Shown one piece after another: positions 1 to 55,462 of a stretch of 55,462 nt of DNA (positions are counted from its first letter, which is position 1; each line of letters begins with the position of its first letter). A program made the position numbers and the translations under genes. The notes under the pieces are model-generated. The model saw only the letters and a list, made by a program, of their open reading frames with translations, made no database searches and was not told the origin of the DNA. This DNA comes from Candidatus Aenigmatarchaeota archaeon (GTDB taxonomy: Archaea > Aenigmatarchaeota > Aenigmatarchaeia > CG10238-14 > SCSR01), in NCBI GenBank assembly GCA_026397385.1, contig JAPLUY010000058.1:1-55462 (forward strand). The letters are read 5' to 3'.

Positions 1-10
1 GAGGGCTGCG

Positions 11-490
11 TTACAGCTGCGGCCTGCGCAGCTGCTGCGGCGGGAGCATCGGCCGCCTCATCTTGGTGTTCAGCTGCTCCACCGACTCCATCACGCTCTC
101 GTTGCTCTCGACTATCTTCTTGTTCGCCTCGATGAGCTCGTCCATCTTCTTCAGCATCGGCTCCATGTTTGCGCCCGGCGCTCCGATCTGCCCCATGGGG
201 CCTTCGGAGGTCGCTGATGCTTTGACGAACGACACCAGCTCGTTCACGCTGGTTATCAGGTCGTCCAGCCTGCCGGGCAGCTTCGACAGCTCGATGCGGA
301 GCGCATCGTTCGCCTTAGCGAGCTCGTCGACGAGCTCCTGGTTCATGCGCACGATCTCGACTAGCTCGCTGAAGAACTTGCTGCTGTCGACCCCGGACTT
401 GCCGGTGGTCTCCATCTTTTCCAGCCTCTTCTCAAGCCTGCGCAGGGGAGACACAGGAATAAGCTCGAATTCGTCTTCTTCTTGCGGCAT
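11..490 (-). CDS. hypothetical coiled-coil protein (159 aa)
   Basis: ATG at 490 and stop at 11. Codons are GC3-rich like the neighbours, and the sequence is E/K/L-rich and heptad-like. A TATA-like TTTAATATAA lies about 55 nt upstream on the minus strand. No family recognised. Confidence 0.6.
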   Translation of the reverse strand: MPQEEDEFELIPVSPLRRLEKRLEKMETTGKSGVDSSKFFSELVEIVRMNQELVDELAKANDALRIELSKLPGRLDDLITSVNELVSFVKASATSEGPMGQIGAPGANMEPMLKKMDELIEANKKIVESNESVMESVEQLNTKMRRPMLPPQQLRRPQL

Positions 491-604
491 CGGTCCACCG
501 GTGGATAAAACTGGCTACATAGTTCTTAGGTTTCTGTTATATTAAATTTCCAGAATTCGGCAGATAAAGCTTCCAGCAGGCCCGGAAACGGGAAAAGAGA
601 GGTT

Positions 605-635
605 TTGCGGGGCGAAAAAACGAAAATCCCCCGAT
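605..635 (-). terminator. possible thermosome terminator (short hairpin with oligo-T runs)
   Basis: The minus strand just after the thermosome stop reads CGGGGGATTTTCGTTTTTTCGCCCCG, an inverted repeat enclosing T-runs. Archaeal termination commonly uses oligo-T tracts. Confidence 0.3.
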
Positions 636-658
636 TTCATCAGTCCAAGCGCCCGCGC

Positions 659-2295
659 CTAGTACTCGGGCATCTCCGAAGGCATCCCGCCCGGTCCGCC
701 GGACATCCCGCCCTTGCCGAGCTTGCTCGCGGATATGATGTCGTCTATGCGCAGTATCATTTCTGCAGCTTCCGATGCTGACTTAATCGCCTGCGTCTTG
801 ACCTTCAGCGGGTCGACGACGCCGAGCTTCGAGACGTCCACGACCCTGCCTTCGTCTATGCCCACGCCGTACACGATCTGTCCCTGCTCGTGCGCCGCAC
901 GCAGCTCGACGAGGATGTCTATCGGATCCAAGCCTGCGTTCTCGGCGAGCGCGCGCGGAATCACTTCCATCGCCTCGCCGAACGCCATTATCTCCAGCTG
1001 CTCGCGGCCCGAGAACTTCTCTGCGAACTTCTTTATGCGCATCGCCACTTCAGCTTCGGGCGCGCCTGCGCCGTACACGATCTTGCCGACTTCCACGGCC
1101 GATGAGACCGCTCCGATCGCGTCCTCGACGCTGCGGTCGACCTCGTCGACGACGTGCTCGGTGCTGCCGCGAACGAGGATGGTGACGGCCTTCGGATCCT
1201 TGCAGTCTCACCGCCGACCTTCTCTTCCTCGACGGTCTTCGCGTAGCCGAGGTCGTTCGCCGACAAATCGTCCAGATTGGTGACGATGCGTCCGCCGGTC
1301 GCCTTCGAAAGCGCTTCCATGTCAGACTGCTTCACGCGTCGCGCGGCCAGTATTCCTTTCTTCGACAGGTAGTGCTGCGCCATGTCGTCGATGCCTTTCT
1401 GCGAGAACAGGACGTTCGCGCCGCTCGCGATCACCTTGTCCACCATGTTCTTGAGCATGCGCTGCTCCTGTTCGACGAACGCCTGCATCTGGTCGGGCGA
1501 TGTTATGCGTATCTGCGCGTCAGTCTCGGTCTCCTTTATTTCGAGCGCGGCGTCGACGAGCGCGATCTTCGCCTCGCTGACCTTCTTCGCCATCGCGGGA
1601 TGCACGACGTCCTTGTCGAGCACGATTCCGCGCACCAGCTCGGTCTCTTCGGCCGAGCCGCCGTGCTTCTTCTCGCGCTTGATGTCCGACGTATCGACCT
1701 CGACGTGGCCGTTCGTCTGGATGGCGACGGTCTTCACCGCCTCCACGACGATGTCGGCCAGGAGCGGAGACGCCTTCTCCATGCTCTTGCCGCTCATGGA
1801 CGTGATCGCTATCTGCTTCAGCACTGCCGTGTCAGCCAACCCGACGGGAATAGATATCTCGTTGAGGATCTTCAACGCCTCGTCGCGCGCAAGCCTGAAC
1901 CCGCGCGTGATGACCGTCGGATGGATTGCCTGGTCTAGCAGCTCGCCGGCCTTCTTCAGAAGTTCGCCTGCGATTACGACGCTCGTCGTGGTTCCGTCGC
2001 CGACTTCCTCGGCCTGCGTCTTCGCGACCTCGACCATCATCTTCGCGGCCGGGTGCTCGATCTCCATCTCCTCGAGGATCGTCACGCCGTCGTTCGTTAT
2101 AACTATATCGCCAATCGAGTCGACGAGCATCTTGTCCATTCCTTTAGGACCAAGAGTGCTCCTTACGGCATCAGCAACGGCCTTCGCCGCAGCGATGTTC
2201 TGTCCCTGCGCGCCCTTGCCCTGCTGCCTGAACGTTCCTTCCGGCAGTATCAGCACGGGCTGCCCGCCAATCTGTCCCATCTGCATGTTAGCCAT
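659..2295 (-). pseudogene. ths: thermosome subunit (group II chaperonin) with reading frame interrupted near 1205-1209
   Basis: The N-terminal part starts at ATG 2295 ([20 protein letters not shown]..., GDGTTT motif) and runs to ...EEEKVGGE. The C-terminal part ([21 protein letters not shown] ... GGMSGGPGGMPSEMPEY, stop at 659) is in another frame. The span 659..2295 is 1637 nt, which is not a multiple of 3. Confidence 0.85.
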
Positions 2296-2360
2296 CAAAC
2301 ATCAACCTCCAGTTTATAGAATCGAAATCGCTCTTCGTTTTAAGACTATGTGTATGTGGG

Positions 2361-2376
2361 TATATAAGAATTTAAA
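2361..2376 (-). promoter_or_regulatory. TATA-like element upstream of thermosome gene
   Basis: The minus strand reads TTTAAATTCTTATATA about 65-80 nt upstream of ATG 2295. A GGAGGT Shine-Dalgarno-like element lies just before the ATG. Confidence 0.35.
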
Positions 2377-2431
2377 GGTTGCTTTTAAGTAAATTATTAA
2401 AATTTTAAAAACTCCGAAAGAGAAGGTTAAT

Positions 2432-3037
2432 ATGGTAAGATTGTCTCTTAGAACGCCGATAGAGCGTATGATAGATAAGCTCCTTTTGATTTACCTTTTT
2501 GGCACGCATAAAATTATAGACGACACCAAGGCTCAAAAGACGGTGTTTTTTGCCGAGAACAACATGAATGAAAAAAGAATAAAGGGCTTCAGTTATGATT
2601 TTATTAGATGGAATTTTGGTGAATTTAGCAGAGATTTGGAATCCGACTTAAAAGAATTGAAAAATAAAAACTTCATTACTGATAATTTAATCTTAACGCA
2701 AGACGGTGAAGAAATTCTAAATCAAATTGGGAGCGTCTTACAGAAGAATTCTGAAATTATAAAAAGAATTGATATGTTTGGCAGTTATACGGAATCCAAA
2801 TCTCTTACAGAAGTCAAAGATGTTGCATACACAAAAATTATAGTAAACGGCAAACAAGTAAAAGATTTGCCTATGGGTGAACCTCTATTACATAAATTAG
2901 ACGATTCTGAAGCTAGAATAAACTTTTCAATAGATACTGGGTGGCTTGGAACTTTTGAAGTTTTATTTAATCCGAGAATAAAAGATTCTTTGGATGTCGC
3001 CCTCACTGAAGAGGAATACATTCCATTCGAGGTCTAA
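2432..3037 (+). CDS. Panacea/DUF4065 (SocA-like) domain protein, candidate antitoxin (201 aa)
   Basis: AT-rich ORF with ATG at 2432 preceded by AGAAGG. The segment TKAQKTVFFAE...FSYDFIRWNFGEFSRDL resembles the KLQKLLYFA...W.yGPV core of the Panacea/DUF4065 family. The next ORF starts 10 nt downstream. Assignment is by eye only. Confidence 0.5.
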   Translation: MVRLSLRTPIERMIDKLLLIYLFGTHKIIDDTKAQKTVFFAENNMNEKRIKGFSYDFIRWNFGEFSRDLESDLKELKNKNFITDNLILTQDGEEILNQIGSVLQKNSEIIKRIDMFGSYTESKSLTEVKDVAYTKIIVNGKQVKDLPMGEPLLHKLDDSEARINFSIDTGWLGTFEVLFNPRIKDSLDVALTEEEYIPFEV

Positions 3038-3046
3038 TGATTTTAT

Positions 3047-3436
3047 ATGACTATTCATTTCAGACAACGGAAGAGATTCTCCAAGAATTTTGAAGGATTG
3101 TCTAAAGAAGGAAAGGAAATCCTTACTAAGGAATTGAGAAAATGGAAAATTATGGGCATAGAACATATCAAATATAGATCGAAACATCTGAAAGGGGAGT
3201 ACGCCGGTATTAGAAAAATAAGTTTAGGCAGAATGAGACTCTATTTTTTAATATGCGACGAATGTAGAAAACTTGGAGACGACATAAAATATGGAAGATG
3301 CAAAAAGTGTCCAAGAGAGCCTGATTTGATAAATTTGGTCGATGTCATAGAATTTAGACGTGAAGATACTTATGATAATCTTGATTTCGAAACTGAAGAT
3401 GTAAAAGATTTCACTGACGGAACTTATGAGGTATAG
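3047..3436 (+). CDS. RelE/ParE-like toxin-fold protein with inserted CxxC...CxxC zinc ribbon (129 aa)
   Basis: The motif HLKGEYAGIRKISLGRMRLYFLI ... INLVDVIEFRREDTYD matches the RelE/ParE pattern (LKG..g.yRlRvGdyRiiY ... vl.v.hRkdvY). CDEC-x11-CKKC (nt 3254..3310) is inserted between the strands. Confidence 0.5.
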   Translation: MTIHFRQRKRFSKNFEGLSKEGKEILTKELRKWKIMGIEHIKYRSKHLKGEYAGIRKISLGRMRLYFLICDECRKLGDDIKYGRCKKCPREPDLINLVDVIEFRREDTYDNLDFETEDVKDFTDGTYEV

Positions 3437-3459
3437 TTATCTTTTCTCCGAGTTCCAGA

Positions 3460-3549
3460 TTAATCAAACTCGCCTCCGCAGACGTGAACCCATTGAGCGT
3501 CTAGTACGGCTTCTACTGCTTCCTCGGTAAAGCCTTCCGCAGGAATTGG
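3460..3549 (-). pseudogene. possible 3' remnant of a GC-rich host gene (29 codons, no start)
   Basis: A GC-rich patch inside the AT-rich islet translates on the minus strand to APIPAEGFTEEAVEAVLDAQWVHVCGGEFD*, with host-like GC3 codons. An in-frame TAA lies just upstream, so no start is available. Confidence 0.3.
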
Positions 3550-3716
3550 CGCTTAATTGGATTGGCTTTATTTGGTGTTTTAGAACGTCCATATACGCGC
3601 CAATTGTCGTTTTTAGGAAAAGCACGTGTTATGCGTCTGCTGGCGGATCTGGGGCGTTTACAGAAGTGCAATTTTTAATTGGCTGTTAATTGGACGCGAT
3701 TGGCTGTTATTTGGAT
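3544..3716. repeat. iteron-like direct repeats (four copies of an ~18-nt ATTGGC..TTA.TTGGA unit)
   Basis: The copies are AATTGGCGCTTAATTGGA (3544-3561), ATTGGCTTTATTTGG (3561-3575), AATTGGCTGTTAATTGGA (3677-3694) and GATTGGCTGTTATTTGGA (3698-3715). The last two match at 16/18 positions and start 21 nt apart. They lie in a 370-bp non-coding gap between convergent genes. Confidence 0.6.
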
Positions 3717-3806
3717 GTCATTTTTTGTTGTCGTGCACGTTCGTTTGCATTTAGTATGTCAATTAAGTTTAACACCTTGAAAAGGACAACCGAATTTTGA
3801 TAGGGC

Positions 3807-4739
3807 TCAGTGATTTATCAAAAAATATGTTACAAATTCTACTGCAAATTTAGCATCCGCCACTTGAACATCTTGTTTTGTATTGTTCATTTGAATAATT
3901 CTTTTGAACGCAGAATAATCGATGTAATTCACACCCATACCAAAAATAGAAATTACATCTATTATATTTTTCGTATACTCACTAAATCTATTATTAACCG
4001 AAGAGAGAATTTCATCTTTAACCTTTTGAAGTTCTTCGTTGTCTATACGAGGTTCTGATTTCAATCCCCAGATAGGATCGTAGCTATCTTTTGTACGCCA
4101 AGGGTCTATGCCATAGAGTGGAAACAAACTTCTACCATCCATAGCAGAAGAACCTAATAATTCCATGCCAGATGGTTTATACCCAATTCTTTTCAATTCA
4201 CCTAATCTAGACTCAAAAATTGAGTCCGATATTGTCAGAGCGTCACAAATCTTTCCTTCCTCTAAGAATTTTTCAGATTTTTTAATTTCTGTTTTAAATC
4301 TGTCATCTTTAATTAAATCTGAAAGTGATATGGTGTCAAAATCTATTTCAAAAATAGTTTTAGTTGTTTCTGACAAAAAATTTTTGGTCCACACAAAAGA
4401 TTCATCTACGCTATCTCTAGTTTTTGTTTCTGCCAAATGCTGTATATCATTTCTAAGTTGCCTAACTCTAAGGACTTCTTTTTTCATTGTAAGTGTGTTT
4501 TCATGATTTTTTTCAAGATTTTTGTTTATACAGTCGTAGATATTTTCCATTGTAACAAGTTTGTCGATATCAATCTTAAGATAATCTGAAAGTATTCTTA
4601 AAATAAATTCATTGCATAAATCAAAATGATGTATAGCAAACATATTGTCCAATTTAGTATCATATCTACTATGATTTTTTCCATGTTCAAAAAATAATTT
4701 TAGCAAAATCAATTTTTTGAGAATTAAGTCATCTATCAT
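3807..4739 (-). CDS. HEPN-motif protein, putative RNase of defence/abortive-infection type (310 aa)
   Basis: AT-rich ORF with ATG at 4739. A canonical Rx4H HEPN motif, RNDIQH (aa 96-101, nt 4437..4454), sits in a predicted helical N-terminal domain. The C-terminal ~180 aa are unassigned. Confidence 0.55.
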   Translation of the reverse strand: MIDDLILKKLILLKLFFEHGKNHSRYDTKLDNMFAIHHFDLCNEFILRILSDYLKIDIDKLVTMENIYDCINKNLEKNHENTLTMKKEVLRVRQLRNDIQHLAETKTRDSVDESFVWTKNFLSETTKTIFEIDFDTISLSDLIKDDRFKTEIKKSEKFLEEGKICDALTISDSIFESRLGELKRIGYKPSGMELLGSSAMDGRSLFPLYGIDPWRTKDSYDPIWGLKSEPRIDNEELQKVKDEILSSVNNRFSEYTKNIIDVISIFGMGVNYIDYSAFKRIIQMNNTKQDVQVADAKFAVEFVTYFLINH

Positions 4740-4745
4740 GAATAT

Positions 4746-4949
4746 TCATTTCCCGAACTTCAAATTCTCCACGTACGGCCGCTGCAGCTCCTTCTTCACG
4801 CGCCTAGCCCAGCCTTCCAAGATTATGACGGCCTCGGACAGAGGGATGCCCTCGCCCTTTGTCTTCAGCTCGACCTGCATCTGGTTGGTCTTCTTGTCCA
4901 CGCGCTTCACTATGAAGAGGCCGAACTTCTGCTCGAACTCGTCTGCCAT
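4746..4949 (-). CDS. hypothetical small protein (67 aa)
   Basis: ATG at 4949 with GC3-rich codons. It is the last gene of the GC-rich operon and its stop lies 6 nt from the start of the AT-rich HEPN gene. Confidence 0.55.
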   Translation of the reverse strand: MADEFEQKFGLFIVKRVDKKTNQMQVELKTKGEGIPLSEAVIILEGWARRVKKELQRPYVENLKFGK

Positions 4950-4970
4950 GCAATCCCCTGAAATAATCTT

Positions 4971-5297
4971 TCATTTGAACCTAAAAAAGACCTTGCCGAA
5001 GTCGGCGACGCGGCCGTTCTCGACGCGCACGCCCTCCTTCTTCAGCATCGCGATCTTCTGCCGGATGTTCTTGCCCGCAGTCTTACCGCCGAACCCACCG
5101 ATTTTTCCGCCTGCAGCCACGACGCGATGGCATGGCACCTGCGGCGCGTACGGATTGTGCCTGCACGCCCCGCCGACCGCGCGGTATGCCTTCGTGTGCA
5201 ACGCTTTCGCCAGCTCGCCGTACGTCGTCACTTTCCCGCGCGGAATCCGCCGCATCGTCTTCCAGACGCGCTCGTAAAAACGCGATTCTAGTTTCAT
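4971..5297 (-). CDS. ogt: methylated-DNA-protein-cysteine methyltransferase family protein (single-domain, 108 aa)
   Basis: The PCHRVV active-site motif is present with the Cys retained, preceded by the helix-turn-helix region (TTYGELAKAL, RAVGGAC.HNP). The usual N-terminal domain is absent. Confidence 0.85.
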   Translation of the reverse strand: MKLESRFYERVWKTMRRIPRGKVTTYGELAKALHTKAYRAVGGACRHNPYAPQVPCHRVVAAGGKIGGFGGKTAGKNIRQKIAMLKKEGVRVENGRVADFGKVFFRFK

Positions 5298-5659
5298 TCC
5301 ACAGACCTTGTACTATAGAGTGTGCTGATGTAAAAAACGTCACGCGCCCCGTCGGGCAACTTCTCCTTCAACCCTTTGTTGGTAAGCCTGAAAGCGTCCT
5401 GTCTCCGGCCGCCGGCAACTCCCTTCCTCTCGCCGCTTTCTGTCTTGAAATATGCGGCTGGTCTGACCATCTTCTTGCCGTGATCCTCGACAAACCCTTC
5501 AATGCTTAGCTGAATGAGTATGTACAAGCTGGTTTGGTAATCGTAGCCGAATACGGATAGGTCCGTTGGAGCAACGGTTCTTTTTTCCTTTATGTAATCC
5601 AAAATCCTCTTCTTGTCGTAAGTCACCATCTTCAGAGGCACTTCCTTCAAGAAAACCAC
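5294..5659 (-). CDS. hypothetical protein, possible winged-helix (121 aa; start GTG 5659 or ATG 5629)
   Basis: GC3-rich ORF that overlaps ogt by 4 nt (ATGA) and abuts the GNAT stop. No family recognised. Confidence 0.5.
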   Translation of the reverse strand: MVFLKEVPLKMVTYDKKRILDYIKEKRTVAPTDLSVFGYDYQTSLYILIQLSIEGFVEDHGKKMVRPAAYFKTESGERKGVAGGRRQDAFRLTNKGLKEKLPDGARDVFYISTLYSTRSVE

Positions 5660-6220
5660 CTACCTCTTCATATCCATAATGAACTCGTCGATGAGCTTGC
5701 CTTTGTAGCTTATGCGCCTCGGCAGGCGCGCGACAGTGCGGAAGCCGAGCTTGCGATACATGCGTATCGCGCCTTTGTTCGGAACGTACACCTGCAGCGT
5801 GATTACTTTGATGTTCCTGTCCTTCTTACCTATCTCGATTATGCGCTTCGATATCGCGGTCGCGATGCCGAGCCGCCTGTAGCCCTTCAGCACGGATATG
5901 CCGTACTCGGCCACGTGCTCGCACCTTCCCTCGCCCTTCGTCAGGTTTGTGATGCTGACGATTTTTCCGTCGAGCTCCGCAACAATCAGATGCACCCTGC
6001 CGCTACGTATCTCGGCCAGCATCTTTCTGAGCCACTTGCGTTCGGTCGCGAGCGTGAGGCGCTTGTATATTTGTATCATCGCCTGCTCGTCCACGAAGCT
6101 GTTGATGTAGTCCGTCATCTGCCGCAGGTCCTTCATCTCCGGACGCCGCAGCAGCACCGTGCGCCCGTCCTTCAGCTTCACGCGCTTCGGCTTGCAGAGT
6201 TTGATGCACACACAAATCAT
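5660..6220 (-). CDS. GNAT family N-acetyltransferase (186 aa)
   Basis: Acetyl-CoA binding motif GYRRLGIATAISKRII followed by NKGAIRMYRKLGF. ATG at 6220. Confidence 0.85.
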   Translation of the reverse strand: MICVCIKLCKPKRVKLKDGRTVLLRRPEMKDLRQMTDYINSFVDEQAMIQIYKRLTLATERKWLRKMLAEIRSGRVHLIVAELDGKIVSITNLTKGEGRCEHVAEYGISVLKGYRRLGIATAISKRIIEIGKKDRNIKVITLQVYVPNKGAIRMYRKLGFRTVARLPRRISYKGKLIDEFIMDMKR

Positions 6221-6447
6221 TGCTCGCGTTTGAAATTCACGCAGCGTTTTTCCGAGTAGACGAAACCTTGGTTTTTGTAGATAGAAAACTTGTACATCAT
6301 CCCCGGGTCTCCTTTCCTCGTGAAATCCGCGTTCTTCTCAATTGTCACATATTGGGTGAATCCGTCCGCCTTGAGTTCCTCTAGGCTGTATATCGTGCTG
6401 TGGTCGTTTTCGACGAACTTCCGCATCTCTTTGATTGTCTCATCCAT
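6217..6447 (-). CDS. hypothetical small protein (~76 aa)
   Basis: ATG at 6447 (MDETIKEMRKF...). It overlaps both neighbours by a few nt, giving operon-style coupling. Confidence 0.5.
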   Translation of the reverse strand: MDETIKEMRKFVENDHSTIYSLEELKADGFTQYVTIEKNADFTRKGDPGMMYKFSIYKNQGFVYSEKRCVNFKREQ

Positions 6448-7357
6448 TGTTCTCACCCAGAATCTTCTTCAGCTCCTTTGCGTTCGCGACCTCGTGCAGG
6501 TCCTCCTCCAGGACGACGGGCACGCCGTCCACCGACCTGCGGTCGTACTTCTCGGCCACGAAGAACGCGCGCGCGCCGAATATGCTCGACAGCTTCTTGA
6601 TCGGGCTAGCGACGCGCTTCAGACCCTTCGCGTCCTCGGCCACGTGCGTGATAAGCGAGAATTCCTGCTTGCCAGCGATCTCGAACTGCGCATGGCGCAC
6701 CGAAGTGTTCTCTATGCCCAGCCTGTCCAGCTCGGAGCTGACCTTCTTCTGCAGCGGCGTCGCCGGCTCGAGCCTGTCGTCCGAATGAACGGCGGGCTGC
6801 GGCGAGTATGCGTTGCGCAGCCGCACTTTCAGCAAGCGTTCGAGCTTCATGGCAGTCTTCTCCATCGGGTTCGTGCGCTTGCTCTCGATCTCGTAGAGCG
6901 CCTTCTTCGACACGCCGACGAGAGCGGCCAGCTCCTCGAGCGTGAACTTCAGTTCGTAGCGCTTTGCGCGCAGGGCTGCCGCATCGATCTCCACGCTGTG
7001 CCTGCCCTTCGCGGCCTGCGACACGTAAGCGTCGTCCTCGAGTATGTCCTCGAACGTCGCCGGCGTTACGACGGGCACGTCGAAGCGGTTGTAGACCATG
7101 CTGTCGCGCAGCGGCTGGCGGTTCGTACGGAGCGACACGACGAACGGGCTGGCGGAGAACATGTGCGACACCGCGCGCAGGCTCGTCGCAAGCCCGGCGT
7201 CGAAGCTGTCGACGTTCGTAAGCGACTTGACGAGCAGGGTTTCGTCCCTTTTGGCAGCGATGTCAAAACAGCCGTGGGTGAGGAAAACTTCAAATTCCCT
7301 CGATAACAGAGTATTAACAATCTTGCTCGTCAGAATGTCGCGTCCGAACATGCGCAT
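6440..7357 (-). CDS. archaeal HTH (XRE-type) transcriptional regulator, COG1395-like (~305 aa)
   Basis: A central HTH segment LKFTLEELAALVGVSKKALYEIESKRTNP is flanked by N- and C-terminal domains. Size and architecture match the conserved archaeal COG1395 family. Confidence 0.7.
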   Translation of the reverse strand: MRMFGRDILTSKIVNTLLSREFEVFLTHGCFDIAAKRDETLLVKSLTNVDSFDAGLATSLRAVSHMFSASPFVVSLRTNRQPLRDSMVYNRFDVPVVTPATFEDILEDDAYVSQAAKGRHSVEIDAAALRAKRYELKFTLEELAALVGVSKKALYEIESKRTNPMEKTAMKLERLLKVRLRNAYSPQPAVHSDDRLEPATPLQKKVSSELDRLGIENTSVRHAQFEIAGKQEFSLITHVAEDAKGLKRVASPIKKLSSIFGARAFFVAEKYDRRSVDGVPVVLEEDLHEVANAKELKKILGENNG

Positions 7358-7442
7358 CACCTGCCTGCAGATAGCTAATAACTATGCGGCTGCATAGAAA
7401 TATAAAAGGTGTGTTTCCACGTATACAGACGGACAAGGAAGG

Positions 7443-8042
7443 ATGAACAGAAGGATTAGGCATGGACAGAGAGGCAGGAATCCGGACGTACACGAAGCGC
7501 ACAATGTACACAACGTGCATAACGCGCATGATATCCGCGGCTCGCACGACCGGCAGGCGAAGAGCGTCAGTGGCGACGAGAGGCAGTTCGTGAAGACGCT
7601 GCACGAGAAGAGCGTCGGCGCTGTCATCTTCAGGCACGTGCGTCTCGGACGCAAGGAGACGGTCGTCTACCTGCTCCTGCACTACCACCTGCACAGCGAC
7701 TACTGGGAGTTCTCGCGCGGCGGCATGGAACCGGGGGAGAACGAGCGGCAGACCGCGGTGCGCGAGATCCGCGAGGAGACCGGGCTGAAGGAGGAGGACC
7801 TGCGTTTTGCAGACGGCTTCCGCACGGCGATACACTACTTCTACATGCTCGACGGGACGCGGCGCTCTAAGGACGCCGTATACTTCCTGGCCGAGTCGAA
7901 GACCGACGCCGTGAAGCTCTCGTCCGAGCACGCCGGTTTCACGTGGGCGGAGTACGACGACGCGGTGAAGAAGGTGACGTACGAGAACGCCAGGCGCGTG
8001 CTCAAGGAGACGCACGACTTCCTCGCTTCAAAAGGCTTTTAA
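7443..8042 (+). CDS. NUDIX hydrolase (199 aa, His-rich N-terminal extension)
   Basis: Nudix box GGMEPGENERQTAVREIREETGL. A TATA-like AAATATAAAAGG lies about 35-40 nt upstream of ATG 7443. An alternative GTG start near 7590 is possible. Confidence 0.85.
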   Translation: MNRRIRHGQRGRNPDVHEAHNVHNVHNAHDIRGSHDRQAKSVSGDERQFVKTLHEKSVGAVIFRHVRLGRKETVVYLLLHYHLHSDYWEFSRGGMEPGENERQTAVREIREETGLKEEDLRFADGFRTAIHYFYMLDGTRRSKDAVYFLAESKTDAVKLSSEHAGFTWAEYDDAVKKVTYENARRVLKETHDFLASKGF

Positions 8043-8065
8043 AACCTGAAGCGCAATTAAGATAC

Positions 8066-8213
8066 GGGCCCATAGCTCAGTTTGGTTAGAGCGCTGGTCT
8101 TATAAGGCCGCTGAGCGTGGGAAGAAACGCATCTGGCGTAAAAACCAGTGGTCACGCGCGTGCGCAGCAATGTGTTCGCGAGCCACAAATGGGTTCGAAT
8201 CCCATTGGGCCCA
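8066..8213 (+). tRNA. tRNA-Ile (anticodon UAU) with two introns
   Basis: Hand fold: acceptor GGGCCCA/TGGGCCC plus A73, D arm GCTC-AGTTTGGTTA-GAGC, anticodon stem CTGGT/ACCAG, loop C-U-UAU-A, T arm ATGGG-TTCGAAT-CCCAT. The gene is 148 nt long. It needs a ~38-nt insert after position 37 and a ~35-nt insert between the anticodon stem and the T stem. It is followed by TTTTTT. Confidence 0.75.
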
Positions 8214-9054
8214 TTTTTTCATTTTTTATGCCAAAACAGCCTATGCCATCCAGAATCCTGATTCTAGTCTCAACATCTGTGCGGATTGGACAAAATCCAA
8301 AATGCTTCCAAATCATGTATTTTGTAATGTGATTCGCGTTCGAGAAACCTATTTTCGACATCCATTTTTCAAGATTCTTTTTTCCATTCAAGTAAATTCC
8401 ATGAATGGTGCGATACTTTCCATACATATTGTCGAATTGCTCCATGTCTGGAACTTCTGTAACTTTGAAGCCGTGTTTTCTTAACATCAAAGAAACCTCT
8501 CTAACAAGCGTCTTATTTGCGAATCCTGCGGAAATGACAGGGTACGTATGCAACTTGGACTTCCTTTTTACCTTGAACGTTAGCGAAAAGTCTGTATCAG
8601 CCAGACCCCTCAGGAACGAATACTGCATTTCGTCAGAAGCCTCTTTTATCAGTTTTGGAATTCTGACTACATTCGTTTTCTTCCCCAAAGGTATGCCCAC
8701 GGTCTTGTTAAGGAAAGAGGCGACTGCTGAAGAAGAAAATGAAAGCCTGATTGAATTTTCTCCTTTAACGTATTTTAGAGTTAAACAAATCCCGTACAGC
8801 TTCTTTTTCAAGGGGATTACAACCTCTTCGTAATAAATTCTGTCTTCGGATGAATGACCATAATATTCTATCTGGTTTCTAGTTTGTCGTCTGTCATGGC
8901 CTCTATGGGCGCAACCATCGCCGACGTGTATACCGATGTCTTCTGACAATTCTCGAGAAAGATATCTAGGAACTGTTATTCCTCTGTTTTTATCCCAATA
9001 ATTGAAAACCACATGCGAATTATCGAGTCTTAATTTCATAAAAATGGTGAGCAA
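8152..9054 (-). CDS. LAGLIDADG-family endonuclease-like protein (free-standing; ~295-300 aa)
   Basis: AT-rich ORF with two LAGLIDADG-type motifs (DIGIHVGDGC and FLRGLADTDFS) and a C-terminal YLNGKKNLEKWMSKIGFSN segment typical of the family. An ATG at 9039 is the probable start. The last ~20 codons are antisense to the tRNA-Ile 3' half. Confidence 0.7.
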   Translation of the reverse strand: MLTIFMKLRLDNSHVVFNYWDKNRGITVPRYLSRELSEDIGIHVGDGCAHRGHDRRQTRNQIEYYGHSSEDRIYYEEVVIPLKKKLYGICLTLKYVKGENSIRLSFSSSAVASFLNKTVGIPLGKKTNVVRIPKLIKEASDEMQYSFLRGLADTDFSLTFKVKRKSKLHTYPVISAGFANKTLVREVSLMLRKHGFKVTEVPDMEQFDNMYGKYRTIHGIYLNGKKNLEKWMSKIGFSNANHITKYMIWKHFGFCPIRTDVETRIRILDGIGCFGIKNEKMGPMGFEPICGSRTHCCARA

Positions 9055-9191
9055 AAACTGAATAAGGCTATGTTGGAAAGGTCGGTTCCGATGAGTAAAT
9101 TTTACATCAAAAACGAAAACTTGAAAATGAAAGAATCGTTAAACAGTCTTGCAGAAGAAACTGCGCGCCCGCTCGAATCGGATGCGCGCCG

Positions 9192-9281
9192 TCAGCCTCT
9201 CGCTTCTCGTATGCGCTTCATTCTTCGCATCCGGCGCTTCTTCGTCTTCTTGCGCCGTTGGCGTTTCTCTCCGTGTGCCAT
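9192..9281 (-). CDS. very small basic protein, eL41-like (29 aa)
   Basis: Not in the ORF track. The minus strand encodes MAHGEKRQRRKKTKKRRMRRMKRIREARG*, with a KKR.RR.KR pattern like ribosomal protein L41e. A TATA-like CATTATATCTT (9301-9311) lies about 25 nt upstream of the ATG, consistent with a leaderless transcript. Confidence 0.4.
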   Translation of the reverse strand: MAHGEKRQRRKKTKKRRMRRMKRIREARG

Positions 9282-9300
9282 GGATAGATTTCGTTTCTTG

Positions 9301-9311
9301 AAGATATAATG
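9301..9311 (-). promoter_or_regulatory. TATA-like box for the eL41-like micro-ORF
   Basis: The minus strand reads CATTATATCTT, centred about 25 nt upstream of ATG 9281. Confidence 0.35.
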
Positions 9312-9363
9312 ATTGCTTACGCGCGGAGGAAATTTTCCAGACGCATTCGCGAAGGAAACGGAC

Positions 9364-9684
9364 TCAGTCCTTGAGCTGTATGCTCATGTGTATGCCCTGG
9401 GGCACGTTGACGCGCATGACCTGTCTCAGCGCCTTCTCGTCAGCCTGTATGTCGACTACGCGCTTGTGTATGCGCATCTCCCAGCGGTCCCACGTGGCGT
9501 TGCCGTGGCCCGTACCATCACCACAGGGCGTCTTCATGGTCGTTATCCTCAGCGTCTTCGTCGGCAGAGGAATCGGCCCGTGGTAGTCTACGCCGAAACG
9601 CTTCGCGATGTCCTTGATTTCGGTGCATATGCCGTCGAGTTGTTGCGGGTTCTTCCCCGACAATTTTATTCGCGCGACCTGCAT
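9364..9684 (-). CDS. rps10: 30S ribosomal protein S10 (uS10)
   Basis: [17 protein letters not shown]...GPIPLPTK...RWEMRIHKR is typical archaeal S10. ATG at 9684 (an upstream GTG at 9693 is also possible). A TTTAAATA box lies at about 9739-9746. Confidence 0.95.
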
Positions 9685-9712
9685 GTGTTTCACCGCTTAC
9701 GCGTTTCTATTT

Positions 9713-10270
9713 TCAATTAGTCTTTATTGAATTATCTGTATTTAAATGCTTTCTCCTCGAGCTTCTCCGGATTTCATCGAGAAAAATCTCCTCGCATAGT
9801 CCGTTGAGCTCGTTCTGGTACTTCAGCGGATCATGTTCCGTCTTGACCACGTTAAATGCTTCACCTTCGAGTGCTCCCATCGCGCCGAGCTCCGCGGCGA
9901 ATCCGCGGAATTCGCGCTCCTGCAGATCGAAAAGCCTGACGAAACGGTCTATCTTGGATTTTTCTATGCGCAGCTCCTTCGCTTTCGATGGTATGCGCGT
10001 GATATCATACGCGATCCACGAGCTCGTCGGGCCGTGCAGCGTCTCCTTGGTCAGCTGCAGGATTTTCCTGCGGCCTTCGTCAGGCTCGTCCATATCGTAT
10101 TCTATCGGAAGCGAATCCAGCACGCCGTCGGCCGCCAATCCGCGTTCGGGCAGGTATACGATGACACGCTCGGACGTTTCGAGGATATGCGCGCGACCTC
10201 CGACAGAGATTTCCGCAGGGACGTACATGTGTCCTTTCGCTATCCTGCTATAGTATACGGTCTCGTCCAT
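9713..10270 (-). CDS. hypothetical protein inserted between tuf and rps10 (~185 aa)
   Basis: GC3-rich ORF. ATG at 10270 lies about 28 nt downstream of a TTTTAAAT box (10294-10301), which suggests a leaderless start. The ORF track gives an upstream alternative start at 10291. No family recognised. Confidence 0.6.
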   Translation of the reverse strand: MDETVYYSRIAKGHMYVPAEISVGGRAHILETSERVIVYLPERGLAADGVLDSLPIEYDMDEPDEGRRKILQLTKETLHGPTSSWIAYDITRIPSKAKELRIEKSKIDRFVRLFDLQEREFRGFAAELGAMGALEGEAFNVVKTEHDPLKYQNELNGLCEEIFLDEIRRSSRRKHLNTDNSIKTN

Positions 10271-10326
10271 AGTCAGAACTGTGATGGTCACAGATTTAAA
10301 AGGACGGAGGTTCGGAAGAAGTTATT

Positions 10327-10372
10327 GCCGGCGGAAAAAAAGGACCGCCGCGAAATCAAAATGGAAAAAGTC
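10327..10372 (-). terminator. possible tuf terminator (oligo-T runs plus CGGCGG/CCGCCG hairpin)
   Basis: The minus strand after the EF-1alpha stop reads CTTTTTCC ATTTTGATTT CGCGGCGGTCCTTTTTTTCCGCCGGC. Confidence 0.35.
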
Positions 10373-10382
10373 GGAAGGCCTA

Positions 10383-11666
10383 CTACGCCTTCTCCGCCTT
10401 CACAACGTCGAGGCACACGCCCGCTGCGACGGTCGTACCCATGTCGCGGATCGCGAACTTGGCCAGCGCCGGGAAGTCGCCCTGCTTCTCTATGCAGAAC
10501 GGCTTCGTAGGCGTGACCCTCACGCGCGCCGCGTCGCCCGTCTTGATGAAGTCCGGGTGTTCCTGCGCGACCGCTCCCGTCTTCGGGTCGATCTTCGCGA
10601 TTATCTCGGTGATCGTGCACGCGACCGAGGCAGTGTGGCAGTGGAACACCGGTGTGTAGCCTGCGGTGATGACCGTCGGGTGCTGCAGCACGACTATCTG
10701 CGCAGTGAACTCCTTCGCGACCATCGGCGGGTTGTTCGGGTGGCCGACCACGTCTCCGCGGTGCGCGTCGTTCTTTCCTATGCCGCGCACGTTGAATCCG
10801 ACGTTGTCGCCCGGCACCGCCTCGGGTATCTGCTGGTGATGGACTTCGATGGACTTGACCTCGCCTAGCGCGCCGGACGGCATGAAGATGATCTTGTCGT
10901 TCATCTTCATCACGCCGGTCTCGACGCGTCCCACCGGCACCGTTCCGATGCCAGTGATGGTGAACACGTCCTGCACCGGCAGCCTCAGCGGCTTGTCCGT
11001 CGGCTTCTCCGGCTCCTTGGCGTACAGGTCCAGGGCCTCCATCATGGTCGGGCCCTTGTACCACGGCATCTTGCCCGTGGCCTTGACGACGTTCTCGCCC
11101 GTATATCCTGAAACGGGGATGAACGGGATGTCCTCTATCTTGTAGCCGATGCCCTTCAGGAGCGTCGTGACCTCGCCCTTCAGCTCGTTGAAGCGCTTCT
11201 CGTCATAGTTGTTCGTGTCCATCTTGTTGAGTATTACGATTATCTGTGGCACTCCCAGTACTCTCAGCAGCCATGCGTGCTCCTTCGTCTGCTCCTGGAT
11301 TCCCTCGCCCTGCTTCGTCGAGACGACGAGCAGCGCAAGGTCGGCCTGCGATGCGCCTGTGATCATGTTCTTGACGAAGTCCCTGTGGCCCGGAGCGTCT
11401 ATCACGGTGAAGAACCACTTCTTCGTCTCCAACGGGCGGTGCATCAGGTCTATCGTGACACCGCGCCTACGTTCCTCCGCCGTGGTGTCGAGCGCGTACG
11501 CGAACTCGAAGGTCTCCTTCTTCATTTCGGTCGCGACTTCCTTGAGCTTGCGCATCTCTTCCTCGCGTATAACTCCCGAATCGTACAACAGCCTACCGAG
11601 TGTAGTGGACTTACCAGCGTCTACGTGGCCGGCCGTCATCATGTTTATGTGTGGCTTCGACGACAT
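10383..11666 (-). CDS. tuf: translation elongation factor EF-1alpha (aEF1A)
   Basis: [10 protein letters not shown]-loop, DAPGHRDF and NKMD motifs, 427 aa. It sits in the conserved position after EF-2. Confidence 0.97.
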
Positions 11667-11763
11667 CTTACGTACACCTCCAAATCATTGCAATCTTCAA
11701 ACCCGTTCGGTTTTTCTACCTATACTAATTAATGAAAACATTTAAATATATTCCGGTCGCGGC

Positions 11764-13974
11764 CTACGCCTCCTCTTCCTCGGCCGTGACCAGCTCGGCC
11801 AGGCCCTTGCGCTTGCGCACGACGTCTATGGTCTTCTCGCGCAGGTCGTTCGGCAGCTTCTCGAAGACTATCGCTATCATGCTGTAGAACCCGCGGCCGC
11901 TCGTTATGCTCTTCAGCGTCGCGTCGAACCCGAACATGTCGGCTATCGGGAGCTTCGACGTGATTATGGCCGCGCCGCGCTCTATAACGATGTCCTGCAC
12001 CTGGCCGCGGCGGTTCTCAACCTCGCGCGTGACGCCGCCTATCAGCTCCTCGGGTATGTCGATGCGTATGTTTTGCTTCGGCTCAAGGAGCGTTAAGTCC
12101 GACTTCATGAGCGCCTTCTTCAGCGTCGTACGGAACGCCGGGATTATCTGGCCGGGGCCGCGGTGGACCGGGTCTTCGTGCAGCTCGGCGTCCGTCAGCA
12201 CTATCTTCACGCCGGTAACGGGCTCCTTGCAGAGCGGGCCCTCGTCCATCATGCTCACGAACGCTTCCTTCACGAGCTCCATGACCTCGTTCATGTACTG
12301 GACGCCCTTGGTATCGTCGAAAATCATGCATTTGTTGTGTATCATTACAAGGTTCTTGGCCTCGTCGCTCTTCATCCCCAGCTTGACGAGGTTCTCCGTC
12401 ACGTCGCTCTTTTTCTTCTTCTGTTCGAACTCGGACGGTATGATGCCTTCGTTCATCGCATTCGTTATCTCCGAGCTCACAGGCGATGCTATGACCGTGA
12501 ACTTGTTGTGCTTGTTCGGCGAGCGTCCCTCGGTCTCGGGCGATTCTTTGAAGATTGCCTCGCGGTAGACGACGATGGGCTTGGACATCTCGACGTCCAG
12601 CCCTATCTCCTTCAGCTTGCGCTCGACCTTCGACTCGATGTGCAGCTCGCCCAGTCCGCTGATCAGGTACTCGCCCGTCTCCTGGTTGATCTTGATCTTC
12701 AGCGTGTTGTCCTCGCGGCTAAGCTGCTTCAGCGTGTTGATGAGCTTCGGCAGGTCCATCGCGTTCTTCGGCTCCACCGACTTGGTGACGACGGGCTCGA
12801 ACAAGTGCTTGATCTCCTCGAACGGCTCTATCTCCGTGCCGGCTTCGCACACGGTCTCGCCCGTATAAGCATCGGATATGCCGACGACAGCCGCGATGTT
12901 GCCAGCGACGACCTCTTCCGCCGGGATGCGTTGTATCCCCTTGTAAACGGCGACCTGTTGTATCTTCTCGTCCTTCTTCAGCCCGATCAGGTGCACGTCC
13001 TTGCCCTTCGAGATGCGGCCCGAGAATATTCGGCCCGCGGCTACGAAGCCCACGTGCGGGTCGGGCACCATCTTCGTTATGATCATCGCCAGCTTGCCGT
13101 CCGGGTTGCACGAGAGCATGTCCTTGCCGAGCTCGCTGTTCAGGTCGCCCTTCCATATCTTCGGCACGCGGTAGGCCTGCGCCACCTTCGGATTCGGCAG
13201 GTGCTGTATCATCATGTCCAGCACGACCTTGTGCATCGGCGCGATGCGGGCGAGCTCGTCGTCCTTGTCCTGGTTGACGAGGTCGATGATCTGCTTGAAC
13301 GTTATGCCGGTCTTCTTCATGTACGGTATGGATATGGCCCACTTCCGTGTGGCCGAGCCGAAGGCGACTGTGCCGTCGTTGACGTTGACCATCCACTGGT
13401 TCTTGAATTCGTCGTCCGCGTACTTGTGGATGAGCATGTTGACCTCTTCTATCCACTTCATGAAGCGCTCCTGCATCATCTCCGGCGACAGCTTCAGCTC
13501 GCGTATCAGACGGTCGACCTTGTTTATGAAAAGTACGGGCTTGACGCGCTCGCGCAGCGCTTGCCTGAAAACGGTCTCGGTCTGCGGCATCAGCCCCTCG
13601 ACCGCGCACACGAGGACTATGGTGCCGTCGACGGCGCGCATCGCGCGCGTGACGTCACCGCCGAAGTCGACGTGACCGGGCGTGTCGACGAGGTTGATGA
13701 GGAAGTCGCGGCCCTCGTATTCGTGTATCATGCTCACGTTCGCGCCGTAGATGGTCAGCTGGCGCGAACGTTCCTGCTCGTCGAACCAAGTGAACATGCC
13801 CGTCTCGACGTCACCGACGACCTTGTCCGACAGCATGCCGGCCCCGCCCATCAAGTTGTCAGTGAGCGTGGTCTTGCCGTGGTGCACGTGCGAGCTGGTG
13901 GCCACGTTGCGTATGCGCGTCGGGTCCGTCATGACCTCTTTGACGCGATCCATCGTGTCCTTGGTAGTCGCCAT
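11764..13974 (-). CDS. fusA: translation elongation factor EF-2 (aEF2)
   Basis: HVHHGKTTL, DTPGHVDF and NKVDR GTPase motifs, plus the diphthamide-site region HEDPVHRGPGQ. ATG at 13974 (the ORF-track start at 13986 is a TTG). Confidence 0.97.
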   Translation of the reverse strand: MATTKDTMDRVKEVMTDPTRIRNVATSSHVHHGKTTLTDNLMGGAGMLSDKVVGDVETGMFTWFDEQERSRQLTIYGANVSMIHEYEGRDFLINLVDTPGHVDFGGDVTRAMRAVDGTIVLVCAVEGLMPQTETVFRQALRERVKPVLFINKVDRLIRELKLSPEMMQERFMKWIEEVNMLIHKYADDEFKNQWMVNVNDGTVAFGSATRKWAISIPYMKKTGITFKQIIDLVNQDKDDELARIAPMHKVVLDMMIQHLPNPKVAQAYRVPKIWKGDLNSELGKDMLSCNPDGKLAMIITKMVPDPHVGFVAAGRIFSGRISKGKDVHLIGLKKDEKIQQVAVYKGIQRIPAEEVVAGNIAAVVGISDAYTGETVCEAGTEIEPFEEIKHLFEPVVTKSVEPKNAMDLPKLINTLKQLSREDNTLKIKINQETGEYLISGLGELHIESKVERKLKEIGLDVEMSKPIVVYREAIFKESPETEGRSPNKHNKFTVIASPVSSEITNAMNEGIIPSEFEQKKKKSDVTENLVKLGMKSDEAKNLVMIHNKCMIFDDTKGVQYMNEVMELVKEAFVSMMDEGPLCKEPVTGVKIVLTDAELHEDPVHRGPGQIIPAFRTTLKKALMKSDLTLLEPKQNIRIDIPEELIGGVTREVENRRGQVQDIVIERGAAIITSKLPIADMFGFDATLKSITSGRGFYSMIAIVFEKLPNDLREKTIDVVRKRKGLAELVTAEEEEA

Positions 13975-14010
13975 AAGAGTCACCAAAAAAAGTCAGCCAT
14001 ACGCCACAGC

Positions 14011-14613
14011 CTATCTCGCGCCCTCGGCCTCGCGCTCTATGCGCTCGCGCTCCTTCACGGCCTCGGACTTGGAAGCGTCGTTCTCCGACGCCGCCACGAG
14101 CTCGTTCGCCATGACGTCGGCTATCTTCACGCCCTTGCCGAAGCTCTTCCTGTACGCCGCCTGCGTGATGGTGCGCAGCGCCAGATCCATCCTGCGCTGC
14201 GGGCTCGTGACGACCGCGCGGCGGACGATTATCCCGCCGACCTGGTACGCCGCGATCTCCTCGCGTAGCGCCGCGTTCTCGATAGCGCGCACGAGCACCT
14301 CGACCGGGTTCTTCTTCGTGCGCTGCTCGATGATTGCAAAAGCAACCTCCAAGGTCTTGTACTCCTTGGTGTACTTGCCGCTCGTGACGTCCGAGCAGAT
14401 GACGTGCTTGCGGCTGCGGTGGCCGGGGACCATCATCTTCGTGATGAGCCGCTCGACTATGCTCATCTTCGCCTTGCCGTGCTGCGAGCTGGAGAACCTG
14501 CCGCTGCTGCGCGGTACTATCACAGGCTTCAACCCGATGTAGCGCTCAAGGCCCTTGTCGTTGACCTTCACCTCGGCCGTCGACCACTTGTCGAAAAGTT
14601 TCATCTCCATCAT
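14011..14613 (-). CDS. rps7: 30S ribosomal protein S7 (uS7)
   Basis: 200 aa with the typical archaeal S7 sequence and a position between S12 and EF-2. Confidence 0.95.
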   Translation of the reverse strand: MMEMKLFDKWSTAEVKVNDKGLERYIGLKPVIVPRSSGRFSSSQHGKAKMSIVERLITKMMVPGHRSRKHVICSDVTSGKYTKEYKTLEVAFAIIEQRTKKNPVEVLVRAIENAALREEIAAYQVGGIIVRRAVVTSPQRRMDLALRTITQAAYRKSFGKGVKIADVMANELVAASENDASKSEAVKERERIEREAEGAR

Positions 14614-14620
14614 GCATCGC

Positions 14621-15046
14621 CTATCTCGTCGGCTTCTGCTTCCTGCCCGCGACTATCTCCTCGAGCGAAATGCCGTTCACCTTCGATACCTTGTACTTCA
14701 CGCCGACCATCGACCCCTTCGGTCCGCCCTGGCCGCCTCCGATCTTCTCGACGATGACCTCGTCGTGCTCGTTGATCTTCTCGATCGCGTGGTTGCCCGG
14801 CACGTGCGCCGTGACCTGGATGTTGTTCTTTATCAGCTGCACGCGCACGCACTTGACGAGGCCGGATGCGGGCTTCTTCTGTTCCATGACACGCTTGTCG
14901 AGCACTATGCCGCGCACCTGCGGGGAGCCCTCGAACGGGTCCTTCTTCCACAGCCGCAGCTGGCGCCTCTTGTACTCGTTGCTCTTCCACCGGAACTTCT
15001 GCCGGGTCTTCTGCAGCTTCCTTCCCGAATACTCCCCAGGTGCCAT
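14621..15046 (-). CDS. rps12: 30S ribosomal protein S12 (uS12)
   Basis: 141 aa. KKPASGLVKCVRVQL is typical of S12, and the operon position is conserved. Confidence 0.95.
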   Translation of the reverse strand: MAPGEYSGRKLQKTRQKFRWKSNEYKRRQLRLWKKDPFEGSPQVRGIVLDKRVMEQKKPASGLVKCVRVQLIKNNIQVTAHVPGNHAIEKINEHDEVIVEKIGGGQGGPKGSMVGVKYKVSKVNGISLEEIVAGRKQKPTR

Positions 15047-15091
15047 ATGATCGCCATGTCTTGCGTCGTTTGTGTTATTTCCTTGCGCGTA

Positions 15092-15517
15092 CTACCTTAT
15101 AATAAGGTCGTCCGCCTTGTGATTTCTCTTAAGCAATTCTTTGTACAGCTTTAAATTCCTTCCATCGCGTCCGATGACCAGCGGACGGTTCTTCTTGTCG
15201 ACGTGCACCTCGACCACGATCCGGCCGTCGTCCTCGCTGCGGACGCGCACGGAGTTCGTCTGCGGTATCATCTTCTTCACGAACTCGACTAGGTTGTTCG
15301 AGAACTCGAACATCTTTATCTGGCGGCCGACGACCTGCTCGGCGCGCTTGACGCTCGCGCCGTTCTTGCCTATGGCGAGGCCGATCATGCCCTCCTCGAT
15401 GACGAGGCAGACGGAGTTGCTCTCTGGGTCCAGCACGCAGTCCTTGACGTGGACGTGCATCATGTTCTCGAAGAGCGTCATCATGCGGATTGTGTCCGTG
15501 TCGAAGTTCAGCTTCAT
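15092..15517 (-). CDS. nusA: archaeal NusA-like termination factor (two KH domains)
   Basis: 141 aa with GLAIGKNGASVKR and VIGRDGRNLK GxxG KH motifs. It holds the conserved position between L30e and S12. Confidence 0.9.
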   Translation of the reverse strand: MKLNFDTDTIRMMTLFENMMHVHVKDCVLDPESNSVCLVIEEGMIGLAIGKNGASVKRAEQVVGRQIKMFEFSNNLVEFVKKMIPQTNSVRVRSEDDGRIVVEVHVDKKNRPLVIGRDGRNLKLYKELLKRNHKADDLIIR

Positions 15518-15532
15518 AAGGATTTCAACTGT

Positions 15533-15808
15533 TCATCTCTTTATGGCAAGCACCATCACAGGGAAGGGCTTCCCGCATATCAGCCCGAGCTCCTTGCTGT
15601 CGCCTTCGAACGTCTCCATCCTGACGCCCGACAGCTTCGCGTCGTGCGAGAGTTCCGAAAGCCTGGCTTCGGGCGCGTTGTTCGCGACCACGGCCATCCT
15701 CGGGGAGCCGTTCCTTATCAGCTCGAGAGCCTCCTTGTAGCCGAGCACCGCTGCGCCGGCCTTAACGGCGGCGTGCACCTCGGTCTTCAGCTCCTCCTTC
15801 GTTGCCAT
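15533..15808 (-). CDS. rpl30e: 50S ribosomal protein L30e (eL30)
   Basis: 91 aa with an L7Ae/L30e-fold sequence (KLSGVRMETFEGDSKELGLICGKPF), in the conserved operon position. Confidence 0.9.
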   Translation of the reverse strand: MATKEELKTEVHAAVKAGAAVLGYKEALELIRNGSPRMAVVANNAPEARLSELSHDAKLSGVRMETFEGDSKELGLICGKPFPVMVLAIKR

Positions 15809-15890
15809 GTAATCACTGTCATTGTCGTGTGCTGAACTTGTTCTTTATACGCAGCCAAGCTTTTTGAACGTTGCGGCCGCCCGCCCGCGG

Positions 15891-17069
15891 CTATTCAGCG
15901 GCCTCTTCCTCGGGCTTCACGTCCTCGAACTTGGCTATGAGCTCGAACATGCCCGTGCCCGACGGTATCAGCTGCCCTATCATCACGTTCTCGAATATGC
16001 CTTCGAAGTTGTCCACCTCGCCGCGTATCGACGCGCGGACGAGGTGCTTGATGGTCTCCTCGAACGCTGCGCGCGCCAGTATCGAGCTCTTCGTGCCTGC
16101 GACCCCGTAGCGGCCTATCGAGCGTATGTCGCCCGACATGGTCATTATGTCGCCCACGAGCATCAGGTGGCGGCGGTCGACGTCAAGGCCTTGCTGCTGC
16201 AGGGTGTCGAACGATTCGCTTATTATCAGGCTGCGCGCGGCCTCGATGCCCAGCACCGCCTTGGTCTCGTGCAGGTCGTTCGTGTACGTGCGCGTCTCGT
16301 CGACCTCCTTGATCTTCAGAGCCTCGGCCAGGTTGGAGCCGATGGTGCTGATCACCCAGTCCTCGCCCTCGCGGCGTATGACGGCGTTGCTTATGTTCGG
16401 CAGGCCGCCCACGTGCACCGCCATGATCTTCTCGCGGATCTTCTGCAGTTCCTTTATGGTCACGTCGGGCTTGGCCGCGATGGTGACGCCCTTGGACGAG
16501 GAGCGCACCTTGTCGACCTCCTTCACGCCGTCCAGCAGCGCCTTCACCGCGGACTCGACGGTGCCGACGCGGCGGCTGTCCTCGACGTCTATCTCGATGG
16601 TGTTCTCGGCGAGGTTGATCGTTATGCGCTTCGACACGTCCGTCACGCTCTTCTCGATCATGTCCTCCGCGACCTTGCGCGCGTCCTCCATGTTGTTGTG
16701 CTCGCGCTTGAGGAAAAGCGTCATCACGGGCGTCTCCGGCTCGCGCTTCGCGTCGAAAATCTCTATGAGGCGCGGAAGGCCGTACGTCACCTTCACGCCT
16801 GCGGAACCTGCGAAGTGGTACGTACGCATCGTCATCTGCGTCGCAGGCTCGGATATGCTCTGCGCTGTGATTATGCCGATGACCTCGCCCGGCTCGAAGT
16901 TGTCCTTCAGGTACTCCATCCGCGCGCGCTCGACGAACTTCTCCTTCTGGTCCTTGGTGAACTTGTGCTCCTTGCACAGGCGCTCTATCTCATCGACGGT
17001 CGACGGAGGGAATATCTTGTCCAGCTCGTTCGCCGCCTGCTCTGTCTGTTCTTCAGCCATGTGGTTCAC
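15891..17069 (-). CDS. rpoA2: DNA-directed RNA polymerase subunit A'' (Rpo1C)
   Basis: 392 aa. AQSISEPATQMTMRTYHFAG (trigger-loop region) and GTGMFEL near the C-terminus. It starts 4 nt after the A' stop. Confidence 0.95.
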   Translation of the reverse strand: MNHMAEEQTEQAANELDKIFPPSTVDEIERLCKEHKFTKDQKEKFVERARMEYLKDNFEPGEVIGIITAQSISEPATQMTMRTYHFAGSAGVKVTYGLPRLIEIFDAKREPETPVMTLFLKREHNNMEDARKVAEDMIEKSVTDVSKRITINLAENTIEIDVEDSRRVGTVESAVKALLDGVKEVDKVRSSSKGVTIAAKPDVTIKELQKIREKIMAVHVGGLPNISNAVIRREGEDWVISTIGSNLAEALKIKEVDETRTYTNDLHETKAVLGIEAARSLIISESFDTLQQQGLDVDRRHLMLVGDIMTMSGDIRSIGRYGVAGTKSSILARAAFEETIKHLVRASIRGEVDNFEGIFENVMIGQLIPSGTGMFELIAKFEDVKPEEEAAE

Positions 17070-17073
17070 CGTT

Positions 17074-20000
17074 TCATTTTATGCTGTCCGCGATATCCTT
17101 GAGGTTCAGGCCGGCGCGCGTGACCTTCGACGGGTCGAGGTTGTCCTCGCCGGGCACGAACTGGACGATGTGCTTGGCGCTGTCGCGCACCGTGCCGTCG
17201 TACTCGACCTTCAGGTCCTGCAGCGCTCCGACGAGCCTGCGTTCCATATAGCCCGAGTGCCTGGTCTTCAGGGATTTGTCCATCAGCGACTCGCGGCTGT
17301 TGATCGCGTCGAAGAAGAACTCGAACGGCGTGAGTCCGTCCTTGAAACCGCGGCCGACGAACCCGCGCGATTCTAGGCTGATGTCGCCGCGCTTGAAGTG
17401 CGGGAACGTGCGATTGAAGTAACCGCGCTCGATACGCTCACCCATGACCATCTCCTGGCCGACCATCGCTGCGGTCTGGACGAGGTTGACGAGGCTTCCA
17501 CGCGAGCCGCTCTTGGCCATCATGAGCGTGAAGCTCTCCTTCGCGTACTTTGCGATGATGTCCTCGACCTCGTCGATCGCCTTGTTCAGGCGCTTCTTGA
17601 TGTGCGCCTCGAGGCTGTCCTTCGCCGTGCGGCCGGGCAGTATCTTGATATCGCCGCGCTCGTATTCTGCGATGAACGCGTCGACGTCCTTCCTGACCTG
17701 GCCGATGGTCTGAGCTATCTCCGTGCGCGCGATCTCCGGCATGTCCTGGTCGGATATGCTGATCGAGAAGGCCGACGTCATCACCATCTGGATGGCCAGG
17801 CGCGTTATGTCGAATATGAACTTCTTCACAATTGTCGGGCCGTAATCCTTCTCAACCTTGTCCAGCACCTTGCCGGTGAACGCGCCTACCGCGGCGCCGT
17901 CTATAGTGCCCTTGAGCAGCTTGCCGTTCTCGATGACCACGTAGGCGTCGTGCTTGCAGTTTGCCTTGATGCAGGTGTCGCATCCCATGCAGGACTTGGC
18001 CTTGTGTTCGATGTTCAGCGTCTTCGGCAGGAAGAGGCTGAAGATTTCCTTTCCGGTCATCGTGCGTTTCGCCGGCAGCTCCATGTCCGTATCAACGGAC
18101 CGTATCATCTGTATGAACTCCTCGCGCTTGAACTCGTGATCGCCGTGCGTCAGCGCATAAAGCCCTGAGACGTAGTCGCGGTGCGCGCCTATGATGGGAC
18201 CGCTGAAGCGCGGGCTGCGTATGTTCTTCTGCACCGCCATGAGCGACCTCGCCTCGGCCTGGGCCTCTTCGGTCTGCGGCACGTGCAGGTTCATCTCGTC
18301 ACCGTCGAAGTCCGCGTTGTAAGGCGGGCACACGGCCACGTTCAGGCGGAACGTGCGGAAAGGCATGACGCGCACGCGGTGAGCCATTATGCTCATCCTG
18401 TGCAGGCTGGGCTGGCGGTTGAAAAGCACTATGTCGCCGTCGTGTATGTGGCGCTCCACTATGAAGCCCGTGTCCAGTTCTGTGGCGATGTCCGTCTTGT
18501 TGAAATCAGTAACCTTCTTCCTGTGGCCGTCCGGGCGTATGACGTAGTTGGCGCCGCCGTTGGTCTCGGAGCCGCTGAGCACTATCGCCTGCAGGTCCGC
18601 CTTGTTGACAGCGTTCACGCGCACCGGCAGCGTCAGTTCCCTGGCGATGCTTTCCGGCACGCCGACCTCGTCGATGTCTATCATCGGGTCAGGGCTGACA
18701 ACGGTGCGCGCGGAGAAGTTGACGCGCTTCCCTGCGAGGTTGCCGCGGAACCTACCCTCCTTGGTCTTCAGCCTCTGAGACAGCGTCTTGAGTATGCGGC
18801 CCGAGCGATGCCTCGCCGGTGGGACGCCCGAGATTTCGTTATCAAAGTAAGTGCTCACGTGGTACTGCAGCAGCTCCCACAGGTCCTCGATGATGAAGTC
18901 TGGCGCGCCGAGGTCTATGTTCTCGCGCAGGCGCTCGTTGATGCGAACGATGTCTACCAGCTTGTGCGTCAGGTCGTCCTCGGAGCGTTCGCCCGTCTCG
19001 AGCGTTATCGACGGCCGGACGGTAACTGGCGAGATCGGCAACAGCGTTATGACCAGCCACTCGGGCCGTATGGTCACGCCGATGGTCTTGAGGTCGTCGT
19101 CCGTCATCTTGGCCAGGCGCTCACGAAGCGCGGCCGCGGTGAGAGTGCCCTTGTCTTCGACGAACGTGTAAGGCTTGATGAACTTGAGCTTCGGCTGCTC
19201 CGAACCGCAGTACGGGCACTTTTTGTGGATGAGCTTCGCCACGTCCTTGATCTTGTACTTCTTCTCCTTCACCGTCTGGATGTCGGCTTCGTCCATAAGC
19301 GCTCGGCTGCAGCTCGCGCAGAAAAGTTTCAACATGCTGAAGAGGAACTTGGCATAATGCACGTGCACGATCGGCCTCGTCATGTCCAGTATGCCGAAGT
19401 GTCCCTGGCACTCGCCAACGCTGCCACCGCACACGCGGCACCGCACGCCCGGGTCGACCACGCCCAACCTGGGATCCATCAGCCCGCCTTCGATCGGATA
19501 GCCTTCCTGGTCATAAAGCTCGGTCTTCGTTATGCGCGCCACGGACATCTTCTTTATCATGTCCGGATTGAGCACGCCGAACTCGATGCGGCTGACGAGC
19601 GCGTCCGACGGGCGGACAACGATCTTCGGATATATCATCATGCTCTTCAGCTCGTCCAGCATCAGCTTGAACGCGTAGCTCATCGAGATGTCCACGACTT
19701 TCGACGCCGTGCATATCGGGCAGTAGCGGCGGTTCTTTATCTTGTCGTAGATCGCTGCGTTACCGCACTCGAGGCATATCGGCACGGTGGTCTTGTCCGA
19801 GTCGAACCTCTCCTTCAGCGTCAGCGCCGCGCCGTGCGCGATCAGGCAGTCCTTCTCCATCTCCCCGAGCCTCAGACCGCCTTCCTTGCTGCGGCCCTCG
19901 GTCGGCTGCTTCGTCAGCAATGCGACAGGCCCGCGCGAGCGCGCGTGTATCTTGTTGGACACCAGATGGTCGAGCTTCTGGTAGAAGCAGCTGCCGATGA

Positions 20001-21438
20001 ATATCTGCGCGTCGAACCGCCTTCCGGTGCGGCCGTCGTACATCGTCTCCTTGCCGTCGTTCTTGTATCCTGCGGCGTGCAGCTCCGAGCGTATCACATC
20101 CTCCTTGATCGCGTTGAACGGAGGGGCGTTGACGATGCGGCCCGCGACCGCGCCCATCTTTCCGCCGATGAACTCGAGCAGCTGCCCCATGGTCATTCGC
20201 GACGGTATGCCGTGAGGGTTGAAAATGACGTCCGGTACGACGCCGTCCTCGGTGAACGGCATGTCCTCGCGCGGGACTATGAGGCCTACGACGCCCTTCT
20301 GCCCGTGGCGGCTGGCGAACTTGTCGCCTATCTCCGGAACCTTCATGTCGCGTATGACGACCTTGATTAGCTTCGTGCCGTCAGTGGTCTCGCTGACGAA
20401 AACGCGGTCGACCACGCCCGTGTCCTCATGGCGGATCTTCACGGAAGTCTCGCGTATGTTCTCTACGCCCGTGATGAACTGGTCCATGGTGCCCAGGAAG
20501 CGCAGCGGCGACACGCGGCCGATCAGGACAGAATCGGAGCCGACGATCGCTTCGGGGTTTATTATGCCGTCCTCGGGCAGGTGCTTGTACATGTCCTCGC
20601 CCGCGTAGCCGCGAACTCCTGGCTCGGGTATGCCGATGATGTCCTCCTGGCCGCCCATGTATCGCTTCTGCTCGGCCTCGTAAGTGCGTGTCATCATGCT
20701 CCAGAACAGCCCGCTTTGGATCGAGCTCTGGTTGATTATAACTGCATCCTCCATGTTGTAGCCGTCGAAACACCCGACCGCAACGATTACGTTCGAGCCG
20801 TTCGGATGGCTGTCGTAGTTTATTATCCTGTGCCCGTGCGTGCGCACCAGCGGCTTCTGGGGATAGACCATTATGTTGGCCTTGGTGTCAACGCGGCTCG
20901 GATAGTTCGTCGCGAAAACTCCTATGCTCTGGCCGACCATCTTCGCTCCGTAGTTGACACGATCGCCACGGTTGTATTCCGTAAAAGGAATGAACGACGC
21001 CGACAGCCCCAGTATGATCGACGGGTCGAGCTCCACGTGCGTGTGATCGGGCATGATATTCTCTGGCTTGAGCGCGATGTACGAGCTTTCCTCCTCGTCC
21101 GTGTCCAGATATTCCACGACGCCGGCCTTTATGAGGTCGGACCAGCTCATCTCGCCCTTCTTTATCTTGGTGGCGATGTCATCGGTCAGCTTCGAGCGGC
21201 CGTTCTCCACGACTATCGCGGGTCTCCTGACCCTGCCCGAATCCGATAAGATGCGTACCTCGCCGAACTGGGGATAGTAGCAGACGTTGACCTGCTCGGA
21301 GAGTTGGCCGCTGCGCCTGTTCCGTTTTATCTCGCTGACCAGACCCGCAAAATCGCCCGTAGCACCGACGTAGTTCCCGTCAAGGAAGACGTCCGTCATT
21401 GCTCCTGTGGCAATTGCATCGTCGGCGTTCTTCGGCAT
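17074..21438 (-). CDS. rpoB1-rpoA1: fused DNA-directed RNA polymerase subunits B' (C-terminal half of Rpo2) and A' (Rpo1N), single 1454-aa ORF
   Basis: The first ~606 aa are RpoB' (ASRHGQKGVVG, Zn ribbon CLECGNAAIYDKIKNRRYCPIC, C-terminal FKLMLDELKSMMIYPKI). The frame continues without a stop into RpoA' (VSRIEFGVLNPDMIKKMSV, CRVCGGSVGECQGHFG, catalytic NADFDGDEMNLH). The junction is at nt 19561..19641. Confidence 0.9.
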   Translation of the reverse strand: MPKNADDAIATGAMTDVFLDGNYVGATGDFAGLVSEIKRNRRSGQLSEQVNVCYYPQFGEVRILSDSGRVRRPAIVVENGRSKLTDDIATKIKKGEMSWSDLIKAGVVEYLDTDEEESSYIALKPENIMPDHTHVELDPSIILGLSASFIPFTEYNRGDRVNYGAKMVGQSIGVFATNYPSRVDTKANIMVYPQKPLVRTHGHRIINYDSHPNGSNVIVAVGCFDGYNMEDAVIINQSSIQSGLFWSMMTRTYEAEQKRYMGGQEDIIGIPEPGVRGYAGEDMYKHLPEDGIINPEAIVGSDSVLIGRVSPLRFLGTMDQFITGVENIRETSVKIRHEDTGVVDRVFVSETTDGTKLIKVVIRDMKVPEIGDKFASRHGQKGVVGLIVPREDMPFTEDGVVPDVIFNPHGIPSRMTMGQLLEFIGGKMGAVAGRIVNAPPFNAIKEDVIRSELHAAGYKNDGKETMYDGRTGRRFDAQIFIGSCFYQKLDHLVSNKIHARSRGPVALLTKQPTEGRSKEGGLRLGEMEKDCLIAHGAALTLKERFDSDKTTVPICLECGNAAIYDKIKNRRYCPICTASKVVDISMSYAFKLMLDELKSMMIYPKIVVRPSDALVSRIEFGVLNPDMIKKMSVARITKTELYDQEGYPIEGGLMDPRLGVVDPGVRCRVCGGSVGECQGHFGILDMTRPIVHVHYAKFLFSMLKLFCASCSRALMDEADIQTVKEKKYKIKDVAKLIHKKCPYCGSEQPKLKFIKPYTFVEDKGTLTAAALRERLAKMTDDDLKTIGVTIRPEWLVITLLPISPVTVRPSITLETGERSEDDLTHKLVDIVRINERLRENIDLGAPDFIIEDLWELLQYHVSTYFDNEISGVPPARHRSGRILKTLSQRLKTKEGRFRGNLAGKRVNFSARTVVSPDPMIDIDEVGVPESIARELTLPVRVNAVNKADLQAIVLSGSETNGGANYVIRPDGHRKKVTDFNKTDIATELDTGFIVERHIHDGDIVLFNRQPSLHRMSIMAHRVRVMPFRTFRLNVAVCPPYNADFDGDEMNLHVPQTEEAQAEARSLMAVQKNIRSPRFSGPIIGAHRDYVSGLYALTHGDHEFKREEFIQMIRSVDTDMELPAKRTMTGKEIFSLFLPKTLNIEHKAKSCMGCDTCIKANCKHDAYVVIENGKLLKGTIDGAAVGAFTGKVLDKVEKDYGPTIVKKFIFDITRLAIQMVMTSAFSISISDQDMPEIARTEIAQTIGQVRKDVDAFIAEYERGDIKILPGRTAKDSLEAHIKKRLNKAIDEVEDIIAKYAKESFTLMMAKSGSRGSLVNLVQTAAMVGQEMVMGERIERGYFNRTFPHFKRGDISLESRGFVGRGFKDGLTPFEFFFDAINSRESLMDKSLKTRHSGYMERRLVGALQDLKVEYDGTVRDSAKHIVQFVPGEDNLDPSKVTRAGLNLKDIADSIK

Positions 21439-21465
21439 CTTGCATCAATCCTACAAAACTGCAAA

Positions 21466-23049
21466 CTACTTCATCATCTTGTCGGGCGGCACCACGTTCT
21501 TCTTCAGTATCGCCTGGAGTGCCTTGCCCTCCTTCTCGTCCGTTCCCTTGGTGACCTCGGCCATGATGGCGAGGTATTTGCGCAGCCCTATCGTAGCGCC
21601 TTCGGGCGTCTCGCTCGTGCACAGCTTGCCCCAGTGCGTCGGGTGCAGTTCGCGCGCCTCGAAGTGCTCCTGCGTCGACGTCAGCGGCGAGAGCACGTTG
21701 CGCATGTGCGACATCGTCTTGATGAAGCTGCCACGCTCAAGGCGCTGGCTCACACCCGTACGCCCGCCTACCCAGCTGCCGATGGCGAGAGCGGACACGA
21801 GCTGGTTCGTCAGCACGTTCGACTCGACGATCGCCTGCAACGGGGGAACGCGGCCGCGCTTCGTGAGCTTCTGGTAGTTGTACGTTATGCGCGTTATCAG
21901 CCCCCACTTTCCGAGCAGTATCGAGCGGAGGAGTATCTCCATCAGGTCGCCCGACATCCTGAGGCGCTTGTTCGCATAATGGTCCAAATCGTCCTCCTCT
22001 ATCTTTCCCATGTGCAGCTTGATCAGCTTGCCAACGGCCTTCGCAAGGAAGATTGCCTTCTCGAGCCTGTTCGCCGGATCCTGTCCCAGGTGCGGGAGCA
22101 GGTAGCGATCCACCAGGCGCGTGGCGCGCTCGGTGCGGTACTCCTTCTGCGGGATCTTTATGTGAAGACCGATCTTGTCAAGCCCGTCGGCTGCGTTCGC
22201 GACGTCGGCCTCGTACAGGTTCGCATAGAACTCTTCCTGTATCTCAGGGTCGGTCGATATGACGGTGGCTATGTCCTTGTCCTTCTCCAGGCCGAGCGCC
22301 TTCATCAATATGGCGATGGGCAACTTGTTCACGTTAGCGAAGCTGATCGTGATGTTGCCGTTGTTCTTGCGCTCGACTATGTGTCGCTGCACGTAGCCGT
22401 CCTTCTCCGAGTGTATGCGCGCGATCTGGCCAACGCTGCTCGCGGCCACCGAGCTTATAATCGCCTTGTTCTGCGCTATCTCCTCCACTAGCACGAGGAT
22501 GCGCTCGGTACCGTTGACGATGAAGTACCCTCCCGGATCGTCCGGATCCTCGCCCGCTTCCACCAGCTCCTTTCTGTTCATGCCGGCGAGCGGACATATC
22601 TTGCTCTTCAGCATTATCGGCAGGTCGCCGAAGTTCACCCACAGGGTTTCGCCTTCGACGCCGTTCATCACCGGCGACATCTCGACGTACATCGGCGATG
22701 AGTATGTCAGGTTGCGCGTGCGCGCCTCCATCGGCATTACCCTGCGCTCCGAGCCGTCCGCCTCCTTTATCCACGGCCCCCAGTTCTCCTTGCCGATGCG
22801 GAAGTCGCCCAGTTTTATCTTGAAGTCGCCTATCTCGGGGACTTCGGGCTTGATCTCCTTTATCTCGCGCAGGATTTTCGGGATGCGTCGCGTTATAAAA
22901 TCGTCATAAGAGTCAACTTGGAACCTGACAAGCCCGCGTTCCTTGACGAAGGATGTCAGCATCCCGAGGAAGAGCTCGGAATTTCCGGATGCGGACAGCT
23001 CCCATTTGGGGTTGGGCGTTCCGTTTGTCTCTGTGTTCGTATTGCTCAT
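21466..23049 (-). CDS. rpoB2: DNA-directed RNA polymerase subunit B'' (N-terminal half of Rpo2)
   Basis: 527 aa with the typical RpoB N-terminal half (VRFQVDSYDDFI, GYFIVNGTERILV, THWGKLCTSETPEG). Its stop lies 27 nt upstream of the B' start. Confidence 0.95.
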   Translation of the reverse strand: MSNTNTETNGTPNPKWELSASGNSELFLGMLTSFVKERGLVRFQVDSYDDFITRRIPKILREIKEIKPEVPEIGDFKIKLGDFRIGKENWGPWIKEADGSERRVMPMEARTRNLTYSSPMYVEMSPVMNGVEGETLWVNFGDLPIMLKSKICPLAGMNRKELVEAGEDPDDPGGYFIVNGTERILVLVEEIAQNKAIISSVAASSVGQIARIHSEKDGYVQRHIVERKNNGNITISFANVNKLPIAILMKALGLEKDKDIATVISTDPEIQEEFYANLYEADVANAADGLDKIGLHIKIPQKEYRTERATRLVDRYLLPHLGQDPANRLEKAIFLAKAVGKLIKLHMGKIEEDDLDHYANKRLRMSGDLMEILLRSILLGKWGLITRITYNYQKLTKRGRVPPLQAIVESNVLTNQLVSALAIGSWVGGRTGVSQRLERGSFIKTMSHMRNVLSPLTSTQEHFEARELHPTHWGKLCTSETPEGATIGLRKYLAIMAEVTKGTDEKEGKALQAILKKNVVPPDKMMK

Positions 23050-23124
23050 GGCACCAGCTTTTGGCGGCGTTGAGGTCGCAAGCGGCTCGCGTTTGGTTCA
23101 ACAATCTTGCATGCGAAGGGTTAT

Positions 23125-23373
23125 CTACTTGAAAGCGCCGCGCACCACGACCCTGTAGTACACGGCCTTCCCGGCGGTCTGGCTTTCACGCACTATCTTC
23201 ACCACATCGCCGGCCTTGGCCTCTAGAAACTTGGCCATCGGGTCGGTTATCAGCAGTCTCGGCAGGTGGTTGAGCGTTATGTTGTAGCGCTCGAGGACTT
23301 CCTTCTTCTCCACGTCGCCGAGTATAGTGTGCTTCGGCACCATCTTATGCTTGGATATGTCGACTTCCTTCAT
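23125..23373 (-). CDS. rpoH: DNA-directed RNA polymerase subunit H (Rpo5)
   Basis: 82 aa. HKMVPKHTILGDVEKKEVLERYNI...LPRLLITDPMAKFLEAKAGDVVKIVR is typical RpoH, and it is the first gene of the rpo operon. Confidence 0.9.
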   Translation of the reverse strand: MKEVDISKHKMVPKHTILGDVEKKEVLERYNITLNHLPRLLITDPMAKFLEAKAGDVVKIVRESQTAGKAVYYRVVVRGAFK

Positions 23374-23411
23374 TGTACCGCCGTTTTTCGTCTTTTTTGC
23401 GAATCGCTTTG

Positions 23412-23484
23412 CGCCTCGAGCGGGATTTGAACCCGCGTCAAAGCCGTGACAGGGCTTTATGCTAGGCCACTACACCATCGAGGC
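23412..23484 (-). tRNA. tRNA-Asp (anticodon GUC)
   Basis: Hand fold of the reverse complement GCCTCGATGGTGTAGTGGCCTAGCATAAAGCCCTGTCACGGCTTTGACGCGGGTTCAAATCCCGCTCGAGGCG. Anticodon loop CTGTCAC, T loop TTCAAAT. Confidence 0.9.
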
Positions 23485-23974
23485 ATGTTCTGCGTCATCC
23501 GTGCAAGGTATCGGCGAGGTCGCCAGATACGCATACTTCATATCACTTTTTTAAGTATCATCCGTTCATCCGCCAGCGCGAGTGTTCAACAGCGCTGTCA
23601 CGACCCTGTCCGAACACCTAGACTTGGAGCACATCTCTAGCTTGGAGAAATCGTCCAGACTCAGCAAATCAAAGAAGCAGTTCGCTGTTGTCTGTGTCAA
23701 GCTGTCACCTGAACTATCGCATTTCGGTCGCCGGAGTACATGCGCGACGTTGAATAAATGAGGTTGGCAGCGTCCTGGTTTTCCCGAGCAGGTGCTCAGT
23801 ACAGGCCACTTCGCGAAGCATCTTAATTACTGTGTTCGAAATGGGAACAGATGTTTCCTGCTTGCTTTGACCGCCAACCAAATATTAATTTACTATTGTA
23901 ACATCTTAAATCTTTTAAATCTATCGGTTTTGACCCTTTCCGAGCCGGAAACGGCCCTTGAGGATGAAAACGAG

Positions 23975-24114
23975 TCCCGACTCCCGGATTTGAACCGGGA
24001 ACCTGTACCGGCGAGGCATCGCTGCCCGCTACCGGTGGTTGCCGAGCAATTGCTGGCGACAAACGCAGCTGCGCTCGTCTACAGCCGGTTGCTCTACCGT
24101 TGAGCTAAGTCGGG
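23975..24114 (-). tRNA. tRNA-Tyr (anticodon GUA) with one long or two shorter introns
   Basis: Hand fold: acceptor CCCGACT/AGTCGGG plus A73 (the C1-G72 pair is typical of archaeal tRNA-Tyr), D arm GCTC-AACGGTA-GAGC, anticodon stem ACCGG with loop CU-GUA-G, T arm CCCGG-TTCAAAT-CCGGG. The gene is 140 nt, so 66-68 nt must be removed. My preferred parse is 42 nt after position 37 plus 26 nt in the variable-loop region. Confidence 0.75.
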
Positions 24115-24166
24115 TTAAAAGATAATTCCACTCGTAATATAAAAGCTTGCGCACGCCCGCCGGCGA

Positions 24167-25630
24167 TTACTCGAGCTCCAACGGCTTCGAGACGATGCGC
24201 TTCGTCTGCCGCTTGTGGTTCATATACTCCATTCCCGCGGCGGGCAGGCGGACGCTGCCTATAACGTCGACGTTCGTCTTCAGCCTGTACGTAAGCACGC
24301 GCTCCTCGAGGGGTTTCAAGGACTTGATCTTCCATGTGAGTTGCGTGCCGTACTCGTTCCTCTTCGTGTCCGGACGCATCGTGTCGAACTTTTCGACGAG
24401 CGACGCTATCGGCGGTATCGAATCGGTCACGGTGATGTTCTTCAGTTCGTACAGCGTCGCATTGCGCATCTCGATCAGTGCCGTGACCTCCTTGCCGCGT
24501 TTTAGAGGGCCAACCATTATGACGTTCTTGCTTATCCGTGGAGTGAAGACGTAGGCGAATGCCACGTAGACTAAAAGCGCTATGACGAGGCCGCTGATCC
24601 ATATGCTGACGAATCGTATCTCGTAAGTCACGCTAGTTGTCTCGCCGGGATTCAGGCGAGTTATCGTCCATACGTACGTCACCTTGCCGTCGGCGTTCTC
24701 AATCGAGCTCGGCGGGGTGACCGGATAGAAAAGCTTTGTTACGATGCCGGAAACGCTCTCGGTTACGTTGAAGTATCTCTGCGCGAAGTTGCCGTCGTTC
24801 TTTATCGTTATCACCTTCGTCTGCGCGAAGGGCGTGTACGACACGGACTTGTCGTAAAGCAGCGACGTCAACGGGTTCACCTCGAAGTAGACGGAACGGG
24901 TGTCTATGAGCGTGTTCAGCGAGTCCTTGAGCGTCGCGGAGAGCGTGTACGTGCCGTTCGCCTGGTACTTTTCTAAGCAGTACTGGTGCGAGACCGAGCC
25001 CAGCGACTTGCTGCCGACGTTCAGCGAGTCGTCATTCAGGCGCTTGACTACGCTCGAATCCTTGTTGTCGGATATCACCGTCGACAGCCTGTACTGCCCT
25101 AGCGTGAGGCCGAGGTTCGTCACGTCAATCCGCACGTTCATGCACTGCGCCGGATCGAGGGTATAATCGTCTAAGAATATGTCCGATATCCCTACCAGGA
25201 TGTTCCTCTGGATATGGACTGTCACGACCGCCGATGAGTTAGCGCCGCCGGACATCAATGTGGAGGTCGCTGTCACAGTGAAGTTCGTGGAAAGGACCGT
25301 CGCGTTTTCGGCCGCGAAGAAGTATAGCTTCAGCGTCGCGCTCGAGGCGGGCGCGAGGCCGATTATCTTGCTCTGTCCAAGCGTGGGCGTTATGTTGTAG
25401 TACGTCGTGCTCGGCCAGACACTTACGGAGAAGTCGTCCGTGAAAGTCTGGTCGTTCGTCACGGTGACATCGACCGACTTGGTCCCGTTGTTGACTATGT
25501 AGACGTCCGAGGGCACTATGGTGACGGCTACTCCATCGGCCTTAGCCGCCTGCGACGAGGCCAAGAGGAGGATTGAGACTAGCGCGACCGCGAGCACTGC
25601 GGCACGCTCGGATGATTTGGCACGGACCAT
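24167..25630 (-). CDS. secreted/membrane-anchored surface protein with Ig-like (CARDB/DUF11-like) repeats (487 aa)
   Basis: N-terminal signal peptide (AAVLAVALVSILLLASSQAAKA), many N-x-S/T sequons, one TM helix (ISGLVIALLVYVAFAYVF) and a C-terminal beta-rich domain. Family assignment is tentative. Confidence 0.65.
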   Translation of the reverse strand: MVRAKSSERAAVLAVALVSILLLASSQAAKADGVAVTIVPSDVYIVNNGTKSVDVTVTNDQTFTDDFSVSVWPSTTYYNITPTLGQSKIIGLAPASSATLKLYFFAAENATVLSTNFTVTATSTLMSGGANSSAVVTVHIQRNILVGISDIFLDDYTLDPAQCMNVRIDVTNLGLTLGQYRLSTVISDNKDSSVVKRLNDDSLNVGSKSLGSVSHQYCLEKYQANGTYTLSATLKDSLNTLIDTRSVYFEVNPLTSLLYDKSVSYTPFAQTKVITIKNDGNFAQRYFNVTESVSGIVTKLFYPVTPPSSIENADGKVTYVWTITRLNPGETTSVTYEIRFVSIWISGLVIALLVYVAFAYVFTPRISKNVIMVGPLKRGKEVTALIEMRNATLYELKNITVTDSIPPIASLVEKFDTMRPDTKRNEYGTQLTWKIKSLKPLEERVLTYRLKTNVDVIGSVRLPAAGMEYMNHKRQTKRIVSKPLELE

Positions 25631-25738
25631 TGCGACACGCTCGCTCGATAATCGTCTCTAGGTTCTCTGATATTACATTTCGGTCTCCGGTATATTAAGT
25701 TTAAAGCCGGTTTTCCGATGTTCGGCCAGGACGCTCGC

Positions 25739-26440
25739 TCATCTGCCGAGTTTCTTTAGGAAATCCGCGAAGCTCGTCTTCTTTGCCGGTTGCTTCTCCA
25801 TGGGACGCACTTCCTTGAGCCTTTTCCTCAGCGCGTCCTCTATGTAGTTGCCTATCGGCTTGAACTTGATTTCCTTTCCGCCTTGAGACTGCACGATGTA
25901 GGATATCTCGTACTTCTTGTTGTAGGTGTTAACGAACGTGAGGTTCTCGAAGTCTATGCGCCGCGGTTTTATAGGAGTCTCGGTCGAGTATCCCACGGGC
26001 ACAATCGTCATCGGCCGCACCTCGTTCGGCAGCTCAAGGACGTGCCCTACGCGGTCCTCGTCGAAAGCGCCGACCCAGCAGGTCTTCAGCCCGAGCGCCT
26101 CGGCCGCGAGCATCATGGCCATGGTAGCGGCGGCGGTGTCCTGAACGCCATAGAGCGCCTCGCCGCGCTTCCCATAGTGCATGGCGATCTTCTCCTTGTC
26201 CATGCACACGACTATGACGACCGGCGCGGTGTGGATGAAATCCTGCTTCAGCGCAGCGTCCGCGAGCTTCTCCTTGATTTCCTGGTCCTTCACGACTATG
26301 AACATCCAATCCTGCGTATTGCCAGCCGACGGCGCGTGAGTGGCCGCGTGCAGCATCACGCCTATCAGCTTGTCGTCCACGGGCTCCTTGGTGAAGCTGC
26401 GCGTGCTGCGACGATTGAATATGCAGTCGAAGACGTTCAT
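25739..26440 (-). CDS. nitroreductase family protein (~233 aa)
   Basis: NRRSTRSFT...APSAGNTQDW is the hallmark of the nitroreductase fold. ATG at 26440 (the ORF-track start at 26458 is a GTG). It has a C-terminal Lys-rich extension. Confidence 0.85.
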   Translation of the reverse strand: MNVFDCIFNRRSTRSFTKEPVDDKLIGVMLHAATHAPSAGNTQDWMFIVVKDQEIKEKLADAALKQDFIHTAPVVIVVCMDKEKIAMHYGKRGEALYGVQDTAAATMAMMLAAEALGLKTCWVGAFDEDRVGHVLELPNEVRPMTIVPVGYSTETPIKPRRIDFENLTFVNTYNKKYEISYIVQSQGGKEIKFKPIGNYIEDALRKRLKEVRPMEKQPAKKTSFADFLKKLGR

Positions 26441-26515
26441 CTGACACCCTCTCGGCACTTAAGCCTAAAACTAATTCGCGTGGCAGATGTAAATCCTTTT
26501 CTGTGCTTCGCCGGT

Positions 26516-26722
26516 TCAGAGCCGGCGGCAGTAGCCGCACTTGGGGCAGACCCAGATGTCGGAATCGGATTTTTTCGTCATACCGGCATCCCCGGACACC
26601 AGGGTCTCCTTCGTCATCTGCACCTTCTCAGGATTCTGATGACAGTTCTCGCAGACGCCGAAAGTCCACCTTTCGTGTATTATGCGGCTCTCGTCCATTA
26701 CTACCATAGCGCTCATCCTCAT
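26516..26722 (-). CDS. small zinc-ribbon protein (68 aa)
   Basis: CENC...CPKC is a four-Cys arrangement. ATG at 26722. No family recognised. Confidence 0.5.
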   Translation of the reverse strand: MRMSAMVVMDESRIIHERWTFGVCENCHQNPEKVQMTKETLVSGDAGMTKKSDSDIWVCPKCGYCRRL

Positions 26723-26837
26723 CTCGGCCGCGAACCCGGCGCACGGCCGATCGGTGTCGCAAAACCCAGAAAAGTTTTTAATAGAAAATTATAAACATCT
26801 CCTAATTTAAATCTTGAATTAGGTTTAGGGTGACCGT

Positions 26838-28514
26838 ATGGACTATGACAAGCTCGCGGAAGTGTACGAAAGGCTAGAAGACATGCCTTCGAAGCTAGGG
26901 AAGAGGGACATACTGGCGAAGCTTTTCGAGGAATCGCCTGCTTCCGACCTGGAAAAGATAGTCCTTCTCGCGACCGGCCAGGTCTTCCCGTCGTACTCGG
27001 AGGAGGAGCTTGGCGTGGCGGAGAAGATGATGCGACGCGCTATCGAGAAGGCCACGGGTCACTCCGAGACGCAGGTTGTAGAGGAGTTCAAACGCACTGG
27101 CGATTTCGGGCTCACGGCGGAAAACTTCGTCAAGTCCACAAAGCAGTCCACGCTAATGAGGAGGAAGCTGACGGTCGACAAGGTCTTCGGGAGCCTGAAG
27201 GAGCTGCCGGAGGCGGTCGGCGCAGGTTCGCAGGATCGCAAGCTGAACATCATAGCCGAGCTCATCTCGTCGGCGACGCCGAAGGAAGCGAAGTACATCG
27301 TGCGCACGGCGCTCGGCACGCTGAGGATAGGCGTGGCAGAGGGCATAGTGCGCGATGCCATAGCGAAGGCATTCGGCGCAGAGGCTTCGAACGTCGAGCA
27401 CGCGTGGAACATGATGCCCGACTACGGGCACATCGCGGCCATAGCGAAGACGAAGGGCGACGAGGGCTTGAAGAAGATCGGGATAAAGCTGGGAGTGTCG
27501 CTGCAGGTGCTGCTAGCGGAGAAGGCGCCGGACCTCAAGACTGCGCTTGAGGCTTTCGAGCGGTCGATTATCGAGGTCAAGTACGATGGCGCGCGAGTGC
27601 AGATACACAAGAACCGCGATAAGGTGAATCTGTTTACGTGCAGATTGGAGGAGGTCACCCGCCAGTTCCCGGACATAGTCAAGCTCGTGAAGGAGAACGT
27701 TCACGCCGACACATGCATCCTGGACTGCGAGGCCGTTGGTGTGGACAGGCACACAGGACGCCCGGTGCCGTTCCAGCAATTATCGCAGCGCGTGCAGCGC
27801 AAGCACGACATCGAGCGCATGATGGAGGAGCTACCGATACAGGTGAACATCTTCGACGTGCTCTACGTGAACGGACGCTCCGTGCTGGACGAGAAGCTGT
27901 CCGACAGGCGCGACGAGATGGAAAAAATCATAAAGGTCGTTCCCGGCAAGTTCCAGTTCACCGAGTACGTTATAACGAAGGATTTGAAGATTGCGGAGAA
28001 ATTCTACAAGCACGCTCTCGAAATCGGCGAGGAAGGCGTCATGGTCAAAAACCTAGACTCGGAATATTTGCCTGGAAGGAGGGTGGGGTACTGGCTGAAG
28101 GTCAAGCCCACGATGGAACCGCTCGATCTAGTTGTCATAGGCGCCGAGTGGGGCACGGGCAAGCGCACTAACTGGCTGAGCAGCTACGTGCTCGGATGCC
28201 GCGACCCCGCGACAGGCAATTTCCTGCGGTGCGGCATGATGGGCACGGGTCTGACCGACGATCAGTTCAGGGAGATGACTAAGAAGCTGCAGCCACTGAT
28301 ACTCGAGGAGCACGGGCGCAGCGTCACGTTCAAGCCTAGCACGGTCTTCGAGATCGGCTACCAGGAGATTCAGCGCTCGACGAACTATGATTCGGGCTTC
28401 GCGCTGCGTTTCCCCGTCCTTCTGCGCGACCGCAGCGCCGACAAGGGTCCCGAAGAGGCGGACACAATCGACCGCCTGCGAAAGCTGTATGAGTCGCAGA
28501 AGAAAAAGTCCTGA
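26838..28514 (+). CDS. lig: ATP-dependent DNA ligase
   Basis: 558 aa. Adenylation motif EVKYDGARVQIH (KxDG), EGVMVK and WLKVK motifs. Confidence 0.95.
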   Translation: MDYDKLAEVYERLEDMPSKLGKRDILAKLFEESPASDLEKIVLLATGQVFPSYSEEELGVAEKMMRRAIEKATGHSETQVVEEFKRTGDFGLTAENFVKSTKQSTLMRRKLTVDKVFGSLKELPEAVGAGSQDRKLNIIAELISSATPKEAKYIVRTALGTLRIGVAEGIVRDAIAKAFGAEASNVEHAWNMMPDYGHIAAIAKTKGDEGLKKIGIKLGVSLQVLLAEKAPDLKTALEAFERSIIEVKYDGARVQIHKNRDKVNLFTCRLEEVTRQFPDIVKLVKENVHADTCILDCEAVGVDRHTGRPVPFQQLSQRVQRKHDIERMMEELPIQVNIFDVLYVNGRSVLDEKLSDRRDEMEKIIKVVPGKFQFTEYVITKDLKIAEKFYKHALEIGEEGVMVKNLDSEYLPGRRVGYWLKVKPTMEPLDLVVIGAEWGTGKRTNWLSSYVLGCRDPATGNFLRCGMMGTGLTDDQFREMTKKLQPLILEEHGRSVTFKPSTVFEIGYQEIQRSTNYDSGFALRFPVLLRDRSADKGPEEADTIDRLRKLYESQKKKS

Positions 28515-28576
28515 AGAATTACGGCCAAAGGCTGGCGTGGACTACTTGCAAGATATAAAAACTTATATATTAAATC

Positions 28577-28586
28577 ACTAATTAGT
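28577..28586. promoter_or_regulatory. perfect 10-bp palindrome ACTAATTAGT next to TATA-like elements upstream of the TrmB-family gene
   Basis: The sequence GATATAAAAACTTATATATTAAATCACTAATTAGTTAAAAC lies about 65 nt upstream of ATG 28650. This is a candidate operator with no experimental support. Confidence 0.3.
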
Positions 28587-28649
28587 TAAAACAAGGGACG
28601 GCTGTGAGTTTTCGAGCGCGCCCCTGTCCGCGAGGCCAGAGGATAAACA

Positions 28650-29465
28650 ATGATTGTCTCTTCAAGAGTCATGGATGCGCTGAAGGGCATCGGACTCAAC
28701 CTCTACGAACGAAGACTATGGGTCGCATTGCTCGCACGCGGCACATCAACGGCGGGCGAACTTTCCGAGATAGCGAACGTGCCGAGGTCTCGATCGTACG
28801 ACATACTGCAGAGCCTTTCTGAGAAGGGTTTCGTCATCGTGCAGACGGGCAAGCCGATACGCTACGTGACTGTCCGTCCGGCGGAGGCGCTCGACCGAGC
28901 TAAGACCAAGCTCGAGGAGGAAGTGCACTCTATAGAGGATCGCATAGAAGACCTGAAGGGCTCGCCGACGATGAAGGAGATGGATGAGCTGTTCTCAAAG
29001 GGGATGAAGATCACGACGCCTGAGGAGATGACGGGAGCGCTGAAGGGCAGGTACTCCGTATCGCAGCAAATCGGCTCTATGCTGAAGGATGCGAGCAAGA
29101 GCATCAACATCGTCACGAACGAGGCCGGACTCGATGAGTTGTTATCAAATCACTTCGACGTGTTGCGCGATGCGAAGGAGCGCGGCGTCAACATAAAGAT
29201 AGCCGCGAACGCGGCCAAGACGCCCGATAGCGCCAAGTCCCTGAACAGCGTGGGCGAGGTGCGAACCATAAGCAAGAAGGACCTAGCCATCGACGGCAAG
29301 TTCTTCATCGTCGACGGGAAGGAGATGCTGATGCCGCTCACGGATCCGAAGGTCGTGCACGACACGCAGGACATAGCGATATGGAGCAAGAGCAACTATG
29401 CGGCGAGCAACCTGCTCAACCCCATCTTCGACCATCTCTGGACGCATGGCAAGTCGCTGAAATAG
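28650..29465 (+). CDS. TrmB family transcriptional regulator (271 aa)
   Basis: N-terminal winged helix LGLNLYERRLWVALLARGTSTAGELSEIANVPRSRSYDILQSLSEKGFV, typical of TrmB, plus a C-terminal TrmB-C-like domain. Confidence 0.8.
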   Translation: MIVSSRVMDALKGIGLNLYERRLWVALLARGTSTAGELSEIANVPRSRSYDILQSLSEKGFVIVQTGKPIRYVTVRPAEALDRAKTKLEEEVHSIEDRIEDLKGSPTMKEMDELFSKGMKITTPEEMTGALKGRYSVSQQIGSMLKDASKSINIVTNEAGLDELLSNHFDVLRDAKERGVNIKIAANAAKTPDSAKSLNSVGEVRTISKKDLAIDGKFFIVDGKEMLMPLTDPKVVHDTQDIAIWSKSNYAASNLLNPIFDHLWTHGKSLK

Positions 29466-29474
29466 ACGCTGCGT

Positions 29475-31208
29475 CTACTCGATCGATTTCTTCTCGACCT
29501 TTTCGCAGACCATCTTCGCGAAGTCCGAAGGCTTCACGCCGTACTCGACCTTGCCGTCGCGTCCGCGTACGGCCACCGTGTTGGCAGCCTGCTCCTTCTC
29601 GCCCACGACCAGCACGTAGGGCACCTTGTGCAGCTGCGCCTCGCGCACCTTGTAGTCCATCGTGCTGCTGTTAAGGTCCGCTTCGACGCGCAGCCCCGCG
29701 GCTTCGAGCTCGGATGCGATCTTGCGCGCGTACTCGTTGTTCTTCTCGCTTATGGGTACGACGCTCGCCTGCATAGGCGCGAGCCATAGCGGGAACTTGC
29801 CGCTGAAGTGCTCCACCAGTATTCCGAGGAACCGTTCAATCGAGCCCATTAGCGTGCGGTGTATCATAACCACGCGGTGCGGCTTGTTGTCCGCGCCAGT
29901 GTAGTTGAGGTCGAACTTCTCGGGCATGGTCATGTCCAGCTGTATCGTGCCGCACTGCCACGTTCGTCCCATCGCGTCCTTGATGTGGAAGTCTATCTTC
30001 GGCCCGTAGAACGCGCCGTCGCCGGGGTTCAGCTTGTATGGGAGCTTGACCGAATCAAGCGCGCCTTTCAACCCGGCCTCGGCTGCGGCCCACTGTTCGT
30101 CGCTGCCTATGGACTTCTCCGGCCTCGTCGAAAGCTCCATATGGTACTCGAAGCCGAAGGTCTTGTAGAACCCGGTTATCAGTTTTATCACGCCGACTAT
30201 CTCATCCTTGATCTGGTCGTCACGCATGAAGATGTGCGCATCGTCCTGCGTGAAGCATCGCACGCGGAACAGGCCTGAGAGCACGCCCGACAGCTCATGC
30301 CGGTGCACCAGCCCGAGCTCGAACATCCTTATGGGGAGGTTGCGGTACGAATGCACTTTCGAACGAAATATCAGTATTCCGCCGGGGCAGTTCATCGGCT
30401 TCACCGCGTAGTCCTCGTTGTCTATCTTCGTGAAGTACATGTTCTCGCGGTACTTGTCCCAGTGCCCGCTTATTTCCCAGAGCTGTTTGTTCAATATTAC
30501 CGGGGTCTTGGCCTCGATGTATCCGCCCTGCTTGTGCAGTTCCTTCCAGTACTTCAGCAGCTCGTTTATCACGACCATGCCGTTGTTGTGGAAGAACGGC
30601 ATCCCAGGCGCGGCGTCATGGAAGCTGTAAAGATCCATCTGCTGCCCGATAACGCGGTGGTCGTTCGGAGGAAGCTCGTTCGCATCGACCTTCGCCGCCC
30701 TGAACATGACCGCTTTCTTCTCATCGAGCGACTTTTCGTCGAGCTTTGCTATCTCGCGTTCGACGGCCTTCGGCGCCGAGTGTTTCGCTCCATCGCCTGA
30801 CTTGCCGTAGCTGTGCAGCTGCTCTGCCATCGGATGGCCCTTCGCCGCGATGGTGAACTTCTTCGTCCATCCGAACGGCGCGCGCACTACGTCGAGCTTC
30901 AGCGACTTTGCATACGTCTCCATGTCCTTCATCACGGCCAGCGCCGTATCCGGATCCGCAAGCTCGCTGCTTAGGTGAGCGTACGGGTACAGGATAACGC
31001 GCTCGACCTTCATGGTCTTCATGAACTTCGCGGCATCGTCGACCGCGGCCTTGCCGACGCTCGCGTCGTCGCCCTTCTCCACGCATGTCATCAAAACTAG
31101 TATGTCCTCCAGCCTCGTCTTCTTCTTTTCGACGTCCTCGGCGTTCGGCGCTTCCTTCTTCGTCGGTTCGTATTCTATGTAGTCCGAGTGCAGTTGCAAT
31201 ATCTTCAT
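29475..31208 (-). CDS. thrS: threonine--tRNA ligase (archaeal type with N-terminal editing domain)
   Basis: 577 aa with the archaeal editing-domain start MKILQLHSDYIEYEP, a class II catalytic core (FRSKVHSYRNLPIRMFELG, HRHELSG, RVRCFTQDDAHIF) and an anticodon-binding C-terminus. Confidence 0.95.
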   Translation of the reverse strand: MKILQLHSDYIEYEPTKKEAPNAEDVEKKKTRLEDILVLMTCVEKGDDASVGKAAVDDAAKFMKTMKVERVILYPYAHLSSELADPDTALAVMKDMETYAKSLKLDVVRAPFGWTKKFTIAAKGHPMAEQLHSYGKSGDGAKHSAPKAVEREIAKLDEKSLDEKKAVMFRAAKVDANELPPNDHRVIGQQMDLYSFHDAAPGMPFFHNNGMVVINELLKYWKELHKQGGYIEAKTPVILNKQLWEISGHWDKYRENMYFTKIDNEDYAVKPMNCPGGILIFRSKVHSYRNLPIRMFELGLVHRHELSGVLSGLFRVRCFTQDDAHIFMRDDQIKDEIVGVIKLITGFYKTFGFEYHMELSTRPEKSIGSDEQWAAAEAGLKGALDSVKLPYKLNPGDGAFYGPKIDFHIKDAMGRTWQCGTIQLDMTMPEKFDLNYTGADNKPHRVVMIHRTLMGSIERFLGILVEHFSGKFPLWLAPMQASVVPISEKNNEYARKIASELEAAGLRVEADLNSSTMDYKVREAQLHKVPYVLVVGEKEQAANTVAVRGRDGKVEYGVKPSDFAKMVCEKVEKKSIE

Positions 31209-31386
31209 TACAGGTTCCTCCTTTCGGTAATTCTAATTCGTGCGTCAGATTCAATTAACTTTGCATGCTGGCATTCTAGAAGCAGAGACGGGCGTCTGAG
31301 CGCGTTACACCATGACCGCTGTTTGACATCCACCGTGCACTTCCAGCACCTTCGACAATTCTACAATTTAATAAGCAGAACAACGC

Positions 31387-31396
31387 TTATATATTT
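31387..31396 (+). promoter_or_regulatory. TATA-like box upstream of tRNA-Gln
   Basis: TTATATATTT is centred about 40 nt upstream of the tRNA 5' end. Confidence 0.3.
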
Positions 31397-31430
31397 TCGC
31401 GATGCAGTTGATTTCATCCGTGCATTACGC

Positions 31431-31503
31431 AGCCCCGTAGTCTAGTGGCCAAGGATGCGGGCCTCTGGAGCCTGAGACGGCGGTTCGAATCCGCCCGGGG
31501 CTA
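31431..31503 (+). tRNA. tRNA-Gln (anticodon CUG)
   Basis: AGCCCCGTAGTCTAGTGGCCAAGGATGCGGGCCTCTGGAGCCTGAGACGGCGGTTCGAATCCGCCCGGGGCTA. It has an A1-U72 pair, anticodon loop CTCTGGA and T loop TTCGAAT. Confidence 0.9.
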
Positions 31504-31583
31504 TAAATTCCTCGCCCACTGAAAACTTTCCGATAATTATGCAGAAAAACGCAACACAAGACGGCGACGCACAGACAATGCGT

Positions 31584-31739
31584 TCAGTGCCTTCTGGAGT
31601 CCTTGACCTTCTGCTCGAGGTACTTGATCTTGCTCTGCAAGAAGCGTATCTGCTTCACGTTGTTCGCTGAGAAAAGCGCGCTTCGCGCCTCGAACAGCTG
31701 CTCCTCGAACATGTCCGGGTTCTCTATTTTTCCGTTCAT
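31584..31739 (-). CDS. possible small coiled-coil protein (51 aa)
   Basis: Not in the ORF track. MNGKIENPDMFEEQLFEARSALFSANNVKQIRFLQSKIKYLEQKVKDSRRH* has more host-like codon usage than the overlapping 75-aa Arg/Ala-rich ORF 31537..31764. Confidence 0.35.
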   Translation of the reverse strand: MNGKIENPDMFEEQLFEARSALFSANNVKQIRFLQSKIKYLEQKVKDSRRH

Positions 31740-31847
31740 CAGTGCCTACCTTTTTTGTATTCACTATTGAGTAGTAGTTACTATATAAGGTTTACTATTC
31801 TCCAGTAGCTAAATCTTTATTAATATCACGCTTTCCAAAGGGATTTT

Positions 31848-32471
31848 ATGCCATACGACGATATGGTCGTGCCCGAGAAGGCGATAAAGGAGGCCGCGGG
31901 CATCGTCCGAGCGGGCGGGCTTGTGGTATACCCGACGGAGACCGTGTACGGCATTGGCGCGTGCGCCAGCAACCGAATCGCCGTGCTGAAGGTCTTCGCC
32001 GCGAAGAAGCGGCCGCTCGACAATCCGTTGTCAGTGGCCGTGCACGACATGAAGCAGGCCGACGAGATCGCATACGTGAACGCTGCTGCCCGCAAGCTGG
32101 CCGAGGCGTTCCTACCGGGGCCGCTGACCATCGTGCTGAAGAAGAAAGCACGCCTGCCGGAAGAACTGACTGCAGGTTCGGACAAGGTCGGCATACGCAT
32201 ACCGAGCAACAGCGCAGCGCTCAGACTGATTGAGCTGGCCGGACCTATTACTGCGACCTCGGCTAACATCTCGGGACGGCCGTCGATAACCACGGCGGAC
32301 GAGGCTCGCGAGCAGCTGGACGGACGCGTGGATTTCGTGCTAGACGGCGGTCCCAGCCGCATAGGAGTCGAGTCCACGGTCGTTGACGTGTCAGAGGATG
32401 GCGTCTTCGAGATACTGCGCGACGGGGCGGTGGCACGCGTCGACATAAAGCGAGTCCTCGCGTTAAGGTGA
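31848..32471 (+). CDS. tsaC: L-threonylcarbamoyladenylate synthase (YrdC/Sua5/TsaC family, YrdC domain only)
   Basis: 207 aa. VVYPTETVYGIGA, KKRPLDNPL, GPLTIVL, GIRIPS and TSANISG are typical YrdC-domain motifs. Confidence 0.9.
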   Translation: MPYDDMVVPEKAIKEAAGIVRAGGLVVYPTETVYGIGACASNRIAVLKVFAAKKRPLDNPLSVAVHDMKQADEIAYVNAAARKLAEAFLPGPLTIVLKKKARLPEELTAGSDKVGIRIPSNSAALRLIELAGPITATSANISGRPSITTADEAREQLDGRVDFVLDGGPSRIGVESTVVDVSEDGVFEILRDGAVARVDIKRVLALR

Positions 32472-32496
32472 AAAACCTAACTGTCAATGAAATATT

Positions 32497-33318
32497 ATGA
32501 AATCCTTGAGTCCGATAACCGACGTCGCGCCGACAGGCCGGGCCGAGATAGGCATAATCGGTGGTACGGGCGTTTACGACGACAGTCTGCTGAAGGACAG
32601 GTCCGAGCTCACTCTTGCCACGCCTTTCGGCCATCCGTCCGACAGGATAGTGCTAGGCACGCTCGCAGGAAGACGCATCGCTTTCATCAACAGGCACGGT
32701 CCGCGACATTCAATACCGCCGCACATGGTCAACAGCCGAGCAAACATCTACGCACTGAAGAAACTAGGCGTGACCCGGATACTCGCTACCGGCGCGGTGG
32801 GTTCGCTGAAGGGAGCGTACATGCCGGGTGACGTTGTGCTCGCGGACCAGTTCGTGGATTTCACGAAGACGAGGCAGTACTCCTTCTTCAACCGCGACGG
32901 CGTGTATCACGTCTCGCTCGCGGATCCCTTCTGCCAGGAGCTGCGCATGGCGCTCGAGCGCTCGGCCGTGGCTCTGAAAATGGACGTGACGTGCACCGGA
33001 ACATATGTCTGCATCGAGGGGCCGCGGTTTTCCACGAGGGCGGAAAGCAGGATGTATCGCAATTTCGGAGACATAATCGGCATGACCTTGGTGCCGGAGT
33101 GCCAGCTGGCCCGCGAAGCGGAACTGTGCTATGCGTCGATAAACGCGATAACCGACTATGACGTCTGGGCCGAGAACCCCGTGTCAATGGAGGAGATTTC
33201 TGCGAACATGAAAAAGAGCGCGTGGAAGGTGAAGAGGCTCATCACGGATGTCGTGAGCAACATCCCTCGCGTCCGCGGATGTGAATGCGGCCGTGCCCTG
33301 AAGAACGCCGCGGCATGA
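32497..33318 (+). CDS. mtnP: S-methyl-5'-thioadenosine phosphorylase
   Basis: 273 aa. IGIIGGTGVYD, FINRHGPRH, GPRFSTRAES and GMTLVPE are purine nucleoside phosphorylase/MTAP motifs. Confidence 0.9.
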   Translation: MKSLSPITDVAPTGRAEIGIIGGTGVYDDSLLKDRSELTLATPFGHPSDRIVLGTLAGRRIAFINRHGPRHSIPPHMVNSRANIYALKKLGVTRILATGAVGSLKGAYMPGDVVLADQFVDFTKTRQYSFFNRDGVYHVSLADPFCQELRMALERSAVALKMDVTCTGTYVCIEGPRFSTRAESRMYRNFGDIIGMTLVPECQLAREAELCYASINAITDYDVWAENPVSMEEISANMKKSAWKVKRLITDVVSNIPRVRGCECGRALKNAAA

Positions 33319-33358
33319 GTAAGAAGGCCTTTATTACACTCGCGGCGAAAAACTATTT

Positions 33359-34792
33359 ATGCCGAAAGCATCGATGGACGCCGTCCTTAGGAAAGCGCTG
33401 AAGAAGGTAGTGCCGAAGCCGGCCGAGCGCAAGCGGCTCGAGGCTCTCGCGGCCAAGGCGCTCGAACTCGCAAACAAGGAAGCGCTGAAGCACGACGCCT
33501 ACGCCATAATCGCTGGCAGCCTGACGCGAAACACATGGCTCCCCGGCAAGATGGAGTTCGACCTGTTCATACTTTTCAAGCCGAGCGTGCCGCGCGAGCA
33601 GCTGGAGAAGCTCGGGCTGCGGATGGGCAAGGACATAATGCGCAAGCTGGGCGGACGCGCTGTCACGGAGTACGCCGAGCATCCTTACACCAGCGGGTGC
33701 GTGCGCGGTCTGAACATCGATATCGTGCCGTGTTACGAGCTCGAATCTACCGAGCAGCTGAAGTCATCCGTTGACCGCACGCCGTTCCACGTGCGCTACA
33801 TCGAGAAGCGGCTGCCGCCGGAGCTGTCGAACGACGTACGCCTGCTCAAGCAGTTCTGCACCGCGGCTGGCGTTTACGGAGCGGACGCGAAGACCGAGGG
33901 CTTCTCAGGCTACGTCTGCGAGCTGATGGTCATCCGGTACGGCAAATTCTCAAAGGTGCTCAAGGCCGTGTCGGGCTGGCGGCCGGGCGAAGTGACCGAC
34001 ATCGAGAACTTTTACAACAAGAACGACCACTCCGGGCTGCGTAAGATGTTCAAGCTGAACCCGCTCATACTCATAGACCCCACGGACAAGACGCGAAACA
34101 CCGCGGCTGCCGTCTCGGTGGAGAGCTTCTGCAAGCTCCGCTCGTCTGCTAGGCGGTTCCTCGAGAAGCCATACGCAGCCGCGTTCTTCCCGAAAACTAA
34201 GAAACCGATGCGGCTTAAGGAGCTGAAGGCAGTTATGAAGCGGCGCGAGTCCACGCTAATCGCTGTGAGTTTCCGTCCGCCCGCGATAGTGCCGGACATA
34301 ATGTGGCCGCAGCTGCGCAGGTTCGGCGAGCGGCTGGAATCCATACTGAAGGAGAACGACTTCGACGTGCTGCGGCGCGGGGTGTATACGGACTGCGGCA
34401 CGCTGGCTGTAGTGCTGATAGAGATGGAGAGCCGCACGCTGCCGCGCGTGCGCAAGCGTGTGGGGCCGAGCGTGTTCGACGAGGACGGCACTAAAGGGTT
34501 CGCGAAGAAGTACAAAGGTGCCGCGATAAACGGCCCGTTCGTCGAGGACGGGTTCTGGGTTGTGGAAGTCGAGCGTCAGTTCCGCACGGCCGAGGACAAA
34601 ATCTCTGACAGCCTCGGCGACCCGTTGAAGGAACTGGACGCGAAGGGCATCCCAAGCCATGTGGCGAAGGCGATCGCTTCCCGCGGGCTCGGAGTGACGT
34701 CCGATCTGAAGAAGGTAGACCTGCTGGCCGAGAGGAAGAAGGAGTTCGGCGTGTTCCTGCGCGAGTACTTCGAGAAGGAGGACGTAGCCTGA
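33359..34792 (+). CDS. cca: CCA-adding enzyme (archaeal class I tRNA nucleotidyltransferase)
   Basis: 477 aa. IAGSLTRNTWLPGKMEFDLFILF carries the nucleotidyltransferase G[SG] and DxD-type motifs, and DRTPFHVRYI is also present. Length is typical of archaeal cca. Confidence 0.92.
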   Translation: MPKASMDAVLRKALKKVVPKPAERKRLEALAAKALELANKEALKHDAYAIIAGSLTRNTWLPGKMEFDLFILFKPSVPREQLEKLGLRMGKDIMRKLGGRAVTEYAEHPYTSGCVRGLNIDIVPCYELESTEQLKSSVDRTPFHVRYIEKRLPPELSNDVRLLKQFCTAAGVYGADAKTEGFSGYVCELMVIRYGKFSKVLKAVSGWRPGEVTDIENFYNKNDHSGLRKMFKLNPLILIDPTDKTRNTAAAVSVESFCKLRSSARRFLEKPYAAAFFPKTKKPMRLKELKAVMKRRESTLIAVSFRPPAIVPDIMWPQLRRFGERLESILKENDFDVLRRGVYTDCGTLAVVLIEMESRTLPRVRKRVGPSVFDEDGTKGFAKKYKGAAINGPFVEDGFWVVEVERQFRTAEDKISDSLGDPLKELDAKGIPSHVAKAIASRGLGVTSDLKKVDLLAERKKEFGVFLREYFEKEDVA

Positions 34793-34804
34793 TTGGTGTT
34801 TTCA

Positions 34805-35722
34805 ATGATAGACGTAACTTTCCTCGGCACAGTTTCGGGCATCCCGAGCCTCGACCGCAACCATCCGGCCATAGTGCTCGAGTACTCCTCAGACGAGCGG
34901 CACTTCTTCCTTTTCGACTGTGGCGAGGGCACGCAGAAGCACCTGATGCGCGCCGGCATAAGCTTCATGAAGCTGCAGAAGATATTCATCTCGCACTGGC
35001 ACGCCGACCACTTCTCCGGCCTGATACCTCTGATACAGACCATGAACCTGGAGAAGCGCAGTGAGGAGCTGCAGATATACGGGCCTGAGGCCGAGCGCTT
35101 CGTCTCGAACATACTCGACCTCGGATACTTCGGGCTGCGGTTCCCAGTGGCAGCGATGAACGTGCCTTTCAGTGGCGAGGAGCCTACGCTCGTCGACAAC
35201 AACCCCGAGTACGAGATCTGGTCTATTCCCGTCTTCCACACCGTGCCGAGCGTCGCGTACATGTTCAAGGAGAAGGACAGGCTGAACATCAACCTCGAAA
35301 AGATCAAGGAGCTCGGGCTTAAGCGCGGCACGTGGATGAAGAAGCTGAAGGCGGACGGCGTCGCGACTGTAGGCGGGAAGAAGATCAAGATCGAGGACGT
35401 TTCCGACGTTAAGCTTGGACTGCGTGTGGTTTACTCTGGCGACACGAAACCGTGCGCGAACGTCGTCAAGCTAGCGAAGGGCGCGGACCTGCTGATACAC
35501 GATGGCACGTTCCTTGAGGAGGACGAGGGGAAGGCGCATGCGGACGTGAGGCAGGCGGCGAAGGTCGCGGCGGACGCGGGCGTGAAGCAGCTGATACTCA
35601 CGCACCTGAGCCGCCGATACTCGACGAAGGAGGACATACAGGAGATTGAAGCGGCCGCGCGCAAGATATTCCCGAACACGAAGGTCGCGTACGACTTCAT
35701 GAAAGTGAAATTAAAAAATTAG
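34805..35722 (+). CDS. rnz: ribonuclease Z (tRNA 3' endonuclease)
   Basis: MIDVTFLGT..., metallo-beta-lactamase motif HWHADH and C-terminal LTHLS. ATG at 34805 (the ORF-track start at 34793 is a TTG directly after the cca stop). Confidence 0.92.
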   Translation: MIDVTFLGTVSGIPSLDRNHPAIVLEYSSDERHFFLFDCGEGTQKHLMRAGISFMKLQKIFISHWHADHFSGLIPLIQTMNLEKRSEELQIYGPEAERFVSNILDLGYFGLRFPVAAMNVPFSGEEPTLVDNNPEYEIWSIPVFHTVPSVAYMFKEKDRLNINLEKIKELGLKRGTWMKKLKADGVATVGGKKIKIEDVSDVKLGLRVVYSGDTKPCANVVKLAKGADLLIHDGTFLEEDEGKAHADVRQAAKVAADAGVKQLILTHLSRRYSTKEDIQEIEAAARKIFPNTKVAYDFMKVKLKN

Positions 35723-35752
35723 AAACTCATGATACATTGTCAGGTATTTTAA

Positions 35753-36154
35753 ATGAGCTTATTCCAGCGAGACCTTGTAATTTGCAATTTGTGTAAAAAA
35801 CCAATTAGACTCACCGAAGGCGTACAAAAACACATAAAAAACGAAAAATTCTTAGATTCTCATCTTTTTGAAACAGTTATTGCACGAGGGCGAGATAATG
35901 AAATTTTGCATACAGTCGTCTATCGTGGAAATCCTATGTTTTTTCATAACAGTTGTTTTGACATTGTTGGTAAACATACCGACAAAAATGCAAATTTAGT
36001 TAAAACCAAAACAGATGGTTCGAAGAGTATATTTTTCGAGTCGGCTGACGGTATTGCGAAAAGATATTGGAATTTTATCAAATACTACGATGACAAAAAA
36101 ATAAACTACATAGAGGAACGTGAGAAGAAAATCAAGAAAGTGTTAAAAGGATAA
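35753..36154 (+). CDS. hypothetical protein in AT-rich islet (133 aa; CxxC ... HxxC)
   Basis: Strongly AT-rich ORF between rnz and two tRNA-Arg genes. CNLC (aa 11-14) and HNSC form a possible small zinc-binding site. No family recognised. Confidence 0.5.
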   Translation: MSLFQRDLVICNLCKKPIRLTEGVQKHIKNEKFLDSHLFETVIARGRDNEILHTVVYRGNPMFFHNSCFDIVGKHTDKNANLVKTKTDGSKSIFFESADGIAKRYWNFIKYYDDKKINYIEEREKKIKKVLKG

Positions 36155-36176
36155 ACATCAAATAACGACTTTGTAA

Positions 36177-36250
36177 TGCGCCCACTGGGATTCGAACCCA
36201 GGTCCACGGCTCCGGAAGCCATCATTCTATCCAAGCTAAACTATGGGCGC
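36177..36250 (-). tRNA. tRNA-Arg (anticodon CCG)
   Basis: The reverse complement is GCGCCCATAGTTTAGCTTGGATAGAATGATGGCTTCCGGAGCCGTGGACCTGGGTTCGAATCCCAGTGGGCGCA. Anticodon loop TTCCGGA. Confidence 0.9.
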
Positions 36251-36257
36251 CTAGGAG

Positions 36258-36345
36258 TGCCCCCAATGGGATTCGAACCCATGTCAATAGCTCCGCAAGC
36301 TATTGTCCTATCCAAGCTAGACTTTCCTCATGATGTTATGAGGGC
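36258..36345 (-). tRNA. tRNA-Arg (anticodon GCG) with a short non-canonical intron between acceptor stem and D arm
   Basis: The 3' part is canonical: D arm GTCT-AGCTTGGATA-GGAC, anticodon arm ATAGC-TTGCGGA-GCTAT, T arm ATGGG-TTCGAAT-CCCAT, and TGGGGGC plus A. The matching 5' acceptor strand GCCCTCA-TA lies 14 nt upstream of the D arm, giving intron ACATCATGAGGAAA at position 9/10. A second GCCCTCA copy at 36351-36357 allows an alternative 5' end. Confidence 0.7.
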
Positions 36346-36493
36346 TTACCTGAGGGCAAAATTTATTCATCCTTTCTAACTTATAAGGGTGCCTGCATGA
36401 TATTAACCTGCAGGTCTTTGCAAGGCAATTTTATAAAACCTTTTATTCGTATTTAAATAATCTATCTCAAGTAATTGTACGAAGGTGTAACAT

Positions 36494-36652
36494 ATGAACT
36501 GCACGAGCTGCAACATGCACACGACGTCCGCGAGCAACTTCACCAAGTTCAAGTGCCCGAAGTGCGGCGCCAGCGAGATAATCCGCTGCAAGACGTGCAG
36601 GGACAACAGCGTGCTCTACAAGTGCGAGAAATGCGGGTTCGAGGGGCCGTAG
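36494..36652 (+). CDS. small zinc-ribbon protein (COG2888-like) preceding EF-1beta (52 aa)
   Basis: Not in the ORF track. MNCTSCNMHTTSASNFTKFKCPKCGASEIIRCKTCRDNSVLYKCEKCGFEGP* has several CxxC pairs. Pairing with aEF-1beta is conserved in archaea. Confidence 0.7.
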   Translation: MNCTSCNMHTTSASNFTKFKCPKCGASEIIRCKTCRDNSVLYKCEKCGFEGP

Positions 36653-36682
36653 GCCTGGTTTTCGTTTTACTGAGTGATCGGA

Positions 36683-36940
36683 ATGTCCGGAGTGATAGCG
36701 ACCTTCAAAGTGATGCCAACCGGCATCGATGTCAACCTCGACCTGCTAGAGGCTAAGGTCAGGGAGACGGTCGGCGCGGACCAGGTAAAGCGCGAGCCGA
36801 TCGCGTTCGGGCTGGTGGCGCTGATAGTGGCCAAGGTCATACCTGACGAGGCCGGCTTCATCGACAAGATGGAGGAACTTCTGCGCGGCATCGAGGGCGT
36901 CGGCGAGGTCGAGACGGTAGAAGTCACGAAGGCGCTCTAG
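36683..36940 (+). CDS. ef1b: translation elongation factor EF-1beta (aEF1B)
   Basis: MSGVIATFKVMPTGIDVNLDLLEAKV...IAFGLVALIV...VEV is typical aEF-1beta, about 85 aa. ATG at 36683. Confidence 0.9.
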   Translation: MSGVIATFKVMPTGIDVNLDLLEAKVRETVGADQVKREPIAFGLVALIVAKVIPDEAGFIDKMEELLRGIEGVGEVETVEVTKAL

Positions 36941-37972
36941 TTACACGAGGCCATTCTCTAACTTGTCCTGAGTGTTTAGCTTTTCTTTCAACACCGCTTT
37001 CAGCGCGTCTATGTTCGCGGTCTTGTCGGGACTTTTGCCTTCTTGTTTCGCGAGGTAATAGGTCAGCAAGTCGGCGAGGAATAACAGCGACATCTCCTTC
37101 GCGAGCGGCGACCTGCCCAAGGACCAAAGCTCGACCACGCCTTTGACCTTGCCGCGTATCAGTTCCTTGGTCGCCTCTATGCGCTCGCGCACGGCCGGAT
37201 GCTCGTCCGCGTCGCGTAGGAGCAGCACGTAGTTACCCGTGTTCACGTCGTTGTCTTCGTAGCCGACGATTTCGTTGTGGTCCATCTCTGGGAACACGTC
37301 CCAGCTCGCCGGGAGCTTGCTGTTCTCGTTTATCTGGTTCTTGACCCGTCGCGCCGCGGCCTCGAAGGCCTCTCCGGCGTACACGCTTATGCGGCATCCT
37401 GCCATCAGCCCCGCAAGCGCTGTCATCTCGCTGTCTTTCTGCCGGTCCTCGCGAAGGTCGGTGAGTACCTTTACAGTCTCGTCAATGTCCGCTGTCAGGT
37501 CGAGCTTTCCGCATTCGCGCAGGTACTCGAGTATCGTGAACAACGAGTAAGGCAGGGTCGCGCGCGGTTTGAACCCCGCGGGCAGCTCGACAAAGGGCAC
37601 GCCGAAGCGCACGGCCCATCCTTTCAGCCTGCCGCCGGATGACACGATCATCGTGCGCAGCCCGCGTCGCCTGGCCTCGGCGAACTGGCTGAGCGTCTCC
37701 TCGGTTTCGCCCGAGTAGCTGGAGAACATCACCAGCGTATCGCCGCGGACGTACGGTGGCAACGCGTACCGCCGCGATATCTCGATCTGCAGCGGTATGC
37801 CATAATTGCGCATCACGTCGGCGGCGATGTCACCGCCTACCGCGGAGCCGCCCATGCCGCAGACCAACAACCTGTCAAACTTGAGGGATGGCAGCCACGA
37901 CTTCTTCGTCGCCTCGATTGCATCGAGCACCATCTCGGGATACTTGCGTATGTAGCCTAGCATGTCGTCCAT
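36941..37972 (-). CDS. bifunctional phosphoglucose/phosphomannose isomerase (SIS domain)
   Basis: 343 aa. LLVCGMGGSAVGGD and FSSYSGETEET SIS motifs, with the length and architecture of archaeal PGI/PMI. Confidence 0.8.
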   Translation of the reverse strand: MDDMLGYIRKYPEMVLDAIEATKKSWLPSLKFDRLLVCGMGGSAVGGDIAADVMRNYGIPLQIEISRRYALPPYVRGDTLVMFSSYSGETEETLSQFAEARRRGLRTMIVSSGGRLKGWAVRFGVPFVELPAGFKPRATLPYSLFTILEYLRECGKLDLTADIDETVKVLTDLREDRQKDSEMTALAGLMAGCRISVYAGEAFEAAARRVKNQINENSKLPASWDVFPEMDHNEIVGYEDNDVNTGNYVLLLRDADEHPAVRERIEATKELIRGKVKGVVELWSLGRSPLAKEMSLLFLADLLTYYLAKQEGKSPDKTANIDALKAVLKEKLNTQDKLENGLV

Positions 37973-37987
37973 ACGATGTCACAACCG

Positions 37988-38542
37988 CTATTGCGCGCCG
38001 CCCATGGAGACGAAAAGCCTGTGCCCGTCCTTGTTCTCGAGCTCCTCCACTATGCGCTTGACCACTATCTTCTTCGGGTCGGGCAGCATCGTGACGCGCT
38101 TGCGCAGGTCGTCGAAGCTGTCGAAAGGCCGTTCGCGGCGCACCTTGATTATCTCCCACATGTGCTTCTTGCCGACGCCTGGCAGAAGCTCTAGGCTGTG
38201 CATCCGCGTTGTCACTGGCCCGGCCTTGTTGAAGAAGTCGACGAACCTCGCCTCGTCCGTGCCTAACAACGCAATCAGCACGTCCTCCATGTTCCCCTTC
38301 GCGAAGTTCGTTAGGTCACGGTAGTCGATGCGCGAGCGGATGTACTGCACCTGGTCGCGCTTGTCCGAGCCTATGTAGACTCGGTCGCCGGACTTTAGCT
38401 GCACCCCATCCTTTATCGCGAGCTCCAGCAGGTTCAGGTACTTCTCGCCGACCGCCTGCGCTATCGGCTCGGCCTTCCGGTCGCCCGGCCGGCCGCTGTG
38501 GAGAAAGTCCAAGACTATCGCGTAATCGTCCTTCGCTGGCAT
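37988..38542 (-). CDS. DUF655/COG1491 helix-hairpin-helix nucleic-acid-binding protein
   Basis: DYAIVLDFL..., the HhH-like LELLPGVGKK, and a conserved position downstream of rpoF. ATG at 38542. Confidence 0.8.
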   Translation of the reverse strand: MPAKDDYAIVLDFLHSGRPGDRKAEPIAQAVGEKYLNLLELAIKDGVQLKSGDRVYIGSDKRDQVQYIRSRIDYRDLTNFAKGNMEDVLIALLGTDEARFVDFFNKAGPVTTRMHSLELLPGVGKKHMWEIIKVRRERPFDSFDDLRKRVTMLPDPKKIVVKRIVEELENKDGHRLFVSMGGAQ

Positions 38543-38562
38543 GTGGGTCACCTTGCAGTGAT

Positions 38563-38901
38563 TCAGCTCTTGTCTGTCTTGGCCTTCTTAACGGCCTCAA
38601 GAATTAGTCCAATCTCTTCAGGAGTGAAGTTCGCATAGTCCTTGCCCAGCACCGCACGCAGGTCGTCCTCGTCCTCCGGCATTATGTCTATTACGGCTAT
38701 TATCTGCCTCTCGCGCAGCTTCTTGTTTTTGTTCAGCTCCTCGGCCAGCGCCTTCGCCTTGTCGGCCGGCAGCTTGGCGAACCTCTTCAGGTTCTCCCAA
38801 GCGTTCTTCTGCTCGAACTTCATATCGTCCGGTTTGACGGCCTTCTCGAGCATATCCTTAGCCTCGGAGTTCGTTACCAACTCTTCCTTGATTAGGTTCA
38901 T
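38563..38901 (-). CDS. rpoF: DNA-directed RNA polymerase subunit F (Rpo4)
   Basis: 112 aa and helical, with a conserved position between L21e and DUF655. Confidence 0.8.
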   Translation of the reverse strand: MNLIKEELVTNSEAKDMLEKAVKPDDMKFEQKNAWENLKRFAKLPADKAKALAEELNKNKKLRERQIIAVIDIMPEDEDDLRAVLGKDYANFTPEEIGLILEAVKKAKTDKS

Positions 38902-39013
38902 GCTTATGCACCAGTTGCGCGTTTTTTCCGCGCTTTTCCTTACCAGTTATTGCCCTAATTATCTATTGAAGCTATCCTTTTAAAAAGATTCTCAACGGAT
39001 GGCCGGTCAAGCT

Positions 39014-39298
39014 TCAGTCGCGCTTGAGGTGTTCGGGCCGCACGATGAATGTCTTCTTCATGTGGCCGTCCTGTATCTGCACCATGTACGCGCGGCCGCG
39101 CTTGCCGGTTATGGTGCCGGCCACGCCCTTCCAGCGCGGAAGCGGCATCCCGTGGTGGCTCGAAGGCTCCGGCATCAGCAGCACGCGCTCGCCGTCCTTG
39201 AACTCCTGTAGGAACTTGGTTATCGGCGGACGCATGTCAGGACGCTGCTTGAGCTTGTTGCGCGTGCCTGACCGGAACCCATGAGAGCTTTTCACCAT
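39014..39298 (-). CDS. rpl21e: 50S ribosomal protein L21e (eL21)
   Basis: MVKSSHGFRSGTRNKL...GKRGRAYMVQI is typical L21e. Confidence 0.93.
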   Translation of the reverse strand: MVKSSHGFRSGTRNKLKQRPDMRPPITKFLQEFKDGERVLLMPEPSSHHGMPLPRWKGVAGTITGKRGRAYMVQIQDGHMKKTFIVRPEHLKRD

Positions 39299-39409
39299 CA
39301 CAATCGCCTGCAGTTTTCGCTTCTCTATAATTCAATGGTTTAGTTCTTAAAGGTTCGATTTGGCCCGGATAGGATTTGATTAGCACGGTTATGTTTAAAT
39401 TATCCAATC

Positions 39410-40690
39410 TCAGACGCAGATTTTCATCACGTCGAGCTGTATCTTCTTCACCTTGTTTTTCAGCGCTGTCGCAAGGTTCGGCTCGGTCCGGCCGTTGTCG
39501 CCTGAGATGAACTCCTTCACATACACGCCTGCTTCGCCCGTGAGCTTGACCTCGAGCTTCCGAGACCCGAGCTTGCGAAGCTGGAGCTTCTTCACCTTCC
39601 TGCTGCGCACCAGATCGGCGCGCCTGTGCGCCACGCGCTGGGGAGTGCGCTGCTTTAGCGTGACGCCCTGGAGCTTGCGTGCCGCGCGCAGCAGCTTGTC
39701 GTCAAGCTTCTTCTCGAAAACAACCTCGGCGCGGTATGTCTTGTCGTAGCGCGCGGATTTGACCTCCTCGACGTCCTTCTTGCCAGCTAACTTCAGCCCG
39801 CGAACCTTCACCTTGCGCGATCTGTTGACCTGCGATTGCAGCTTGCGCAGGTCGAGCGTTCGCACCATCGGGCGCACCATCTCGATTATGAACGGCCGCC
39901 ATCCTAGACATCGCACGTCGATGTCCTCACGGCCGGAGCCGTGCATGCGAGACTCCTTCGCCTTTGCCGCCTTCAGGAGCGGCGGCTCGATGTTTTCCTG
40001 CACCGACGTCTCGTACATCTTGCCCTTGCCTTTGCACCGCGGGCAGCCTTTGCCCTTGCACTCGCGGCAGAGCCACTTGGTCTGCGGCATGCCGCGCACT
40101 AGTTTCTGGTACCGGCCGTACAGGTAGACGCTCCTCGTCTGAAGGACTATCCTGTCGTGCGCGAGGTCCAGAACTGCGACTATGTCCGGCATCTTGAGGT
40201 CGAACTTCTTGTGGACCAGCCGCTCGACGCGCTTGCCGACCTCTCGGTTGATTTCGTTCTTTATCGGCTCGACGAACTCCACGCCCGCGTTGTGCCAGAG
40301 CTCCTCCTCGGCCTTCGCCAGCTCCGGGGATACGACGGTGCCTATAAGGAAGGTGCGGAACTCGTAGTCCTTCGTCTTCTTCGCTACGGCCTTCGCCAGC
40401 TCGTCCACGCGCTCGCTAAAAAAGCCTTTGCAAATCCTGCACTTGCCGGGTTTCGCCGCGTCGACCTTCGCGTGCCTGAACTTGACGCCGTAGAAGTTAG
40501 ACTTGTCCACGTCGATGTTCTCGCCAGCGTCCAGGAGCATCGCAACGTACGCGCGCAGAATCTTGCCGCGCTCCGCGTTCGAAAATCCGCTGAGCAGCTC
40601 GGCCGCCAGCCTGCCGATGCAGCTGTCGCAGGCGTAGCCTCCTTTCATCGCTTCTATCGCGGCTTGTGCTATTTTTTCAGACACGGGCAT
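39410..40690 (-). CDS. pus10: tRNA pseudouridine(54/55) synthase Pus10
   Basis: 426 aa with an N-terminal Cys cluster (CDSC...CRIC), a second cluster (CRECKGKGCPRCKGKG), and then a catalytic domain with GREDIDVRCLG. Confidence 0.9.
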   Translation of the reverse strand: MPVSEKIAQAAIEAMKGGYACDSCIGRLAAELLSGFSNAERGKILRAYVAMLLDAGENIDVDKSNFYGVKFRHAKVDAAKPGKCRICKGFFSERVDELAKAVAKKTKDYEFRTFLIGTVVSPELAKAEEELWHNAGVEFVEPIKNEINREVGKRVERLVHKKFDLKMPDIVAVLDLAHDRIVLQTRSVYLYGRYQKLVRGMPQTKWLCRECKGKGCPRCKGKGKMYETSVQENIEPPLLKAAKAKESRMHGSGREDIDVRCLGWRPFIIEMVRPMVRTLDLRKLQSQVNRSRKVKVRGLKLAGKKDVEEVKSARYDKTYRAEVVFEKKLDDKLLRAARKLQGVTLKQRTPQRVAHRRADLVRSRKVKKLQLRKLGSRKLEVKLTGEAGVYVKEFISGDNGRTEPNLATALKNKVKKIQLDVMKICV

Positions 40691-40699
40691 ACAATCACT

Positions 40700-41407
40700 C
40701 TATACTTCTTTGGACGCGCCCTTAATTATCTTTCCGAGTTCAGAAAGTTTTGTTATCCTGTAATCGAATTCGTAGTTTTTGCCTGCATGCTTGTCTTCTA
40801 GGTCGACAAGACAGAACTTTATACCAAGCTTCCTGCAAGCTCCGTCTTCGTCCGTCTTGTCGCCGACCATCAGGCATTTTTCCGGCGTTATTTTTAGCTT
40901 TCGGAGCACGAACTTGAAAGGTTCCAGCTCGGATTTGAGAGCACCAGCCTCCTCAGAAAGTATCTTGGTGTCAAACAGTTTCGTTATACCGTATTTATCG
41001 AATATCTTATAAGATTCCTTAAAATTGTTGCTGACCAATGCCAGCATTATCCCTTTAGATTTGATAAATTTCAGAGTACTTTCGGCGTCAGGCAGAAGAC
41101 TCGAATGTTTTGCATATCCTTTCCAAAAAAGATTGAACTCCTTAATCGCATCATCGTTGGATATTTTTACTCCCGTGTTCTTAGAAAACAGAAGGCTCCA
41201 ATCCTCTCGTTTTTGGAACCTGTTCCTTTTCCACATCGCCCACAAATCTTCTCCAGTCTTCTTTTCTGCGCGCATGTATTCTTCGAACGTGCCCTTGAAC
41301 CCAAGCTTCTTCCAGAAAGGATATGTGAACTCCTCTGCTATCTTTCGGAACAATTCAGTCTCGTCTGAAAGAGTCCCACCCCAGTCTATCATGATGCATT
41401 TGAACAT
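40700..41407 (-). CDS. HAD-superfamily hydrolase-like protein (235 aa)
   Basis: Motif I-like IDWGGTL, motif II LVSN and motif IV GDKTDED. It is noticeably more AT-rich than its neighbours. Confidence 0.65.
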   Translation of the reverse strand: MFKCIMIDWGGTLSDETELFRKIAEEFTYPFWKKLGFKGTFEEYMRAEKKTGEDLWAMWKRNRFQKREDWSLLFSKNTGVKISNDDAIKEFNLFWKGYAKHSSLLPDAESTLKFIKSKGIMLALVSNNFKESYKIFDKYGITKLFDTKILSEEAGALKSELEPFKFVLRKLKITPEKCLMVGDKTDEDGACRKLGIKFCLVDLEDKHAGKNYEFDYRITKLSELGKIIKGASKEV

Positions 41408-41449
41408 AATTAGAACTTGTCCGCGCTGCGTTTAAATCGTTGCCGCGAC

Positions 41450-42775
41450 TCAGAAAGGCATCTTCCCGCCGAGCTGCTTGATCATCTTCATCATGTCCTT
41501 GTTGCCGCGGCCGAGCATGCGCGTGAGTTTCTTTATCTGCTCGTACTGCTTGAGCATCTCGCGCACGTCCGACTCGGCCACGCCCGCGCCCTTGGCCACG
41601 CGCTTCACGCGGACGCTGTTCAGGAGCGACGGGGTCGTGCGCTCCTCCTTCGTGAGCGATTGTATGATTGTCTTGTACTTCTTCAGCTGCTGTTCCTGCT
41701 TCGCGAGCGCATCCTGCGGCAGCTTCAGCGCGCCGAGCCCGGGCAGCATGCCCGCGATCTTGTCGAGCGAGCCGATCTTGCCGACGCTCTCTATCTGCTC
41801 GAAAAAGTCGTCTAGCGTGAACTTGCCCTCGAGCATCTTCTCGGCTAGCTCCGGCCGCAGTTCCGCTTCCTTCGCCTTGTCGAGCAGCGTCTGCATGTCG
41901 CCGAGCCCGAGCATGCGCGAGACGAAACGCGTGGGATCGTACTGATCGAGCTCGTCGAGCTTCTCGCCGGTGCCGATGAACTTGACCTTCGCGCCCGTTG
42001 CTGCCGCGGCCGCAAGCGCACCGCCCGCCTTCGCCGTGCCGTCCATCTTCGTGACGATGACACCCGTTATGCCTACGAGCTTGTTGAACTCATCGGCCTG
42101 CCTGCGCGCTATCTTTCCGAGATCGGCCGGTATCGCCAGTATGACCTCGTCCGGTTTTATCATATCGCCAAGCTTTTTCAGCTCCGCTGCGAGGTCCGCA
42201 TCAAGCGCGTTGCGGCCTGCGGTGTCGAAAATGATGACGTCGTTCTTCGTGAACTTCTCCGTGGCTTCGCGCACAGCGGCATAAGGGTCCTTCTGTTCGC
42301 TCACATGCACAGGCACCCCTAGCTGCTCGCCAAGCTGCTGCAGCTGCTGCGGCGCCGCCGGCCTGTGATAGTCGAGCGCGACGAGCGCGGGCGTCTTGCC
42401 GCGCTTCTTCAAATATCGCGCCAGCTTGGCTATGGTCGTGGTCTTGCCGCTGCCGAAAAGGCCGACGAACATTATGCGCTTACGAGTGAGGATGTCGCCT
42501 TCGGCCGGTTTCTCGCCAAGTAGCGATACGAGTTCGTCGTATATCGTCTTCAACACGTGCTCGCGGAGCGTCAGCCCGGCGGGCGTCTTCTCCTGCAGGC
42601 ATTTCTTGCGTATGTCCGCGACGAGCTTGTCGATAAGATCGATGTCGACGTCCGACTGCAGAAGTATCTTTCGCAGGTCCTGCAGCACGCCCTCGACCGC
42701 TTCCTTGTCGACAGAGGTGCCTGTGATCAGGTTGCGTATAAGTTCTCCGAGGTTCTTTCCAAGATTGTCCAGCAT
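41450..42775 (-). CDS. srp54: signal recognition particle protein SRP54
   Basis: MLDNLGKNLGE start (ATG 42775), GLFGSGKTTT P-loop, DTAGR and TKMDG motifs, and a Met-rich M domain. Confidence 0.95.
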   Translation of the reverse strand: MLDNLGKNLGELIRNLITGTSVDKEAVEGVLQDLRKILLQSDVDIDLIDKLVADIRKKCLQEKTPAGLTLREHVLKTIYDELVSLLGEKPAEGDILTRKRIMFVGLFGSGKTTTIAKLARYLKKRGKTPALVALDYHRPAAPQQLQQLGEQLGVPVHVSEQKDPYAAVREATEKFTKNDVIIFDTAGRNALDADLAAELKKLGDMIKPDEVILAIPADLGKIARRQADEFNKLVGITGVIVTKMDGTAKAGGALAAAAATGAKVKFIGTGEKLDELDQYDPTRFVSRMLGLGDMQTLLDKAKEAELRPELAEKMLEGKFTLDDFFEQIESVGKIGSLDKIAGMLPGLGALKLPQDALAKQEQQLKKYKTIIQSLTKEERTTPSLLNSVRVKRVAKGAGVAESDVREMLKQYEQIKKLTRMLGRGNKDMMKMIKQLGGKMPF

Positions 42776-42827
42776 ACAAAGCACCGGCGAATCAATCTTC
42801 GCTTGCAAATCTTAAATCCTAAACTGG

Positions 42828-44096
42828 TTAGCCGAGAACGCGGCTGACGAACTTCTCCGCGTCGAACTTCTCGAAATCCTTGTACTCTTGCCCTATTCCG
42901 AGGAAGAGAATCGGTTTTCGCAGTTCGTTTGTGACGGATAATATTGCCCCGCCTTTCTCGTTAACGTCCACTTTTGTGAAAATCACCGCGTCCACACCGA
43001 TGCCGCCGAACGCGCGTGCCTGTTCGAGCGCGTCGTTGCCAGTCATCGAGTCTATAATAAGCACCTTCAGGTCTGGCTTGTTCACGCGTACCATCTTCTG
43101 CAGTTCCTGCATGAGGTTCTGGTTCGTGTGAACGCGACCTGCGGAATCGGCGAGCACGTACTCTATGCCTTTCGCCTTCGCATGTTCGACAGCATCGTAA
43201 ACTATCGCGGCCGGATCCGAGCCGTAGTTGTGCTTGATTACATTGACGCCTATCTTGTCAGCGTGCTCCTCGAGCTGCTCAATCGCAGCTGCGCGCCACG
43301 AGTCGGCTGCCGCAAGCACCACGCTGTGGCCGCGCTCCTTCAAAAAGTTCGCGATCTTCGCGATCGACGTCGTCTTGCCGCTTCCGTTGAATCCGAGGAA
43401 CAGCAGCACTACGGGTTTCTTCGTATCCGAGAGCTTCTCCAAGTCGACCTGCGGCACGTCAAGGATGCCGAGCAGGCTCTGCCTGAACGCCGAGACTATC
43501 TCCTCGCTCTCCTTGCCGCGTCTGATCTCCTTGCCGACCAGCCCCTTCAGCAGGTCCGCCTTTATTCGCTCCGCGACGTCAATCGCCACGTCCGCGTCTA
43601 TGAGATCGGTCTCGAGCTCGTTCAGCACAGGCAGCAGGTCCTTCTCATCTATGCGCTTCTCCGTCACTGTCTTGACGGCCTTCTCGAAAATCTTCGATAT
43701 GAACGACTTCTTCTCCGGCGGTTTCAGAATCCCAACTTGCTTTACAATCTGCTCGGATTTTTTCGTTATGATAACTGGTTTCAATTCCTCCTTTTTTTCA
43801 GGCTTAGGTTTTGTCTCTTCCTTTAGAAGCGTAGGTTTCTCTTCAGCTATTTTTTCAGTCGGCTTTTCAATCGCAGGTGCAGTTACTATTGTGGCCGGCT
43901 CTGGAAAAAGTTGTTCGGTCGGCGTTTCAATCGGCTTCTCGATGGGAGCTTCGATTTTCTCTACGGGGTTCTCCACGGTCGATTGAACCGACTCCGGCTT
44001 TGGTTCTTCTTTCTTCGGCTCCTGCTCCTTCTCCTTGAACTTTTCAGAAATGGACTTGATTGCCTTGGAGAGCTTGTCCTTGAGTATGCCGAACAT
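42828..44096 (-). CDS. ftsY: signal recognition particle receptor FtsY
   Basis: 422 aa with a Lys/Glu/Pro-rich N-terminal region followed by an NG domain (GFNGSGKTTS, DSAGR, TKVD). Confidence 0.95.
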   Translation of the reverse strand: MFGILKDKLSKAIKSISEKFKEKEQEPKKEEPKPESVQSTVENPVEKIEAPIEKPIETPTEQLFPEPATIVTAPAIEKPTEKIAEEKPTLLKEETKPKPEKKEELKPVIITKKSEQIVKQVGILKPPEKKSFISKIFEKAVKTVTEKRIDEKDLLPVLNELETDLIDADVAIDVAERIKADLLKGLVGKEIRRGKESEEIVSAFRQSLLGILDVPQVDLEKLSDTKKPVVLLFLGFNGSGKTTSIAKIANFLKERGHSVVLAAADSWRAAAIEQLEEHADKIGVNVIKHNYGSDPAAIVYDAVEHAKAKGIEYVLADSAGRVHTNQNLMQELQKMVRVNKPDLKVLIIDSMTGNDALEQARAFGGIGVDAVIFTKVDVNEKGGAILSVTNELRKPILFLGIGQEYKDFEKFDAEKFVSRVLG

Positions 44097-44111
44097 AGTA
44101 CCGCCTGCCGA

Positions 44112-44546
44112 CTACTGCGGCCCGCGCGAGCGTGACATCGCCTGCACCTCGTTCTCTATGCCCTGCAGCATCATGGCGACCGTCTGTATGTCCTTCTGCA
44201 GGACTTCGACCGCCTGTTCGAGGTCCTTGCGGCGCGCCTCCAATATCGACTTCGCATCCGCGGGCGTGCGTTCCACGGCCACATCGGAGCCTACTTCCAC
44301 AATAAGCTTCGCATTCGTGTCCAGCGCGCCCTTCGCATAGACGGCGGTGCCGAGCGGCACCATCGCGTCGCCACGTCCGGCCGCGATTTCGTCTATCGCG
44401 CCGAGCGTGCTGTTGATCTCCGCGACCTTGGACGCGAAGCTGGCCTGCTGCCGCACGAGCGCATCCATCCTCTCCTCTAGCTGGCGGTATGCGAGTATCC
44501 TTTCCTGCACCAGCCTGTCGTCCTGCATCGCGTTTTCATCAGCCAT
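44112..44546 (-). CDS. pfdA: prefoldin alpha subunit
   Basis: 144 aa with two coiled-coil arms flanking a beta hairpin region (VPLGTAVYAKG...IVEVGSDVAVE). Confidence 0.85.
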   Translation of the reverse strand: MADENAMQDDRLVQERILAYRQLEERMDALVRQQASFASKVAEINSTLGAIDEIAAGRGDAMVPLGTAVYAKGALDTNAKLIVEVGSDVAVERTPADAKSILEARRKDLEQAVEVLQKDIQTVAMMLQGIENEVQAMSRSRGPQ

Positions 44547-44651
44547 ATAAGTGCACCGAAGCGCGTTTCCTGCGATTTAAAGATAGTTTATTTTAATCAG
44601 ATTTAAATAGAAGTTTGCGACAATTGTATTTAGTTGGACGGTTGCTTCGGT

Positions 44652-45275
44652 ATGGTTTTCGGCAAACGCTTGATTGTTCTGATTGCAGTCCTGGTTGTGG
44701 CTATTATCCTCGCGGCGCTCTTCCTAACGGGCATGATACCCACGACAGGCGCTGCGGTCGCCCTGACGAACATATTCGGCCCGTCGAAGGAGACTATCGC
44801 GGCGAACGTCAAAAACTTGTATGAGCTGGCGAATCCTGGCGTGACGACATCGGTCGTAACGACGACCGAGCAGGACGGGATGTACAAAATCGTGTTAAAG
44901 CTGGACAGCCAGTCCGGGACTAGTTACAACGAGGTCTTTGTCACGAAGGATGGCGAGATGATGGCGGACAGCAGCAACATGGTGCCCGTGCAACAGTACG
45001 TGTCATCGATAACCAATTACAGAAACTTCGTAAGCTGCCTTTATGGGAAGGGCGTGCGCATAGCCGGCCTGACGAACCAGACTGCTACGGACACGCAGCT
45101 CAACCTGCTGGGCCGATACAGCCCCGCGTTGTTCGTCGACTGCGGGACAAACCTGAACGCGTGCATCTCCGCCAACGTCACGCAGGTCCCGAGCGTGGTC
45201 ATAGGACAGTACGTCATACCTGGCGTGCAGAGCGTTGATTGGTTCACGCAGGTGACGGGCTGCAAGCTCGGTTGA
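44652..45275 (+). CDS. membrane-anchored extracytoplasmic protein, possibly thioredoxin-like fold (~207 aa)
   Basis: ATG at 44652 (MVFGKRLIVLIAVLVVAIILAALF, a TM anchor). The C-terminal part has several Cys and a VPSVVIG segment. No family is firmly recognised. Confidence 0.55.
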   Translation: MVFGKRLIVLIAVLVVAIILAALFLTGMIPTTGAAVALTNIFGPSKETIAANVKNLYELANPGVTTSVVTTTEQDGMYKIVLKLDSQSGTSYNEVFVTKDGEMMADSSNMVPVQQYVSSITNYRNFVSCLYGKGVRIAGLTNQTATDTQLNLLGRYSPALFVDCGTNLNACISANVTQVPSVVIGQYVIPGVQSVDWFTQVTGCKLG

Positions 45276-45323
45276 AACGCCTGATAGCTACTCTTAATCC
45301 CAGCAGTTTCTGGAAGAAGTAAG

Positions 45324-45394
45324 TGGGTCCACCCGGAGTCGGACCGGGCTCTCCACCTTGTAAGGGTGGCGTCCTACCGATAGACTATGAACCC
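45324..45394 (-). tRNA. tRNA-Val (anticodon UAC), unusual T loop
   Basis: The reverse complement is GGGTTCATAGTCTATCGGTAGGACGCCACCCTTACAAGGTGGAGAGCCCGGTCCGACTCCGGGTGGACCCA. The cloverleaf is good, but the T loop reads TCCGACT (C at position 55) rather than TTCRAAT. Confidence 0.75.
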
Positions 45395-45427
45395 ATTGGC
45401 TGCGACGCTATAAATTTAGCGGCTTCG

Positions 45428-47689
45428 TTAAAATAAAAAGCTTGCAAGCACGGCAGCCAAGAGCACCAGCTGCACGAGGCCGTAGGCGTCGAACTCCGGC
45501 AGACTCTTATCCGTGCCCCTCACCGACACCGGCACGCTGAACTGTATCGATGGCTGCGACACCGAAGAGACGACCACGTTCACCGTGGTGGACTGGCGGC
45601 TGACGAGGAGCGTCAGCTTCGCGTATATCTGCTGAACGTCGTTGTTATTCAAGGATTCTGTAGTCTGGGATCCGTCCGTCACCATCACCAAATTGGGGTT
45701 CGTAGGGGTTACGCTCACGCTGTACGTGTCCGTGAGCGTGCCGTTGTTCTTTATGGTTATCAGCAGGTTCTCCTGTTCTCCGAGGGTCGGATTCATCGTG
45801 CTAGGCACGCTGACTTCGAGAGAGCGCGGGTAGAAGTTTATTATGTTCTCGTACTTCGTCGACGGCTGCGCGGTGTCGTACGCGGTGCAGTTCAGTTTGT
45901 TCGCTACCGTGCGCGACCCTCCGGACGCCGGAGCGGTGTTGTATGCCGGGGCGTTAATCGTGCATCCGCCTCCTCCGGCCGGGCCGGTGTACGGGAACGG
46001 GTTGCAGTTCTGCGCGTCGTTGAGCGTGCATTTGACGCTGACCGAAATCCCTCCGGAGTATTCAGTCACCCAGTTCACATTCAGCTGGTTGGTTTTTGTC
46101 AGGAACGAAAACGACGTGAAGCGCATAGCTTGTGGCATGGTTGTTGTAGTGGTGCTTGGCGCGATGGTGGTTGTAGTAGTGGTGCTCGTAGTAGTTGTGG
46201 TTGTAGTTGGTATGCTCTGGTAGTCGGCCAGCACTTCGGCCGCGGTCAAGGCTCTTCCGAAAATCTTAACTTCATCAAGCGTGCCGTTGAAATTCCTGGA
46301 ATACGCCCTCCACTGTCCGATGTTCAGGTTGGTGGCGGTATTTATAGAGCTTGTGCGCGTCCTCGTCGTGGACGTCACTAGGGCACCATTTTTGTATCCT
46401 TTTATCTGCGGGCTCGTAGCTGCTCCGTCGTCTACTGTTATAGCCACATAAGTCCATCCGGTATTCCTCATATCGCCCAGCGATATGCTGTCGTAACCAG
46501 TATCGCGCCCATCGCTAATATCGAACACTAGATTGTTTCCGGGCGCGGAATCTCCAAGGCCGGTGTAAGCCAACCAGAAGCCAAGCTTCGCAGCAGTGCC
46601 GCCGGTCCAGTCGCTGCTGTTGCTTTTGTCCATTATCGCGGTGTAGACCTCTGAGTTGAATCCTCCGTTTACCCAAAATGCGATAGTGAACGCCCCGGAG
46701 CTTAGGTTCAGGATCGCGCTTTTTCCACAGTCCATGTAGTCGTTCACGCCGTCGAACCTGAGACAGCTACCGGACTTGCAGTTCGCGCCGGTAGCCCATC
46801 CGCTCGTCGAATTACCGGCAATGTTCATGTTCGTGAGCGTTCCAGTGTTGCCGCTGCCTGACGAGTCCGCCGCGGTCGCATATCCGCTGCCGTCGTCTAG
46901 CTTCCAATACGCAATCGTGCCTGATGGGAGAGTTGTTGTCGTGGTTGTTGTGACGATTGTTGTGGTCGTAGTTGACATGCTCTGATAATCTGCCAGCACC
47001 TCGGCTGCGCTCAAGACGCTGTTATAGATTTTCACCTCGTCGATTGTTCCGTTGAAATAGTAACTTGCTCCCAAACGTCCCATGTAGACAGTGCTTCCTG
47101 CGGTTCCAGAATGAGATGTTCCATCGCATTGTGCGAGGGGCTGGTCAACTCCGTTTATGTAAATCTTGTTATTTCCTGTGTAATTCCCGTTGAAAAACAC
47201 TAAAGTGACATAGGCCCACTTCGTGTTGATTGCCGACAGGTCCGTCATCCCATAAGAGTCGCCTGCCCCTGTGTTAAAGCCCATGCAACTCGCGGCTTCT
47301 ATCCAAAAATCGTAGGTGTTTCCTATGTTGATTGGTATTTGGTTCGTCTTGCCATTCCAATACATCCAGAAGCTGACAGTGTTGTAGTTTCCGGCGGTGA
47401 TATTAAGAGGGATGCTTGCGGCTGAGATGTAATCGTTCACGCCGTCGAACCTGAGACAGCTACCGGACTTGCAATTCGACGGGCTTTGCCAACCGCTCGT
47501 AGCGTTGCCGGTCGTGCTCATGTTCCTCAGCGTTGCGGTATAGCCGTTGCCCGACGAGTCCGCTGCGGTCGATCCGCTCCCATCGTCGAACTTCCAATAG
47601 ACAAGCGGGCTTGCCGCACTGGCGCCCCTAGGCAGCGAGGAAAGAGCTACTAGGAAAACCAAAACCAAAACAACCTTCCGGATTTCCAT
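45428..47689 (-). CDS. large surface protein with two LamG/concanavalin-like domains, poly-Thr linkers and C-terminal TM anchor (753 aa)
   Basis: It has a signal peptide (VLVLVFLVALSSLPRGASA). The module YWK.DDGSG..A.DSSG.G.T.TL.NM...GN.TSGW....NCKSGSCLRFDGVNDY ... GT(I/L)DEVKI. is duplicated. Poly-Thr runs (TTTTTIVTTTTTTT and TTTTTTTSTTTTTT) and a C-terminal hydrophobic helix are present. Confidence 0.8.
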   Translation of the reverse strand: MEIRKVVLVLVFLVALSSLPRGASAASPLVYWKFDDGSGSTAADSSGNGYTATLRNMSTTGNATSGWQSPSNCKSGSCLRFDGVNDYISAASIPLNITAGNYNTVSFWMYWNGKTNQIPINIGNTYDFWIEAASCMGFNTGAGDSYGMTDLSAINTKWAYVTLVFFNGNYTGNNKIYINGVDQPLAQCDGTSHSGTAGSTVYMGRLGASYYFNGTIDEVKIYNSVLSAAEVLADYQSMSTTTTTIVTTTTTTTLPSGTIAYWKLDDGSGYATAADSSGSGNTGTLTNMNIAGNSTSGWATGANCKSGSCLRFDGVNDYMDCGKSAILNLSSGAFTIAFWVNGGFNSEVYTAIMDKSNSSDWTGGTAAKLGFWLAYTGLGDSAPGNNLVFDISDGRDTGYDSISLGDMRNTGWTYVAITVDDGAATSPQIKGYKNGALVTSTTRTRTSSINTATNLNIGQWRAYSRNFNGTLDEVKIFGRALTAAEVLADYQSIPTTTTTTTSTTTTTTIAPSTTTTTMPQAMRFTSFSFLTKTNQLNVNWVTEYSGGISVSVKCTLNDAQNCNPFPYTGPAGGGGCTINAPAYNTAPASGGSRTVANKLNCTAYDTAQPSTKYENIINFYPRSLEVSVPSTMNPTLGEQENLLITIKNNGTLTDTYSVSVTPTNPNLVMVTDGSQTTESLNNNDVQQIYAKLTLLVSRQSTTVNVVVSSVSQPSIQFSVPVSVRGTDKSLPEFDAYGLVQLVLLAAVLASFLF

Positions 47690-47711
47690 ATTAGTTATTT
47701 CGGTTGCGACA

Positions 47712-48140
47712 TTATTTAATCGAACGCGGCCGGCCGGCCCTCAGGAGCTCGAACGATTTCAGGCAGGCGGCCGTCCTGAAATCCACGTCCATCGTTTTAA
47801 TCTCGACCGGACTCGCCCATACGTGCGGCACGCGTATGCTTTCATCGGGAGAGTCTGCGGAAAAATTGTAGACAACTTCGACGACACCGCCGCGCCTCGC
47901 GACGAAGCTGCCTGTATATTCGACCGGAACGTCACGGCTGCTCGTAAACCCGTCGAGCGTCCTTCGCATGGTGTCGTCAAGGCTGCCGTTTAGGTTTCCA
48001 TCGAACTCCTTGGAAGGGAACCCCATACATCCGCTCTCATCGGGACCTACCAGAAGCATGCGGCCGGCATTCTTCATAGCGAAAACGATTACGGAGACTA
48101 GCTTCGTATCCCCGAGCGCACGCTTCCTGGCCGCCTTCAT
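47712..48140 (-). CDS. hypothetical protein (~143 aa) upstream of the LamG surface gene
   Basis: ATG at 48140 lies about 26 nt downstream of a TTAAATA box (48163-48169, minus strand), which suggests a leaderless start. Its stop is 22 nt from the start of the 753-aa gene. No family recognised. Confidence 0.45.
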   Translation of the reverse strand: MKAARKRALGDTKLVSVIVFAMKNAGRMLLVGPDESGCMGFPSKEFDGNLNGSLDDTMRRTLDGFTSSRDVPVEYTGSFVARRGGVVEVVYNFSADSPDESIRVPHVWASPVEIKTMDVDFRTAACLKSFELLRAGRPRSIK

Positions 48141-48264
48141 CAAATTTTGTTCGCTCCGGCGTGTATTTAACGGACCGCCACCACTTGCGGTGGTGAAATG
48201 TGGACATGCTGCAACTTTCCAAGGTCGTATAACGTTATCAGCCTCTGTTCTGCAAATCAGAGTT

Positions 48265-48633
48265 ATGAGCGGGGACAAGAGGGGCACGGTCGAGCGCACC
48301 AAGGGATACCTTACGAAGCCGTCGACGCACTTCGGCGTTTACGCTGCTGGGTGGGGCGCGCTGATCGGCGGTAGCGGAGGGCTAGTGAAAGGAGCGTACG
48401 ACGCACTTTATGCGGAAGGCCCGTTGATAATAGCGGACGCGCTCAGAGGGTCGTGGCAGGATGCGGCTTATCACCTCGGAGTGGCCGCTGGCAGGGCTTT
48501 CGCGACCTCCGCGGCTTTCGCGGAAGCTAGCGCTTTCGTTGGGTACGCAGGCGGTTCGCTCATGACCGAACGCGCCCTCGGTTACGCTTCGTCATTTTCC
48601 AGATGGATTTTCGGGGATTCGAATCATGGCTAG
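48265..48633 (+). CDS. hypothetical Gly/Ala-rich protein (122 aa)
   Basis: ATG at 48265 within longer ORF 47968..48633. It has glycine-zipper-like segments (AAGWGALIGGSGGLVKGA) and is transcribed divergently from 47712..48140. Confidence 0.45.
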   Translation: MSGDKRGTVERTKGYLTKPSTHFGVYAAGWGALIGGSGGLVKGAYDALYAEGPLIIADALRGSWQDAAYHLGVAAGRAFATSAAFAEASAFVGYAGGSLMTERALGYASSFSRWIFGDSNHG

Positions 48634-48940
48634 ATGTTTGGAGGTGGAGATTGTGAATGGACAAGGTACTGATAACAACAACGGTTCCGCCAGTTCGGCA
48701 TATCCACGTGCGGAAGGACCCGTGTCGCACGGATGGTTCTCGTTGGGGCAGGGCCGCGGGATCAAGTGGACTCTGTGGAAGACTAGCGTGACCTTCCAGC
48801 GTCAGGAAAAGCAGGGTGACAGATGGATAGCGCTCGAGGAACTGCACGTCGCGCCTAAAGTGCTGAAGGAGATGGTCTGGCGCATACCGGGCTGGCTCGA
48901 GACGGTCGAGCGTAGCGAAGAAAGCGTAGGTAAGAAGTGA
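48626..48940 (+). CDS. hypothetical protein (104 aa)
   Basis: It overlaps the previous ORF by 8 nt and sits in the same operon as the TrmB-like regulator. No family recognised. Confidence 0.4.
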   Translation: MARCLEVEIVNGQGTDNNNGSASSAYPRAEGPVSHGWFSLGQGRGIKWTLWKTSVTFQRQEKQGDRWIALEELHVAPKVLKEMVWRIPGWLETVERSEESVGKK

Positions 48941-48962
48941 CCAACGCTGGGGATGTCGCAAA

Positions 48963-49955
48963 ATGGACAGGTTTATAAGAAACGGCCGACAGGAATTAAT
49001 TCATAGGGAGACCGGCCGCTTCTTCCTCAACGAGCGCATGCGTTTGCGCGTCTCGGACAGCCGGTTCCTTGGCATCGAGAACATCGAGAGCGATGACGAC
49101 GGCCGCAAAGGGAAAGCCGGGAGTGACGGTACGGTGAACCGAGAGGAAATCCTGCGCACGCTCGCCAGCTGCGGGCTGAGCGAGTACGAATCCAAGGCGT
49201 ACGCTTCGCTCGTTTTCATCGGCCCGTCGAGGGCTGGCGCGATCAGCCGCGAGTCGAACGTGCCGCAGTCTAAGATATACGAAATCCTTGACCAGCTGAT
49301 GGACAAGCAGATGGTCGAGATGTTCGACGGCCGGCCCAAGGAATTCAAGGCTGTCGCGCCAGGCGTGGCTCTGAAGAACCTCCTCGAGGAGCGCACGCAC
49401 GAGCTCGACGCGCTGAAGGGCAAAGTCGGGGTCATCGGCGACTTCCTCAAGCCGACGAAGCCGACCGAGGTGCTGGGCGGCATCTGGACGATCAAGGGCG
49501 AGAAGTTCAAGGAGTTCTTCAACAAGGCCGCGGAGATGATGAACCGCAGCGAGCGGTACGTATACGCCATAACGCGCGACTTTTCGCGCACGGCATCGCT
49601 TGCGGACGCATTGCACAAGGCGAAGAAGCGCGGCGTGAAGGTGCGCGTGATAGGCATGGAACATGTTAACGAGCAGAACTACTACAAGGCAAGATGGTAC
49701 ACTGACCACGGCATAGACGTGCGCGTTTTCGAGACTGCCGTGCATCCGAGGATGCTCGTCGCCGACGGAAAGGAGATACTTCTTCGGTTGGACTACGACC
49801 CCGGCAAGCGCAACGGCTTCTTCTTCAGCTCGATGTGGTCGGAAGACGCCTCGCTCGTGGCCGTGATCGACAGCTACGTGAAGAACATGTGGGAGAACGC
49901 CGAATCACTGGACATCAAGAAAGTAAAGCCGCCCGAGGCGGCTCAGGCTGCGTGA
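48963..49955 (+). CDS. TrmB-like transcriptional regulator with N-terminal extension (330 aa)
   Basis: The winged helix LASCGLSEYESKAYASLVFIGPSRAGAISRESNVPQSKIYEILDQLMDKQMV is typical of TrmB, and a C-terminal TrmB-C-like domain is present. The first ~55 aa are an unassigned extension. Confidence 0.75.
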   Translation: MDRFIRNGRQELIHRETGRFFLNERMRLRVSDSRFLGIENIESDDDGRKGKAGSDGTVNREEILRTLASCGLSEYESKAYASLVFIGPSRAGAISRESNVPQSKIYEILDQLMDKQMVEMFDGRPKEFKAVAPGVALKNLLEERTHELDALKGKVGVIGDFLKPTKPTEVLGGIWTIKGEKFKEFFNKAAEMMNRSERYVYAITRDFSRTASLADALHKAKKRGVKVRVIGMEHVNEQNYYKARWYTDHGIDVRVFETAVHPRMLVADGKEILLRLDYDPGKRNGFFFSSMWSEDASLVAVIDSYVKNMWENAESLDIKKVKPPEAAQAA

Positions 49956-49958
49956 ATG

Positions 49959-51452
49959 TTATACGGCCATCAGTTCTATTATCGGTTTGTTCGTGGTGGA
50001 GTTCGTATCCACATGGCGCACCTGCACGCTGTAGCTGCCTTTCGAAAGCCTCAGCGAGCCGCTGATGTCGATGTTGTCATAGGGCACAAGCAAAGTCAGC
50101 TTGTCGTTCGCGACGCTGGTCACTAACACGTCGTCGAACTTCGTCTGGCCAGCGGGATTTGAAAGAACTATTGATGGTGTCATCTTGGCTGTTATCGTCT
50201 GCGTGCCTGTCGCGAGCAGCTTCTTGGCGCTGGTCTCGTACAGCGCCGCTATCTCGCTAGTGGAGAGCGAGCGGTTGAAAATCATGACCTCGTCGATGGT
50301 GCCGTTGACAGCTCCTCCTCCGTAAAGCGTGTTTGACACGCGCAGGACCGTATGGCCATAGTTAATCTGGCTGAAGAGTTCGTTACTTCTCGTCTGCACG
50401 CCGTCCACATATATCCTAATTCCAAAAGTGCTGTTGTCGAAGGTTCCTACAATATGATGCCATTGGTTCCAACCGATTGTGGATATAGACGTGGTTCCGA
50501 CCTGGCCTTCGTTATTGTTTATCTGGAAAAGGGGGTAGCCGTCCGAAGAAACTTCCAGCGTGTATCCTGTCCATTTGGCCAGCACTATGTGCCTAGTTCC
50601 GTCAGAGCTTAGATTGACCCACGCGGAAACCGATATGCTGGCTGGTTCCAGAGAATTCGAATGGACCATTTCGACATAGTCGTTATATCCATCGAACCTT
50701 AGGCAGTTCCCGGATTTGCAGCTTTCATCGCTCTGCCAGCCGCTCGTCGCGTTGCCGGTGGTGTTCATCAGCGTCAGGGTGCCGTTGTTGCGGTTGCCGC
50801 TCCAGTCGTACGCCATGTTGCCGTTCCCTTCGTCCATGGTCCAGTAGCCTACAAGGCTCTCCGGGTTGGTCGGCAGAGCGAAGACCTGCCCGCCCGTTGT
50901 GCCGCTGATATTGGCTATCGTAGCGCTGAATTGCCAGTTTGCAATCGAGCTCGTGATGTTATGGTATGACGTGCCGTTCGTTATCGAATAAGCGCCTGAT
51001 GAGGCTACAGCCTGGCCTGACATGTTTGTCCACGCGGGTGTGGCCTTAGCACCGTCTGCGTATGAGCCGAAGTATTCCGCGAACTCCAGTCCGCGCTCTA
51101 TGTGCGCGATTCCCTTCGTGCCAGACAAATCCAAGGCCTCGGTCGGCGTGTATTCGAAGTACATCCAGTCATTCGTCGTGTCGGTTCGCATCATGCCGTC
51201 GGTTATAGTTATCGGAACGACCCTCCTCGAACCGTCCGGCTCCGATGCCACCTCCTTGACGGCGGCGTCCACGGTGGCGAGCGTGTTGAACTCGTCGTTG
51301 ATCACAGCCGTGTCCCTCGCACGGTTGAAAGTCGGTGTAACGACCGTCAGCGTAAGACCCAGAGCGACGACTGTGAGAAGCGTCACGAGGACCGTGGCAA
51401 TCAGCGGGCTGACGGCTTTCCTGCCAAGACGATCATCGCAATCATTAGCCAT
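49959..51452 (-). CDS. type IV pilin-like (class III signal peptide) protein fused to a LamG/concanavalin-like domain, paralogue 3 (497 aa)
   Basis: N-terminus LGRKAVSPLIATVLVTLLTVVALGL (DUF1628/archaeal pilin-like). The LamG module is YWTMDEGNGNMAYDWSGNRNNGTLTLMNTTGNATSGWQSDESCKSGNCLRFDGYNDY...GTIDEVMIFNRSLS. Confidence 0.8.
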   Translation of the reverse strand: MANDCDDRLGRKAVSPLIATVLVTLLTVVALGLTLTVVTPTFNRARDTAVINDEFNTLATVDAAVKEVASEPDGSRRVVPITITDGMMRTDTTNDWMYFEYTPTEALDLSGTKGIAHIERGLEFAEYFGSYADGAKATPAWTNMSGQAVASSGAYSITNGTSYHNITSSIANWQFSATIANISGTTGGQVFALPTNPESLVGYWTMDEGNGNMAYDWSGNRNNGTLTLMNTTGNATSGWQSDESCKSGNCLRFDGYNDYVEMVHSNSLEPASISVSAWVNLSSDGTRHIVLAKWTGYTLEVSSDGYPLFQINNNEGQVGTTSISTIGWNQWHHIVGTFDNSTFGIRIYVDGVQTRSNELFSQINYGHTVLRVSNTLYGGGAVNGTIDEVMIFNRSLSTSEIAALYETSAKKLLATGTQTITAKMTPSIVLSNPAGQTKFDDVLVTSVANDKLTLLVPYDNIDISGSLRLSKGSYSVQVRHVDTNSTTNKPIIELMAV

Positions 51453-51499
51453 ATAATTAATTCGTGCCCGATAAGAATATCCGAGCCTGTACGTCGGGA

Positions 51500-52981
51500 C
51501 TATGCTTCCTTTATTTGGAGTGTCTGTTTGTTCGAAATCGCGTTTATGCCCATGTTCGTTATCTCTATCTGCTGCTGGCCTCTGGCCGCGCGCATCGAGC
51601 CGTTGATGTCTATGCCGTTGTAAGGTACCAGCAATGTTATGTCGCCGTTTCCGCTAGAGACCGTGACGTCGTCGAAGCTAGTCTGACCGGACGGGCTGGA
51701 CAGGACTATGCTAACGTTCGTGGCTGGCGTGATGCTCTGCGTGCCGGTTGCGAAAAGCTTCTTCGTGCTGGTCTCGTAGAGCGCATTCATTTCGTTGGCT
51801 GAAAGCGAACGGTTGAAAAGCATCACCTCGTCGATGGTGCCGTTGAAATAATCGGAACTTGTCCCAGATGTCGAGAGTCCGATTTTGGTAGGCTGTGTGT
51901 TGCTGGAACCTATCGAGAAAGTGGCTGTCCCTATCTGCGCACCGTTTTTATAGAAAATCGCATGGGTGCCATTAGTTACGACGCCCACATGCTGCCATTG
52001 GTCCGGAGTGGTCGCATTCGAAATGCAGTACGACCAAGAACATGTGACAGAGCTTAAAAGGCAGAATTTGCTGGTCGAACTGTACAACATGTAGTTATAG
52101 TTGCCGCAATCGTTTGAAGCTTTTGTCAAAAGCCCAGCCTCAGCGGGCTGGTTGGAAAGCGGGTATATCCACATCGAAATGGCCAAGTTTCCTGTGATGT
52201 TTGGGGCGTTGCTTATGTTGACATAGTCGTTCACACCGTCGAACATCAGGCAGCTGCTGCCTCCCTTACAGTTAGCGGAGGATTGCCAGCCGCTCGTCGC
52301 GTTGCCGGTGGTGTTCATGCTCGTCAGCGTGCCCGTATTGTTTCTGCCGGAATAGTCGTATGATATCCCGCCCGAACCTTCGTCGAGCGTCCAGTAGCCG
52401 ATCAAGCTCTCCAGGTTCGTCGGCAGGGCGAAGACCTCGCCTTTCGACACGGCGGACACGTTCGTTATCGTAGCGCTGAAATGCCAGTTCTGCAGCGTTC
52501 CCGACACGTTGTGGTACGCTGCGCCGTTCTGGCCGGAATAAGCCGAATCGGTTATCGCCCACTGCCCAGAGACGTTCTTCCATGCTGGCGCGGCATTCGA
52601 GCCTGTTACGTACCAGTTGAAGTAGTCGGCGAACTTGAGGCCGCTTTCGACGTATATGCCGCCTTTCGTGCCTCCTATATCCAGGCCGTTGGTCGGCTCG
52701 TACGTATAGTACAGCCAGTCGTACGTGCTGTTAGTGCCGTACACGCCGTCCGACACGGAAAGCGACACGGTGCGCTTGGAGCCGGTCGACTCGGAAGCCA
52801 CTCCCTTGATGGTGGCATCCAGCTTCTGCATGTTCTGGAACGCATCCGACAGCGTCGACGTACTCCTGGCCGAGTCGAAGGTCGGCCCTAGAGCAATCAC
52901 GGTCAAGGTGAGTGCGGTGACGGCAACAAGCGTGATGAGCACGTACGCTATCATCGAGCTTACGGCCTTGCGTCCCGGCAT
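51500..52981 (-). CDS. type IV pilin-like protein fused to a LamG/concanavalin-like domain, paralogue 2 (493 aa)
   Basis: N-terminus MPGRKAVSSMIAYVLITLVAVTAL. It has the same domain order as 49959..51452 and 53019..54524 and shares long conserved blocks with them. Confidence 0.8.
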   Translation of the reverse strand: MPGRKAVSSMIAYVLITLVAVTALTLTVIALGPTFDSARSTSTLSDAFQNMQKLDATIKGVASESTGSKRTVSLSVSDGVYGTNSTYDWLYYTYEPTNGLDIGGTKGGIYVESGLKFADYFNWYVTGSNAAPAWKNVSGQWAITDSAYSGQNGAAYHNVSGTLQNWHFSATITNVSAVSKGEVFALPTNLESLIGYWTLDEGSGGISYDYSGRNNTGTLTSMNTTGNATSGWQSSANCKGGSSCLMFDGVNDYVNISNAPNITGNLAISMWIYPLSNQPAEAGLLTKASNDCGNYNYMLYSSTSKFCLLSSVTCSWSYCISNATTPDQWQHVGVVTNGTHAIFYKNGAQIGTATFSIGSSNTQPTKIGLSTSGTSSDYFNGTIDEVMLFNRSLSANEMNALYETSTKKLFATGTQSITPATNVSIVLSSPSGQTSFDDVTVSSGNGDITLLVPYNGIDINGSMRAARGQQQIEITNMGINAISNKQTLQIKEA

Positions 52982-53018
52982 ATTATCTAATTATGCCCCG
53001 TTAAAATTATCCTCGCGG

Positions 53019-54524
53019 CTACTGCGCGGTTATCTGCACGGTTGTCCTGCCTGTGGTCGCGTTGACTCCCATGTTGCGCAGCGTCAACTGGTACTCGCCC
53101 CTGGACGCGCGCAACGTGCCGTTTATGTCTACGTCCGAAAGCGGCACTACGAAAGTCAGCCTCTGCGAGCCGTCCGTGACCTCCACGTTGTCGAACGTCG
53201 TCTTGCCGAATGGGGCAGACAGGACTATCGCCGGATTGGCCACCTTCGATGCTATCGATTGCGAGCCGCCCGCTCCGGAGATTTTCTTCGTGCTGGTCTC
53301 GTACAGCGCCGCTATCTCGCTAGTAGAGAGCGAACGGTTGAAAATCATCACCTCGTCGATGGTGCCGTTGAAATAATTGCCTGTCGAACGCCTGCCTATC
53401 GCCGCCTCATCGATAGTCCAAGTCCAATAATTATTCGCATCGGTGGTCGTTATATTGGCGCCATTAAGCCAAAGATTTGGGTTGCCATTTATATCATAGA
53501 CGACAATTACATTATTCCAAACATCGTTGACGAAAACGCTGTTCACGTTGAATGTGGGTTTTGTGTTGTCAGCGGACCCGACTCTGGTGATGAAGTAATT
53601 CGTCGCACCGCTGACATAGAAACCCAATCCGATTTTTGAATCATAATGGCCGAAAACAATCTGGTTGCCGTTTGCGAATGAGCCTTTGACCCATACCGAA
53701 ATGGTCGCTGGAGTAGAAGGTAAATCGTTATCCAAAGCGTTTCCCAAACTGATGTAGTCATTCACCCCGTCGAACTTCAGACAGCTCCCGGACTTGCAGT
53801 CGGTGGAGTTCCAGCCGCTCGTCGCGTTGCCGGTGGTGTTCATGTTCGTCAGCGTGCCGTTGTTGCGGTTTCCGGAATAGTCATAGTCAACGCTTCCGTT
53901 CCCTTCGTCCATCGTCCAGTAACCGATGAGACTTTCAGGATTTGTAGGCAGCACGAACACCTTTCCGCCTGCGCTGCCGGACACGTTGCTTATCGTCGCG
54001 CTGAACTTCCAGTTCGTTATGGATCCGGAGATGTTGTGGTACGTGGTGCCGTTAATGCCTACGTATCTGTAGTCGGAAGTGCCCCAAGCGCCCGACATAT
54101 TCTTCCATCCCACAGCGGACGAACCCGAACCACTCGCGTACGAGTCGAACCAGTCCGCGAACTTGAGCCCCTGGCGCACGAGGACATTGCCCTTCTGGCC
54201 TGAGAGCTGCGTGGGTTCAGAAGGGTCTAGCTCGAAGTAGAGCCAGTCGTACGTGCTGTTCGTGCGGTACGTCCCGCTTGAGACCGACAGAGACACCGTT
54301 CTAGTCGAGCCCTGCGCCTCCGATGCGACGTCGTTGACCGCAGTCCTAAGTACCTCTAGGGTCTGAAAAGCGTCGTTCACTACAGACGTGTCCTGCGCGC
54401 GATTGAACATCGGGCTCACGGCGCCGAGTATTATCGCGAGCATGGTCACTCCGAAGAGGATAGTGAAAACCATTTCTATGAAGGGGCTTATTGCTTTCTC
54501 GCCGGGCACCGCTGCGGCCGTCAT
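53019..54524 (-). CDS. type IV pilin-like protein fused to a LamG/concanavalin-like domain, paralogue 1 (501 aa)
   Basis: N-terminus PGEKAISPFIEMVFTILFGVTMLAIILG. The LamG module is YWTMDEGNGSVDYDYSGNRNNGTLTNMNTTGNATSGWNSTDCKSGSCLKFDGVNDY...GTIDEVMIFNRSLS. Confidence 0.8.
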   Translation of the reverse strand: MTAAAVPGEKAISPFIEMVFTILFGVTMLAIILGAVSPMFNRAQDTSVVNDAFQTLEVLRTAVNDVASEAQGSTRTVSLSVSSGTYRTNSTYDWLYFELDPSEPTQLSGQKGNVLVRQGLKFADWFDSYASGSGSSAVGWKNMSGAWGTSDYRYVGINGTTYHNISGSITNWKFSATISNVSGSAGGKVFVLPTNPESLIGYWTMDEGNGSVDYDYSGNRNNGTLTNMNTTGNATSGWNSTDCKSGSCLKFDGVNDYISLGNALDNDLPSTPATISVWVKGSFANGNQIVFGHYDSKIGLGFYVSGATNYFITRVGSADNTKPTFNVNSVFVNDVWNNVIVVYDINGNPNLWLNGANITTTDANNYWTWTIDEAAIGRRSTGNYFNGTIDEVMIFNRSLSTSEIAALYETSTKKISGAGGSQSIASKVANPAIVLSAPFGKTTFDNVEVTDGSQRLTFVVPLSDVDINGTLRASRGEYQLTLRNMGVNATTGRTTVQITAQ

Positions 54525-54581
54525 ATAACTAGATTCGGCCGTCGCGGTAATAACTTTTCCATCGACGAGAGGATGGCTCGC

Positions 54582-55220
54582 TCAGCTGAGTGTGATGTAC
54601 TTCTGGTACTGGCTGACATGGCTGGCGCTCGCTCCCGCCAGCGCTACGTAGAAGAAGCCCGTGTAGGTGTCCTGTTTCTTCTTTGTCGTTATCTGTATCG
54701 TGTACTTCGTCGCCGCTCCCCCAGGGATGTTATAGGTAACGTTCATCAGATACGTGTCGCCCGGTTTCATGTCGAAAGTCGTGGCCCAGAAGTCGTTGTT
54801 CGCGACGCTGGAGTTCGAGCCCGTCTGACCGTTCACCTCCAGCGAGGCGTTAATCGGCGACCCGAGAGAGTTAAAAGTCGTGACGCGCAGCGCCTTAAGC
54901 GTCTGGTTGGCGACAGTTCCTACGAAGAGCGTGTCCAGGCTCATAGCCCTTCCCGACATCTCGGTACGAGCGAAACCGGCGAAGTCCACGATGTTCGCCG
55001 TGATGTTGCCAGGAGCGTTCGCGGACATGTCCATGGTCGCGTTGAACTCGTTCAGGACGTTGTCGAAAATCTCCGATTCCAGCGTTGACTTCATGACGTT
55101 CTCCTGCTCAACGGATGCAGGCGAAGACATGCTGAAACCTAGCACGACTAGCACCGCCACTATGACTACCGCAGCTATCAGGAACATCTGGCCCTTGCGG
55201 CCCGGCATGAACGCAAACAT
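54582..55220 (-). CDS. small type IV pilin-like protein (class III signal peptide; ~212 aa)
   Basis: ATG at 55220, one nt after the upstream stop. MFAFMPGRKGQMFLIAAVVIVAVLVVLGF has the KGQ-plus-hydrophobic-helix signature of archaeal pilins/archaellins. Confidence 0.65.
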   Translation of the reverse strand: MFAFMPGRKGQMFLIAAVVIVAVLVVLGFSMSSPASVEQENVMKSTLESEIFDNVLNEFNATMDMSANAPGNITANIVDFAGFARTEMSGRAMSLDTLFVGTVANQTLKALRVTTFNSLGSPINASLEVNGQTGSNSSVANNDFWATTFDMKPGDTYLMNVTYNIPGGAATKYTIQITTKKKQDTYTGFFYVALAGASASHVSQYQKYITLS

Positions 55221-55221
55221 T

Positions 55222-55462
55222 TCAGTCGAACCCCCATAAATATACGCGTACCTCCCTCGGACTGTAGCTGCCGGACCACCCCGCAACGATGTAGCCGACC
55301 GTCACCACGCTGCTAGCGCCTGCCGAAGGCACGGGCAGTTCCGTTGTGTTGGTCGTCGAGTTGAACACCGCCACGCCGAGGTTTAAAGTGCTCGGGATGT
55401 ACGCCTGCAGCTCCGTGCGTATGGCCGTAGCGTTGTTGTCCACAGCGTTCTCTCTAAGGTCG
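55222..55462 (-). CDS. 3' end of a further surface-module gene (partial, continues beyond window)
   Basis: The frame is open to the window edge. The C-terminus ...NSTTNTTELPVPSAGASSVVTVGYIVAGW... carries sequons and is tightly coupled to the downstream pilin-like gene. Confidence 0.45.
   Translation of the reverse strand, partial: DLRENAVDNNATAIRTELQAYIPSTLNLGVAVFNSTTNTTELPVPSAGASSVVTVGYIVAGWSGSYSPREVRVYLWGFD

Follow-up and report, generated by a model that had tools for sequence, protein, structure and literature searches.

The genes described here lie on contig JAPLUY010000058.1 of assembly GCA_026397385.1, from a Candidatus Aenigmatarchaeota archaeon, a DPANN archaeon with a small genome. 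The whole contig of 55,462 nt was analysed and is referred to below as the window. Two adjacent genes, ORF1 and ORF2, both annotated as "hypothetical" in public sources, were delineated together with the following features:

2299..4745, no strand assigned: accessory island, rich in AT (33% GC, the window as a whole having 56%).
2394..2431, + strand: putative promoter and leader serving both ORFs as an operon, read from the sequence.
2432..3037, + strand: ORF1, 201 aa, ORF call, putative PanA-like antitoxin.
2477..2830, + strand: Panacea-like domain of ORF1 (aa 16-133), delimited by hhalign against true PF13274 proteins.
2831..3034, + strand: C-terminal extension of ORF1 (aa 134-201), conserved across the family, a candidate toxin-neutralising element.
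3047..3436, + strand: ORF2, 129 aa, ORF call, RelE/ParE-superfamily protein with a Cys4 insert, putative toxin.
3047..3253, + strand: first two thirds of the RelE-fold region of ORF2 (aa 1-69, predicted to cover one strand, two helices and strands 2-3), from the profile match and the mapping onto aRelE.
3254..3319, + strand: zinc-ribbon-like block of ORF2 (aa 70-91, CDECRKLGDDIKYGRCKKCPRE) within the strand 3-4 hairpin, with the Cys4 core at 3254-3310.
3320..3373, + strand: strand 4 and C-terminal catalytic-type motif of ORF2 (aa 92-109, PDLINLVDVIEFRREDTY), with R104/R105 and Y109.
3374..3433, + strand: acidic C-terminal tail of ORF2 (aa 110-129), net charge -7.

The two ORFs are co-oriented at the coordinates given in the original prediction, but the gap between them, claimed to be 10 nt, is 9 nt (3038-3046) from the stop codon to the next ATG. 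The quoted motifs KAQKTVFFAE, FIRWNFGEFSRDL, HLKGEYAGIRKISLGRMRLYFLI and LVDVIEFRREDTYD were all located in the sequence. Upstream of ORF1, the putative promoter and leader region holds an AT palindrome at 2394-2411 and a TATA-like element TTTTAAAA at 2403-2410, ~25 nt 5′ of the ATG. The AT-rich island sits in a variable slot, with a thermosome gene on one side and a conserved 67-aa gene and MGMT on the other. In the same-genus genome G001 the identical flanks enclose only 0.9 kb (39% GC) carrying a different 147-aa ORF, and the ORF1-ORF2 cassette is absent from this equivalent site. A check for tRNA or integrase-type borders of the island located no tRNA at 2299..4745, and no convincing direct repeats flanking it. 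ORF3 (3807-4739), considered as a third component, was rejected because the pair occurs without it at eight other loci.

ORF2 by itself gave no Pfam match at E<=1 and scored 14.4 bits against NCBIfam RelE_StbE (TIGR02385), aligned over aa 20-72 and below the cut-off of 27.9; as a single sequence it passes no curated RelE/ParE family threshold (Pfam PF05016, NCBIfam TIGR02385), and phmmer searches of the PDB with the single ORF2 and ORF1 sequences returned nothing useful. The predicted Pfam relationship thus failed for the single sequence but held for the family. When an alignment of the ORF2 family was compared by hhalign with 27 true PF05016 toxins, the match reached 98.6% (E 5.6e-16) with the insert kept and 98.9% (E 2.5e-17) over the full length with the Cys insert removed, shuffled and cross controls giving <=5%. 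Profile-profile tests therefore bear out membership of the RelE/ParE superfamily, but only as a remote homology of the family as a whole. Within the family, RelE_StbE was matched by 10 of the 24 members (best 3e-6), ParE_toxin by six, and the Txe/YoeB and YafQ models by individual members, while the distant member P0035 passes PF05016 (24.1 bits against a cut-off of 23). Deleting the insert in silico raised the ParE_toxin score of P0035 from 24.1 to 34.8 bits, with the whole profile covered, and that of P0027 from 13.8 to 20.5 bits. RelG, RelE, aRelE and 2khe were the top four hits when the PDB was searched with a profile of the insert-less family. The ORF2-family profile also found canonical PF05016 toxins in 34 genomes (E 1e-11 to 1e-5), the match ending at position ~68.

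AF2 models of ORF2 and ORF1 (mean pLDDT 53 and 46, respectively, both low-confidence) were used for the order of secondary-structure elements only, and Foldseek comparison of these models with the PDB gave nothing significant (best E 1.5). The elements predicted for ORF2 (E11-14, H20-36, H39-43, E53-59, E62-70, the insert and E95-104) follow an order that fits the strand-helix-helix-strand-strand-strand topology. The RelE/ParE fold of ORF2 is predicted from the profile matches.

Residues L48, R65, R85 and the terminal Tyr of aRelE are reportedly important, a result attributed to Takagi et al. in 2005, a paper that PMC10440598 cites; ORF2 keeps counterparts of these and of R58. The N-terminal part of ORF2 (aa 1-69) holds L48, R56/K57 and R64. 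L48 of aRelE corresponds to L48 of ORF2 (conserved in 22/24 family members) and R65 to R64 (23/24), while R58 corresponds to K57, a position that is basic in 14/24 members and adjoins the nearly invariant R56. At the C-terminal end, aa 92-109 of ORF2 align with the ...HR..vY end of PF05016 and with R85/Y89 of aRelE: R85 maps to R105, which is Arg in all 10 members that align there (of 18 insert-removed sequences), and Y89 maps to the TY motif of the family (Y109 in ORF2). The acidic tail that follows occurs only in the branch of the family with 120-132 aa.

These correspondences bear on what ORF2 might attack. The same cassette could carry a ParE-like ORF2 that poisons DNA gyrase or another topoisomerase and does no ribosomal mRNA cutting, a reading that we consider quite unlikely. 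The best Pfam family for ORF2 does bear the name ParE_toxin, PF05016 spanning RelE and ParE alike, ParE is among the Panacea partners according to Kurata et al. (PMC8832971), and either job is possible for members of the RelE/ParE fold (PMC10440598); yet the function-specific matches are all to mRNA interferases (RelE_StbE, YoeB/Txe, YafQ, RelG, RelK and aRelE), and the Arg and Tyr positions important in aRelE are conserved in the ORF2 family. Most likely the ORF2 toxin would cut mRNA on the ribosome, like RelE, YoeB or the archaeal aRelE, the preference for RelE-type over ParE-type activity being drawn only from the best-scoring relatives and the conserved Arg/Tyr positions.

The RelE/ParE signature of ORF2 had been described as interrupted by CDEC-x11-CKKC at nt 3254..3310, and this motif is exact, corresponding to C70-x2-C73-x11-C85-x2-C88. 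All external RelE/ParE alignments end at the first Cys and continue past the block once it is removed. The four Cys are invariant across five close ORF2 homologues; a CxxC-x10-13-CxxC pattern is present in 22/24 family members, down to <30% identity, and the remaining two retain three Cys, so that the motif is no chance occurrence. Matches to zinc-ribbon families are weak and generic. The block probably binds zinc. In this arrangement the strand 3-4 hairpin would be replaced by a ~22-residue CxxC-x11-CxxC knuckle pair, forming a small, rigid module, basic in the vicinity of the metal site, which might serve as a structural brace or provide an extra contact to RNA, the ribosome or the antitoxin. 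That the insert alters target recognition, as first proposed, is speculative. A stronger reading, in which the Cys4 insert is no passive brace but a functional device defining a separate, mostly DPANN-archaeal RelE lineage, strikes us as unlikely. It comes in two versions. In the first, the insert might suit the toxin to archaeal ribosomes or permit ribosome-free RNA binding; in the second, it might be a metal- or redox-sensitive switch, in which a zinc site that is lost or oxidised alters the strand 3-4 hairpin and thereby the activity of the toxin or its release by the Panacea-like protein. Literature searches, which took in a 2009 survey of type II toxin-antitoxin systems, found no account of a zinc ribbon inserted into a RelE/ParE toxin, and the Panacea papers PMC8832971 and PMC10440598 make no mention of a Cys4 toxin insert.

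ORF1 had been likened to the Panacea domain (PF13274). Its own score did not bear this out, there being no match to PF13274 at E<=1 (gathering cut-off 25.7 bits), no family member reaching the cut-off, only 2/26 members reaching even E 0.028, and no match in a six-frame PF13274 search of the whole genome. Profile-profile similarity of the family, however, did: hhalign to true PF13274 proteins gave 96.8% (E 2.5e-10, 119 columns) for the ORF1 family and 97.3% (E 1.9e-11) for the extended family, with shuffled controls at <=0.2%. Against six canonical Panacea proteins only, the values were 72-85% (E 3.5e-5 to 6.9e-6), and it is chiefly a divergent GPxS sub-branch that carries the link. ORF1 is thus Panacea-like only in the sense of a remote homology shared by its family. 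In all, 26-29 ORF1 homologues were found; some are named "YwgA" by JGI, and literature under that name held nothing useful for them. The Panacea-like domain contains KAQKTVFFAE as its central-helix motif and G63-E64-F65-S66 as the counterpart of the GPV signature, which is conserved in strand 2 of Panacea (PMC8832971). In ORF1 this signature reads G63-E64-F65 (GEF), with Pro replaced by Glu. Across the family the Gly is present in 29/29 members, followed by Glu in 21/29 and by Pro in 7/29 (distant members), with F, Y, M or L as the third residue.

The C-terminal extension of ORF1 has no similarity in Pfam or the PDB, and a profile of the last 76 residues retrieved no Phd, YefM or RelB structure from the PDB at E<=10. 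A YefM-like tail was considered and is not supported, this profile also missing the two true PF02604 proteins that the phylum has. The extension is a candidate toxin-neutralising element, a role proposed from the example of multidomain PanA antitoxins (PMC10440598). Residues 59-105 of ORF1 show a weak winged-helix resemblance (PF24409), and 8/26 family members match the Pfam model wHTH-PRTase_assc.

An ORF1-like gene lies directly upstream of the gene for the zinc-ribbon RelE protein in nine loci with unrelated neighbours, separated from it by a gap of 8-23 nt or overlapping it by 4 nt. The divergences of ORF1 and ORF2 run in step (Mantel r 0.90, reached in 4/5000 permutations). Compared with three homologous loci, dN/dS was 0.08-0.15 for ORF1 and 0.09-0.17 for ORF2, with dS near saturation; both ORFs are real genes under purifying selection, with dN/dS ~0.1. 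The module has a lower GC content than its surroundings in 8/9 loci and is horizontally mobile. The full-length zinc-ribbon RelE cassette was found in 2/371 genomes of the phylum and in 19 clusters among 1.84 billion representatives, and the distant toxin relative P0035 has a different gene upstream. Canonical PF05016 toxins occur in 93/301 genomes of the phylum, two of them in the source genome (contig C36).

Strict linkage, mobility, patchy distribution (2/371 genomes) and AT-rich cassette behaviour are typical of selfish toxin-antitoxin or defence modules, not of housekeeping regulators. For this reason we hold it very unlikely that ORF2 is a non-toxic, repurposed RelE-fold protein, such as a zinc-ribbon nucleic-acid-binding regulator, with ORF1 as its winged-helix partner, and that the pair is no toxin-antitoxin system. 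Such a reading would draw on the high divergence of ORF1 and ORF2 of the source genome, both under all curated cut-offs, on the nucleic-acid binding common among zinc ribbons and on the weak winged-helix resemblance of ORF1; the conservation in ORF2 of basic and aromatic residues that matter for the activity of RelE speaks against it as well.

The company kept by the pair raises a further alternative. Its neighbours, frequently mobile or defence genes, include IS240 and DDE transposases, MjaI and MmeI restriction-modification systems, a Cas4-like nuclease gene and a ParE/MazE pair. The N-terminal domain of PADLOC model PDC-M19A is matched by 26/26 ORF1-family members (best E 1.4e-9), several of which also match part of the DarG model and the winged-helix models of retron III-A, and a sensor role for Panacea has been proposed by Ernits et al. 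(PMC10440598). The pair might accordingly be mainly an antiviral abortive-infection or defence module, in which the winged-helix-like ORF1 senses a viral trigger and frees or activates the RelE-like effector. We give this a low probability: of the 294 positions of PDC-M19A only 6-111 are matched, which leaves most of the model uncovered, ORF2 has no match among PADLOC models, and no virus or trigger is known for the pair. A defence role would in any case extend the toxin-antitoxin reading and does not exclude it.

We therefore favour the view that ORF1 and ORF2 are likely to be a type II toxin-antitoxin (or abortive-infection-type) system resembling PanA-PanT, carried as a bicistronic cassette that moves horizontally. 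In such a cassette the antitoxin ORF1, encoded upstream in the usual antitoxin position, would bind and inactivate the toxin directly, by analogy with characterised PanA proteins; the C-terminal part of ORF1 may neutralise, and the Panacea-like part may act as a scaffold or sensor. That ORF2 is toxic, acts as an RNase and binds metal, that ORF1 neutralises it directly, and that the pair has any part in defence, are properties that we infer. The combination of Panacea with a toxin of the RelE/ParE fold is itself already known; the variant found here is rare and apparently undescribed.

Few bacterial toxins have been studied as well as those of the RelE/ParE type, which are seen as minimal domains free of metal. 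A zinc-ribbon-like module built into the sheet, if true, would mean that the RelE/ParE fold can accommodate a metal site inserted into it and may even make use of it, and the conserved insert-bearing lineage would offer a direct test of the contribution of the strand 3-4 hairpin to ribosome or antitoxin recognition. The Panacea network would be extended to a divergent branch missed by standard Pfam annotation and found in DPANN archaea, a group in which mobile and defence genes have been little catalogued. The family alignments from this analysis would permit annotation of both proteins.

Among known systems, ORF1-ORF2 most readily compares with PanA-PanT (Kurata et al. 2022, PMC8832971; Ernits et al. 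2023, PMC10440598). Both have an upstream Panacea-type antitoxin gene and a close or overlapping small toxin gene, in mobile, patchy cassettes. Panacea antitoxins partner mRNA interferases and ParE-domain toxins, and neutralise them directly or through elements appended to some PanA proteins (PMC8832971, PMC10440598). The present pair differs in that ORF1 falls below the PF13274 threshold and represents a divergent branch in which GPV becomes G-E/P-F/Y-S, adds a 70-aa C-terminal extension without detectable Phd-C/YefM similarity, and is joined by a toxin with a Cys4 insert; its hosts are DPANN archaea, absent from the archaeal phyla listed in PMC10440598. PADLOC PDC-M19 resembles the pair only through its component A, which is matched by the N-terminal ~110 residues of ORF1; a limited literature look-up found no description of this system. 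In MqsR-MqsA and the MqsA(ZBD)-HTH-Panacea antitoxins (PMC10440598), a toxin of RelE-like fold and a zinc-binding module likewise meet in one toxin-antitoxin system, some of these antitoxins including Panacea, but there the zinc module is on the antitoxin and aids neutralisation, whereas the Cys4 module of ORF2 lies inside the toxin fold. ORF2 shares its superfamily and, as predicted, its element order with aRelE (PHS013, Pyrococcus horikoshii, PDB 1wmi), RelE, RelG (Rv2866, 3g5o), RelK and YoeB, and has conserved counterparts of L48, R65, R85 and the terminal Tyr of aRelE. These RelE-type proteins are ~85-100 aa long, with a short strand 3-4 turn and no metal site, and are paired with RelB or YefM antitoxins; in ORF2 the turn is replaced by the 22-aa CxxC-x11-CxxC block, a 20-aa acidic tail is added, and the partner is Panacea-like. 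Even the canonical PF05016 toxins of the same phylum, homologous to ORF2 over the whole fold (hhalign 98.6-98.9%), are without the Cys block and match the zinc-ribbon RelE profile only to ~68.

The two co-oriented ORFs of the original prediction are present exactly as claimed, and every peptide motif quoted for them was found, including the Cys motif CDEC-x11-CKKC of ORF2 (C70-D-E-C73-x11-C85-K-K-C88 at nt 3254-3310). Their spacing, claimed to be 10 nt, is 9 nt as read from the sequence. The genes are:

2432-3037, + strand, ORF1, 201 aa, putative Panacea-like antitoxin
3047-3436, + strand, ORF2, 129 aa, putative toxin of the RelE/ParE superfamily

Scanned individually against Pfam, neither protein was assigned to a curated family, and single-sequence searches of solved structures returned nothing for either. 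ORF2 reached NCBIfam RelE_StbE with 14.4 bits, below the cut-off of 27.9, over residues 20-72. ORF1 matched the PADLOC defence candidate component PDC-M19A (E 2.5e-8) with its N-terminal 110 residues only, as well as one functionally unassigned PHROG and, at a weak level, Pfam wHTH-PRTase_assc. Since the AlphaFold2 models, built from shallow alignments, were of low confidence (pLDDT 53 for ORF2 and 46 for ORF1), the Foldseek search was uninformative. The pair is invisible to standard annotation, and a superficial profile check alone would have discarded the RelE/Panacea reading; the predicted similarity, lacking at the level of Pfam matches, stood at family level, where profile-profile comparison points to homology for both proteins.

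A search of 5.8 billion clustered proteins yielded five close homologues of ORF2, and the ORF2 family comprises 19 representative clusters among 1.84 billion. All members share the motif LKG..G.R..R.G..RI.F.IC.EC..LG...C..C....I.L.DV..R...TY; 22 of 24 members have all four Cys, and the remaining two retain three. Scanned singly, 10 of the 24 matched RelE_StbE (best 3e-6) and six ParE_toxin (PF05016, best 5.6e-5), with further matches to Txe/YoeB and YafQ, and every one of these alignments stops at the first Cys pair. The hypothesis of an insertion was tested by deleting the Cys block in silico, upon which the match of the family member P0035 to ParE_toxin rose from 24.1 to 34.8 bits and its coverage from 4-73 to 4-89 of 89; the score of a second member, P0027, rose from 13.8 to 20.5 bits. 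With the insert-free family profile, the top four solved structures were RelG/Rv2866 (8.5e-4), RelE (3.2e-3), the archaeal RelE PHS013 (aRelE; 0.012, full length) and 2khe, in alignments that continue past the junction and reach the C-terminal R...Y motif. When compared by hhalign with 27 genuine PF05016 toxins of the same phylum, the family scored 98.6% with the insert (E 5.6e-16) and 98.9% without it (E 2.5e-17), E-values that, like those for ORF1 below, apply to single pairwise comparisons, against at most 5% for cross-family and column-shuffled controls. ORF2 was identified from these profile comparisons, as predicted, as a RelE/ParE-superfamily protein carrying an inserted Cys4 block.

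The block occupies the strand 3-4 turn (RLYFLI / insert / LINLVDV), where it is predicted most likely to bind zinc and would stiffen or lengthen this hairpin; it might also contact RNA, the ribosome or the antitoxin. Five positions of aRelE, L48, R58, R65, R85 and the terminal Tyr, are said to be important in the work of Takagi et al. 2005. Four of them correspond to conserved columns in ORF2 (L48, R64, R105 and Y109, respectively), and R58 corresponds to K57, beside the nearly invariant R56. As all function-specific family and structure matches of the ORF2 family are mRNA interferases, we favour a RelE-type rather than a ParE-type activity; by analogy with established RelE toxins, ORF2 would be a translation-dependent mRNA endonuclease. 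The 120-132-aa branch of the family bears an acidic tail of 20 residues with a net charge of -7.

Profile searches gathered 26 and then 29 proteins into the ORF1 family, some of which carry the JGI name 'YwgA'. PDC-M19A was matched by 26 of 26, part of the PADLOC DarG model by 10 of 26 (best E 9.6e-7; model positions ~168-255, the non-macrodomain part), wHTH-PRTase_assc by 8 of 26 and retron III-A winged-helix models by a few, hinting that the Panacea-like core may share a winged-helix-like unit with other antitoxin/defence proteins. SocA_Panacea (PF13274) was reached by only 2 of 26 (E 0.028). Against nine phylum proteins above the PF13274 cut-off, hhalign scored the family at 96.8% (E 2.5e-10; 119 columns, ORF1 residues 16-133) and the extended family of 29 at 97.3% (E 1.9e-11). 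Three divergent GPxS-type Panacea proteins gave 97.0% (E 1.2e-10), the six canonical ones only 72-85% (E 3.5e-5 to 6.9e-6), and shuffled controls at most 0.2%. The Panacea-like assignment was upheld at the level of sequence profiles, with ORF1 as a remote homologue whose link rests partly on a divergent PF13274 sub-branch.

The GPV motif of Panacea, which is functionally important (Kurata et al., PMC8832971), aligns with G63-E64-F65 of ORF1. Its Gly is kept in 29 of 29 family members. At the next position, the seven most distant members retain the Pro, and 21 of 29, ORF1 among them, have Glu instead. The C-terminal extension (residues 134-201) is conserved within the family, and neither similarity to any known family nor the YefM-like similarity looked for was found in it. 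Because multidomain PanA proteins neutralise via appended elements (PMC8832971, PMC10440598), this 70-residue extension is the candidate neutralising part. By analogy with PanA antitoxins, ORF1 would bind and silence ORF2; its Panacea-like core might then be a scaffold or sensor, with the extension neutralising.

An ORF1-type gene lies directly 5′ of the gene for the Cys4-bearing toxin in nine loci, with a gap of 8-23 nt or a 4-nt overlap, and this adjacency is kept even where the toxin shares as little as 30-37% identity with ORF2. The surrounding genes change from locus to locus, with the following neighbours:

IS240 transposase and MjaI R-M system
MmeI R-M system, Csa1 and ParE/MazE pair
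ParA-like gene
dCMP deaminase
DDE transposase
Cdc6/Orc1 gene
Cas4-like nuclease and R-M specificity-like gene

Upstream of P0035, a distant ORF2 relative, lies a different gene, which is what an occasional exchange of partners would produce. Pairwise divergences of ORF1 and ORF2 correlate (Mantel r 0.90, a value that 4 of 5000 permutations attained). Both genes have a dN/dS of 0.08-0.17, with dS close to saturation, and the AT content of the pair exceeds that of its surroundings in eight of nine loci. Linkage, co-divergence, purifying selection and mobility show that the pair behaves as one mobile module.

Here the pair lies in an island (~2299-4745) of 33% GC in a window of 56% GC. In a genome of the same genus (G001:C11, 2036-2952), the same slot holds 0.9 kb of 39% GC, versus the 2.4-kb island here, with a different, membrane-like ORF of 147 aa. 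In both genomes, the slot is bordered by the thermosome gene at one end and by a 67-aa gene, MGMT and an acetyltransferase at the opposite end; between thermosome and 67-aa gene lies a variable insertion site. The thermosome gene (659-2298, - strand) appears split across two frames in the ORF list (659-1096 and 1033-2298), suggesting a frameshift or misassembly. In the non-coding gap 3′ of ORF2, a 21-nt direct repeat (ATTGGCTGTTAATTGGA...) occurs three times (3545-3565, 3678-3698 and 3699-3719), and an inverted repeat of 18 nt is found at 3544-3561 / 3588-3605. The island has a third gene:

3807-4739, - strand, ORF3, 310 aa

ORF3 had no match in a Pfam scan and a weak one to phrog_37995 (E 4e-6). 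It was considered as part of the module and rejected; it is missing from the eight other loci having the pair and is therefore separate cargo.

Within the phylum, taken to be Aenigmatarchaeota (DPANN) from the NCBI name of one ORF1 relative, the family profile search found a full-length ORF2-type protein in only 2 of 371 genomes, the source genome (a small archaeal one of 675 kb, 59 contigs, 78% complete) and G321; no further reference genome has the cassette in full length. In 34 others of the 371, matches were confined to positions 1 to ~68, several coinciding with canonical PF05016 toxins. Such toxins are common, occurring in 93 of 301 genomes of the phylum; Panacea, in 9 of 371, and Phd/YefM, in 2 of 251, are rare. 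Contig C36 of the source genome itself carries two ParE_toxin (PF05016) genes of the canonical kind, which lack the Cys insert:

8569-8793, - strand, canonical ParE_toxin gene
13901-14122, + strand, canonical ParE_toxin gene

In G321 (contig C24), the cassette sits between a Cas4/RecB-like nuclease gene with a C-terminal Cys cluster (105-758) and an R-M specificity or methylase C-terminal-domain-like gene (2499-3371), both recognized by eye, in a setting that looks like a defence island. The pair is rare and, as far as known contexts show, mostly archaeal, occurrence beyond this phylum being judged from metagenome protein searches only.

We found no RelE/ParE toxin described in the literature as carrying an internal zinc-ribbon-type insertion, and an insert that retargets or gates the toxin, if true, would raise the significance of the pair. 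A zinc module is known on the antitoxin side, in MqsA, and Panacea antitoxins are already known to be combined with toxins of the RelE/ParE fold or other mRNases.

Follow-up and report, generated by a model that had tools for sequence, protein, structure and literature searches.

A tRNA-Ile gene with a UAU anticodon and two introns in an Aenigmatarchaeota archaeon, and a natural allele that lacks the second intron

We describe a locus at positions 8066-8213 of a 55,462-nt stretch of DNA from a Candidatus Aenigmatarchaeota archaeon (the whole stretch is referred to here as the window). Sequence comparison shows it to be a genuine tRNA-Ile gene of archaeal type, with UAU as its encoded anticodon and with two introns. 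The gene is very probably functional, in that its product would be spliced from a precursor and would decode AUA. Genes for tRNA-Ile(UAU) have been known in DPANN archaea since 2011, and the locus is a further example of these. What it adds is an intron-less allele that is exact to the base, evidence that closely related lineages have lost and gained introns, and an outlying use of AUA.

The Rfam tRNA model (RF00005) matches the locus end to end on the plus strand with 50.5 bits (E 6e-8), against a gathering score of 29 and with model positions 1-71 covered, which places it in the tRNA family. Two large inserts stand out in the alignment: the anticodon loop is extended by 39 nt, and another 37 nt precede the T stem. 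We parsed exons and introns by hand (gene position i corresponds to window position 8065+i) and found that the 75 nt which remain once 8106-8143 (38 nt) and 8154-8188 (35 nt) are taken out form a perfect cloverleaf with the anticodon UAU (Table 1). ARAGORN in normal mode makes no call on the raw gene, and reports the spliced 75-mer as a perfect tRNA-Ile(tat) cloverleaf. The sequence-only reading had proposed a tRNA-Ile with a UAU anticodon and two inserts of about 38 and 35 nt; the identity, both sizes and both positions are borne out by these results. In its acceptor stem (GGGCCCA), its A73 and its D arm the gene resembles archaeal tRNA-Ile. CCA is not encoded at the 3′ end; exon 3 ends with the discriminator A73. 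Two runs of the source study, on freshwater sediment, provide independent Logan contigs that agree with the window at every base over 7600-8573 and beyond, and the locus sequence is thus not an assembly artefact.

Table 1. Features of the tRNA-Ile(UAU) locus and related genes in the window
Feature	Positions	Strand	Evidence or remark
Archaeal promoter: purine-rich BRE-like AAAAGG, then TATA-like CTTTTAAAA	8030-8045	+	Read in sequence
Exon 1: acceptor 5′ strand, D arm, CTGGT stem, loop CTTATAA	8066-8105	+	Rfam, ARAGORN (spliced), relatives
Anticodon TAT	8101-8103	+	Within exon 1 loop CTTATAA
Intron 1, 38 nt, anticodon loop	8106-8143	+	Hand fold, energy evaluation, relatives
Exon 2: ACCAG (anticodon stem 3′ strand) and variable loop TGGTC, positions 39-48	8144-8153	+	Rfam, ARAGORN, relatives
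Intron 2, 35 nt, between positions 48 and 49	8154-8188	+	Local fold, intron-less allele, seven relatives
Exon 3: T arm ATGGG TTCGAAT CCCAT, acceptor 3′ strand TGGGCCC, A73	8189-8213	+	Rfam, ARAGORN, relatives
Oligo-T terminator-like runs TTTTTTCATTTTTT	8214-8228	+	Read in sequence
tRNA-Tyr(GUA)	23975-24114	minus	Insert of about 69 nt at the anticodon loop or 3′ of it
CCA-adding enzyme	33359-34792		
tRNA-Arg(GCG)	36265-36325	minus	Rfam match to model positions 7-64 only; 5′ acceptor strand displaced

A strict bulge-helix-bulge (BHB) motif has two 3-nt bulges on opposite strands with a 4-bp helix between them, and cleavage occurs after the second base of each bulge. Intron 2 has this geometry. 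Its outer helix pairs 8145-8147 with 8190-8192 (C8145-A8147 with U8190-G8192), its central 4-bp helix pairs 8148-8151 with 8183-8186 (GUGG/CCAC), and its inner helix, which carries an apical hairpin, pairs 8155-8160 with 8177-8182; the bulges are U8152 C8153 A8154 on the 5′ side and A8187-A8189 on the 3′ side. Both the outer and the central helix, together with the AAA bulge, appear in the local minimum-energy fold, and the 5′ bulge can form opposite the AAA bulge, ahead of the inner helix and hairpin. The predicted cuts, C8153/A8154 and A8188/A8189, correspond to tRNA positions 48/49 and coincide with the ends of the segment missing from the natural intron-less allele described below. The BHB conformer competes with the normal stems: it takes 4 nt from the anticodon stem and 3 nt from the T stem.

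The motif at intron 1 is looser. Its 5′ cut lies within a clean 3-nt bulge (A8104 A8105 G8106, cleaved as A A/G), the central 4-bp helix pairs 8100-8103 with 8138-8141 (UUAU/GUAA), so that U33-U36 are paired, and an inner 4-bp helix pairs 8107-8110 with 8134-8137. The 3′ cut, however, falls in an asymmetric 1x2 or 2x3 internal loop (A8142-A8144 opposite C8099) and not in a strict 3-nt bulge. As modelled, this is a relaxed BHB shifted by one base from the textbook 37/38 register: the intron lies at 37/38 by its product and at 38/39 by the geometry of the motif, and the same shifted geometry is found in Aenigmatarchaeota-labelled loci. Because a run of A's spans the boundary, every splice register gives the same loop, CUUAUAA, which has 7 nt, U33, A37 and the anticodon UAU. 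Only one register gives a bulge-helix motif; earlier ones, with the cuts one or two bases upstream, gave no helix, and would in any case leave the product unchanged. A box C/D guide RNA inside intron 1 was looked for by eye and rejected, with CUGA the only element seen and the C box absent. The search of sequencing runs found the locus in no RNA run; in the single run of uncertain type, the contig, which comes from a relative, is unspliced and DNA-like.

The boundaries of intron 2 were fixed by a natural allele. Contigs in two runs (X5 and X7) from two independent studies represent a closer relative, which is 92.7% identical to the window over 7916-8065 and has the same acceptor sequence, GGGCCCA. 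Its allele reads, segment by segment, GGGCCCATAGCTCAGTTTGGTTAGAGCGCTG / ACAGAAGTTTGAAGCAAACTCTGACGCAT / GTCTTATAA / GGCAGCTGAGCGTTTACGCCTCTGCGTAAAA / ACCAGTGGTC / ATGGGTTCGAATCCCATTGGGCCCA, the base after CAT/G having been inferred. Exactly 8154-8188 are missing, 8153 is joined to 8189, and the variable loop has the normal 5 nt. The CTTATAA loop and intron 1 are retained, with one inner-helix pair of the intron changed from C-G to A-U, and a different insert of 29 nt is found at tRNA positions 29/30, which folds by hand as a BHB with one C·A mismatch. This pattern points to recent intron loss and gain as well as delimiting intron 2, and it agrees with the earlier proposal that one of the two introns lies outside the anticodon loop.

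The same allele bears on whether 8154-8188 is an intron at all. When folded, the 35-nt insert gives a stem-loop beginning within the variable region, and it could in principle be retained unspliced as an oversized extra (variable) arm. We regard this as very improbable, since the insert is missing to the base from the nearest relative, which has a 5-nt variable loop; since its length varies (23 versus 35 nt) and only the flanks that form the motif are fixed; and since two 3-nt bulges 4 bp apart are what the splicing enzyme requires. Moreover, we know of no tRNA-Ile with a 40-nt variable region. Excision of the insert as a second intron is the reading we follow from here on.

We next consider conservation in more distant relatives. 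A metagenome scan for the intron-1 type GGCNG...GCGTRRAA, which is common to loci titled Aenigmatarchaeota, returned 22 loci, seven of which are syntenic with the window (L063, L064, L065, L074, L075, L076 and L082) and share the gene order chaperonin ... NUDIX, tRNA, EF-1alpha, EF-2. Identity to the window is 75-80% just upstream of the gene and 70-89% across neighbouring stretches. All exon bases are nevertheless kept, with the single exception of C5-G68, replaced by U5-A68 in a compensatory change of the acceptor stem; the CUUAUAA loop is the same in all seven, as it is in the closer relative. Both inserts occupy identical sites in 7/7. Intron 1 is nearly invariant over its 38 nt. Intron 2 has 13 variable positions among its 35 and differs in length (35 nt, or 23 nt in L082), with its flanks GTC/ACG...GCCACAA/ATGGG fixed. 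In a covariation test on the seven sequences two pairs changed on both sides, a count reached by 90 of 500 shuffles and hence not significant.

The signals that flank the gene are conserved as well. The TATA-like element is centred about 25 nt ahead of the 5′ end of the tRNA. The promoter sequence AAAGGCTTTTAAAAC does not differ in any of the seven syntenic relatives, whose DNA around it shares only 75-80% identity with the window, and T-runs are present behind the gene in every relative. These observations weigh heavily against a decaying or non-functional tRNA-like sequence. The silence of ARAGORN on the raw sequence and a foreign AT-rich ORF that runs antisense into the 3′ end of the gene would fit such a pseudogene, but the exons are invariant apart from the compensatory stem change even though the flanks of the relatives have diverged by 20-25%, the promoter and terminator are conserved, and AUA is the commonest Ile codon. 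A pseudogene is strongly disfavoured, and we consider it the most improbable of the readings weighed here; a functional gene remains our interpretation.

All seven of the more distant relatives have the 48/49 intron and none has the 29/30 insert. The simplest history, as reconstructed from these sequences, would therefore be that the lineage of the closer relative lost the 48/49 intron precisely and gained the one at 29/30. Copies of intron 1, intron 2 and the 29/30 intron were sought in the window and in 83 loci, and nothing similar was found. Heterogeneity of tRNA introns has precedents in Caldiarchaeum (PMC3293823) and Thermoproteales (PMC4090602). Within the sample compared, the 48/49 intron is confined to the clade of the window, with the reservation that the spliced aligner is crude, splits intron 1 in divergent lineages and gives only approximate position labels outside the clade.

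The DNA around the gene has some further features. An AT-rich islet (8228-9105) lies directly 3′ of the tRNA, where three relatives (L074, L076 and L065) have only 34-110 nt. Its single ORF (8152-9054, minus strand) extends antisense into the 3′ exon and intron 2 of the tRNA gene and matches LAGLIDADG_3 weakly (E 0.009, below threshold). Neither att-like direct repeats nor repeats of the tRNA 3′ end were found around the islet, the sole repeat there being a 13-nt inverted pair of a T-run and an A-run. A second AT-rich block, at 2381-4739, has a GC3 of 0.23-0.33 and three ORFs without a family match; L063 has about 440 nt in its place, and the block is a lineage-specific insertion. The thermosome (Cpn60/TCP-1) gene at 659-2298 (minus strand) consists of two overlapping ORFs, 1033-2298 covering profile positions 1-323 and 659-1096 covering positions 368-489; a frameshift could explain the split, as could an error in sequencing or a short intervening sequence. 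At 17074-21438 (minus strand) a single ORF of 1454 aa joins Rpb2 domains 4-7 to Rpb1 domains 1-5, which makes it an RpoB′-RpoA′ fusion.

Codon usage in the window shows how much a tRNA for AUA would have to do. In 31 host-type genes, with third positions about 80% G+C (GC3 ~0.8), ATA is the commonest Ile codon (384 of 809, or 47%, and 30 per 1000 codons), followed by ATC (345) and ATT (80). The other A-ending codons each make up 2-24% of their family, and of all codons that end in A, ATA alone accounts for 27%. EF-1alpha has twelve ATA codons, and its solved homologues have I, L, V or M at the positions aligned with them, one of which is the conserved Ile of IDAPGH; this identifies AUA as a sense codon for isoleucine. 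Since AUA makes up 47% of Ile codons while other A-ending codons are rare, an efficient AUA decoder is needed, and the suggestion of the sequence-only reading that AUA is read directly by the UAU tRNA is plausible in view of this very heavy use.

In the pathway we propose, transcription from the gene's own TATA/BRE promoter would give a precursor about 148 nt long. Cuts by the tRNA splicing endonuclease at the two BHB-type motifs would remove the 38-nt intron that pairs with U33-U36 and the 35-nt intron at 48/49, and the three exons would be joined by an RtcB-type ligase. Processing by RNase P, RNase Z and the CCA-adding enzyme would give the finished 75-nt tRNA plus CCA, and the mature tRNA, presumably charged by IleRS, would read AUA, the most used Ile codon here. 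The window encodes Sua5 (for t6A37 synthesis), the CCA-adding enzyme, RNase Z and Pus10. Genes for Sua5/YrdC and the latter three form a loose tRNA-maturation cluster at 31848-40690 that adjoins two tRNA-Arg genes. No EndA gene is present in the 55-kb window. Multi-intron tRNAs of DPANN archaea have been linked to endonucleases with extra loops that broaden specificity (Kaneta et al. 2018, PMC5829648). As the sequence-only reading had noted, other tRNA genes of the window are disrupted too, namely tRNA-Tyr and tRNA-Arg(GCG) (Table 1), and these would count as further tRNA genes of the genome with non-canonical or multiple introns.

The UAU tRNA most likely replaces the agmatidine (TiaS) system in this organism. 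It could instead be functional but redundant, an extra AUA decoder beside TiaS and tRNA-Ile2(CAU), and very heavy use of AUA could indeed favour two decoders. We think this unlikely. The 8 tRNAs and about 45 genes checked in the 55-kb window include neither a CAU tRNA nor a TiaS-like protein, and in the archaea examined for it a UAU tRNA-Ile goes together with loss of both: Fujishima et al. (2011) found tRNA-Ile(UAU) without CAU-Ile2 and without TiaS in ARMAN-2, -4 and -5 (PMC3239211), and the same association is seen in Nanoarchaeum and Korarchaeum (PMC6000648). Replacement of the agmatidine system, with TiaS and CAU-Ile2 probably both absent from the genome, is the interpretation we favour.

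A different role can be imagined for intron 1. The intron that pairs with the anticodon might be kept so that the anticodon is modified before splicing, in a way that stops U34 from reading AUG, with the second intron a mobile passenger; we give this proposal only a small chance. Intron 1 may hold U34-U36 in a helix for the modification enzyme, and the anticodon-pairing intron would be kept in almost every DPANN tRNA-Ile(UAU) because it is needed before splicing. The passenger intron, for its part, would be lost and gained within about 7% sequence divergence. A parallel is the intron-dependent pseudouridylation of yeast tRNA-Ile(UAU), the gene for which always contains an intron that is needed for the pseudouridines at 34 and 36.

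We also surveyed the distribution of tRNA-Ile(UAU) genes. A scan of one genome per species, this genome not among them, with a pattern that fixes only the 5′ exon returned 61 loci, none of them syntenic with the window. About 35 belong to DPANN archaea (Woese-, Micr-, Iain-, Aenigmat-, Alti- and Nanoarchaeota). An intron in the anticodon loop is present in nearly all of these, and a further one in the T loop is present in many. CPR bacteria account for about 25 loci, which are intron-free. In other Aenigmatarchaeota-type lineages (L005, L036, L039, L067 and L078) the tRNA-Ile(UAU) gene carries a second, T-loop insert of about 120-155 nt, and the tRNA-Ile genes of L068, L069, L071 and L073 apparently have inserts in the D arm. 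The sequence-only reading had taken a genomic UAU to be limited to a few lineages such as Nanoarchaeum and Korarchaeum, and a 2018 survey of 167 mostly cultivated genomes did find it in these two only (PMC6000648). Given the ARMAN report of 2011 (PMC3239211) and the roughly 35 DPANN loci, that premise is outdated.

Among the known systems, the genes of ARMAN-2, -4 and -5 are the most similar in that they too belong to DPANN archaea, encode UAU in the genome, have a loop intron that pairs with the anticodon, and are accompanied by other tRNAs with non-canonical introns. The ARMAN-2 gene, however, has one intron of 25 nt with a strict hBHBh′ motif at 37/38, whereas here intron 1 has 38 nt, a relaxed 3′ site and a shift of one base, and a second intron, which ARMAN-2 lacks, is found at 48/49. 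The intron-bearing ARMAN-2 precursor was spliced in vitro by its epsilon2 endonuclease (PMC3239211), while splicing of the present gene is predicted from its sequence. Nanoarchaeum equitans and Korarchaeum cryptofilum also use a UAU anticodon for AUA, and the Korarchaeum gene is likewise intron-bearing (PMC6000648), but they belong to other phyla, their lack of TiaS is documented where that of the present genome is presumed, and a second intron at 48/49 has not been described for them. Several non-canonical BHB introns per gene, and presence or absence of introns that varies among close relatives, are known from Thermoproteales and from tRNA-Thr of Caldiarchaeum subterraneum (PMC4090602; PMC3293823), which differ in being TACK archaea. 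The intron sites given in a 2014 review (20/21, 22/23, 25/26, 29/30, 30/31, 45/46, 53/54, 56/57, 59/60, etc.) include 29/30, and 48/49 is not listed (PMC4090602). The same anticodon solution for AUA is found in Mycoplasma mobile and in eukaryotes (PMC3575796); the Mycoplasma mobile tRNA-Ile(UAU) is bacterial and has no intron, and the eukaryotic system belongs to another domain.

Collectively, our results add a well-documented case to the view that agmatidine is commonly dispensed with in DPANN archaea, where a plain UAU tRNA reads AUA. Standard tRNA finders under-count the tRNAs of such genomes, and where an AUA decoder seems to be missing it is likely to be a hidden multi-intron gene. With an intron at 48/49 in eight lineages that is absent to the base from the nearest relative, this one gene also provides a natural experiment on the turnover of tRNA introns.

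Follow-up and report, generated by a model that had tools for sequence, protein, structure and literature searches.

A predicted in-frame fusion of RNA polymerase subunits B' and A' shared across much of the Aenigmatarchaeota

Results

The window, meaning the entire 55,462-nucleotide stretch of Candidatus Aenigmatarchaeota archaeon DNA that was analysed (JAPLUY010000058.1:1-55462), carries an RNA polymerase (RNAP) operon in the order rpoH-B''-B'A'-A''-L30e-nusA-S12-S7-EF2. All of its genes lie on the minus strand, which the preliminary description did not give for the ORF of interest. The first operon gene, rpoH (Rpo5; 23125..23373), encodes the Pfam domain RNA_pol_Rpb5_C and is followed by rpoB'' (Rpo2N; 21466..23049), a separate gene of 527 aa with Pfam domains Rpb2_1/2/3 and a GGTG Shine-Dalgarno (SD) motif at 23052-23055. 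The fused rpoB'-rpoA' ORF (17074..21438) begins with an ATG at 21438, ends with a TGA stop at 17074-17076 and encodes 1454 aa; its initial reading as a single continuous ORF is borne out by the ORF list, translation and Pfam. Beyond its stop lies rpoA'' (Rpo1C), a separate gene encoding the C-terminal part of Rpb1_5. The rpoA'' ORF spans 15891..17069 and its true start is probably the ATG at 17060, 13 nt past the fused ORF stop, giving a gene of 389 aa (15891..17060) with a GGTGA SD motif (17066..17070) 5 nt upstream of the ATG; gene calls of 389 aa are found in two other assemblies (L081 and L083). The downstream block (11764..15808) has the canonical archaeal rpo/str context of L30e (15533-15808), NusA-KH (15092-15517), S12 (14621-15046), S7 (14011-14613) and EF-2 (11764-13986). 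As first described, rpoB is still split into B'' and B', and rpoA into A' and A''.

The fused ORF is predicted to encode a polypeptide of ~163 kDa, a mass estimated from its 1454 aa, that joins the C-terminal half of subunit B (B'/Rpo2C) to the N-terminal two-thirds of subunit A (A'/Rpo1N). The RpoB' moiety (19612..21438; aa 1-609) contains Rpb2 domains 4-7 in order (Rpb2_4, _5, _6 and _7; aa 17-607, with Pfam E-values down to 1e-130), and aligns with the C-terminal ends (last ~130 residues) of solved archaeal B chains. It includes the C-terminal Cys4 zinc motif of the clamp, CLEC...CPIC, within CLECGNAAIYDKIKNRRYCPIC, whose cysteines are invariant in alignment A1, and terminates in the last strand, IYPKIVVR. 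The RpoA' moiety (17077..19599; aa 614-1454) contains Rpb1 domains 1-4 and the start of domain 5 (Pfam Rpb1_1 to Rpb1_5; aa 615-1433), with the catalytic NADFDGD motif intact in YNADFDGDEMNLH.

The two moieties meet in the peptide SMMIYPKIVVRPSDALVSRIEFGVLNPDMIKKMSV (aa 598-633), and the junction interval originally highlighted, nt 19561..19641, corresponds to aa 600-626. The connector itself (19588..19623; aa 606-617) is flanked by the conserved motifs YPK (B') and IEF (A'), and its sequence, IVVRPSDALVSR, is also the predicted tryptic junction peptide. Translation reveals no stop codon between the B' end (aa 607) and the A' start (aa 615), leaving the B' part of the ORF without a terminator of its own. 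On inspection of the sequence, the connector contains neither a start codon (ATG/GTG/TTG) nor an SD motif, and A' has no evident translation start of its own. The claim that no in-frame ATG/GTG/TTG separates the B' end from the A' block holds for the whole interval from M600/M601, part of the conserved B' motif SM[ML]IYPK, to the conserved A' block IEFG. The first in-frame start-type codon past M600/M601 is a GTG at V622 within the A' block, which is GTC in the sister population. SD-led internal starts are used elsewhere in this operon, since the B'' and A'' starts of the window carry GGTG and GGTGA respectively, while the B'/A' junction carries none. The same pattern extends to relatives, where an SD-like motif precedes the A' start in 16/21 unfused but only 2/33 fused loci (Fisher p = 1e-7).

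An engineered protein provides a structural reference for the junction. PDB 3QQC chain A is a Pyrococcus furiosus clamp built as B(1053-1115)-linker-A'(3-318)-linker-A''(334-371); as its crystal structure demonstrates, this tethered protein is able to fold and to bind Spt4/5 (Martinez-Rucobo et al. 2011, PMC3094117). The window junction aligns to 3QQC without gaps and with the same 12-residue spacing. An AlphaFold model of aa 540-940 predicts a confident β-hairpin composed of a strand at aa 602-609, a tight turn at PSDA (aa 610-613) and a second strand at aa 614-622, with pLDDT of about 80-87, and the best Foldseek match of this model is 3qqc_A (TM-scores 0.73/0.77). The original premise that the two termini lie close together in the enzyme is backed by the 3QQC alignment, the predicted secondary structure and its pLDDT, the Foldseek match and the published construct. 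The natural and engineered proteins share a tether from B C-terminus to A' N-terminus with identical spacing. They differ in that 3QQC is artificial, has a Gly/Ala/Ser linker and comprises clamp fragments only with A'' tied in, rather than a complete catalytic subunit.

A continuous ORF might still yield two chains through internal initiation or cleavage of the connector, in which case the enzyme would be conventional. In-frame methionines near the junction (M600/M601 and M627/M631) offer potential starts, a non-canonical codon is a further candidate initiation site, and archaea can begin translation of some mRNAs with no SD motif. A methionine at the ancestral A' start position is kept in 11/33 fused loci, so that production of free A' might persist in some lineages. 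However, the connector lacks a methionine in the remaining 22/33 and any start codon in the window, and the SD motifs present in unfused relatives are gone from the fused genes. Initiation at M627/M631 would remove the conserved first A' strand that pairs with the B' tail, and the connector is confidently modelled as a tight hairpin turn instead of an exposed loop. We consider production of two chains improbable.

The preliminary description left open whether a stop codon had been lost through sequence error. In unfused relatives both genes occupy one frame with a single intervening stop, so a one-base error could indeed mimic fusion in this contig. Yet an independent Logan assembly (L083, from run SRR20698647) encodes an identical protein from an ORF differing by 1 nt in 4365, and in a sister lineage, 92% identical and recovered from two other samples (L081 from ENA and L082 from JGI), the junction is open and carries synonymous differences only. 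The junction recurs in more than 120 homologue clusters and in the genomes behind 33/80 GTDB species loci. As the A' start codon and SD motif are also gone, several mutations would be needed rather than one. These observations refute sequencing error, and the chance that an assembly artefact created the fusion is negligible.

Because the window is only part of a genome, the ORF might instead be a decaying, non-functional copy that is read through while a working polymerase is encoded elsewhere. Nothing positive favours such a pseudogene. The ORF sits within the canonical operon, the NADFDGD and zinc motifs are intact, and relatives share the architecture on contigs of up to 783 kb. Between the window and the sister lineage there are 289 synonymous and 37 non-synonymous codon differences, and within aa 590-640 all differences (12/12) are synonymous, which indicates that the fused gene is under strong purifying selection. 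Pseudogene status is accordingly about as remote as an artefact. All sequences behind the fusion reading are metagenome-derived, from a lineage without a cultured representative. From these sequences the ORF is very probably a genuine, inherited B'-A' gene fusion that arose by stop loss with the clamp retained.

The fusion proves broader than the lineage-specific event first envisaged. The best 120 homologue clusters are all fused with an uninterrupted junction, a connector of 10-13 residues and 52-97% identity, and nearly all are Aenigmatarchaeota where named; recurrence of the same junction in every one of them is far beyond chance. At 50% clustering the fused family is the sole strong match spanning the junction. 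Together with the 33/80 fused GTDB loci, this survey of related genomes indicates that the fusion covers much of the DPANN phylum Aenigmatarchaeota, with several origins and a variant in which an unsplit B is fused to A'. A bootstrapped neighbour-joining (NJ) tree gives at least 4 independent fusions and at least 1 nested re-separation, a count to be read with the facts that the tree uses corrected p-distances of RNAP itself and that support is 35% at the node parting L007/L021 from the main fused clade. A scenario of one ancient fusion with many later fissions is less parsimonious on this tree (~11 events against ~6 for multiple gains), and is further disfavoured by fused clades that differ in connector length (10, 12 or 13 residues) and sequence. 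In the nested unfused lineage L004/L015, TGA recoding was considered as an alternative to re-separation but is unlikely, as in each of the two independent MAGs the stop is followed by an SD motif (GAGGT) and an ATG. Joining is not confined to B' and A': A'+A'' and B''+B' are also joined inside the clade (L034, L016 and others), and in L084, an unclassified compact archaeal contig from SRR24908257, all four pieces form one 2214-aa ORF.

Close unfused relatives retain an rpoB' stop, an SD motif and an abutting A' ATG in one frame, as in ...KEV*KMQVDRIEF, ...EAG*IM... and ...GE*M.... All unfused loci fetched (47/47) have rpoB' and rpoA' in the same frame, although the loci were ranked by tblastn with a junction-spanning query, which favours same-frame neighbours. 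A shared frame throughout DPANN was for this reason dropped as a general property and is kept only for close unfused relatives of fused lineages.

Discussion

In the ancestral state suggested by relatives, the rpoB' end and rpoA' start would have lain in one frame, separated by a stop codon and 0-2 further codons, with the SD motif contained within the end of B'. Loss of the stop is the most likely origin, a point mutation joining the two ORFs, after which the A' start codon and SD motif would have decayed. In the RNAP clamp the last B' strand (IYPKIVVR) is expected to adjoin the first A' strand (LVSRIEFGV), and fusion would then close just the 4-residue PSDA turn between them and so keep normal enzyme architecture. 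B'' and A'' would continue to join the enzyme as separate subunits. Likely consequences are that the clamp forms intramolecularly from the tethered B'-A' chain and that its two parts are obligatorily made 1:1. In these small, compact genomes the effect of the fusion on fitness probably ranges from almost none to a slight advantage, in keeping with a character that was gained several times and at times reversed. Any functional benefit is conjectural, and recurrent gains and reversal are equally compatible with neutrality.

Natural fusion of rpoB and rpoC (β-β') reportedly occurs in Helicobacter and Wolbachia, from the work of Zakharova, Severinov and colleagues, and is tolerated because the two termini neighbour each other in the enzyme. 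The analogy drawn at the outset is apt in topology. In both cases one ORF runs in frame from the C-terminus of a β/B homologue to the N-terminus of a β'/A homologue, has arisen from neighbouring genes within an operon and has been passed on throughout a lineage; for the B'-A' fusion, inheritance under purifying selection is seen across the clusters, GTDB loci and sister lineage. The present case differs in being archaeal and in joining B' and A' fragments rather than full-length β and β'. As these partners were already split, the core comprises three polypeptides (B'', B'-A' and A'') instead of one. The B'-A' connector is also distinct, with 10-13 native residues forming a hairpin, as is a history of at least 4 gains and at least 1 reversion within one phylum. 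The B'-A' fusion works like the Helicobacter/Wolbachia type but is not a member by descent, given that the partners are archaeal and that B'' and A'' are separate genes. On sequence grounds it can be regarded as the archaeal equivalent of the Helicobacter fusion, both real and conserved.

The canonical archaeal split operon, rpoH-rpoB''-rpoB'-rpoA'-rpoA'', is known from methanogens and halophiles. It was also seen in loci retrieved under Woesearchaeota, Nanoarchaeia and other DPANN labels. The window shares its gene order, domain content, split points and catalytic motifs but lacks the rpoB' stop and the rpoA' start and SD motif, so that four large-subunit genes become three. Re-fusion of A' and A'' has been reported for Pacearchaeota (Da Cunha et al. 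2017, PMC5484517), and likewise illustrates that split and fused RNAP gene states can change secondarily in fast-evolving DPANN. That event rejoins the halves of one ancestral subunit, whereas the present fusion joins subunits B and A.

To our knowledge, textbook accounts list large-subunit splits and no fusion between subunits B and A. No description of an archaeal B-A' fusion was found in open-access full-text literature, where one of the searches yielded only the 3QQC paper (PMC3094117); this is absence of evidence and not proof of novelty. At present these proteins are named simply "subunit A'" or, in some JGI entries where B is unsplit, "subunit B", and pipelines in which RpoB and RpoA serve as two distinct marker genes could treat the fused proteins wrongly in annotation and phylogenomics. 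As a genomic character the fusion is inexpensive to score and helps to sort Aenigmatarchaeota lineages, but it calls for care since it is homoplastic, with several gains and at least one loss. It also provides naturally occurring single-chain templates for building recombinant archaeal RNAP and clamp constructs.

Archaeal RNA polymerase is a model for the eukaryotic Pol II core. The existence of a B'-A' tether at the scale of a phylum suggests that living cells can accommodate a covalently closed clamp, as the engineered construct had indicated. A more ambitious reading, to which we give slightly less than even chances, is that RNAP gene architecture in Aenigmatarchaeota is unusually fluid, that this is the first inter-subunit fusion described for an archaeal RNAP, and that selection rather than drift alone has repeatedly driven tethering. 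If so, selection may have acted, for example, on assembly fidelity or stoichiometry in tiny symbiont cells with low expression.

A continuous rpoB′-rpoA′ reading frame

The ORF list, the translation and the Pfam domains agree that B′ and A′ form one continuous 1454-aa ORF, as the preliminary description had proposed. On the minus strand it runs from ATG at 21438 to TGA at 17074, with Rpb2 domains 4–7 at aa 17–607 and Rpb1 domains 1–5 at aa 615–1433. Translation likewise confirms the proposed junction at nt 19561..19641 (aa 600–626), which reads ...DELKSMMIYPK-IVVRPSDALVSR-IEFGVLNPDMIKKMSV... and in the window lacks any in-frame stop, ATG, GTG or TTG between the conserved B′ motif and the conserved A′ block IEFG. 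The neighbourhood is that of a canonical archaeal operon, with rpoH (23125–23373) and rpoB″ (21466–23049) on one side and rpoA″ (15891–17060) on the other, followed in order by L30e, NusA-KH, S12, S7 and EF-2. As rpoB″ and rpoA″ are separate genes, the claim that rpoB and rpoA are both still split also stands.

A 5S rRNA gene (23762–23878) and tRNA-Asp (23411–23484), on the minus strand, immediately precede rpoH, where the RNAP operon begins. The mechanical rpoA″ ORF begins at GTG 17069; ATG 17060 is the likely true start, preceded by GGTGA at 17066–17070 (both minus strand), and gene callers agree on 389 aa in both a sister-lineage ENA contig (L081) and an independent Logan assembly (L083). 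Rfam tRNA matches at 8066–8213 (plus strand, 148 nt) and 23975–24114 (minus strand, 140 nt), not called by ARAGORN, are probably intron-containing archaeal tRNAs, and a partial tRNA match at 36265–36325 (minus strand) adjoins tRNA-Arg at 36177–36250. The GC content is 38–46% at 2001–6000 and 8001–10000 against a background of ~57–60%; each may be a foreign island, an RNA-rich stretch or a region of ORFans.

Conservation and distribution of the fusion

Loss of a stop codon through sequence error had been raised as an alternative and does not survive comparison. L083 encodes exactly the same protein, with one difference from the window in 4365 nt, and the junction is also open in P0001, the closest homologue at 97% aa identity, whose gene is present on contigs of two more samples (ENA and JGI); together these make a sequencing or assembly artefact extremely improbable. 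The P0001 gene differs from the window at 346 nt (289 synonymous and 37 non-synonymous codons), and across aa 590–640 all 12 changed codons are synonymous, so one reading frame is under purifying selection through the junction. That the fused gene is a pseudogene is scarcely credible.

The same fusion is found in related genomes. A protein search gave >7000 RNAP matches, and among the best 120 clusters (52–97% identity) Rpb2 and Rpb1 domains occur in one protein in 120/120, with an uninterrupted junction in every aligned cluster. Lengths are ~1420–1460 aa (B′-A′) or ~1910–1930 aa (unsplit B fused to A′), with a few others of 1171–1629 aa, at least one of them in a record labelled partial. The connector between the conserved YPK of B′ and IEF of A′ has 12 residues in 69 clusters, 10 in 26, 11 in 17 and 13 in 9. 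Named sources are nearly always “Candidatus Aenigmatarchaeota/Aenigmarchaeota”, a DPANN phylum of kingdom Nanobdellati; NCBI names the fused proteins “subunit A′”, and JGI “subunit A′” or “subunit B”. When 1.84 billion cluster representatives at 50% identity were searched exhaustively with HMMER, the fused family collapsed to one representative, and the only other matches were a few short fragments and two full-length junction-spanning singletons.

A scan with the junction peptide, each GTDB species being represented by one genome, yielded 80 loci, 33 with a continuous B′-A′ ORF. Most of the 33 carry the label Aenigmatarchaeota or “uncultured archaeon”, and a few carry others (“Nanohaloarchaea” for L049, “archaeon” for L050, “uncultured bacterium” for L022). 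The remaining 47 have one to three in-frame stops and then Met; every locus with a Woesearchaeota, Nanoarchaeia/Nanoarchaeota, Parvarchaeota or Naiadarchaeum label is among them, as are a number of those from Aenigmatarchaeota.

The two full-length singletons of the HMMER search, P0135 and P0250, are single-contig observations. P0135, a singleton ~30% identical to the window protein, is a single 2214-aa ORF on an 18.7-kb Logan contig (SRR24908257; L084, 4732–11376) that aligns to B″ (aa 17–480), B′-A′ (aa 513–1812) and A″ (aa 1845–2209), and would constitute a complete single-chain RNAP catalytic core. Its operon is compact and archaeal, includes S12, S7 and EF-2, and lies on a very compact archaeal-type contig with overlapping genes (S19e ... 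S12, S7, EF-2, FEN1, GatB/GatA). The singleton P0250 is a 2786-aa ORF on a 23.5-kb Logan contig (SRR12927082; L085, 3427–11787) with Rpb2 domains, a charged spacer of ~75 residues and a full Rpb1; the contig is mostly ORFans, nearly all neighbours lack a Pfam match, and it may be viral, either giant-virus-like or another non-cellular element. P0133 (1025 aa, 5.5-kb ENA contig) carries another kind of extension or fusion at the B′ C-terminus: a complete B′ (Rpb2 domains 4–7, ending at aa ~599) is followed by ~425 residues other than A′, for which the only match is a weak one to HTH_23.

Recurrent origin, probably by stop loss

In a neighbour-joining tree of concatenated B′ C-terminal and A′ sequences (81 taxa, 1413 columns, 100 bootstraps), the window belongs to a large clade of fused, B-split loci, and the grouping of this clade with unfused L007/L021 is supported at 100%; the tree is built from RNAP itself, and the branch dividing L007/L021 from the main fused clade is weak (35%). 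Three more fused groups each have unfused sisters: L025–L033 (unsplit B, 100%) with L016/L032 (100%), L048/L050 with L054 (100%) and L049 with L039/L040 (100%). The unfused pair L004/L015, two independent MAGs with TGA, Shine-Dalgarno (SD) motif and ATG in common, is nested within the main fused clade (84–85%), which we read as a secondary fission. Parsimony on this tree gives ~4–5 gains and 1–2 losses, whereas an ancestral fusion needs ~11 events and was rejected; independent origins agree with the differing connector lengths between fused clades.

Among loci with all three junctions readable, B″, B′, A′ and A″ are all separate in 33, and 24 share the window's B″/B′-A′/A″ architecture. B/A′/A″ occurs in 4, B-A′/A″ in 6–8 and B/A in one, L034 (3034–9909). 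This Aenigmatarchaeota-clade genome has an unsplit B (1102 aa) separated by TAG from A′ and A″ in one 1185-aa ORF. As B is also unsplit in L016, L032, L047 and L054, the B″-B′ and A′-A″ joins vary within the phylum too.

Unfused relatives appear to show the ancestral state. In L004 and L015 (IVTKEV-TGA-KMQVDRIEF), L007 (KEAG-stop-IMIVGSIEF), L024 (LGE-stop-MIEKIKSIDF) and L035 (EEI-stop-MTDAF), rpoB′ and rpoA′ are directly adjacent in one frame, the A′ ATG lies 0–2 codons past the stop, and an SD-like motif (GAGGT, GGAGG, AGGTG or GGTGA) sits within the last B′ codons or the stop. Among Aenigmatarchaeota-clade loci such a motif precedes the A′ start in 16/21 unfused loci vs 2/33 fused equivalents (Fisher p = 1e-7). 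The window organism has GGTG before rpoB″ and GGTGA before rpoA″, and DNA-level inspection found nothing comparable at its B′/A′ junction. The connector lacks Met in 22/33 fused loci, the window included. The simplest history would be that a point mutation removed the rpoB′ stop, joining the genes, and that the A′ start codon and ribosome-binding site, now useless, then decayed. The main rival to a tethered subunit, an improbable one, is continued production of two proteins through internal initiation or cleavage.

In all 47 unfused GTDB loci rpoB(′) and rpoA′ share a frame, often with ATG 0–2 codons past the stop, a count open to retrieval bias through ranking by tblastn match spanning the junction; in an unbiased sample the same arrangement would be of note. 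Farther upstream the B′ frame is interrupted in L007 (5425–6351) and L015 (1986–2417; stop-to-stop ORFs of 308 and 143 aa); either pseudogenisation or, in low-coverage MAG contigs, a frameshift or assembly error may be the cause.

Predicted structure and implications of the probable tether

Among PDB sequences the junction's best match is 3QQC chain A (2.5e-57), a single chain whose annotation covers subunits B, A′ and A″, and the window (miypkivvrpsdalvsriefgvlnpd) aligns without gaps across the junction to VIRPKLNLSEGGKVIGSIEFGILSPQ. That chain was designed as a P. furiosus clamp: short Gly/Ala/Ser linkers join B 1053–1115, A′ 3–318 and A″ 334–371, and the product was soluble, bound Spt4/5 and crystallised (PMC3094117), so a B-to-A′ tether has experimental precedent at the same spacing. 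An AlphaFold2 model of aa 540–940 from 50 fused homologues (pTM 0.72, pLDDT ~80–87 at the junction) predicts a strand (aa 602–609, IYPKIVVR), a 4-residue turn (aa 610–613, PSDA) and a second strand (aa 614–622, LVSRIEFGV). Foldseek ranks 3qqc_A first for this model (E = 5.6e-31, TM-scores 0.73/0.77), ahead of A′ chains from solved archaeal RNAPs. Sequence and predicted fold are thus compatible with the solved clamp, and the strand-turn-strand prediction together with the 3QQC match indicates that the connector consists of the native tails, which form a hairpin, rather than of an added flexible linker.

The evidence best supports a genuine gene fusion whose product is a tethered B′-A′ subunit. 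The frame is continuous, conserved and under selection, and the start and SD signals are lost. A single polypeptide probably exists in cells, and the fusion may affect assembly or stoichiometry. The β-β′ fusion of Helicobacter and Wolbachia is alike in topology, and the description of B′-A′ as its archaeal analogue is apt in that sense only, not as family membership by descent. In contrast to the bacterial case, the archaeal fusion joins fragments of split subunits through a minimal connector and is recurrent. No archaeal B-A′ fusion is described in the literature searched, where the closest report concerns a secondary A′ and A″ fusion in Pacearchaeota (PMC5484517); the sequence data are not new, as public databases already contain fused proteins. 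Given the bacterial precedents and the engineered clamp, the fusion is not mechanistically surprising. The enzyme would retain ordinary archaeal architecture with B″ and A″ separate, and the B′-A′ fusion offers a clean case of rare genomic change that is useful to RNAP structural biologists.

Follow-up and report, generated by a model that had tools for sequence, protein, structure and literature searches.

Type IV pilin-like proteins of Candidatus Aenigmarchaeota with a putative LamG insertion and an exchanged hypervariable core

Neisseria pilE/pilS gene conversion and the PilV tips of the R64 shufflon pair an invariant pilin scaffold with exchangeable segments, which change binding or antigenicity. 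Bacterial modular pilins, including one with a ConA-like lectin at the pilus tip, are described in the published model as pilus-tip adhesins, and the survey of these proteins used the bacterial motif IPR012902 and reports bacteria only (PMC8179133, PMC9934059). Archaeal pilin sets have an evolutionary history separate from that of the ATPase/TadC module, and the two often lie at different loci (Makarova, Koonin and Albers 2016; PMC4858521); the main text of that study makes no mention of LamG or DPANN. Homologues of FlaI and FlaJ have been reported for most Aenigmarchaeota MAGs (PMC8407114).

The window analyzed here is an entire 55,462-bp contig from a MAG of Candidatus Aenigmarchaeota; its end is the contig end, and there is therefore no sequence past position 55462. 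The source archaeon (DPANN) is tiny and probably host-dependent. Three LamG-pilin paralogues (501, 493, and 497 aa) lie co-oriented on the minus strand in the final 5.5 kb of the contig, with intergenic gaps of 37 to 57 nt (Table 1). They are consecutive and share one architecture, as the initial annotation had stated, with pairwise identities of 45 to 47%. The paralogues are old, and a related genome seems to preserve their gene order.

Table 1. Coordinates of the LamG-pilin array, its LamG cores, and neighboring features in the window
Feature	Position	Strand	Basis and remarks
753-aa surface protein	45428..47689	-	Sec-type signal, two LamG modules, Thr-rich linkers, C-terminal hydrophobic anchor
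TrmB-type regulator with PLD-like domain	48963..49955	+	Convergent with pilin array
LamG-pilin paralogue 3, 497 aa	49959..51452	-	ORF; Pfam; TIGR02537; leader MANDCDDRLGRKA, then VSPLIATVL...; LamG = residues 254-402
LamG core, paralogue 3	50298..50663	-	No relative above 32% identity; scaffold orthologue P0026 82-85%
LamG-pilin paralogue 2, 493 aa	51500..52981	-	ORF; Pfam; AlphaFold2 model; Foldseek; leader MPGRKA, then VSSMIAYVL...; LamG = residues 248-397
LamG core, paralogue 2	51836..52210	-	86% identical to orthologue P0002; at most 27% to all other family members
LamG-pilin paralogue 1, 501 aa	53019..54524	-	ORF; Pfam; identical to NCBI protein P0027 'LamG domain-containing protein'; leader MTAAAVPGEKA, then ISPFIEMVF..., Glu within helix; LamG = residues 252-405
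LamG core cassette, paralogue 1	53361..53741	-	91% protein, 90-97% DNA identity to P0015/L012 core
p200, pilin-like	54582..55220	-	KG-QMFLIAAVVIV class III-type N-terminus; conserved cassette position
p130 3' end, cut by contig end	55223..55462	-	79 codons and stop

The LamG-pilin genes end a cassette seen in 12 Aenigmarchaeota loci, in which a large secreted CARDB or giant protein is followed by a Big-domain protein bearing a C-terminal membrane anchor, p390, p130, p200, and one to three pilins. Class III-type N-termini are found on three of these members, namely, p130, p200, and the pilins. The 212-aa KGQ pilin-like protein and the truncated gene previously noted upstream of the array were both recovered: the former is p200 (212 aa counted from the first ATG; the NCBI call has 208 aa and starts with MPGRKGQMFLIAA), and the latter is p130, the p200 start lying two bases past the p130 stop. 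An orthologue of p200 in locus L008 matches DUF7261 weakly (E = 0.002), and complete p130 orthologues (127 to 140 aa) begin with KG(S/T)xYxxE(A/S)A(L/I)A and continue into a hydrophobic helix. The TrmB-type regulator is a conserved downstream neighbor in six related loci. As in the archaeal pilin sets described in 2016, the cassette groups several class III-signal proteins of varied sizes; a large secreted protein that is a candidate adhesin and an "S-layer-like" protein anchored by a C-terminal transmembrane segment are encoded alongside them. It differs from those sets in having no ATPase/TadC in cis in 12 of 12 loci and in that each of its members falls short of the curated archaeal pilin models. 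In the contig, Pfam scans of 37 ORFs, which cover the large ORFs of the window, detected no ATPase, platform protein, or prepilin peptidase, in agreement with the initial annotation. For the related loci, the genes listed up to 10 kb from the cassette include neither an ATPase nor a platform gene. When all collected loci were scanned for Walker-A motifs, type IV ATPases came up only beside bacterial LamG proteins.

Of the 41 full-length family members, 40 carry the motif [KR][GA][VIL]S[PS]xI with a hydrophobic stretch after it; the sole exception is a gene call shortened at its 5' end. A stringent six-frame motif scan of the whole window gave only three matches, all within 49959-55462; one LamG-pilin paralogue was missed solely because of the Glu in its helix. 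In the AlphaFold2 model of paralogue 2 (pLDDT 88, pTM 0.84), a 54-residue helix (residues 9 to 62) is followed by an all-beta remainder. The motif, the window scan, and this model together support the proposed class III (prepilin-type) N-terminus and its long alpha-1 helix. When modeled in isolation, the N-terminal 192 residues folded poorly (pLDDT 68), and a structural search with that model matched no solved pilin; a profile search of PDB sequences went no further than an archaeal flagellin-like chain at an E value of 2.2. The suggested match to DUF1628/Pilin_N (PF07790) was absent from a Pfam scan of the LamG-pilin proteins; instead, 15 of the 23 N-terminal regions matched DUF7289 at weak-to-moderate strength, with E values down to 5.5e-8. 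With PF07790 unmatched and the TIGR02537 archaellin/pilin N-terminal domain under its cut-off against paralogue 3 (E = 0.0068), curated archaeal pilin models were not reached.

Relatives of 160 aa without LamG are collinear with residues ~5 to 115 (E = 1e-18 to 1e-30) and ~437 to 497 (E = 1e-5 to 1e-10) of the LamG pilins. Because these relatives match the first ~110 and last ~55 residues only, the LamG pilins are, judging from the alignments, putative ~160-aa pilins carrying a ~325-aa insertion and not pilins with a C-terminal graft. A "150-aa unknown domain" and a "C-terminal beta domain" had earlier been taken as two independent modules in a linear chain of four; the 160-aa relatives span both, and the chain gives way to an insertion into a small pilin. 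One such relative is encoded behind a LamG-bearing copy, at the same place in the cassette. With a profile built from the N-terminal region, 984 cluster representatives were matched; many are proteins of 150 to 170 aa, and others are very large proteins that begin with the same module.

Pfam Laminin_G_3 (cut-off, 27.6 bits) matches paralogues 1, 2, and 3 with E values of 1.7e-20, 3.1e-22, and 1.9e-25, respectively, and a Foldseek search with the paralogue 2 model returned LamG-type jelly rolls (E = 5e-11), with carbohydrate-binding and sialidase lectin domains among the fold matches. The LamG jelly roll first read from the sequence is thus confirmed by profile, model, and fold search, and the count of five LamG copies in the last 10 kb also holds, as a tblastn search of the window with every LamG module found exactly five copies and zero fragments. 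The 753-aa surface protein has the same LamG type as the pilins but a different anchor, and it is not pilin-like; a 49-nt block (family D4) is 90 to 96% identical among both of its modules and paralogue 1. N-glycosylation sequons occur at 2.4 to 3.0 per 100 aa, versus 0 to 0.3 in cytoplasmic proteins of the same contig, and nine are conserved in at least 70% of the LamG-pilin family. This density implies that the LamG-pilin proteins are probably extracellular, which supports the surface location assigned to them previously.

Sliding identity drops to 13 to 28% over residues 261 to 380, compared with 47 to 83% over the rest of the protein. Identities of scaffold and core are uncorrelated (r = -0.02), and 10 of the 11 closest scaffold pairs carry unrelated cores. 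The P0015/L012 scaffold is only 56 to 58% identical to paralogue 1, although the two cores are 91% identical in protein; between the two genes, nucleotide identity is 90 to 97% in the core and 52 to 73% in the flanks. Loci L001 and L010, which represent two strains, have zero DNA mismatches from 9702 to about 13400 (3.7 kb) outside a 515-bp block (10662-11176), in which identity is 37 to 52%. The mosaic pattern recurs in more than 40 proteins (NCBI, JGI, ENA, and Logan), and no core variant has lost its open reading frame or the full length of its Laminin_G_3 match. These comparisons show that the central ~120 LamG residues are a hypervariable cassette that recombination within the conserved flanks replaces, from strain to strain as well as from one paralogous scaffold to another. 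The L001/L010 block and the paralogue 1 core are direct evidence of such replacement and substantiate the "interchangeable lectin heads" of the initial annotation. The pattern of exchange resembles homologous recombination in the conserved flanks at the level of the population; no donor was found by tblastn of the window or by core comparison among relatives. Like pilE/pilS and PilV, these pilins join a constant scaffold with interchangeable segments. Unlike in those systems, the exchanged unit is a LamG fold core, and tblastn found no silent LamG copies in the window, no inverted repeats flank the cores, and no recombinase was seen at the array.

Among bacterial modular pilins, the closest are Streptococcus sanguinis PilC, with a concanavalin A-like lectin module, and PilB, with a vWA module. 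There, as here, a class III signal peptide and pilin helix bear an extra binding-type module, and the genes are clustered with small minor pilins; the lectin module of PilC and the LamG module belong to the same ConA/LamG-like superfamily. A bacterial G-QSLIEILV pilin with LamG (P0075) was also among the matches. The Aenigmarchaeota N-terminus, however, is of the archaeal type [KR][GA](V/I/L)SP without the bacterial N-methylation motif, the module appears to interrupt the pilin head, whose strands continue beyond it, whereas the bacterial module is linker-grafted at the C-terminus, and the lectin core is a hypervariable, exchangeable cassette in the Aenigmarchaeota proteins. The only named fimbrial family matched was TafC of haloarchaeal Tat-fimbriae (NCBIfam NF052521; E = 6e-7 to 1e-11), with scores of 29 to 45 bits (cut-off, 410) that come from the LamG part alone (profile positions 149 to 370 of 373). 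A LamG-type domain is common to both, but Tafi need the twin-arginine pathway (PMC11821415), whereas the LamG pilins have class III-type N-termini.

We favor, with a probability of roughly 0.6, the explanation that these are modular type IV pilin-like surface glycoproteins with a LamG insertion in the pilin head, encoded in a conserved cassette and displayed outward on a fiber. In the base, a small archaeal pilin of ~160 aa, a short charged leader and a [KR][GA] processing site would precede a hydrophobic alpha-1 helix and a small beta head, and into this head a ~325-aa block with a LamG lectin-type jelly roll would be inserted. A prepilin peptidase would cleave off the leader, and an ATPase/platform module encoded elsewhere would pull the helix out of the membrane. 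The LamG pilins would then join small pilin-like proteins at the tip or, at low abundance, along a type IV pilus-like fiber, a placement that is an assumption, since proteins of 500 aa are too bulky for a filament shaft, and their size to that extent weighs against a fiber. The LamG module would face outward and bind a glycan or a protein, whether on a host cell or some other surface; we infer both filament assembly and this ligand binding. Also weighing against this reading are the lack of assembly genes in the contig and of ATPase or platform genes near the related cassettes, the curated pilin models that were not reached, and the poor fold of the isolated N-terminal region.

Surface display without a fiber, in which the helix, processed or not, would only keep LamG at the membrane or within a short pseudopilus or a bindosome-like layer, is a considerably less probable account. 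The class III-signal sugar-binding proteins of Sulfolobus would be the parallel, and the bindosome, whose binding proteins also carry class III signals, is a precedent (PMC4858521). The large size of the LamG pilins (about 500 aa), the anchored or secreted neighbors with CARDB and Big domains, and the lack of assembly genes in cis in the 12 loci and the window would all fit. The same scaffold, however, also occurs in the same arrays as proteins of ordinary pilin size (150 to 170 aa), the three different class III-type proteins per cassette are like a pilin set, and archaeal pilin sets commonly lie away from their ATPase (PMC4858521). We regard as unlikely a plain signal anchor with a superficial likeness to pilins, carrying either an ordinary glycoprotein, secreted or associated with the S-layer, or a glycan-active enzyme. 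The fixed distance of [KR][GA](V/I/L)SP from the start in 40 of 41 members, a predicted helix long enough for about two membrane spans, and homology to pilin-sized proteins and DUF7289 argue against a plain anchor, and the Pfam scan of the LamG-pilin proteins matched no catalytic family. That view draws on the NCBI name, merely "LamG domain-containing protein," on the lectin domains among the fold matches, and on the top PDB sequence match, an "S-layer domain-containing protein" (4qvs; E = 1e-20), though in the LamG part only.

As for the mosaic cores, it is very improbable that they are metagenome assembly chimeras or products of a diversity-generating retroelement or shufflon instead of homologous exchange. 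Every sequence does come from metagenome assemblies, and assemblers could be misled by conserved flanks; nevertheless, identical loci were obtained from independent JGI and ENA assemblies (L001/L002, L003/L004, and L010/L011), and both the recurrence of the pattern and the intact reading frames and domains speak against an artifact. The cores differ at most positions and not at adenine-templated sites alone, and Pfam scans of the large ORFs in the window detected no reverse transcriptase; inverted repeats at the core flanks and silent copies in the window are likewise absent.

For LamG pilins displayed outward on a fiber, the reading that we favor, replacement of cores on conserved scaffolds would give each strain its own set of putative binding heads on constant stalks. 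The wholesale swapping of cores between strains and gene copies suggests a fast-changing attachment device.

The window spans an entire contig (55,462 bp) of a Candidatus Aenigmarchaeota MAG, and Pfam scans of 37 ORFs, including its large ORFs, identified genes for translation, transcription, and tRNA processing. No secretion ATPase, polytopic platform protein, or prepilin peptidase was found among these ORFs, as the initial annotation had stated, and its other sequence observations on the array were likewise borne out by the gene layout, the module count, and the Pfam scans. The three tandem paralogues, named in databases only as "LamG domain-containing protein," share 45 to 47% identity and are separated by spacers of 37 to 57 nt, and the window holds exactly five LamG modules and no LamG fragments. 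An AT-rich 8- to 10-mer lies approximately 25 to 40 nt before each LamG-pilin start codon in a region of about 55% GC, which would fit a separate archaeal TATA box and a very short leader for each gene. The 753-aa LamG protein beyond the array ends in DKSLPEFDAYGLVQLVLLAAVLASFLF, a tail also present in its homologues in L001 and L003 (L numbers denote related loci from other assemblies, and P numbers denote family or related proteins). The isolated tail had no NCBIfam match, and we take it to resemble a PEF-CTERM-type archaeosortase sorting signal. Near the array, the TrmB/PLD regulator is always accompanied by two small conserved proteins of unknown function, one of about 100 aa with the motif PEGPVSHGWFSLGQGRGIKWTLWKTSVTFQR and one that is Gly/Ala rich and about 122 to 145 aa long.

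Coordinates of features in the window and in related loci, with array genes in transcription order
Feature	Sequence	Positions	Strand	Remarks
p130 (3' end; gene cut by contig end)	Window	55223-55461	-	
p200	Window	54582-55220	-	212 aa
Spacer, AT-rich stretch	Window	54525-54581	-	aaaagttatta
Paralogue 1	Window	53019-54524	-	501 aa
Spacer, AT-rich stretch	Window	52982-53018	-	ataatttta
Paralogue 2	Window	51500-52981	-	493 aa
Spacer, AT-rich stretch	Window	51453-51499	-	gatattctta
Paralogue 3	Window	49959-51452	-	497 aa
TrmB-type regulator	Window	48963-49955		PLD-like domain; converges on array
Small-protein pair beside regulator	Window	47968-48940	+	
Small-protein pair beside regulator	L001	16444-17132		
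Small-protein pair beside regulator	L003	13076-13951		
LamG protein	Window	45428-47689	-	753 aa; two LamG modules, Sec-type signal, C-terminal hydrophobic anchor
RNA polymerase B''	Window	21466-23049		Separate gene
RNA polymerase B' joined to A'	Window	17074-21438	-	Single ORF, 1,454 aa
RNA polymerase A''	Window	15891-17069		Separate gene
Low-GC stretches	Window	2001-6000; 8001-10000		
ORFs in low-GC stretches	Window	2432-3037; 3807-4739; 8152-9054		No Pfam match
Thermosome ORF	Window	1033-2298		Beside low-GC stretch
Nucleotidyltransferase/HEPN-like pairs	L001	11610-12185; 13816-14795		
PemK/MazE pair	L009	13475-14094		
PemK/MazE pair	L092	9314-9902		
Solitary LamG pilin P0043	L005	10001-11443		480 aa
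Solitary LamG pilin P0043	L006	276-1718		480 aa

Two further features of the contig lie apart from the array. The 1,454-aa RNA polymerase ORF carries Rpb2 domains 4 to 7 in residues 17 to 607 and Rpb1 domains 1 to 5 in residues 615 to 1433, and the junction (...MIYPKIVVRPSDALVSRIEFGVLNPDMIKKMSV...) contains neither a stop nor a start codon; either rpoB' and rpoA' are fused in frame or the ORF reflects an error of assembly or sequencing. Two low-GC stretches (0.38 to 0.46, versus 0.54 to 0.61 elsewhere in the window) may be foreign or inserted DNA, and the thermosome ORF beside them covers only positions 1 to 323 of the 490-position profile.

Each of paralogues 1 to 3 opens with a short charged leader; K-A closes the leader, and (V/I)S(P/S)xI and some 25 hydrophobic residues come next. 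Under a FlaFind-type definition of class III signals (a short, charged leader whose last residues are [KR][GA], with approximately 20 or more hydrophobic residues directly after it), the type IV pilin-like N termini proposed initially hold for the family: [KR][GA][VIL]S[PS] occurs in 40 of 41 full-length relatives, the exception being a shortened gene call, and a stringent six-frame motif scan of the whole 55-kb window returned three matches, all within the array region. The AlphaFold2 model of full-length paralogue 2, computed from a 41-sequence alignment (pLDDT 88, pTM 0.84), predicts one helix at residues 9 to 62 and beta structure only thereafter, the long N-terminal helix and beta-rich head by which archaeal type IV pilin-like proteins are recognized. 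N-glycosylation sequons number 2.4 to 3.0 per 100 residues, versus 0 to 0.3 in six cytoplasmic proteins of the contig, and nine are kept in at least 70% of the family; this density fits an extracellular glycoprotein.

Profile and structure searches of the pilin portion gave a less uniform result. TIGR02537 scored 15.9 bits (E = 0.0068) against a cutoff of 20 in one paralogue, and PF07790 (DUF1628), which the initial annotation had suggested, matched neither the LamG pilins nor their N-terminal regions. DUF7289 matched 15 of 23 N-terminal regions (best E = 5.5e-8); no paper was found linking DUF7289, DUF7261, or DUF7262 to known pilus loci, and these families go unmentioned in the literature searched. 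Residues 1 to 192 modeled alone gave a weak structure (pLDDT 67.7, pTM 0.36) with no Foldseek neighbor (best E = 2.5), and Foldseek recovered no solved pilin from either model, because LamG dominates the full one and the isolated fragment is poorly modeled. PDB sequence-profile searches found nothing significant for the N-terminal region (best pilin-like match 7txi, E = 2.2) or for p200, the 212-aa protein encoded ahead of paralogue 1, and the hhalign alignment between the two was limited to the 19-residue signal region.

The relatives of the N-terminal region point to how these proteins are built. Searching 1.84 billion cluster representatives with a profile of residues 1 to 192 yielded 984 proteins, many of 150 to 170 aa and some very large with the same starting module. 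The 160-aa members (P0139 and P0141 to P0144) align with the LamG proteins in two collinear blocks, residues 1 to 110 with approximately residues 5 to 115 and the last 55 or so with approximately residues 437 to 497. The ~500-aa proteins are therefore best described as a ~160-aa pilin with a ~325-residue insertion in its head, and on these alignments the architecture is an insertion rather than the linear chain of modules initially proposed. The inserted segment takes in the LamG module, together with the second half of what had been taken for an unknown 150-aa domain on one side and the opening part of the supposed C-terminal beta domain on the other. A pilin head split in this way also accounts for the poor model of the N-terminal fragment and its lack of structural neighbors.

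In L092, one 160-aa copy directly follows a LamG-bearing copy in the same array, and L094 holds a second array of this kind. The N- and C-terminal parts also stay the same in other relatives, which invariably hold their extra content between them: two LamG modules in proteins of 715 to 724 aa, a further domain in one of 629 aa, and a dockerin-like insert in one of 582 aa. Among the architectural variants, P0040 has a dockerin-like Asp-rich repeat within LamG, P0018 has an extra domain of about 130 aa ahead of LamG, and the others, P0019/P0022/P0035 and P0062/P0077, comprise proteins with tandem LamG pairs on the pilin scaffold and LamG-bearing proteins of the p390 family, which is encoded ahead of the pilins. 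The list also includes P0075, a bacterial-type pilin (G|QSLIEILV) fused to LamG and annotated by JGI as pseudopilin PulG.

Assignment of the inserted module to LamG/Laminin_G_3, within the superfamily of concanavalin A-like lectins and glucanases, agrees with the initial annotation. PF13385 is covered over its whole length in the paralogues with 74 to 90 bits against a cutoff of 27.6 (E = 1e-20 to 1e-25), and the best Foldseek matches of the model are LamG-type jelly rolls (E = 5e-11 to 1e-9), namely, the Hc N-domains of tetanus and botulinum toxins, carbohydrate-binding domain 4 of the arabinanase AbnA, and the lectin domains of trypanosomal sialidases; the PDB sequence-profile search concurs. 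Carbohydrate or protein binding would be expected from family membership only. We also considered identity with the haloarchaeal Tat-fimbriae protein TafC, which is defined by a whole-protein NF052521 score of at least 410 bits and Tat-dependent export, and rejected it, as only the LamG part matched, with 29 to 45 bits.

Within the LamG module, a core of approximately 120 aa is hypervariable. Across the family, sliding identity is 13 to 28% in residues 261 to 380 and 47 to 83% elsewhere, the window's own three paralogues show the same pattern, and identity of the core is uncorrelated with that of the remaining scaffold (r = -0.02). Three comparisons show exchange directly. L001 and L010, from different samples and each backed by an independent assembly, have no DNA mismatch from 9702 to ~13400 outside a block at 10662 to 11176, which corresponds to codons 221 to 392 of the first LamG pilin and is only 37 to 52% identical. 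The core of the 501-aa gene (residues 259 to 398) has 90 to 97% nucleotide identity with that of P0015 in L012, a member of the paralogue lineage at the opposite array end with a scaffold only 52 to 73% identical. Finally, 10 of the 11 closest scaffold pairs (at least 80% identity in the N-terminal part), which take in orthologues of two of the window's three genes, have unrelated cores at 15 to 31%. By these alignments the core is an exchangeable cassette, and the notion of interchangeable lectin heads stands insofar as it concerns exchange.

The breakpoints fall within strongly conserved flanks, MNTTGNATSGW...FDGVNDY and FNGTIDEVMIFNRSLS, which are also conserved in DNA among the five LamG modules of the window, and homologous recombination within a population-wide allele pool is the simplest reading. 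Targets of diversity-generating retroelements (DGRs) have a reverse transcriptase and a template repeat close by and vary only at positions templated by adenine. This mechanism was rejected: no reverse transcriptase came up when the large ORFs of the window were scanned with Pfam, no template-like repeat was found, and the low identity extends over the cores as a whole. A shufflon would involve inverted repeats with a recombinase, and silent-cassette gene conversion would draw on promoterless donor copies in the genome; neither finds support in this contig, which has no meaningful inverted repeats and no silent LamG copies or extra fragments. The giant surface proteins of related loci carry LamG modules that might serve as donors, but this reservoir is unsupported, as no core matched any LamG outside pilin genes in 94 loci, which cover only small parts of the giant genes.

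The array is one end of a conserved cassette. Twelve loci, drawn from different Aenigmarchaeota assemblies (L001, L003, L007, L008, L009, L010, L013, L014, L017, L018, L019, and L092), have five kinds of genes ahead of the pilins in the same order and orientation. These encode a CARDB protein of about 600 aa, or a giant protein instead (5,156 aa in L092 and 7,804 aa in L003, a protein with LamG and DUF2341 domains whose end lies directly upstream of the pilin genes' other partners); a Big-domain protein of 590 to 760 aa with a C-terminal transmembrane anchor; p390, which has a hydrophobic helix at its N terminus and, in some genomes, a LamG of its own; p130, starting KG(S/T)xYxxE(A/S)A(L/I)A before a helix; and p200, starting KGQ(M/V)FL(I/L) before a helix. 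The window's 212-aa protein and truncated gene are p200 and p130, respectively. L008 has three LamG pilins with N-terminal sequence types in the same order as in the window, which makes the triplication look old. Full-length matches among the GTDB species representatives occur only in records titled Aenigmatarchaeota/Aenigmarchaeota or "uncultured archaeon," with matches to the LamG part alone elsewhere.

Several related loci differ from this layout or carry additional genes. In one Aenigmarchaeota lineage (L005 and L006), the LamG pilin P0043 is solitary, lying on the opposite strand between the L30 and S5 genes of a ribosomal protein cluster, and none of the other cassette genes accompany it there. 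Pairs of genes sit between or right beside pilin paralogues in several genomes, of the nucleotidyltransferase/HEPN-like kind in L001 and of the PemK/MazE toxin-antitoxin kind in L009 and L092, and an indel of about 1.1 kb distinguishes L001 from L010 at such a site. L022 and L026, from Aenigmatarchaeota GTDB representatives, contain runs of at least 10 to 14 consecutive LamG-like segments by tblastn, which suggests giant multi-LamG surface proteins.

Building on the demonstrated parts, namely, the N-terminal motif, the predicted fold, the insertion topology, cassette synteny, and core exchange, we propose that the LamG pilins act as adhesins of a fiber, a reading to which we assign a probability of about 0.6. 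A prepilin peptidase would remove the leader, and an ATPase/platform module encoded elsewhere would use the helix to place the protein in a type IV pilus-like fiber with p130, p200, and possibly p390 as partners. Because of their bulk, the LamG pilins would probably sit at the fiber tip or at low abundance along it, where the LamG module may bind a surface or a host cell through a glycan or protein displayed there, and core exchange may alter specificity or antigenicity. According to the main rival, the helix does no more than tether the lectin to the membrane or within a short structure of the pseudopilus or bindosome type, which we consider improbable though a serious contender. The pilus reading is weakened by the absence of any ATPase or platform gene within 10 kb of the cassette in all 12 related loci; in a Walker-A scan of the related loci, archaeal loci had only SRP GTPases, and PilB/PilT-like (type IV) ATPase genes were confined to two bacterial loci, beside LamG proteins. 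However, archaeal pilin sets are reported to follow an evolutionary course independent of the ATPase/TadC module, from which they are often encoded separately (PMC4858521), so a cassette without an ATPase in cis is not unusual, and FlaI and FlaJ homologues have been reported in most Aenigmarchaeota MAGs (PMC8407114). A broader version of the fiber-adhesin reading is doubtful: a dedicated, phylum-specific attachment cassette whose pilus-tip LamG adhesins have cores continually exchanged population-wide by flank recombination, serving host or substrate recognition in these DPANN archaea in a manner resembling antigenic variation.

The nearest counterpart in function is the modular pilin of bacteria. 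PilC of S. sanguinis joins a pilin to a ConA-like lectin module and is part of a tip adhesion complex that also contains PilA, a small pilin, and PilB, a vWA pilin (PMC9934059, PMC8179133); the class was surveyed with a bacterial motif and has been described for bacteria only. As in the definition of Raynaud et al. (2021), LamG pilins combine a pilin module with an extra module that is not pilus specific; they depart from its further criterion in having an internal LamG module and an archaeal-type N terminus. In contrast to the bacterial proteins, the family has an archaeal N terminus, insertion topology, and a hypervariable core. The cassette also resembles the pilin sets of Makarova et al. 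(2016) in combining several class III proteins with a large secreted protein and an anchored "S-layer-like" protein; the main text of that study mentions neither LamG nor DPANN (PMC4858521). Full-text literature searches on Aenigmarchaeota with pilin, LamG, or pili returned no description of this family, nor was a mechanism of Aenigmarchaeota host recognition found in the literature searched; a dedicated genomics paper suggests, by inference only, that cell-surface structures might mediate host contact (PMC8407114).

A protein annotated only as "LamG domain-containing protein" thus turns out to be a member of a pilin superfamily that counts at least 984 cluster representatives, and the modular pilin principle, documented so far for bacteria, is extended to archaea with insertion topology added. 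The cassette provides a concrete, clonable set of candidate attachment proteins, and the constant stalk and sharply delimited variable head of the LamG pilins make these hypotheses directly testable. Exchange of the core may bear on DPANN-host recognition. If the broader reading is true, this would be the first example in archaea of a pilin head that houses an inserted lectin module, and the identity of the LamG core would predict the host range or niche of each strain.
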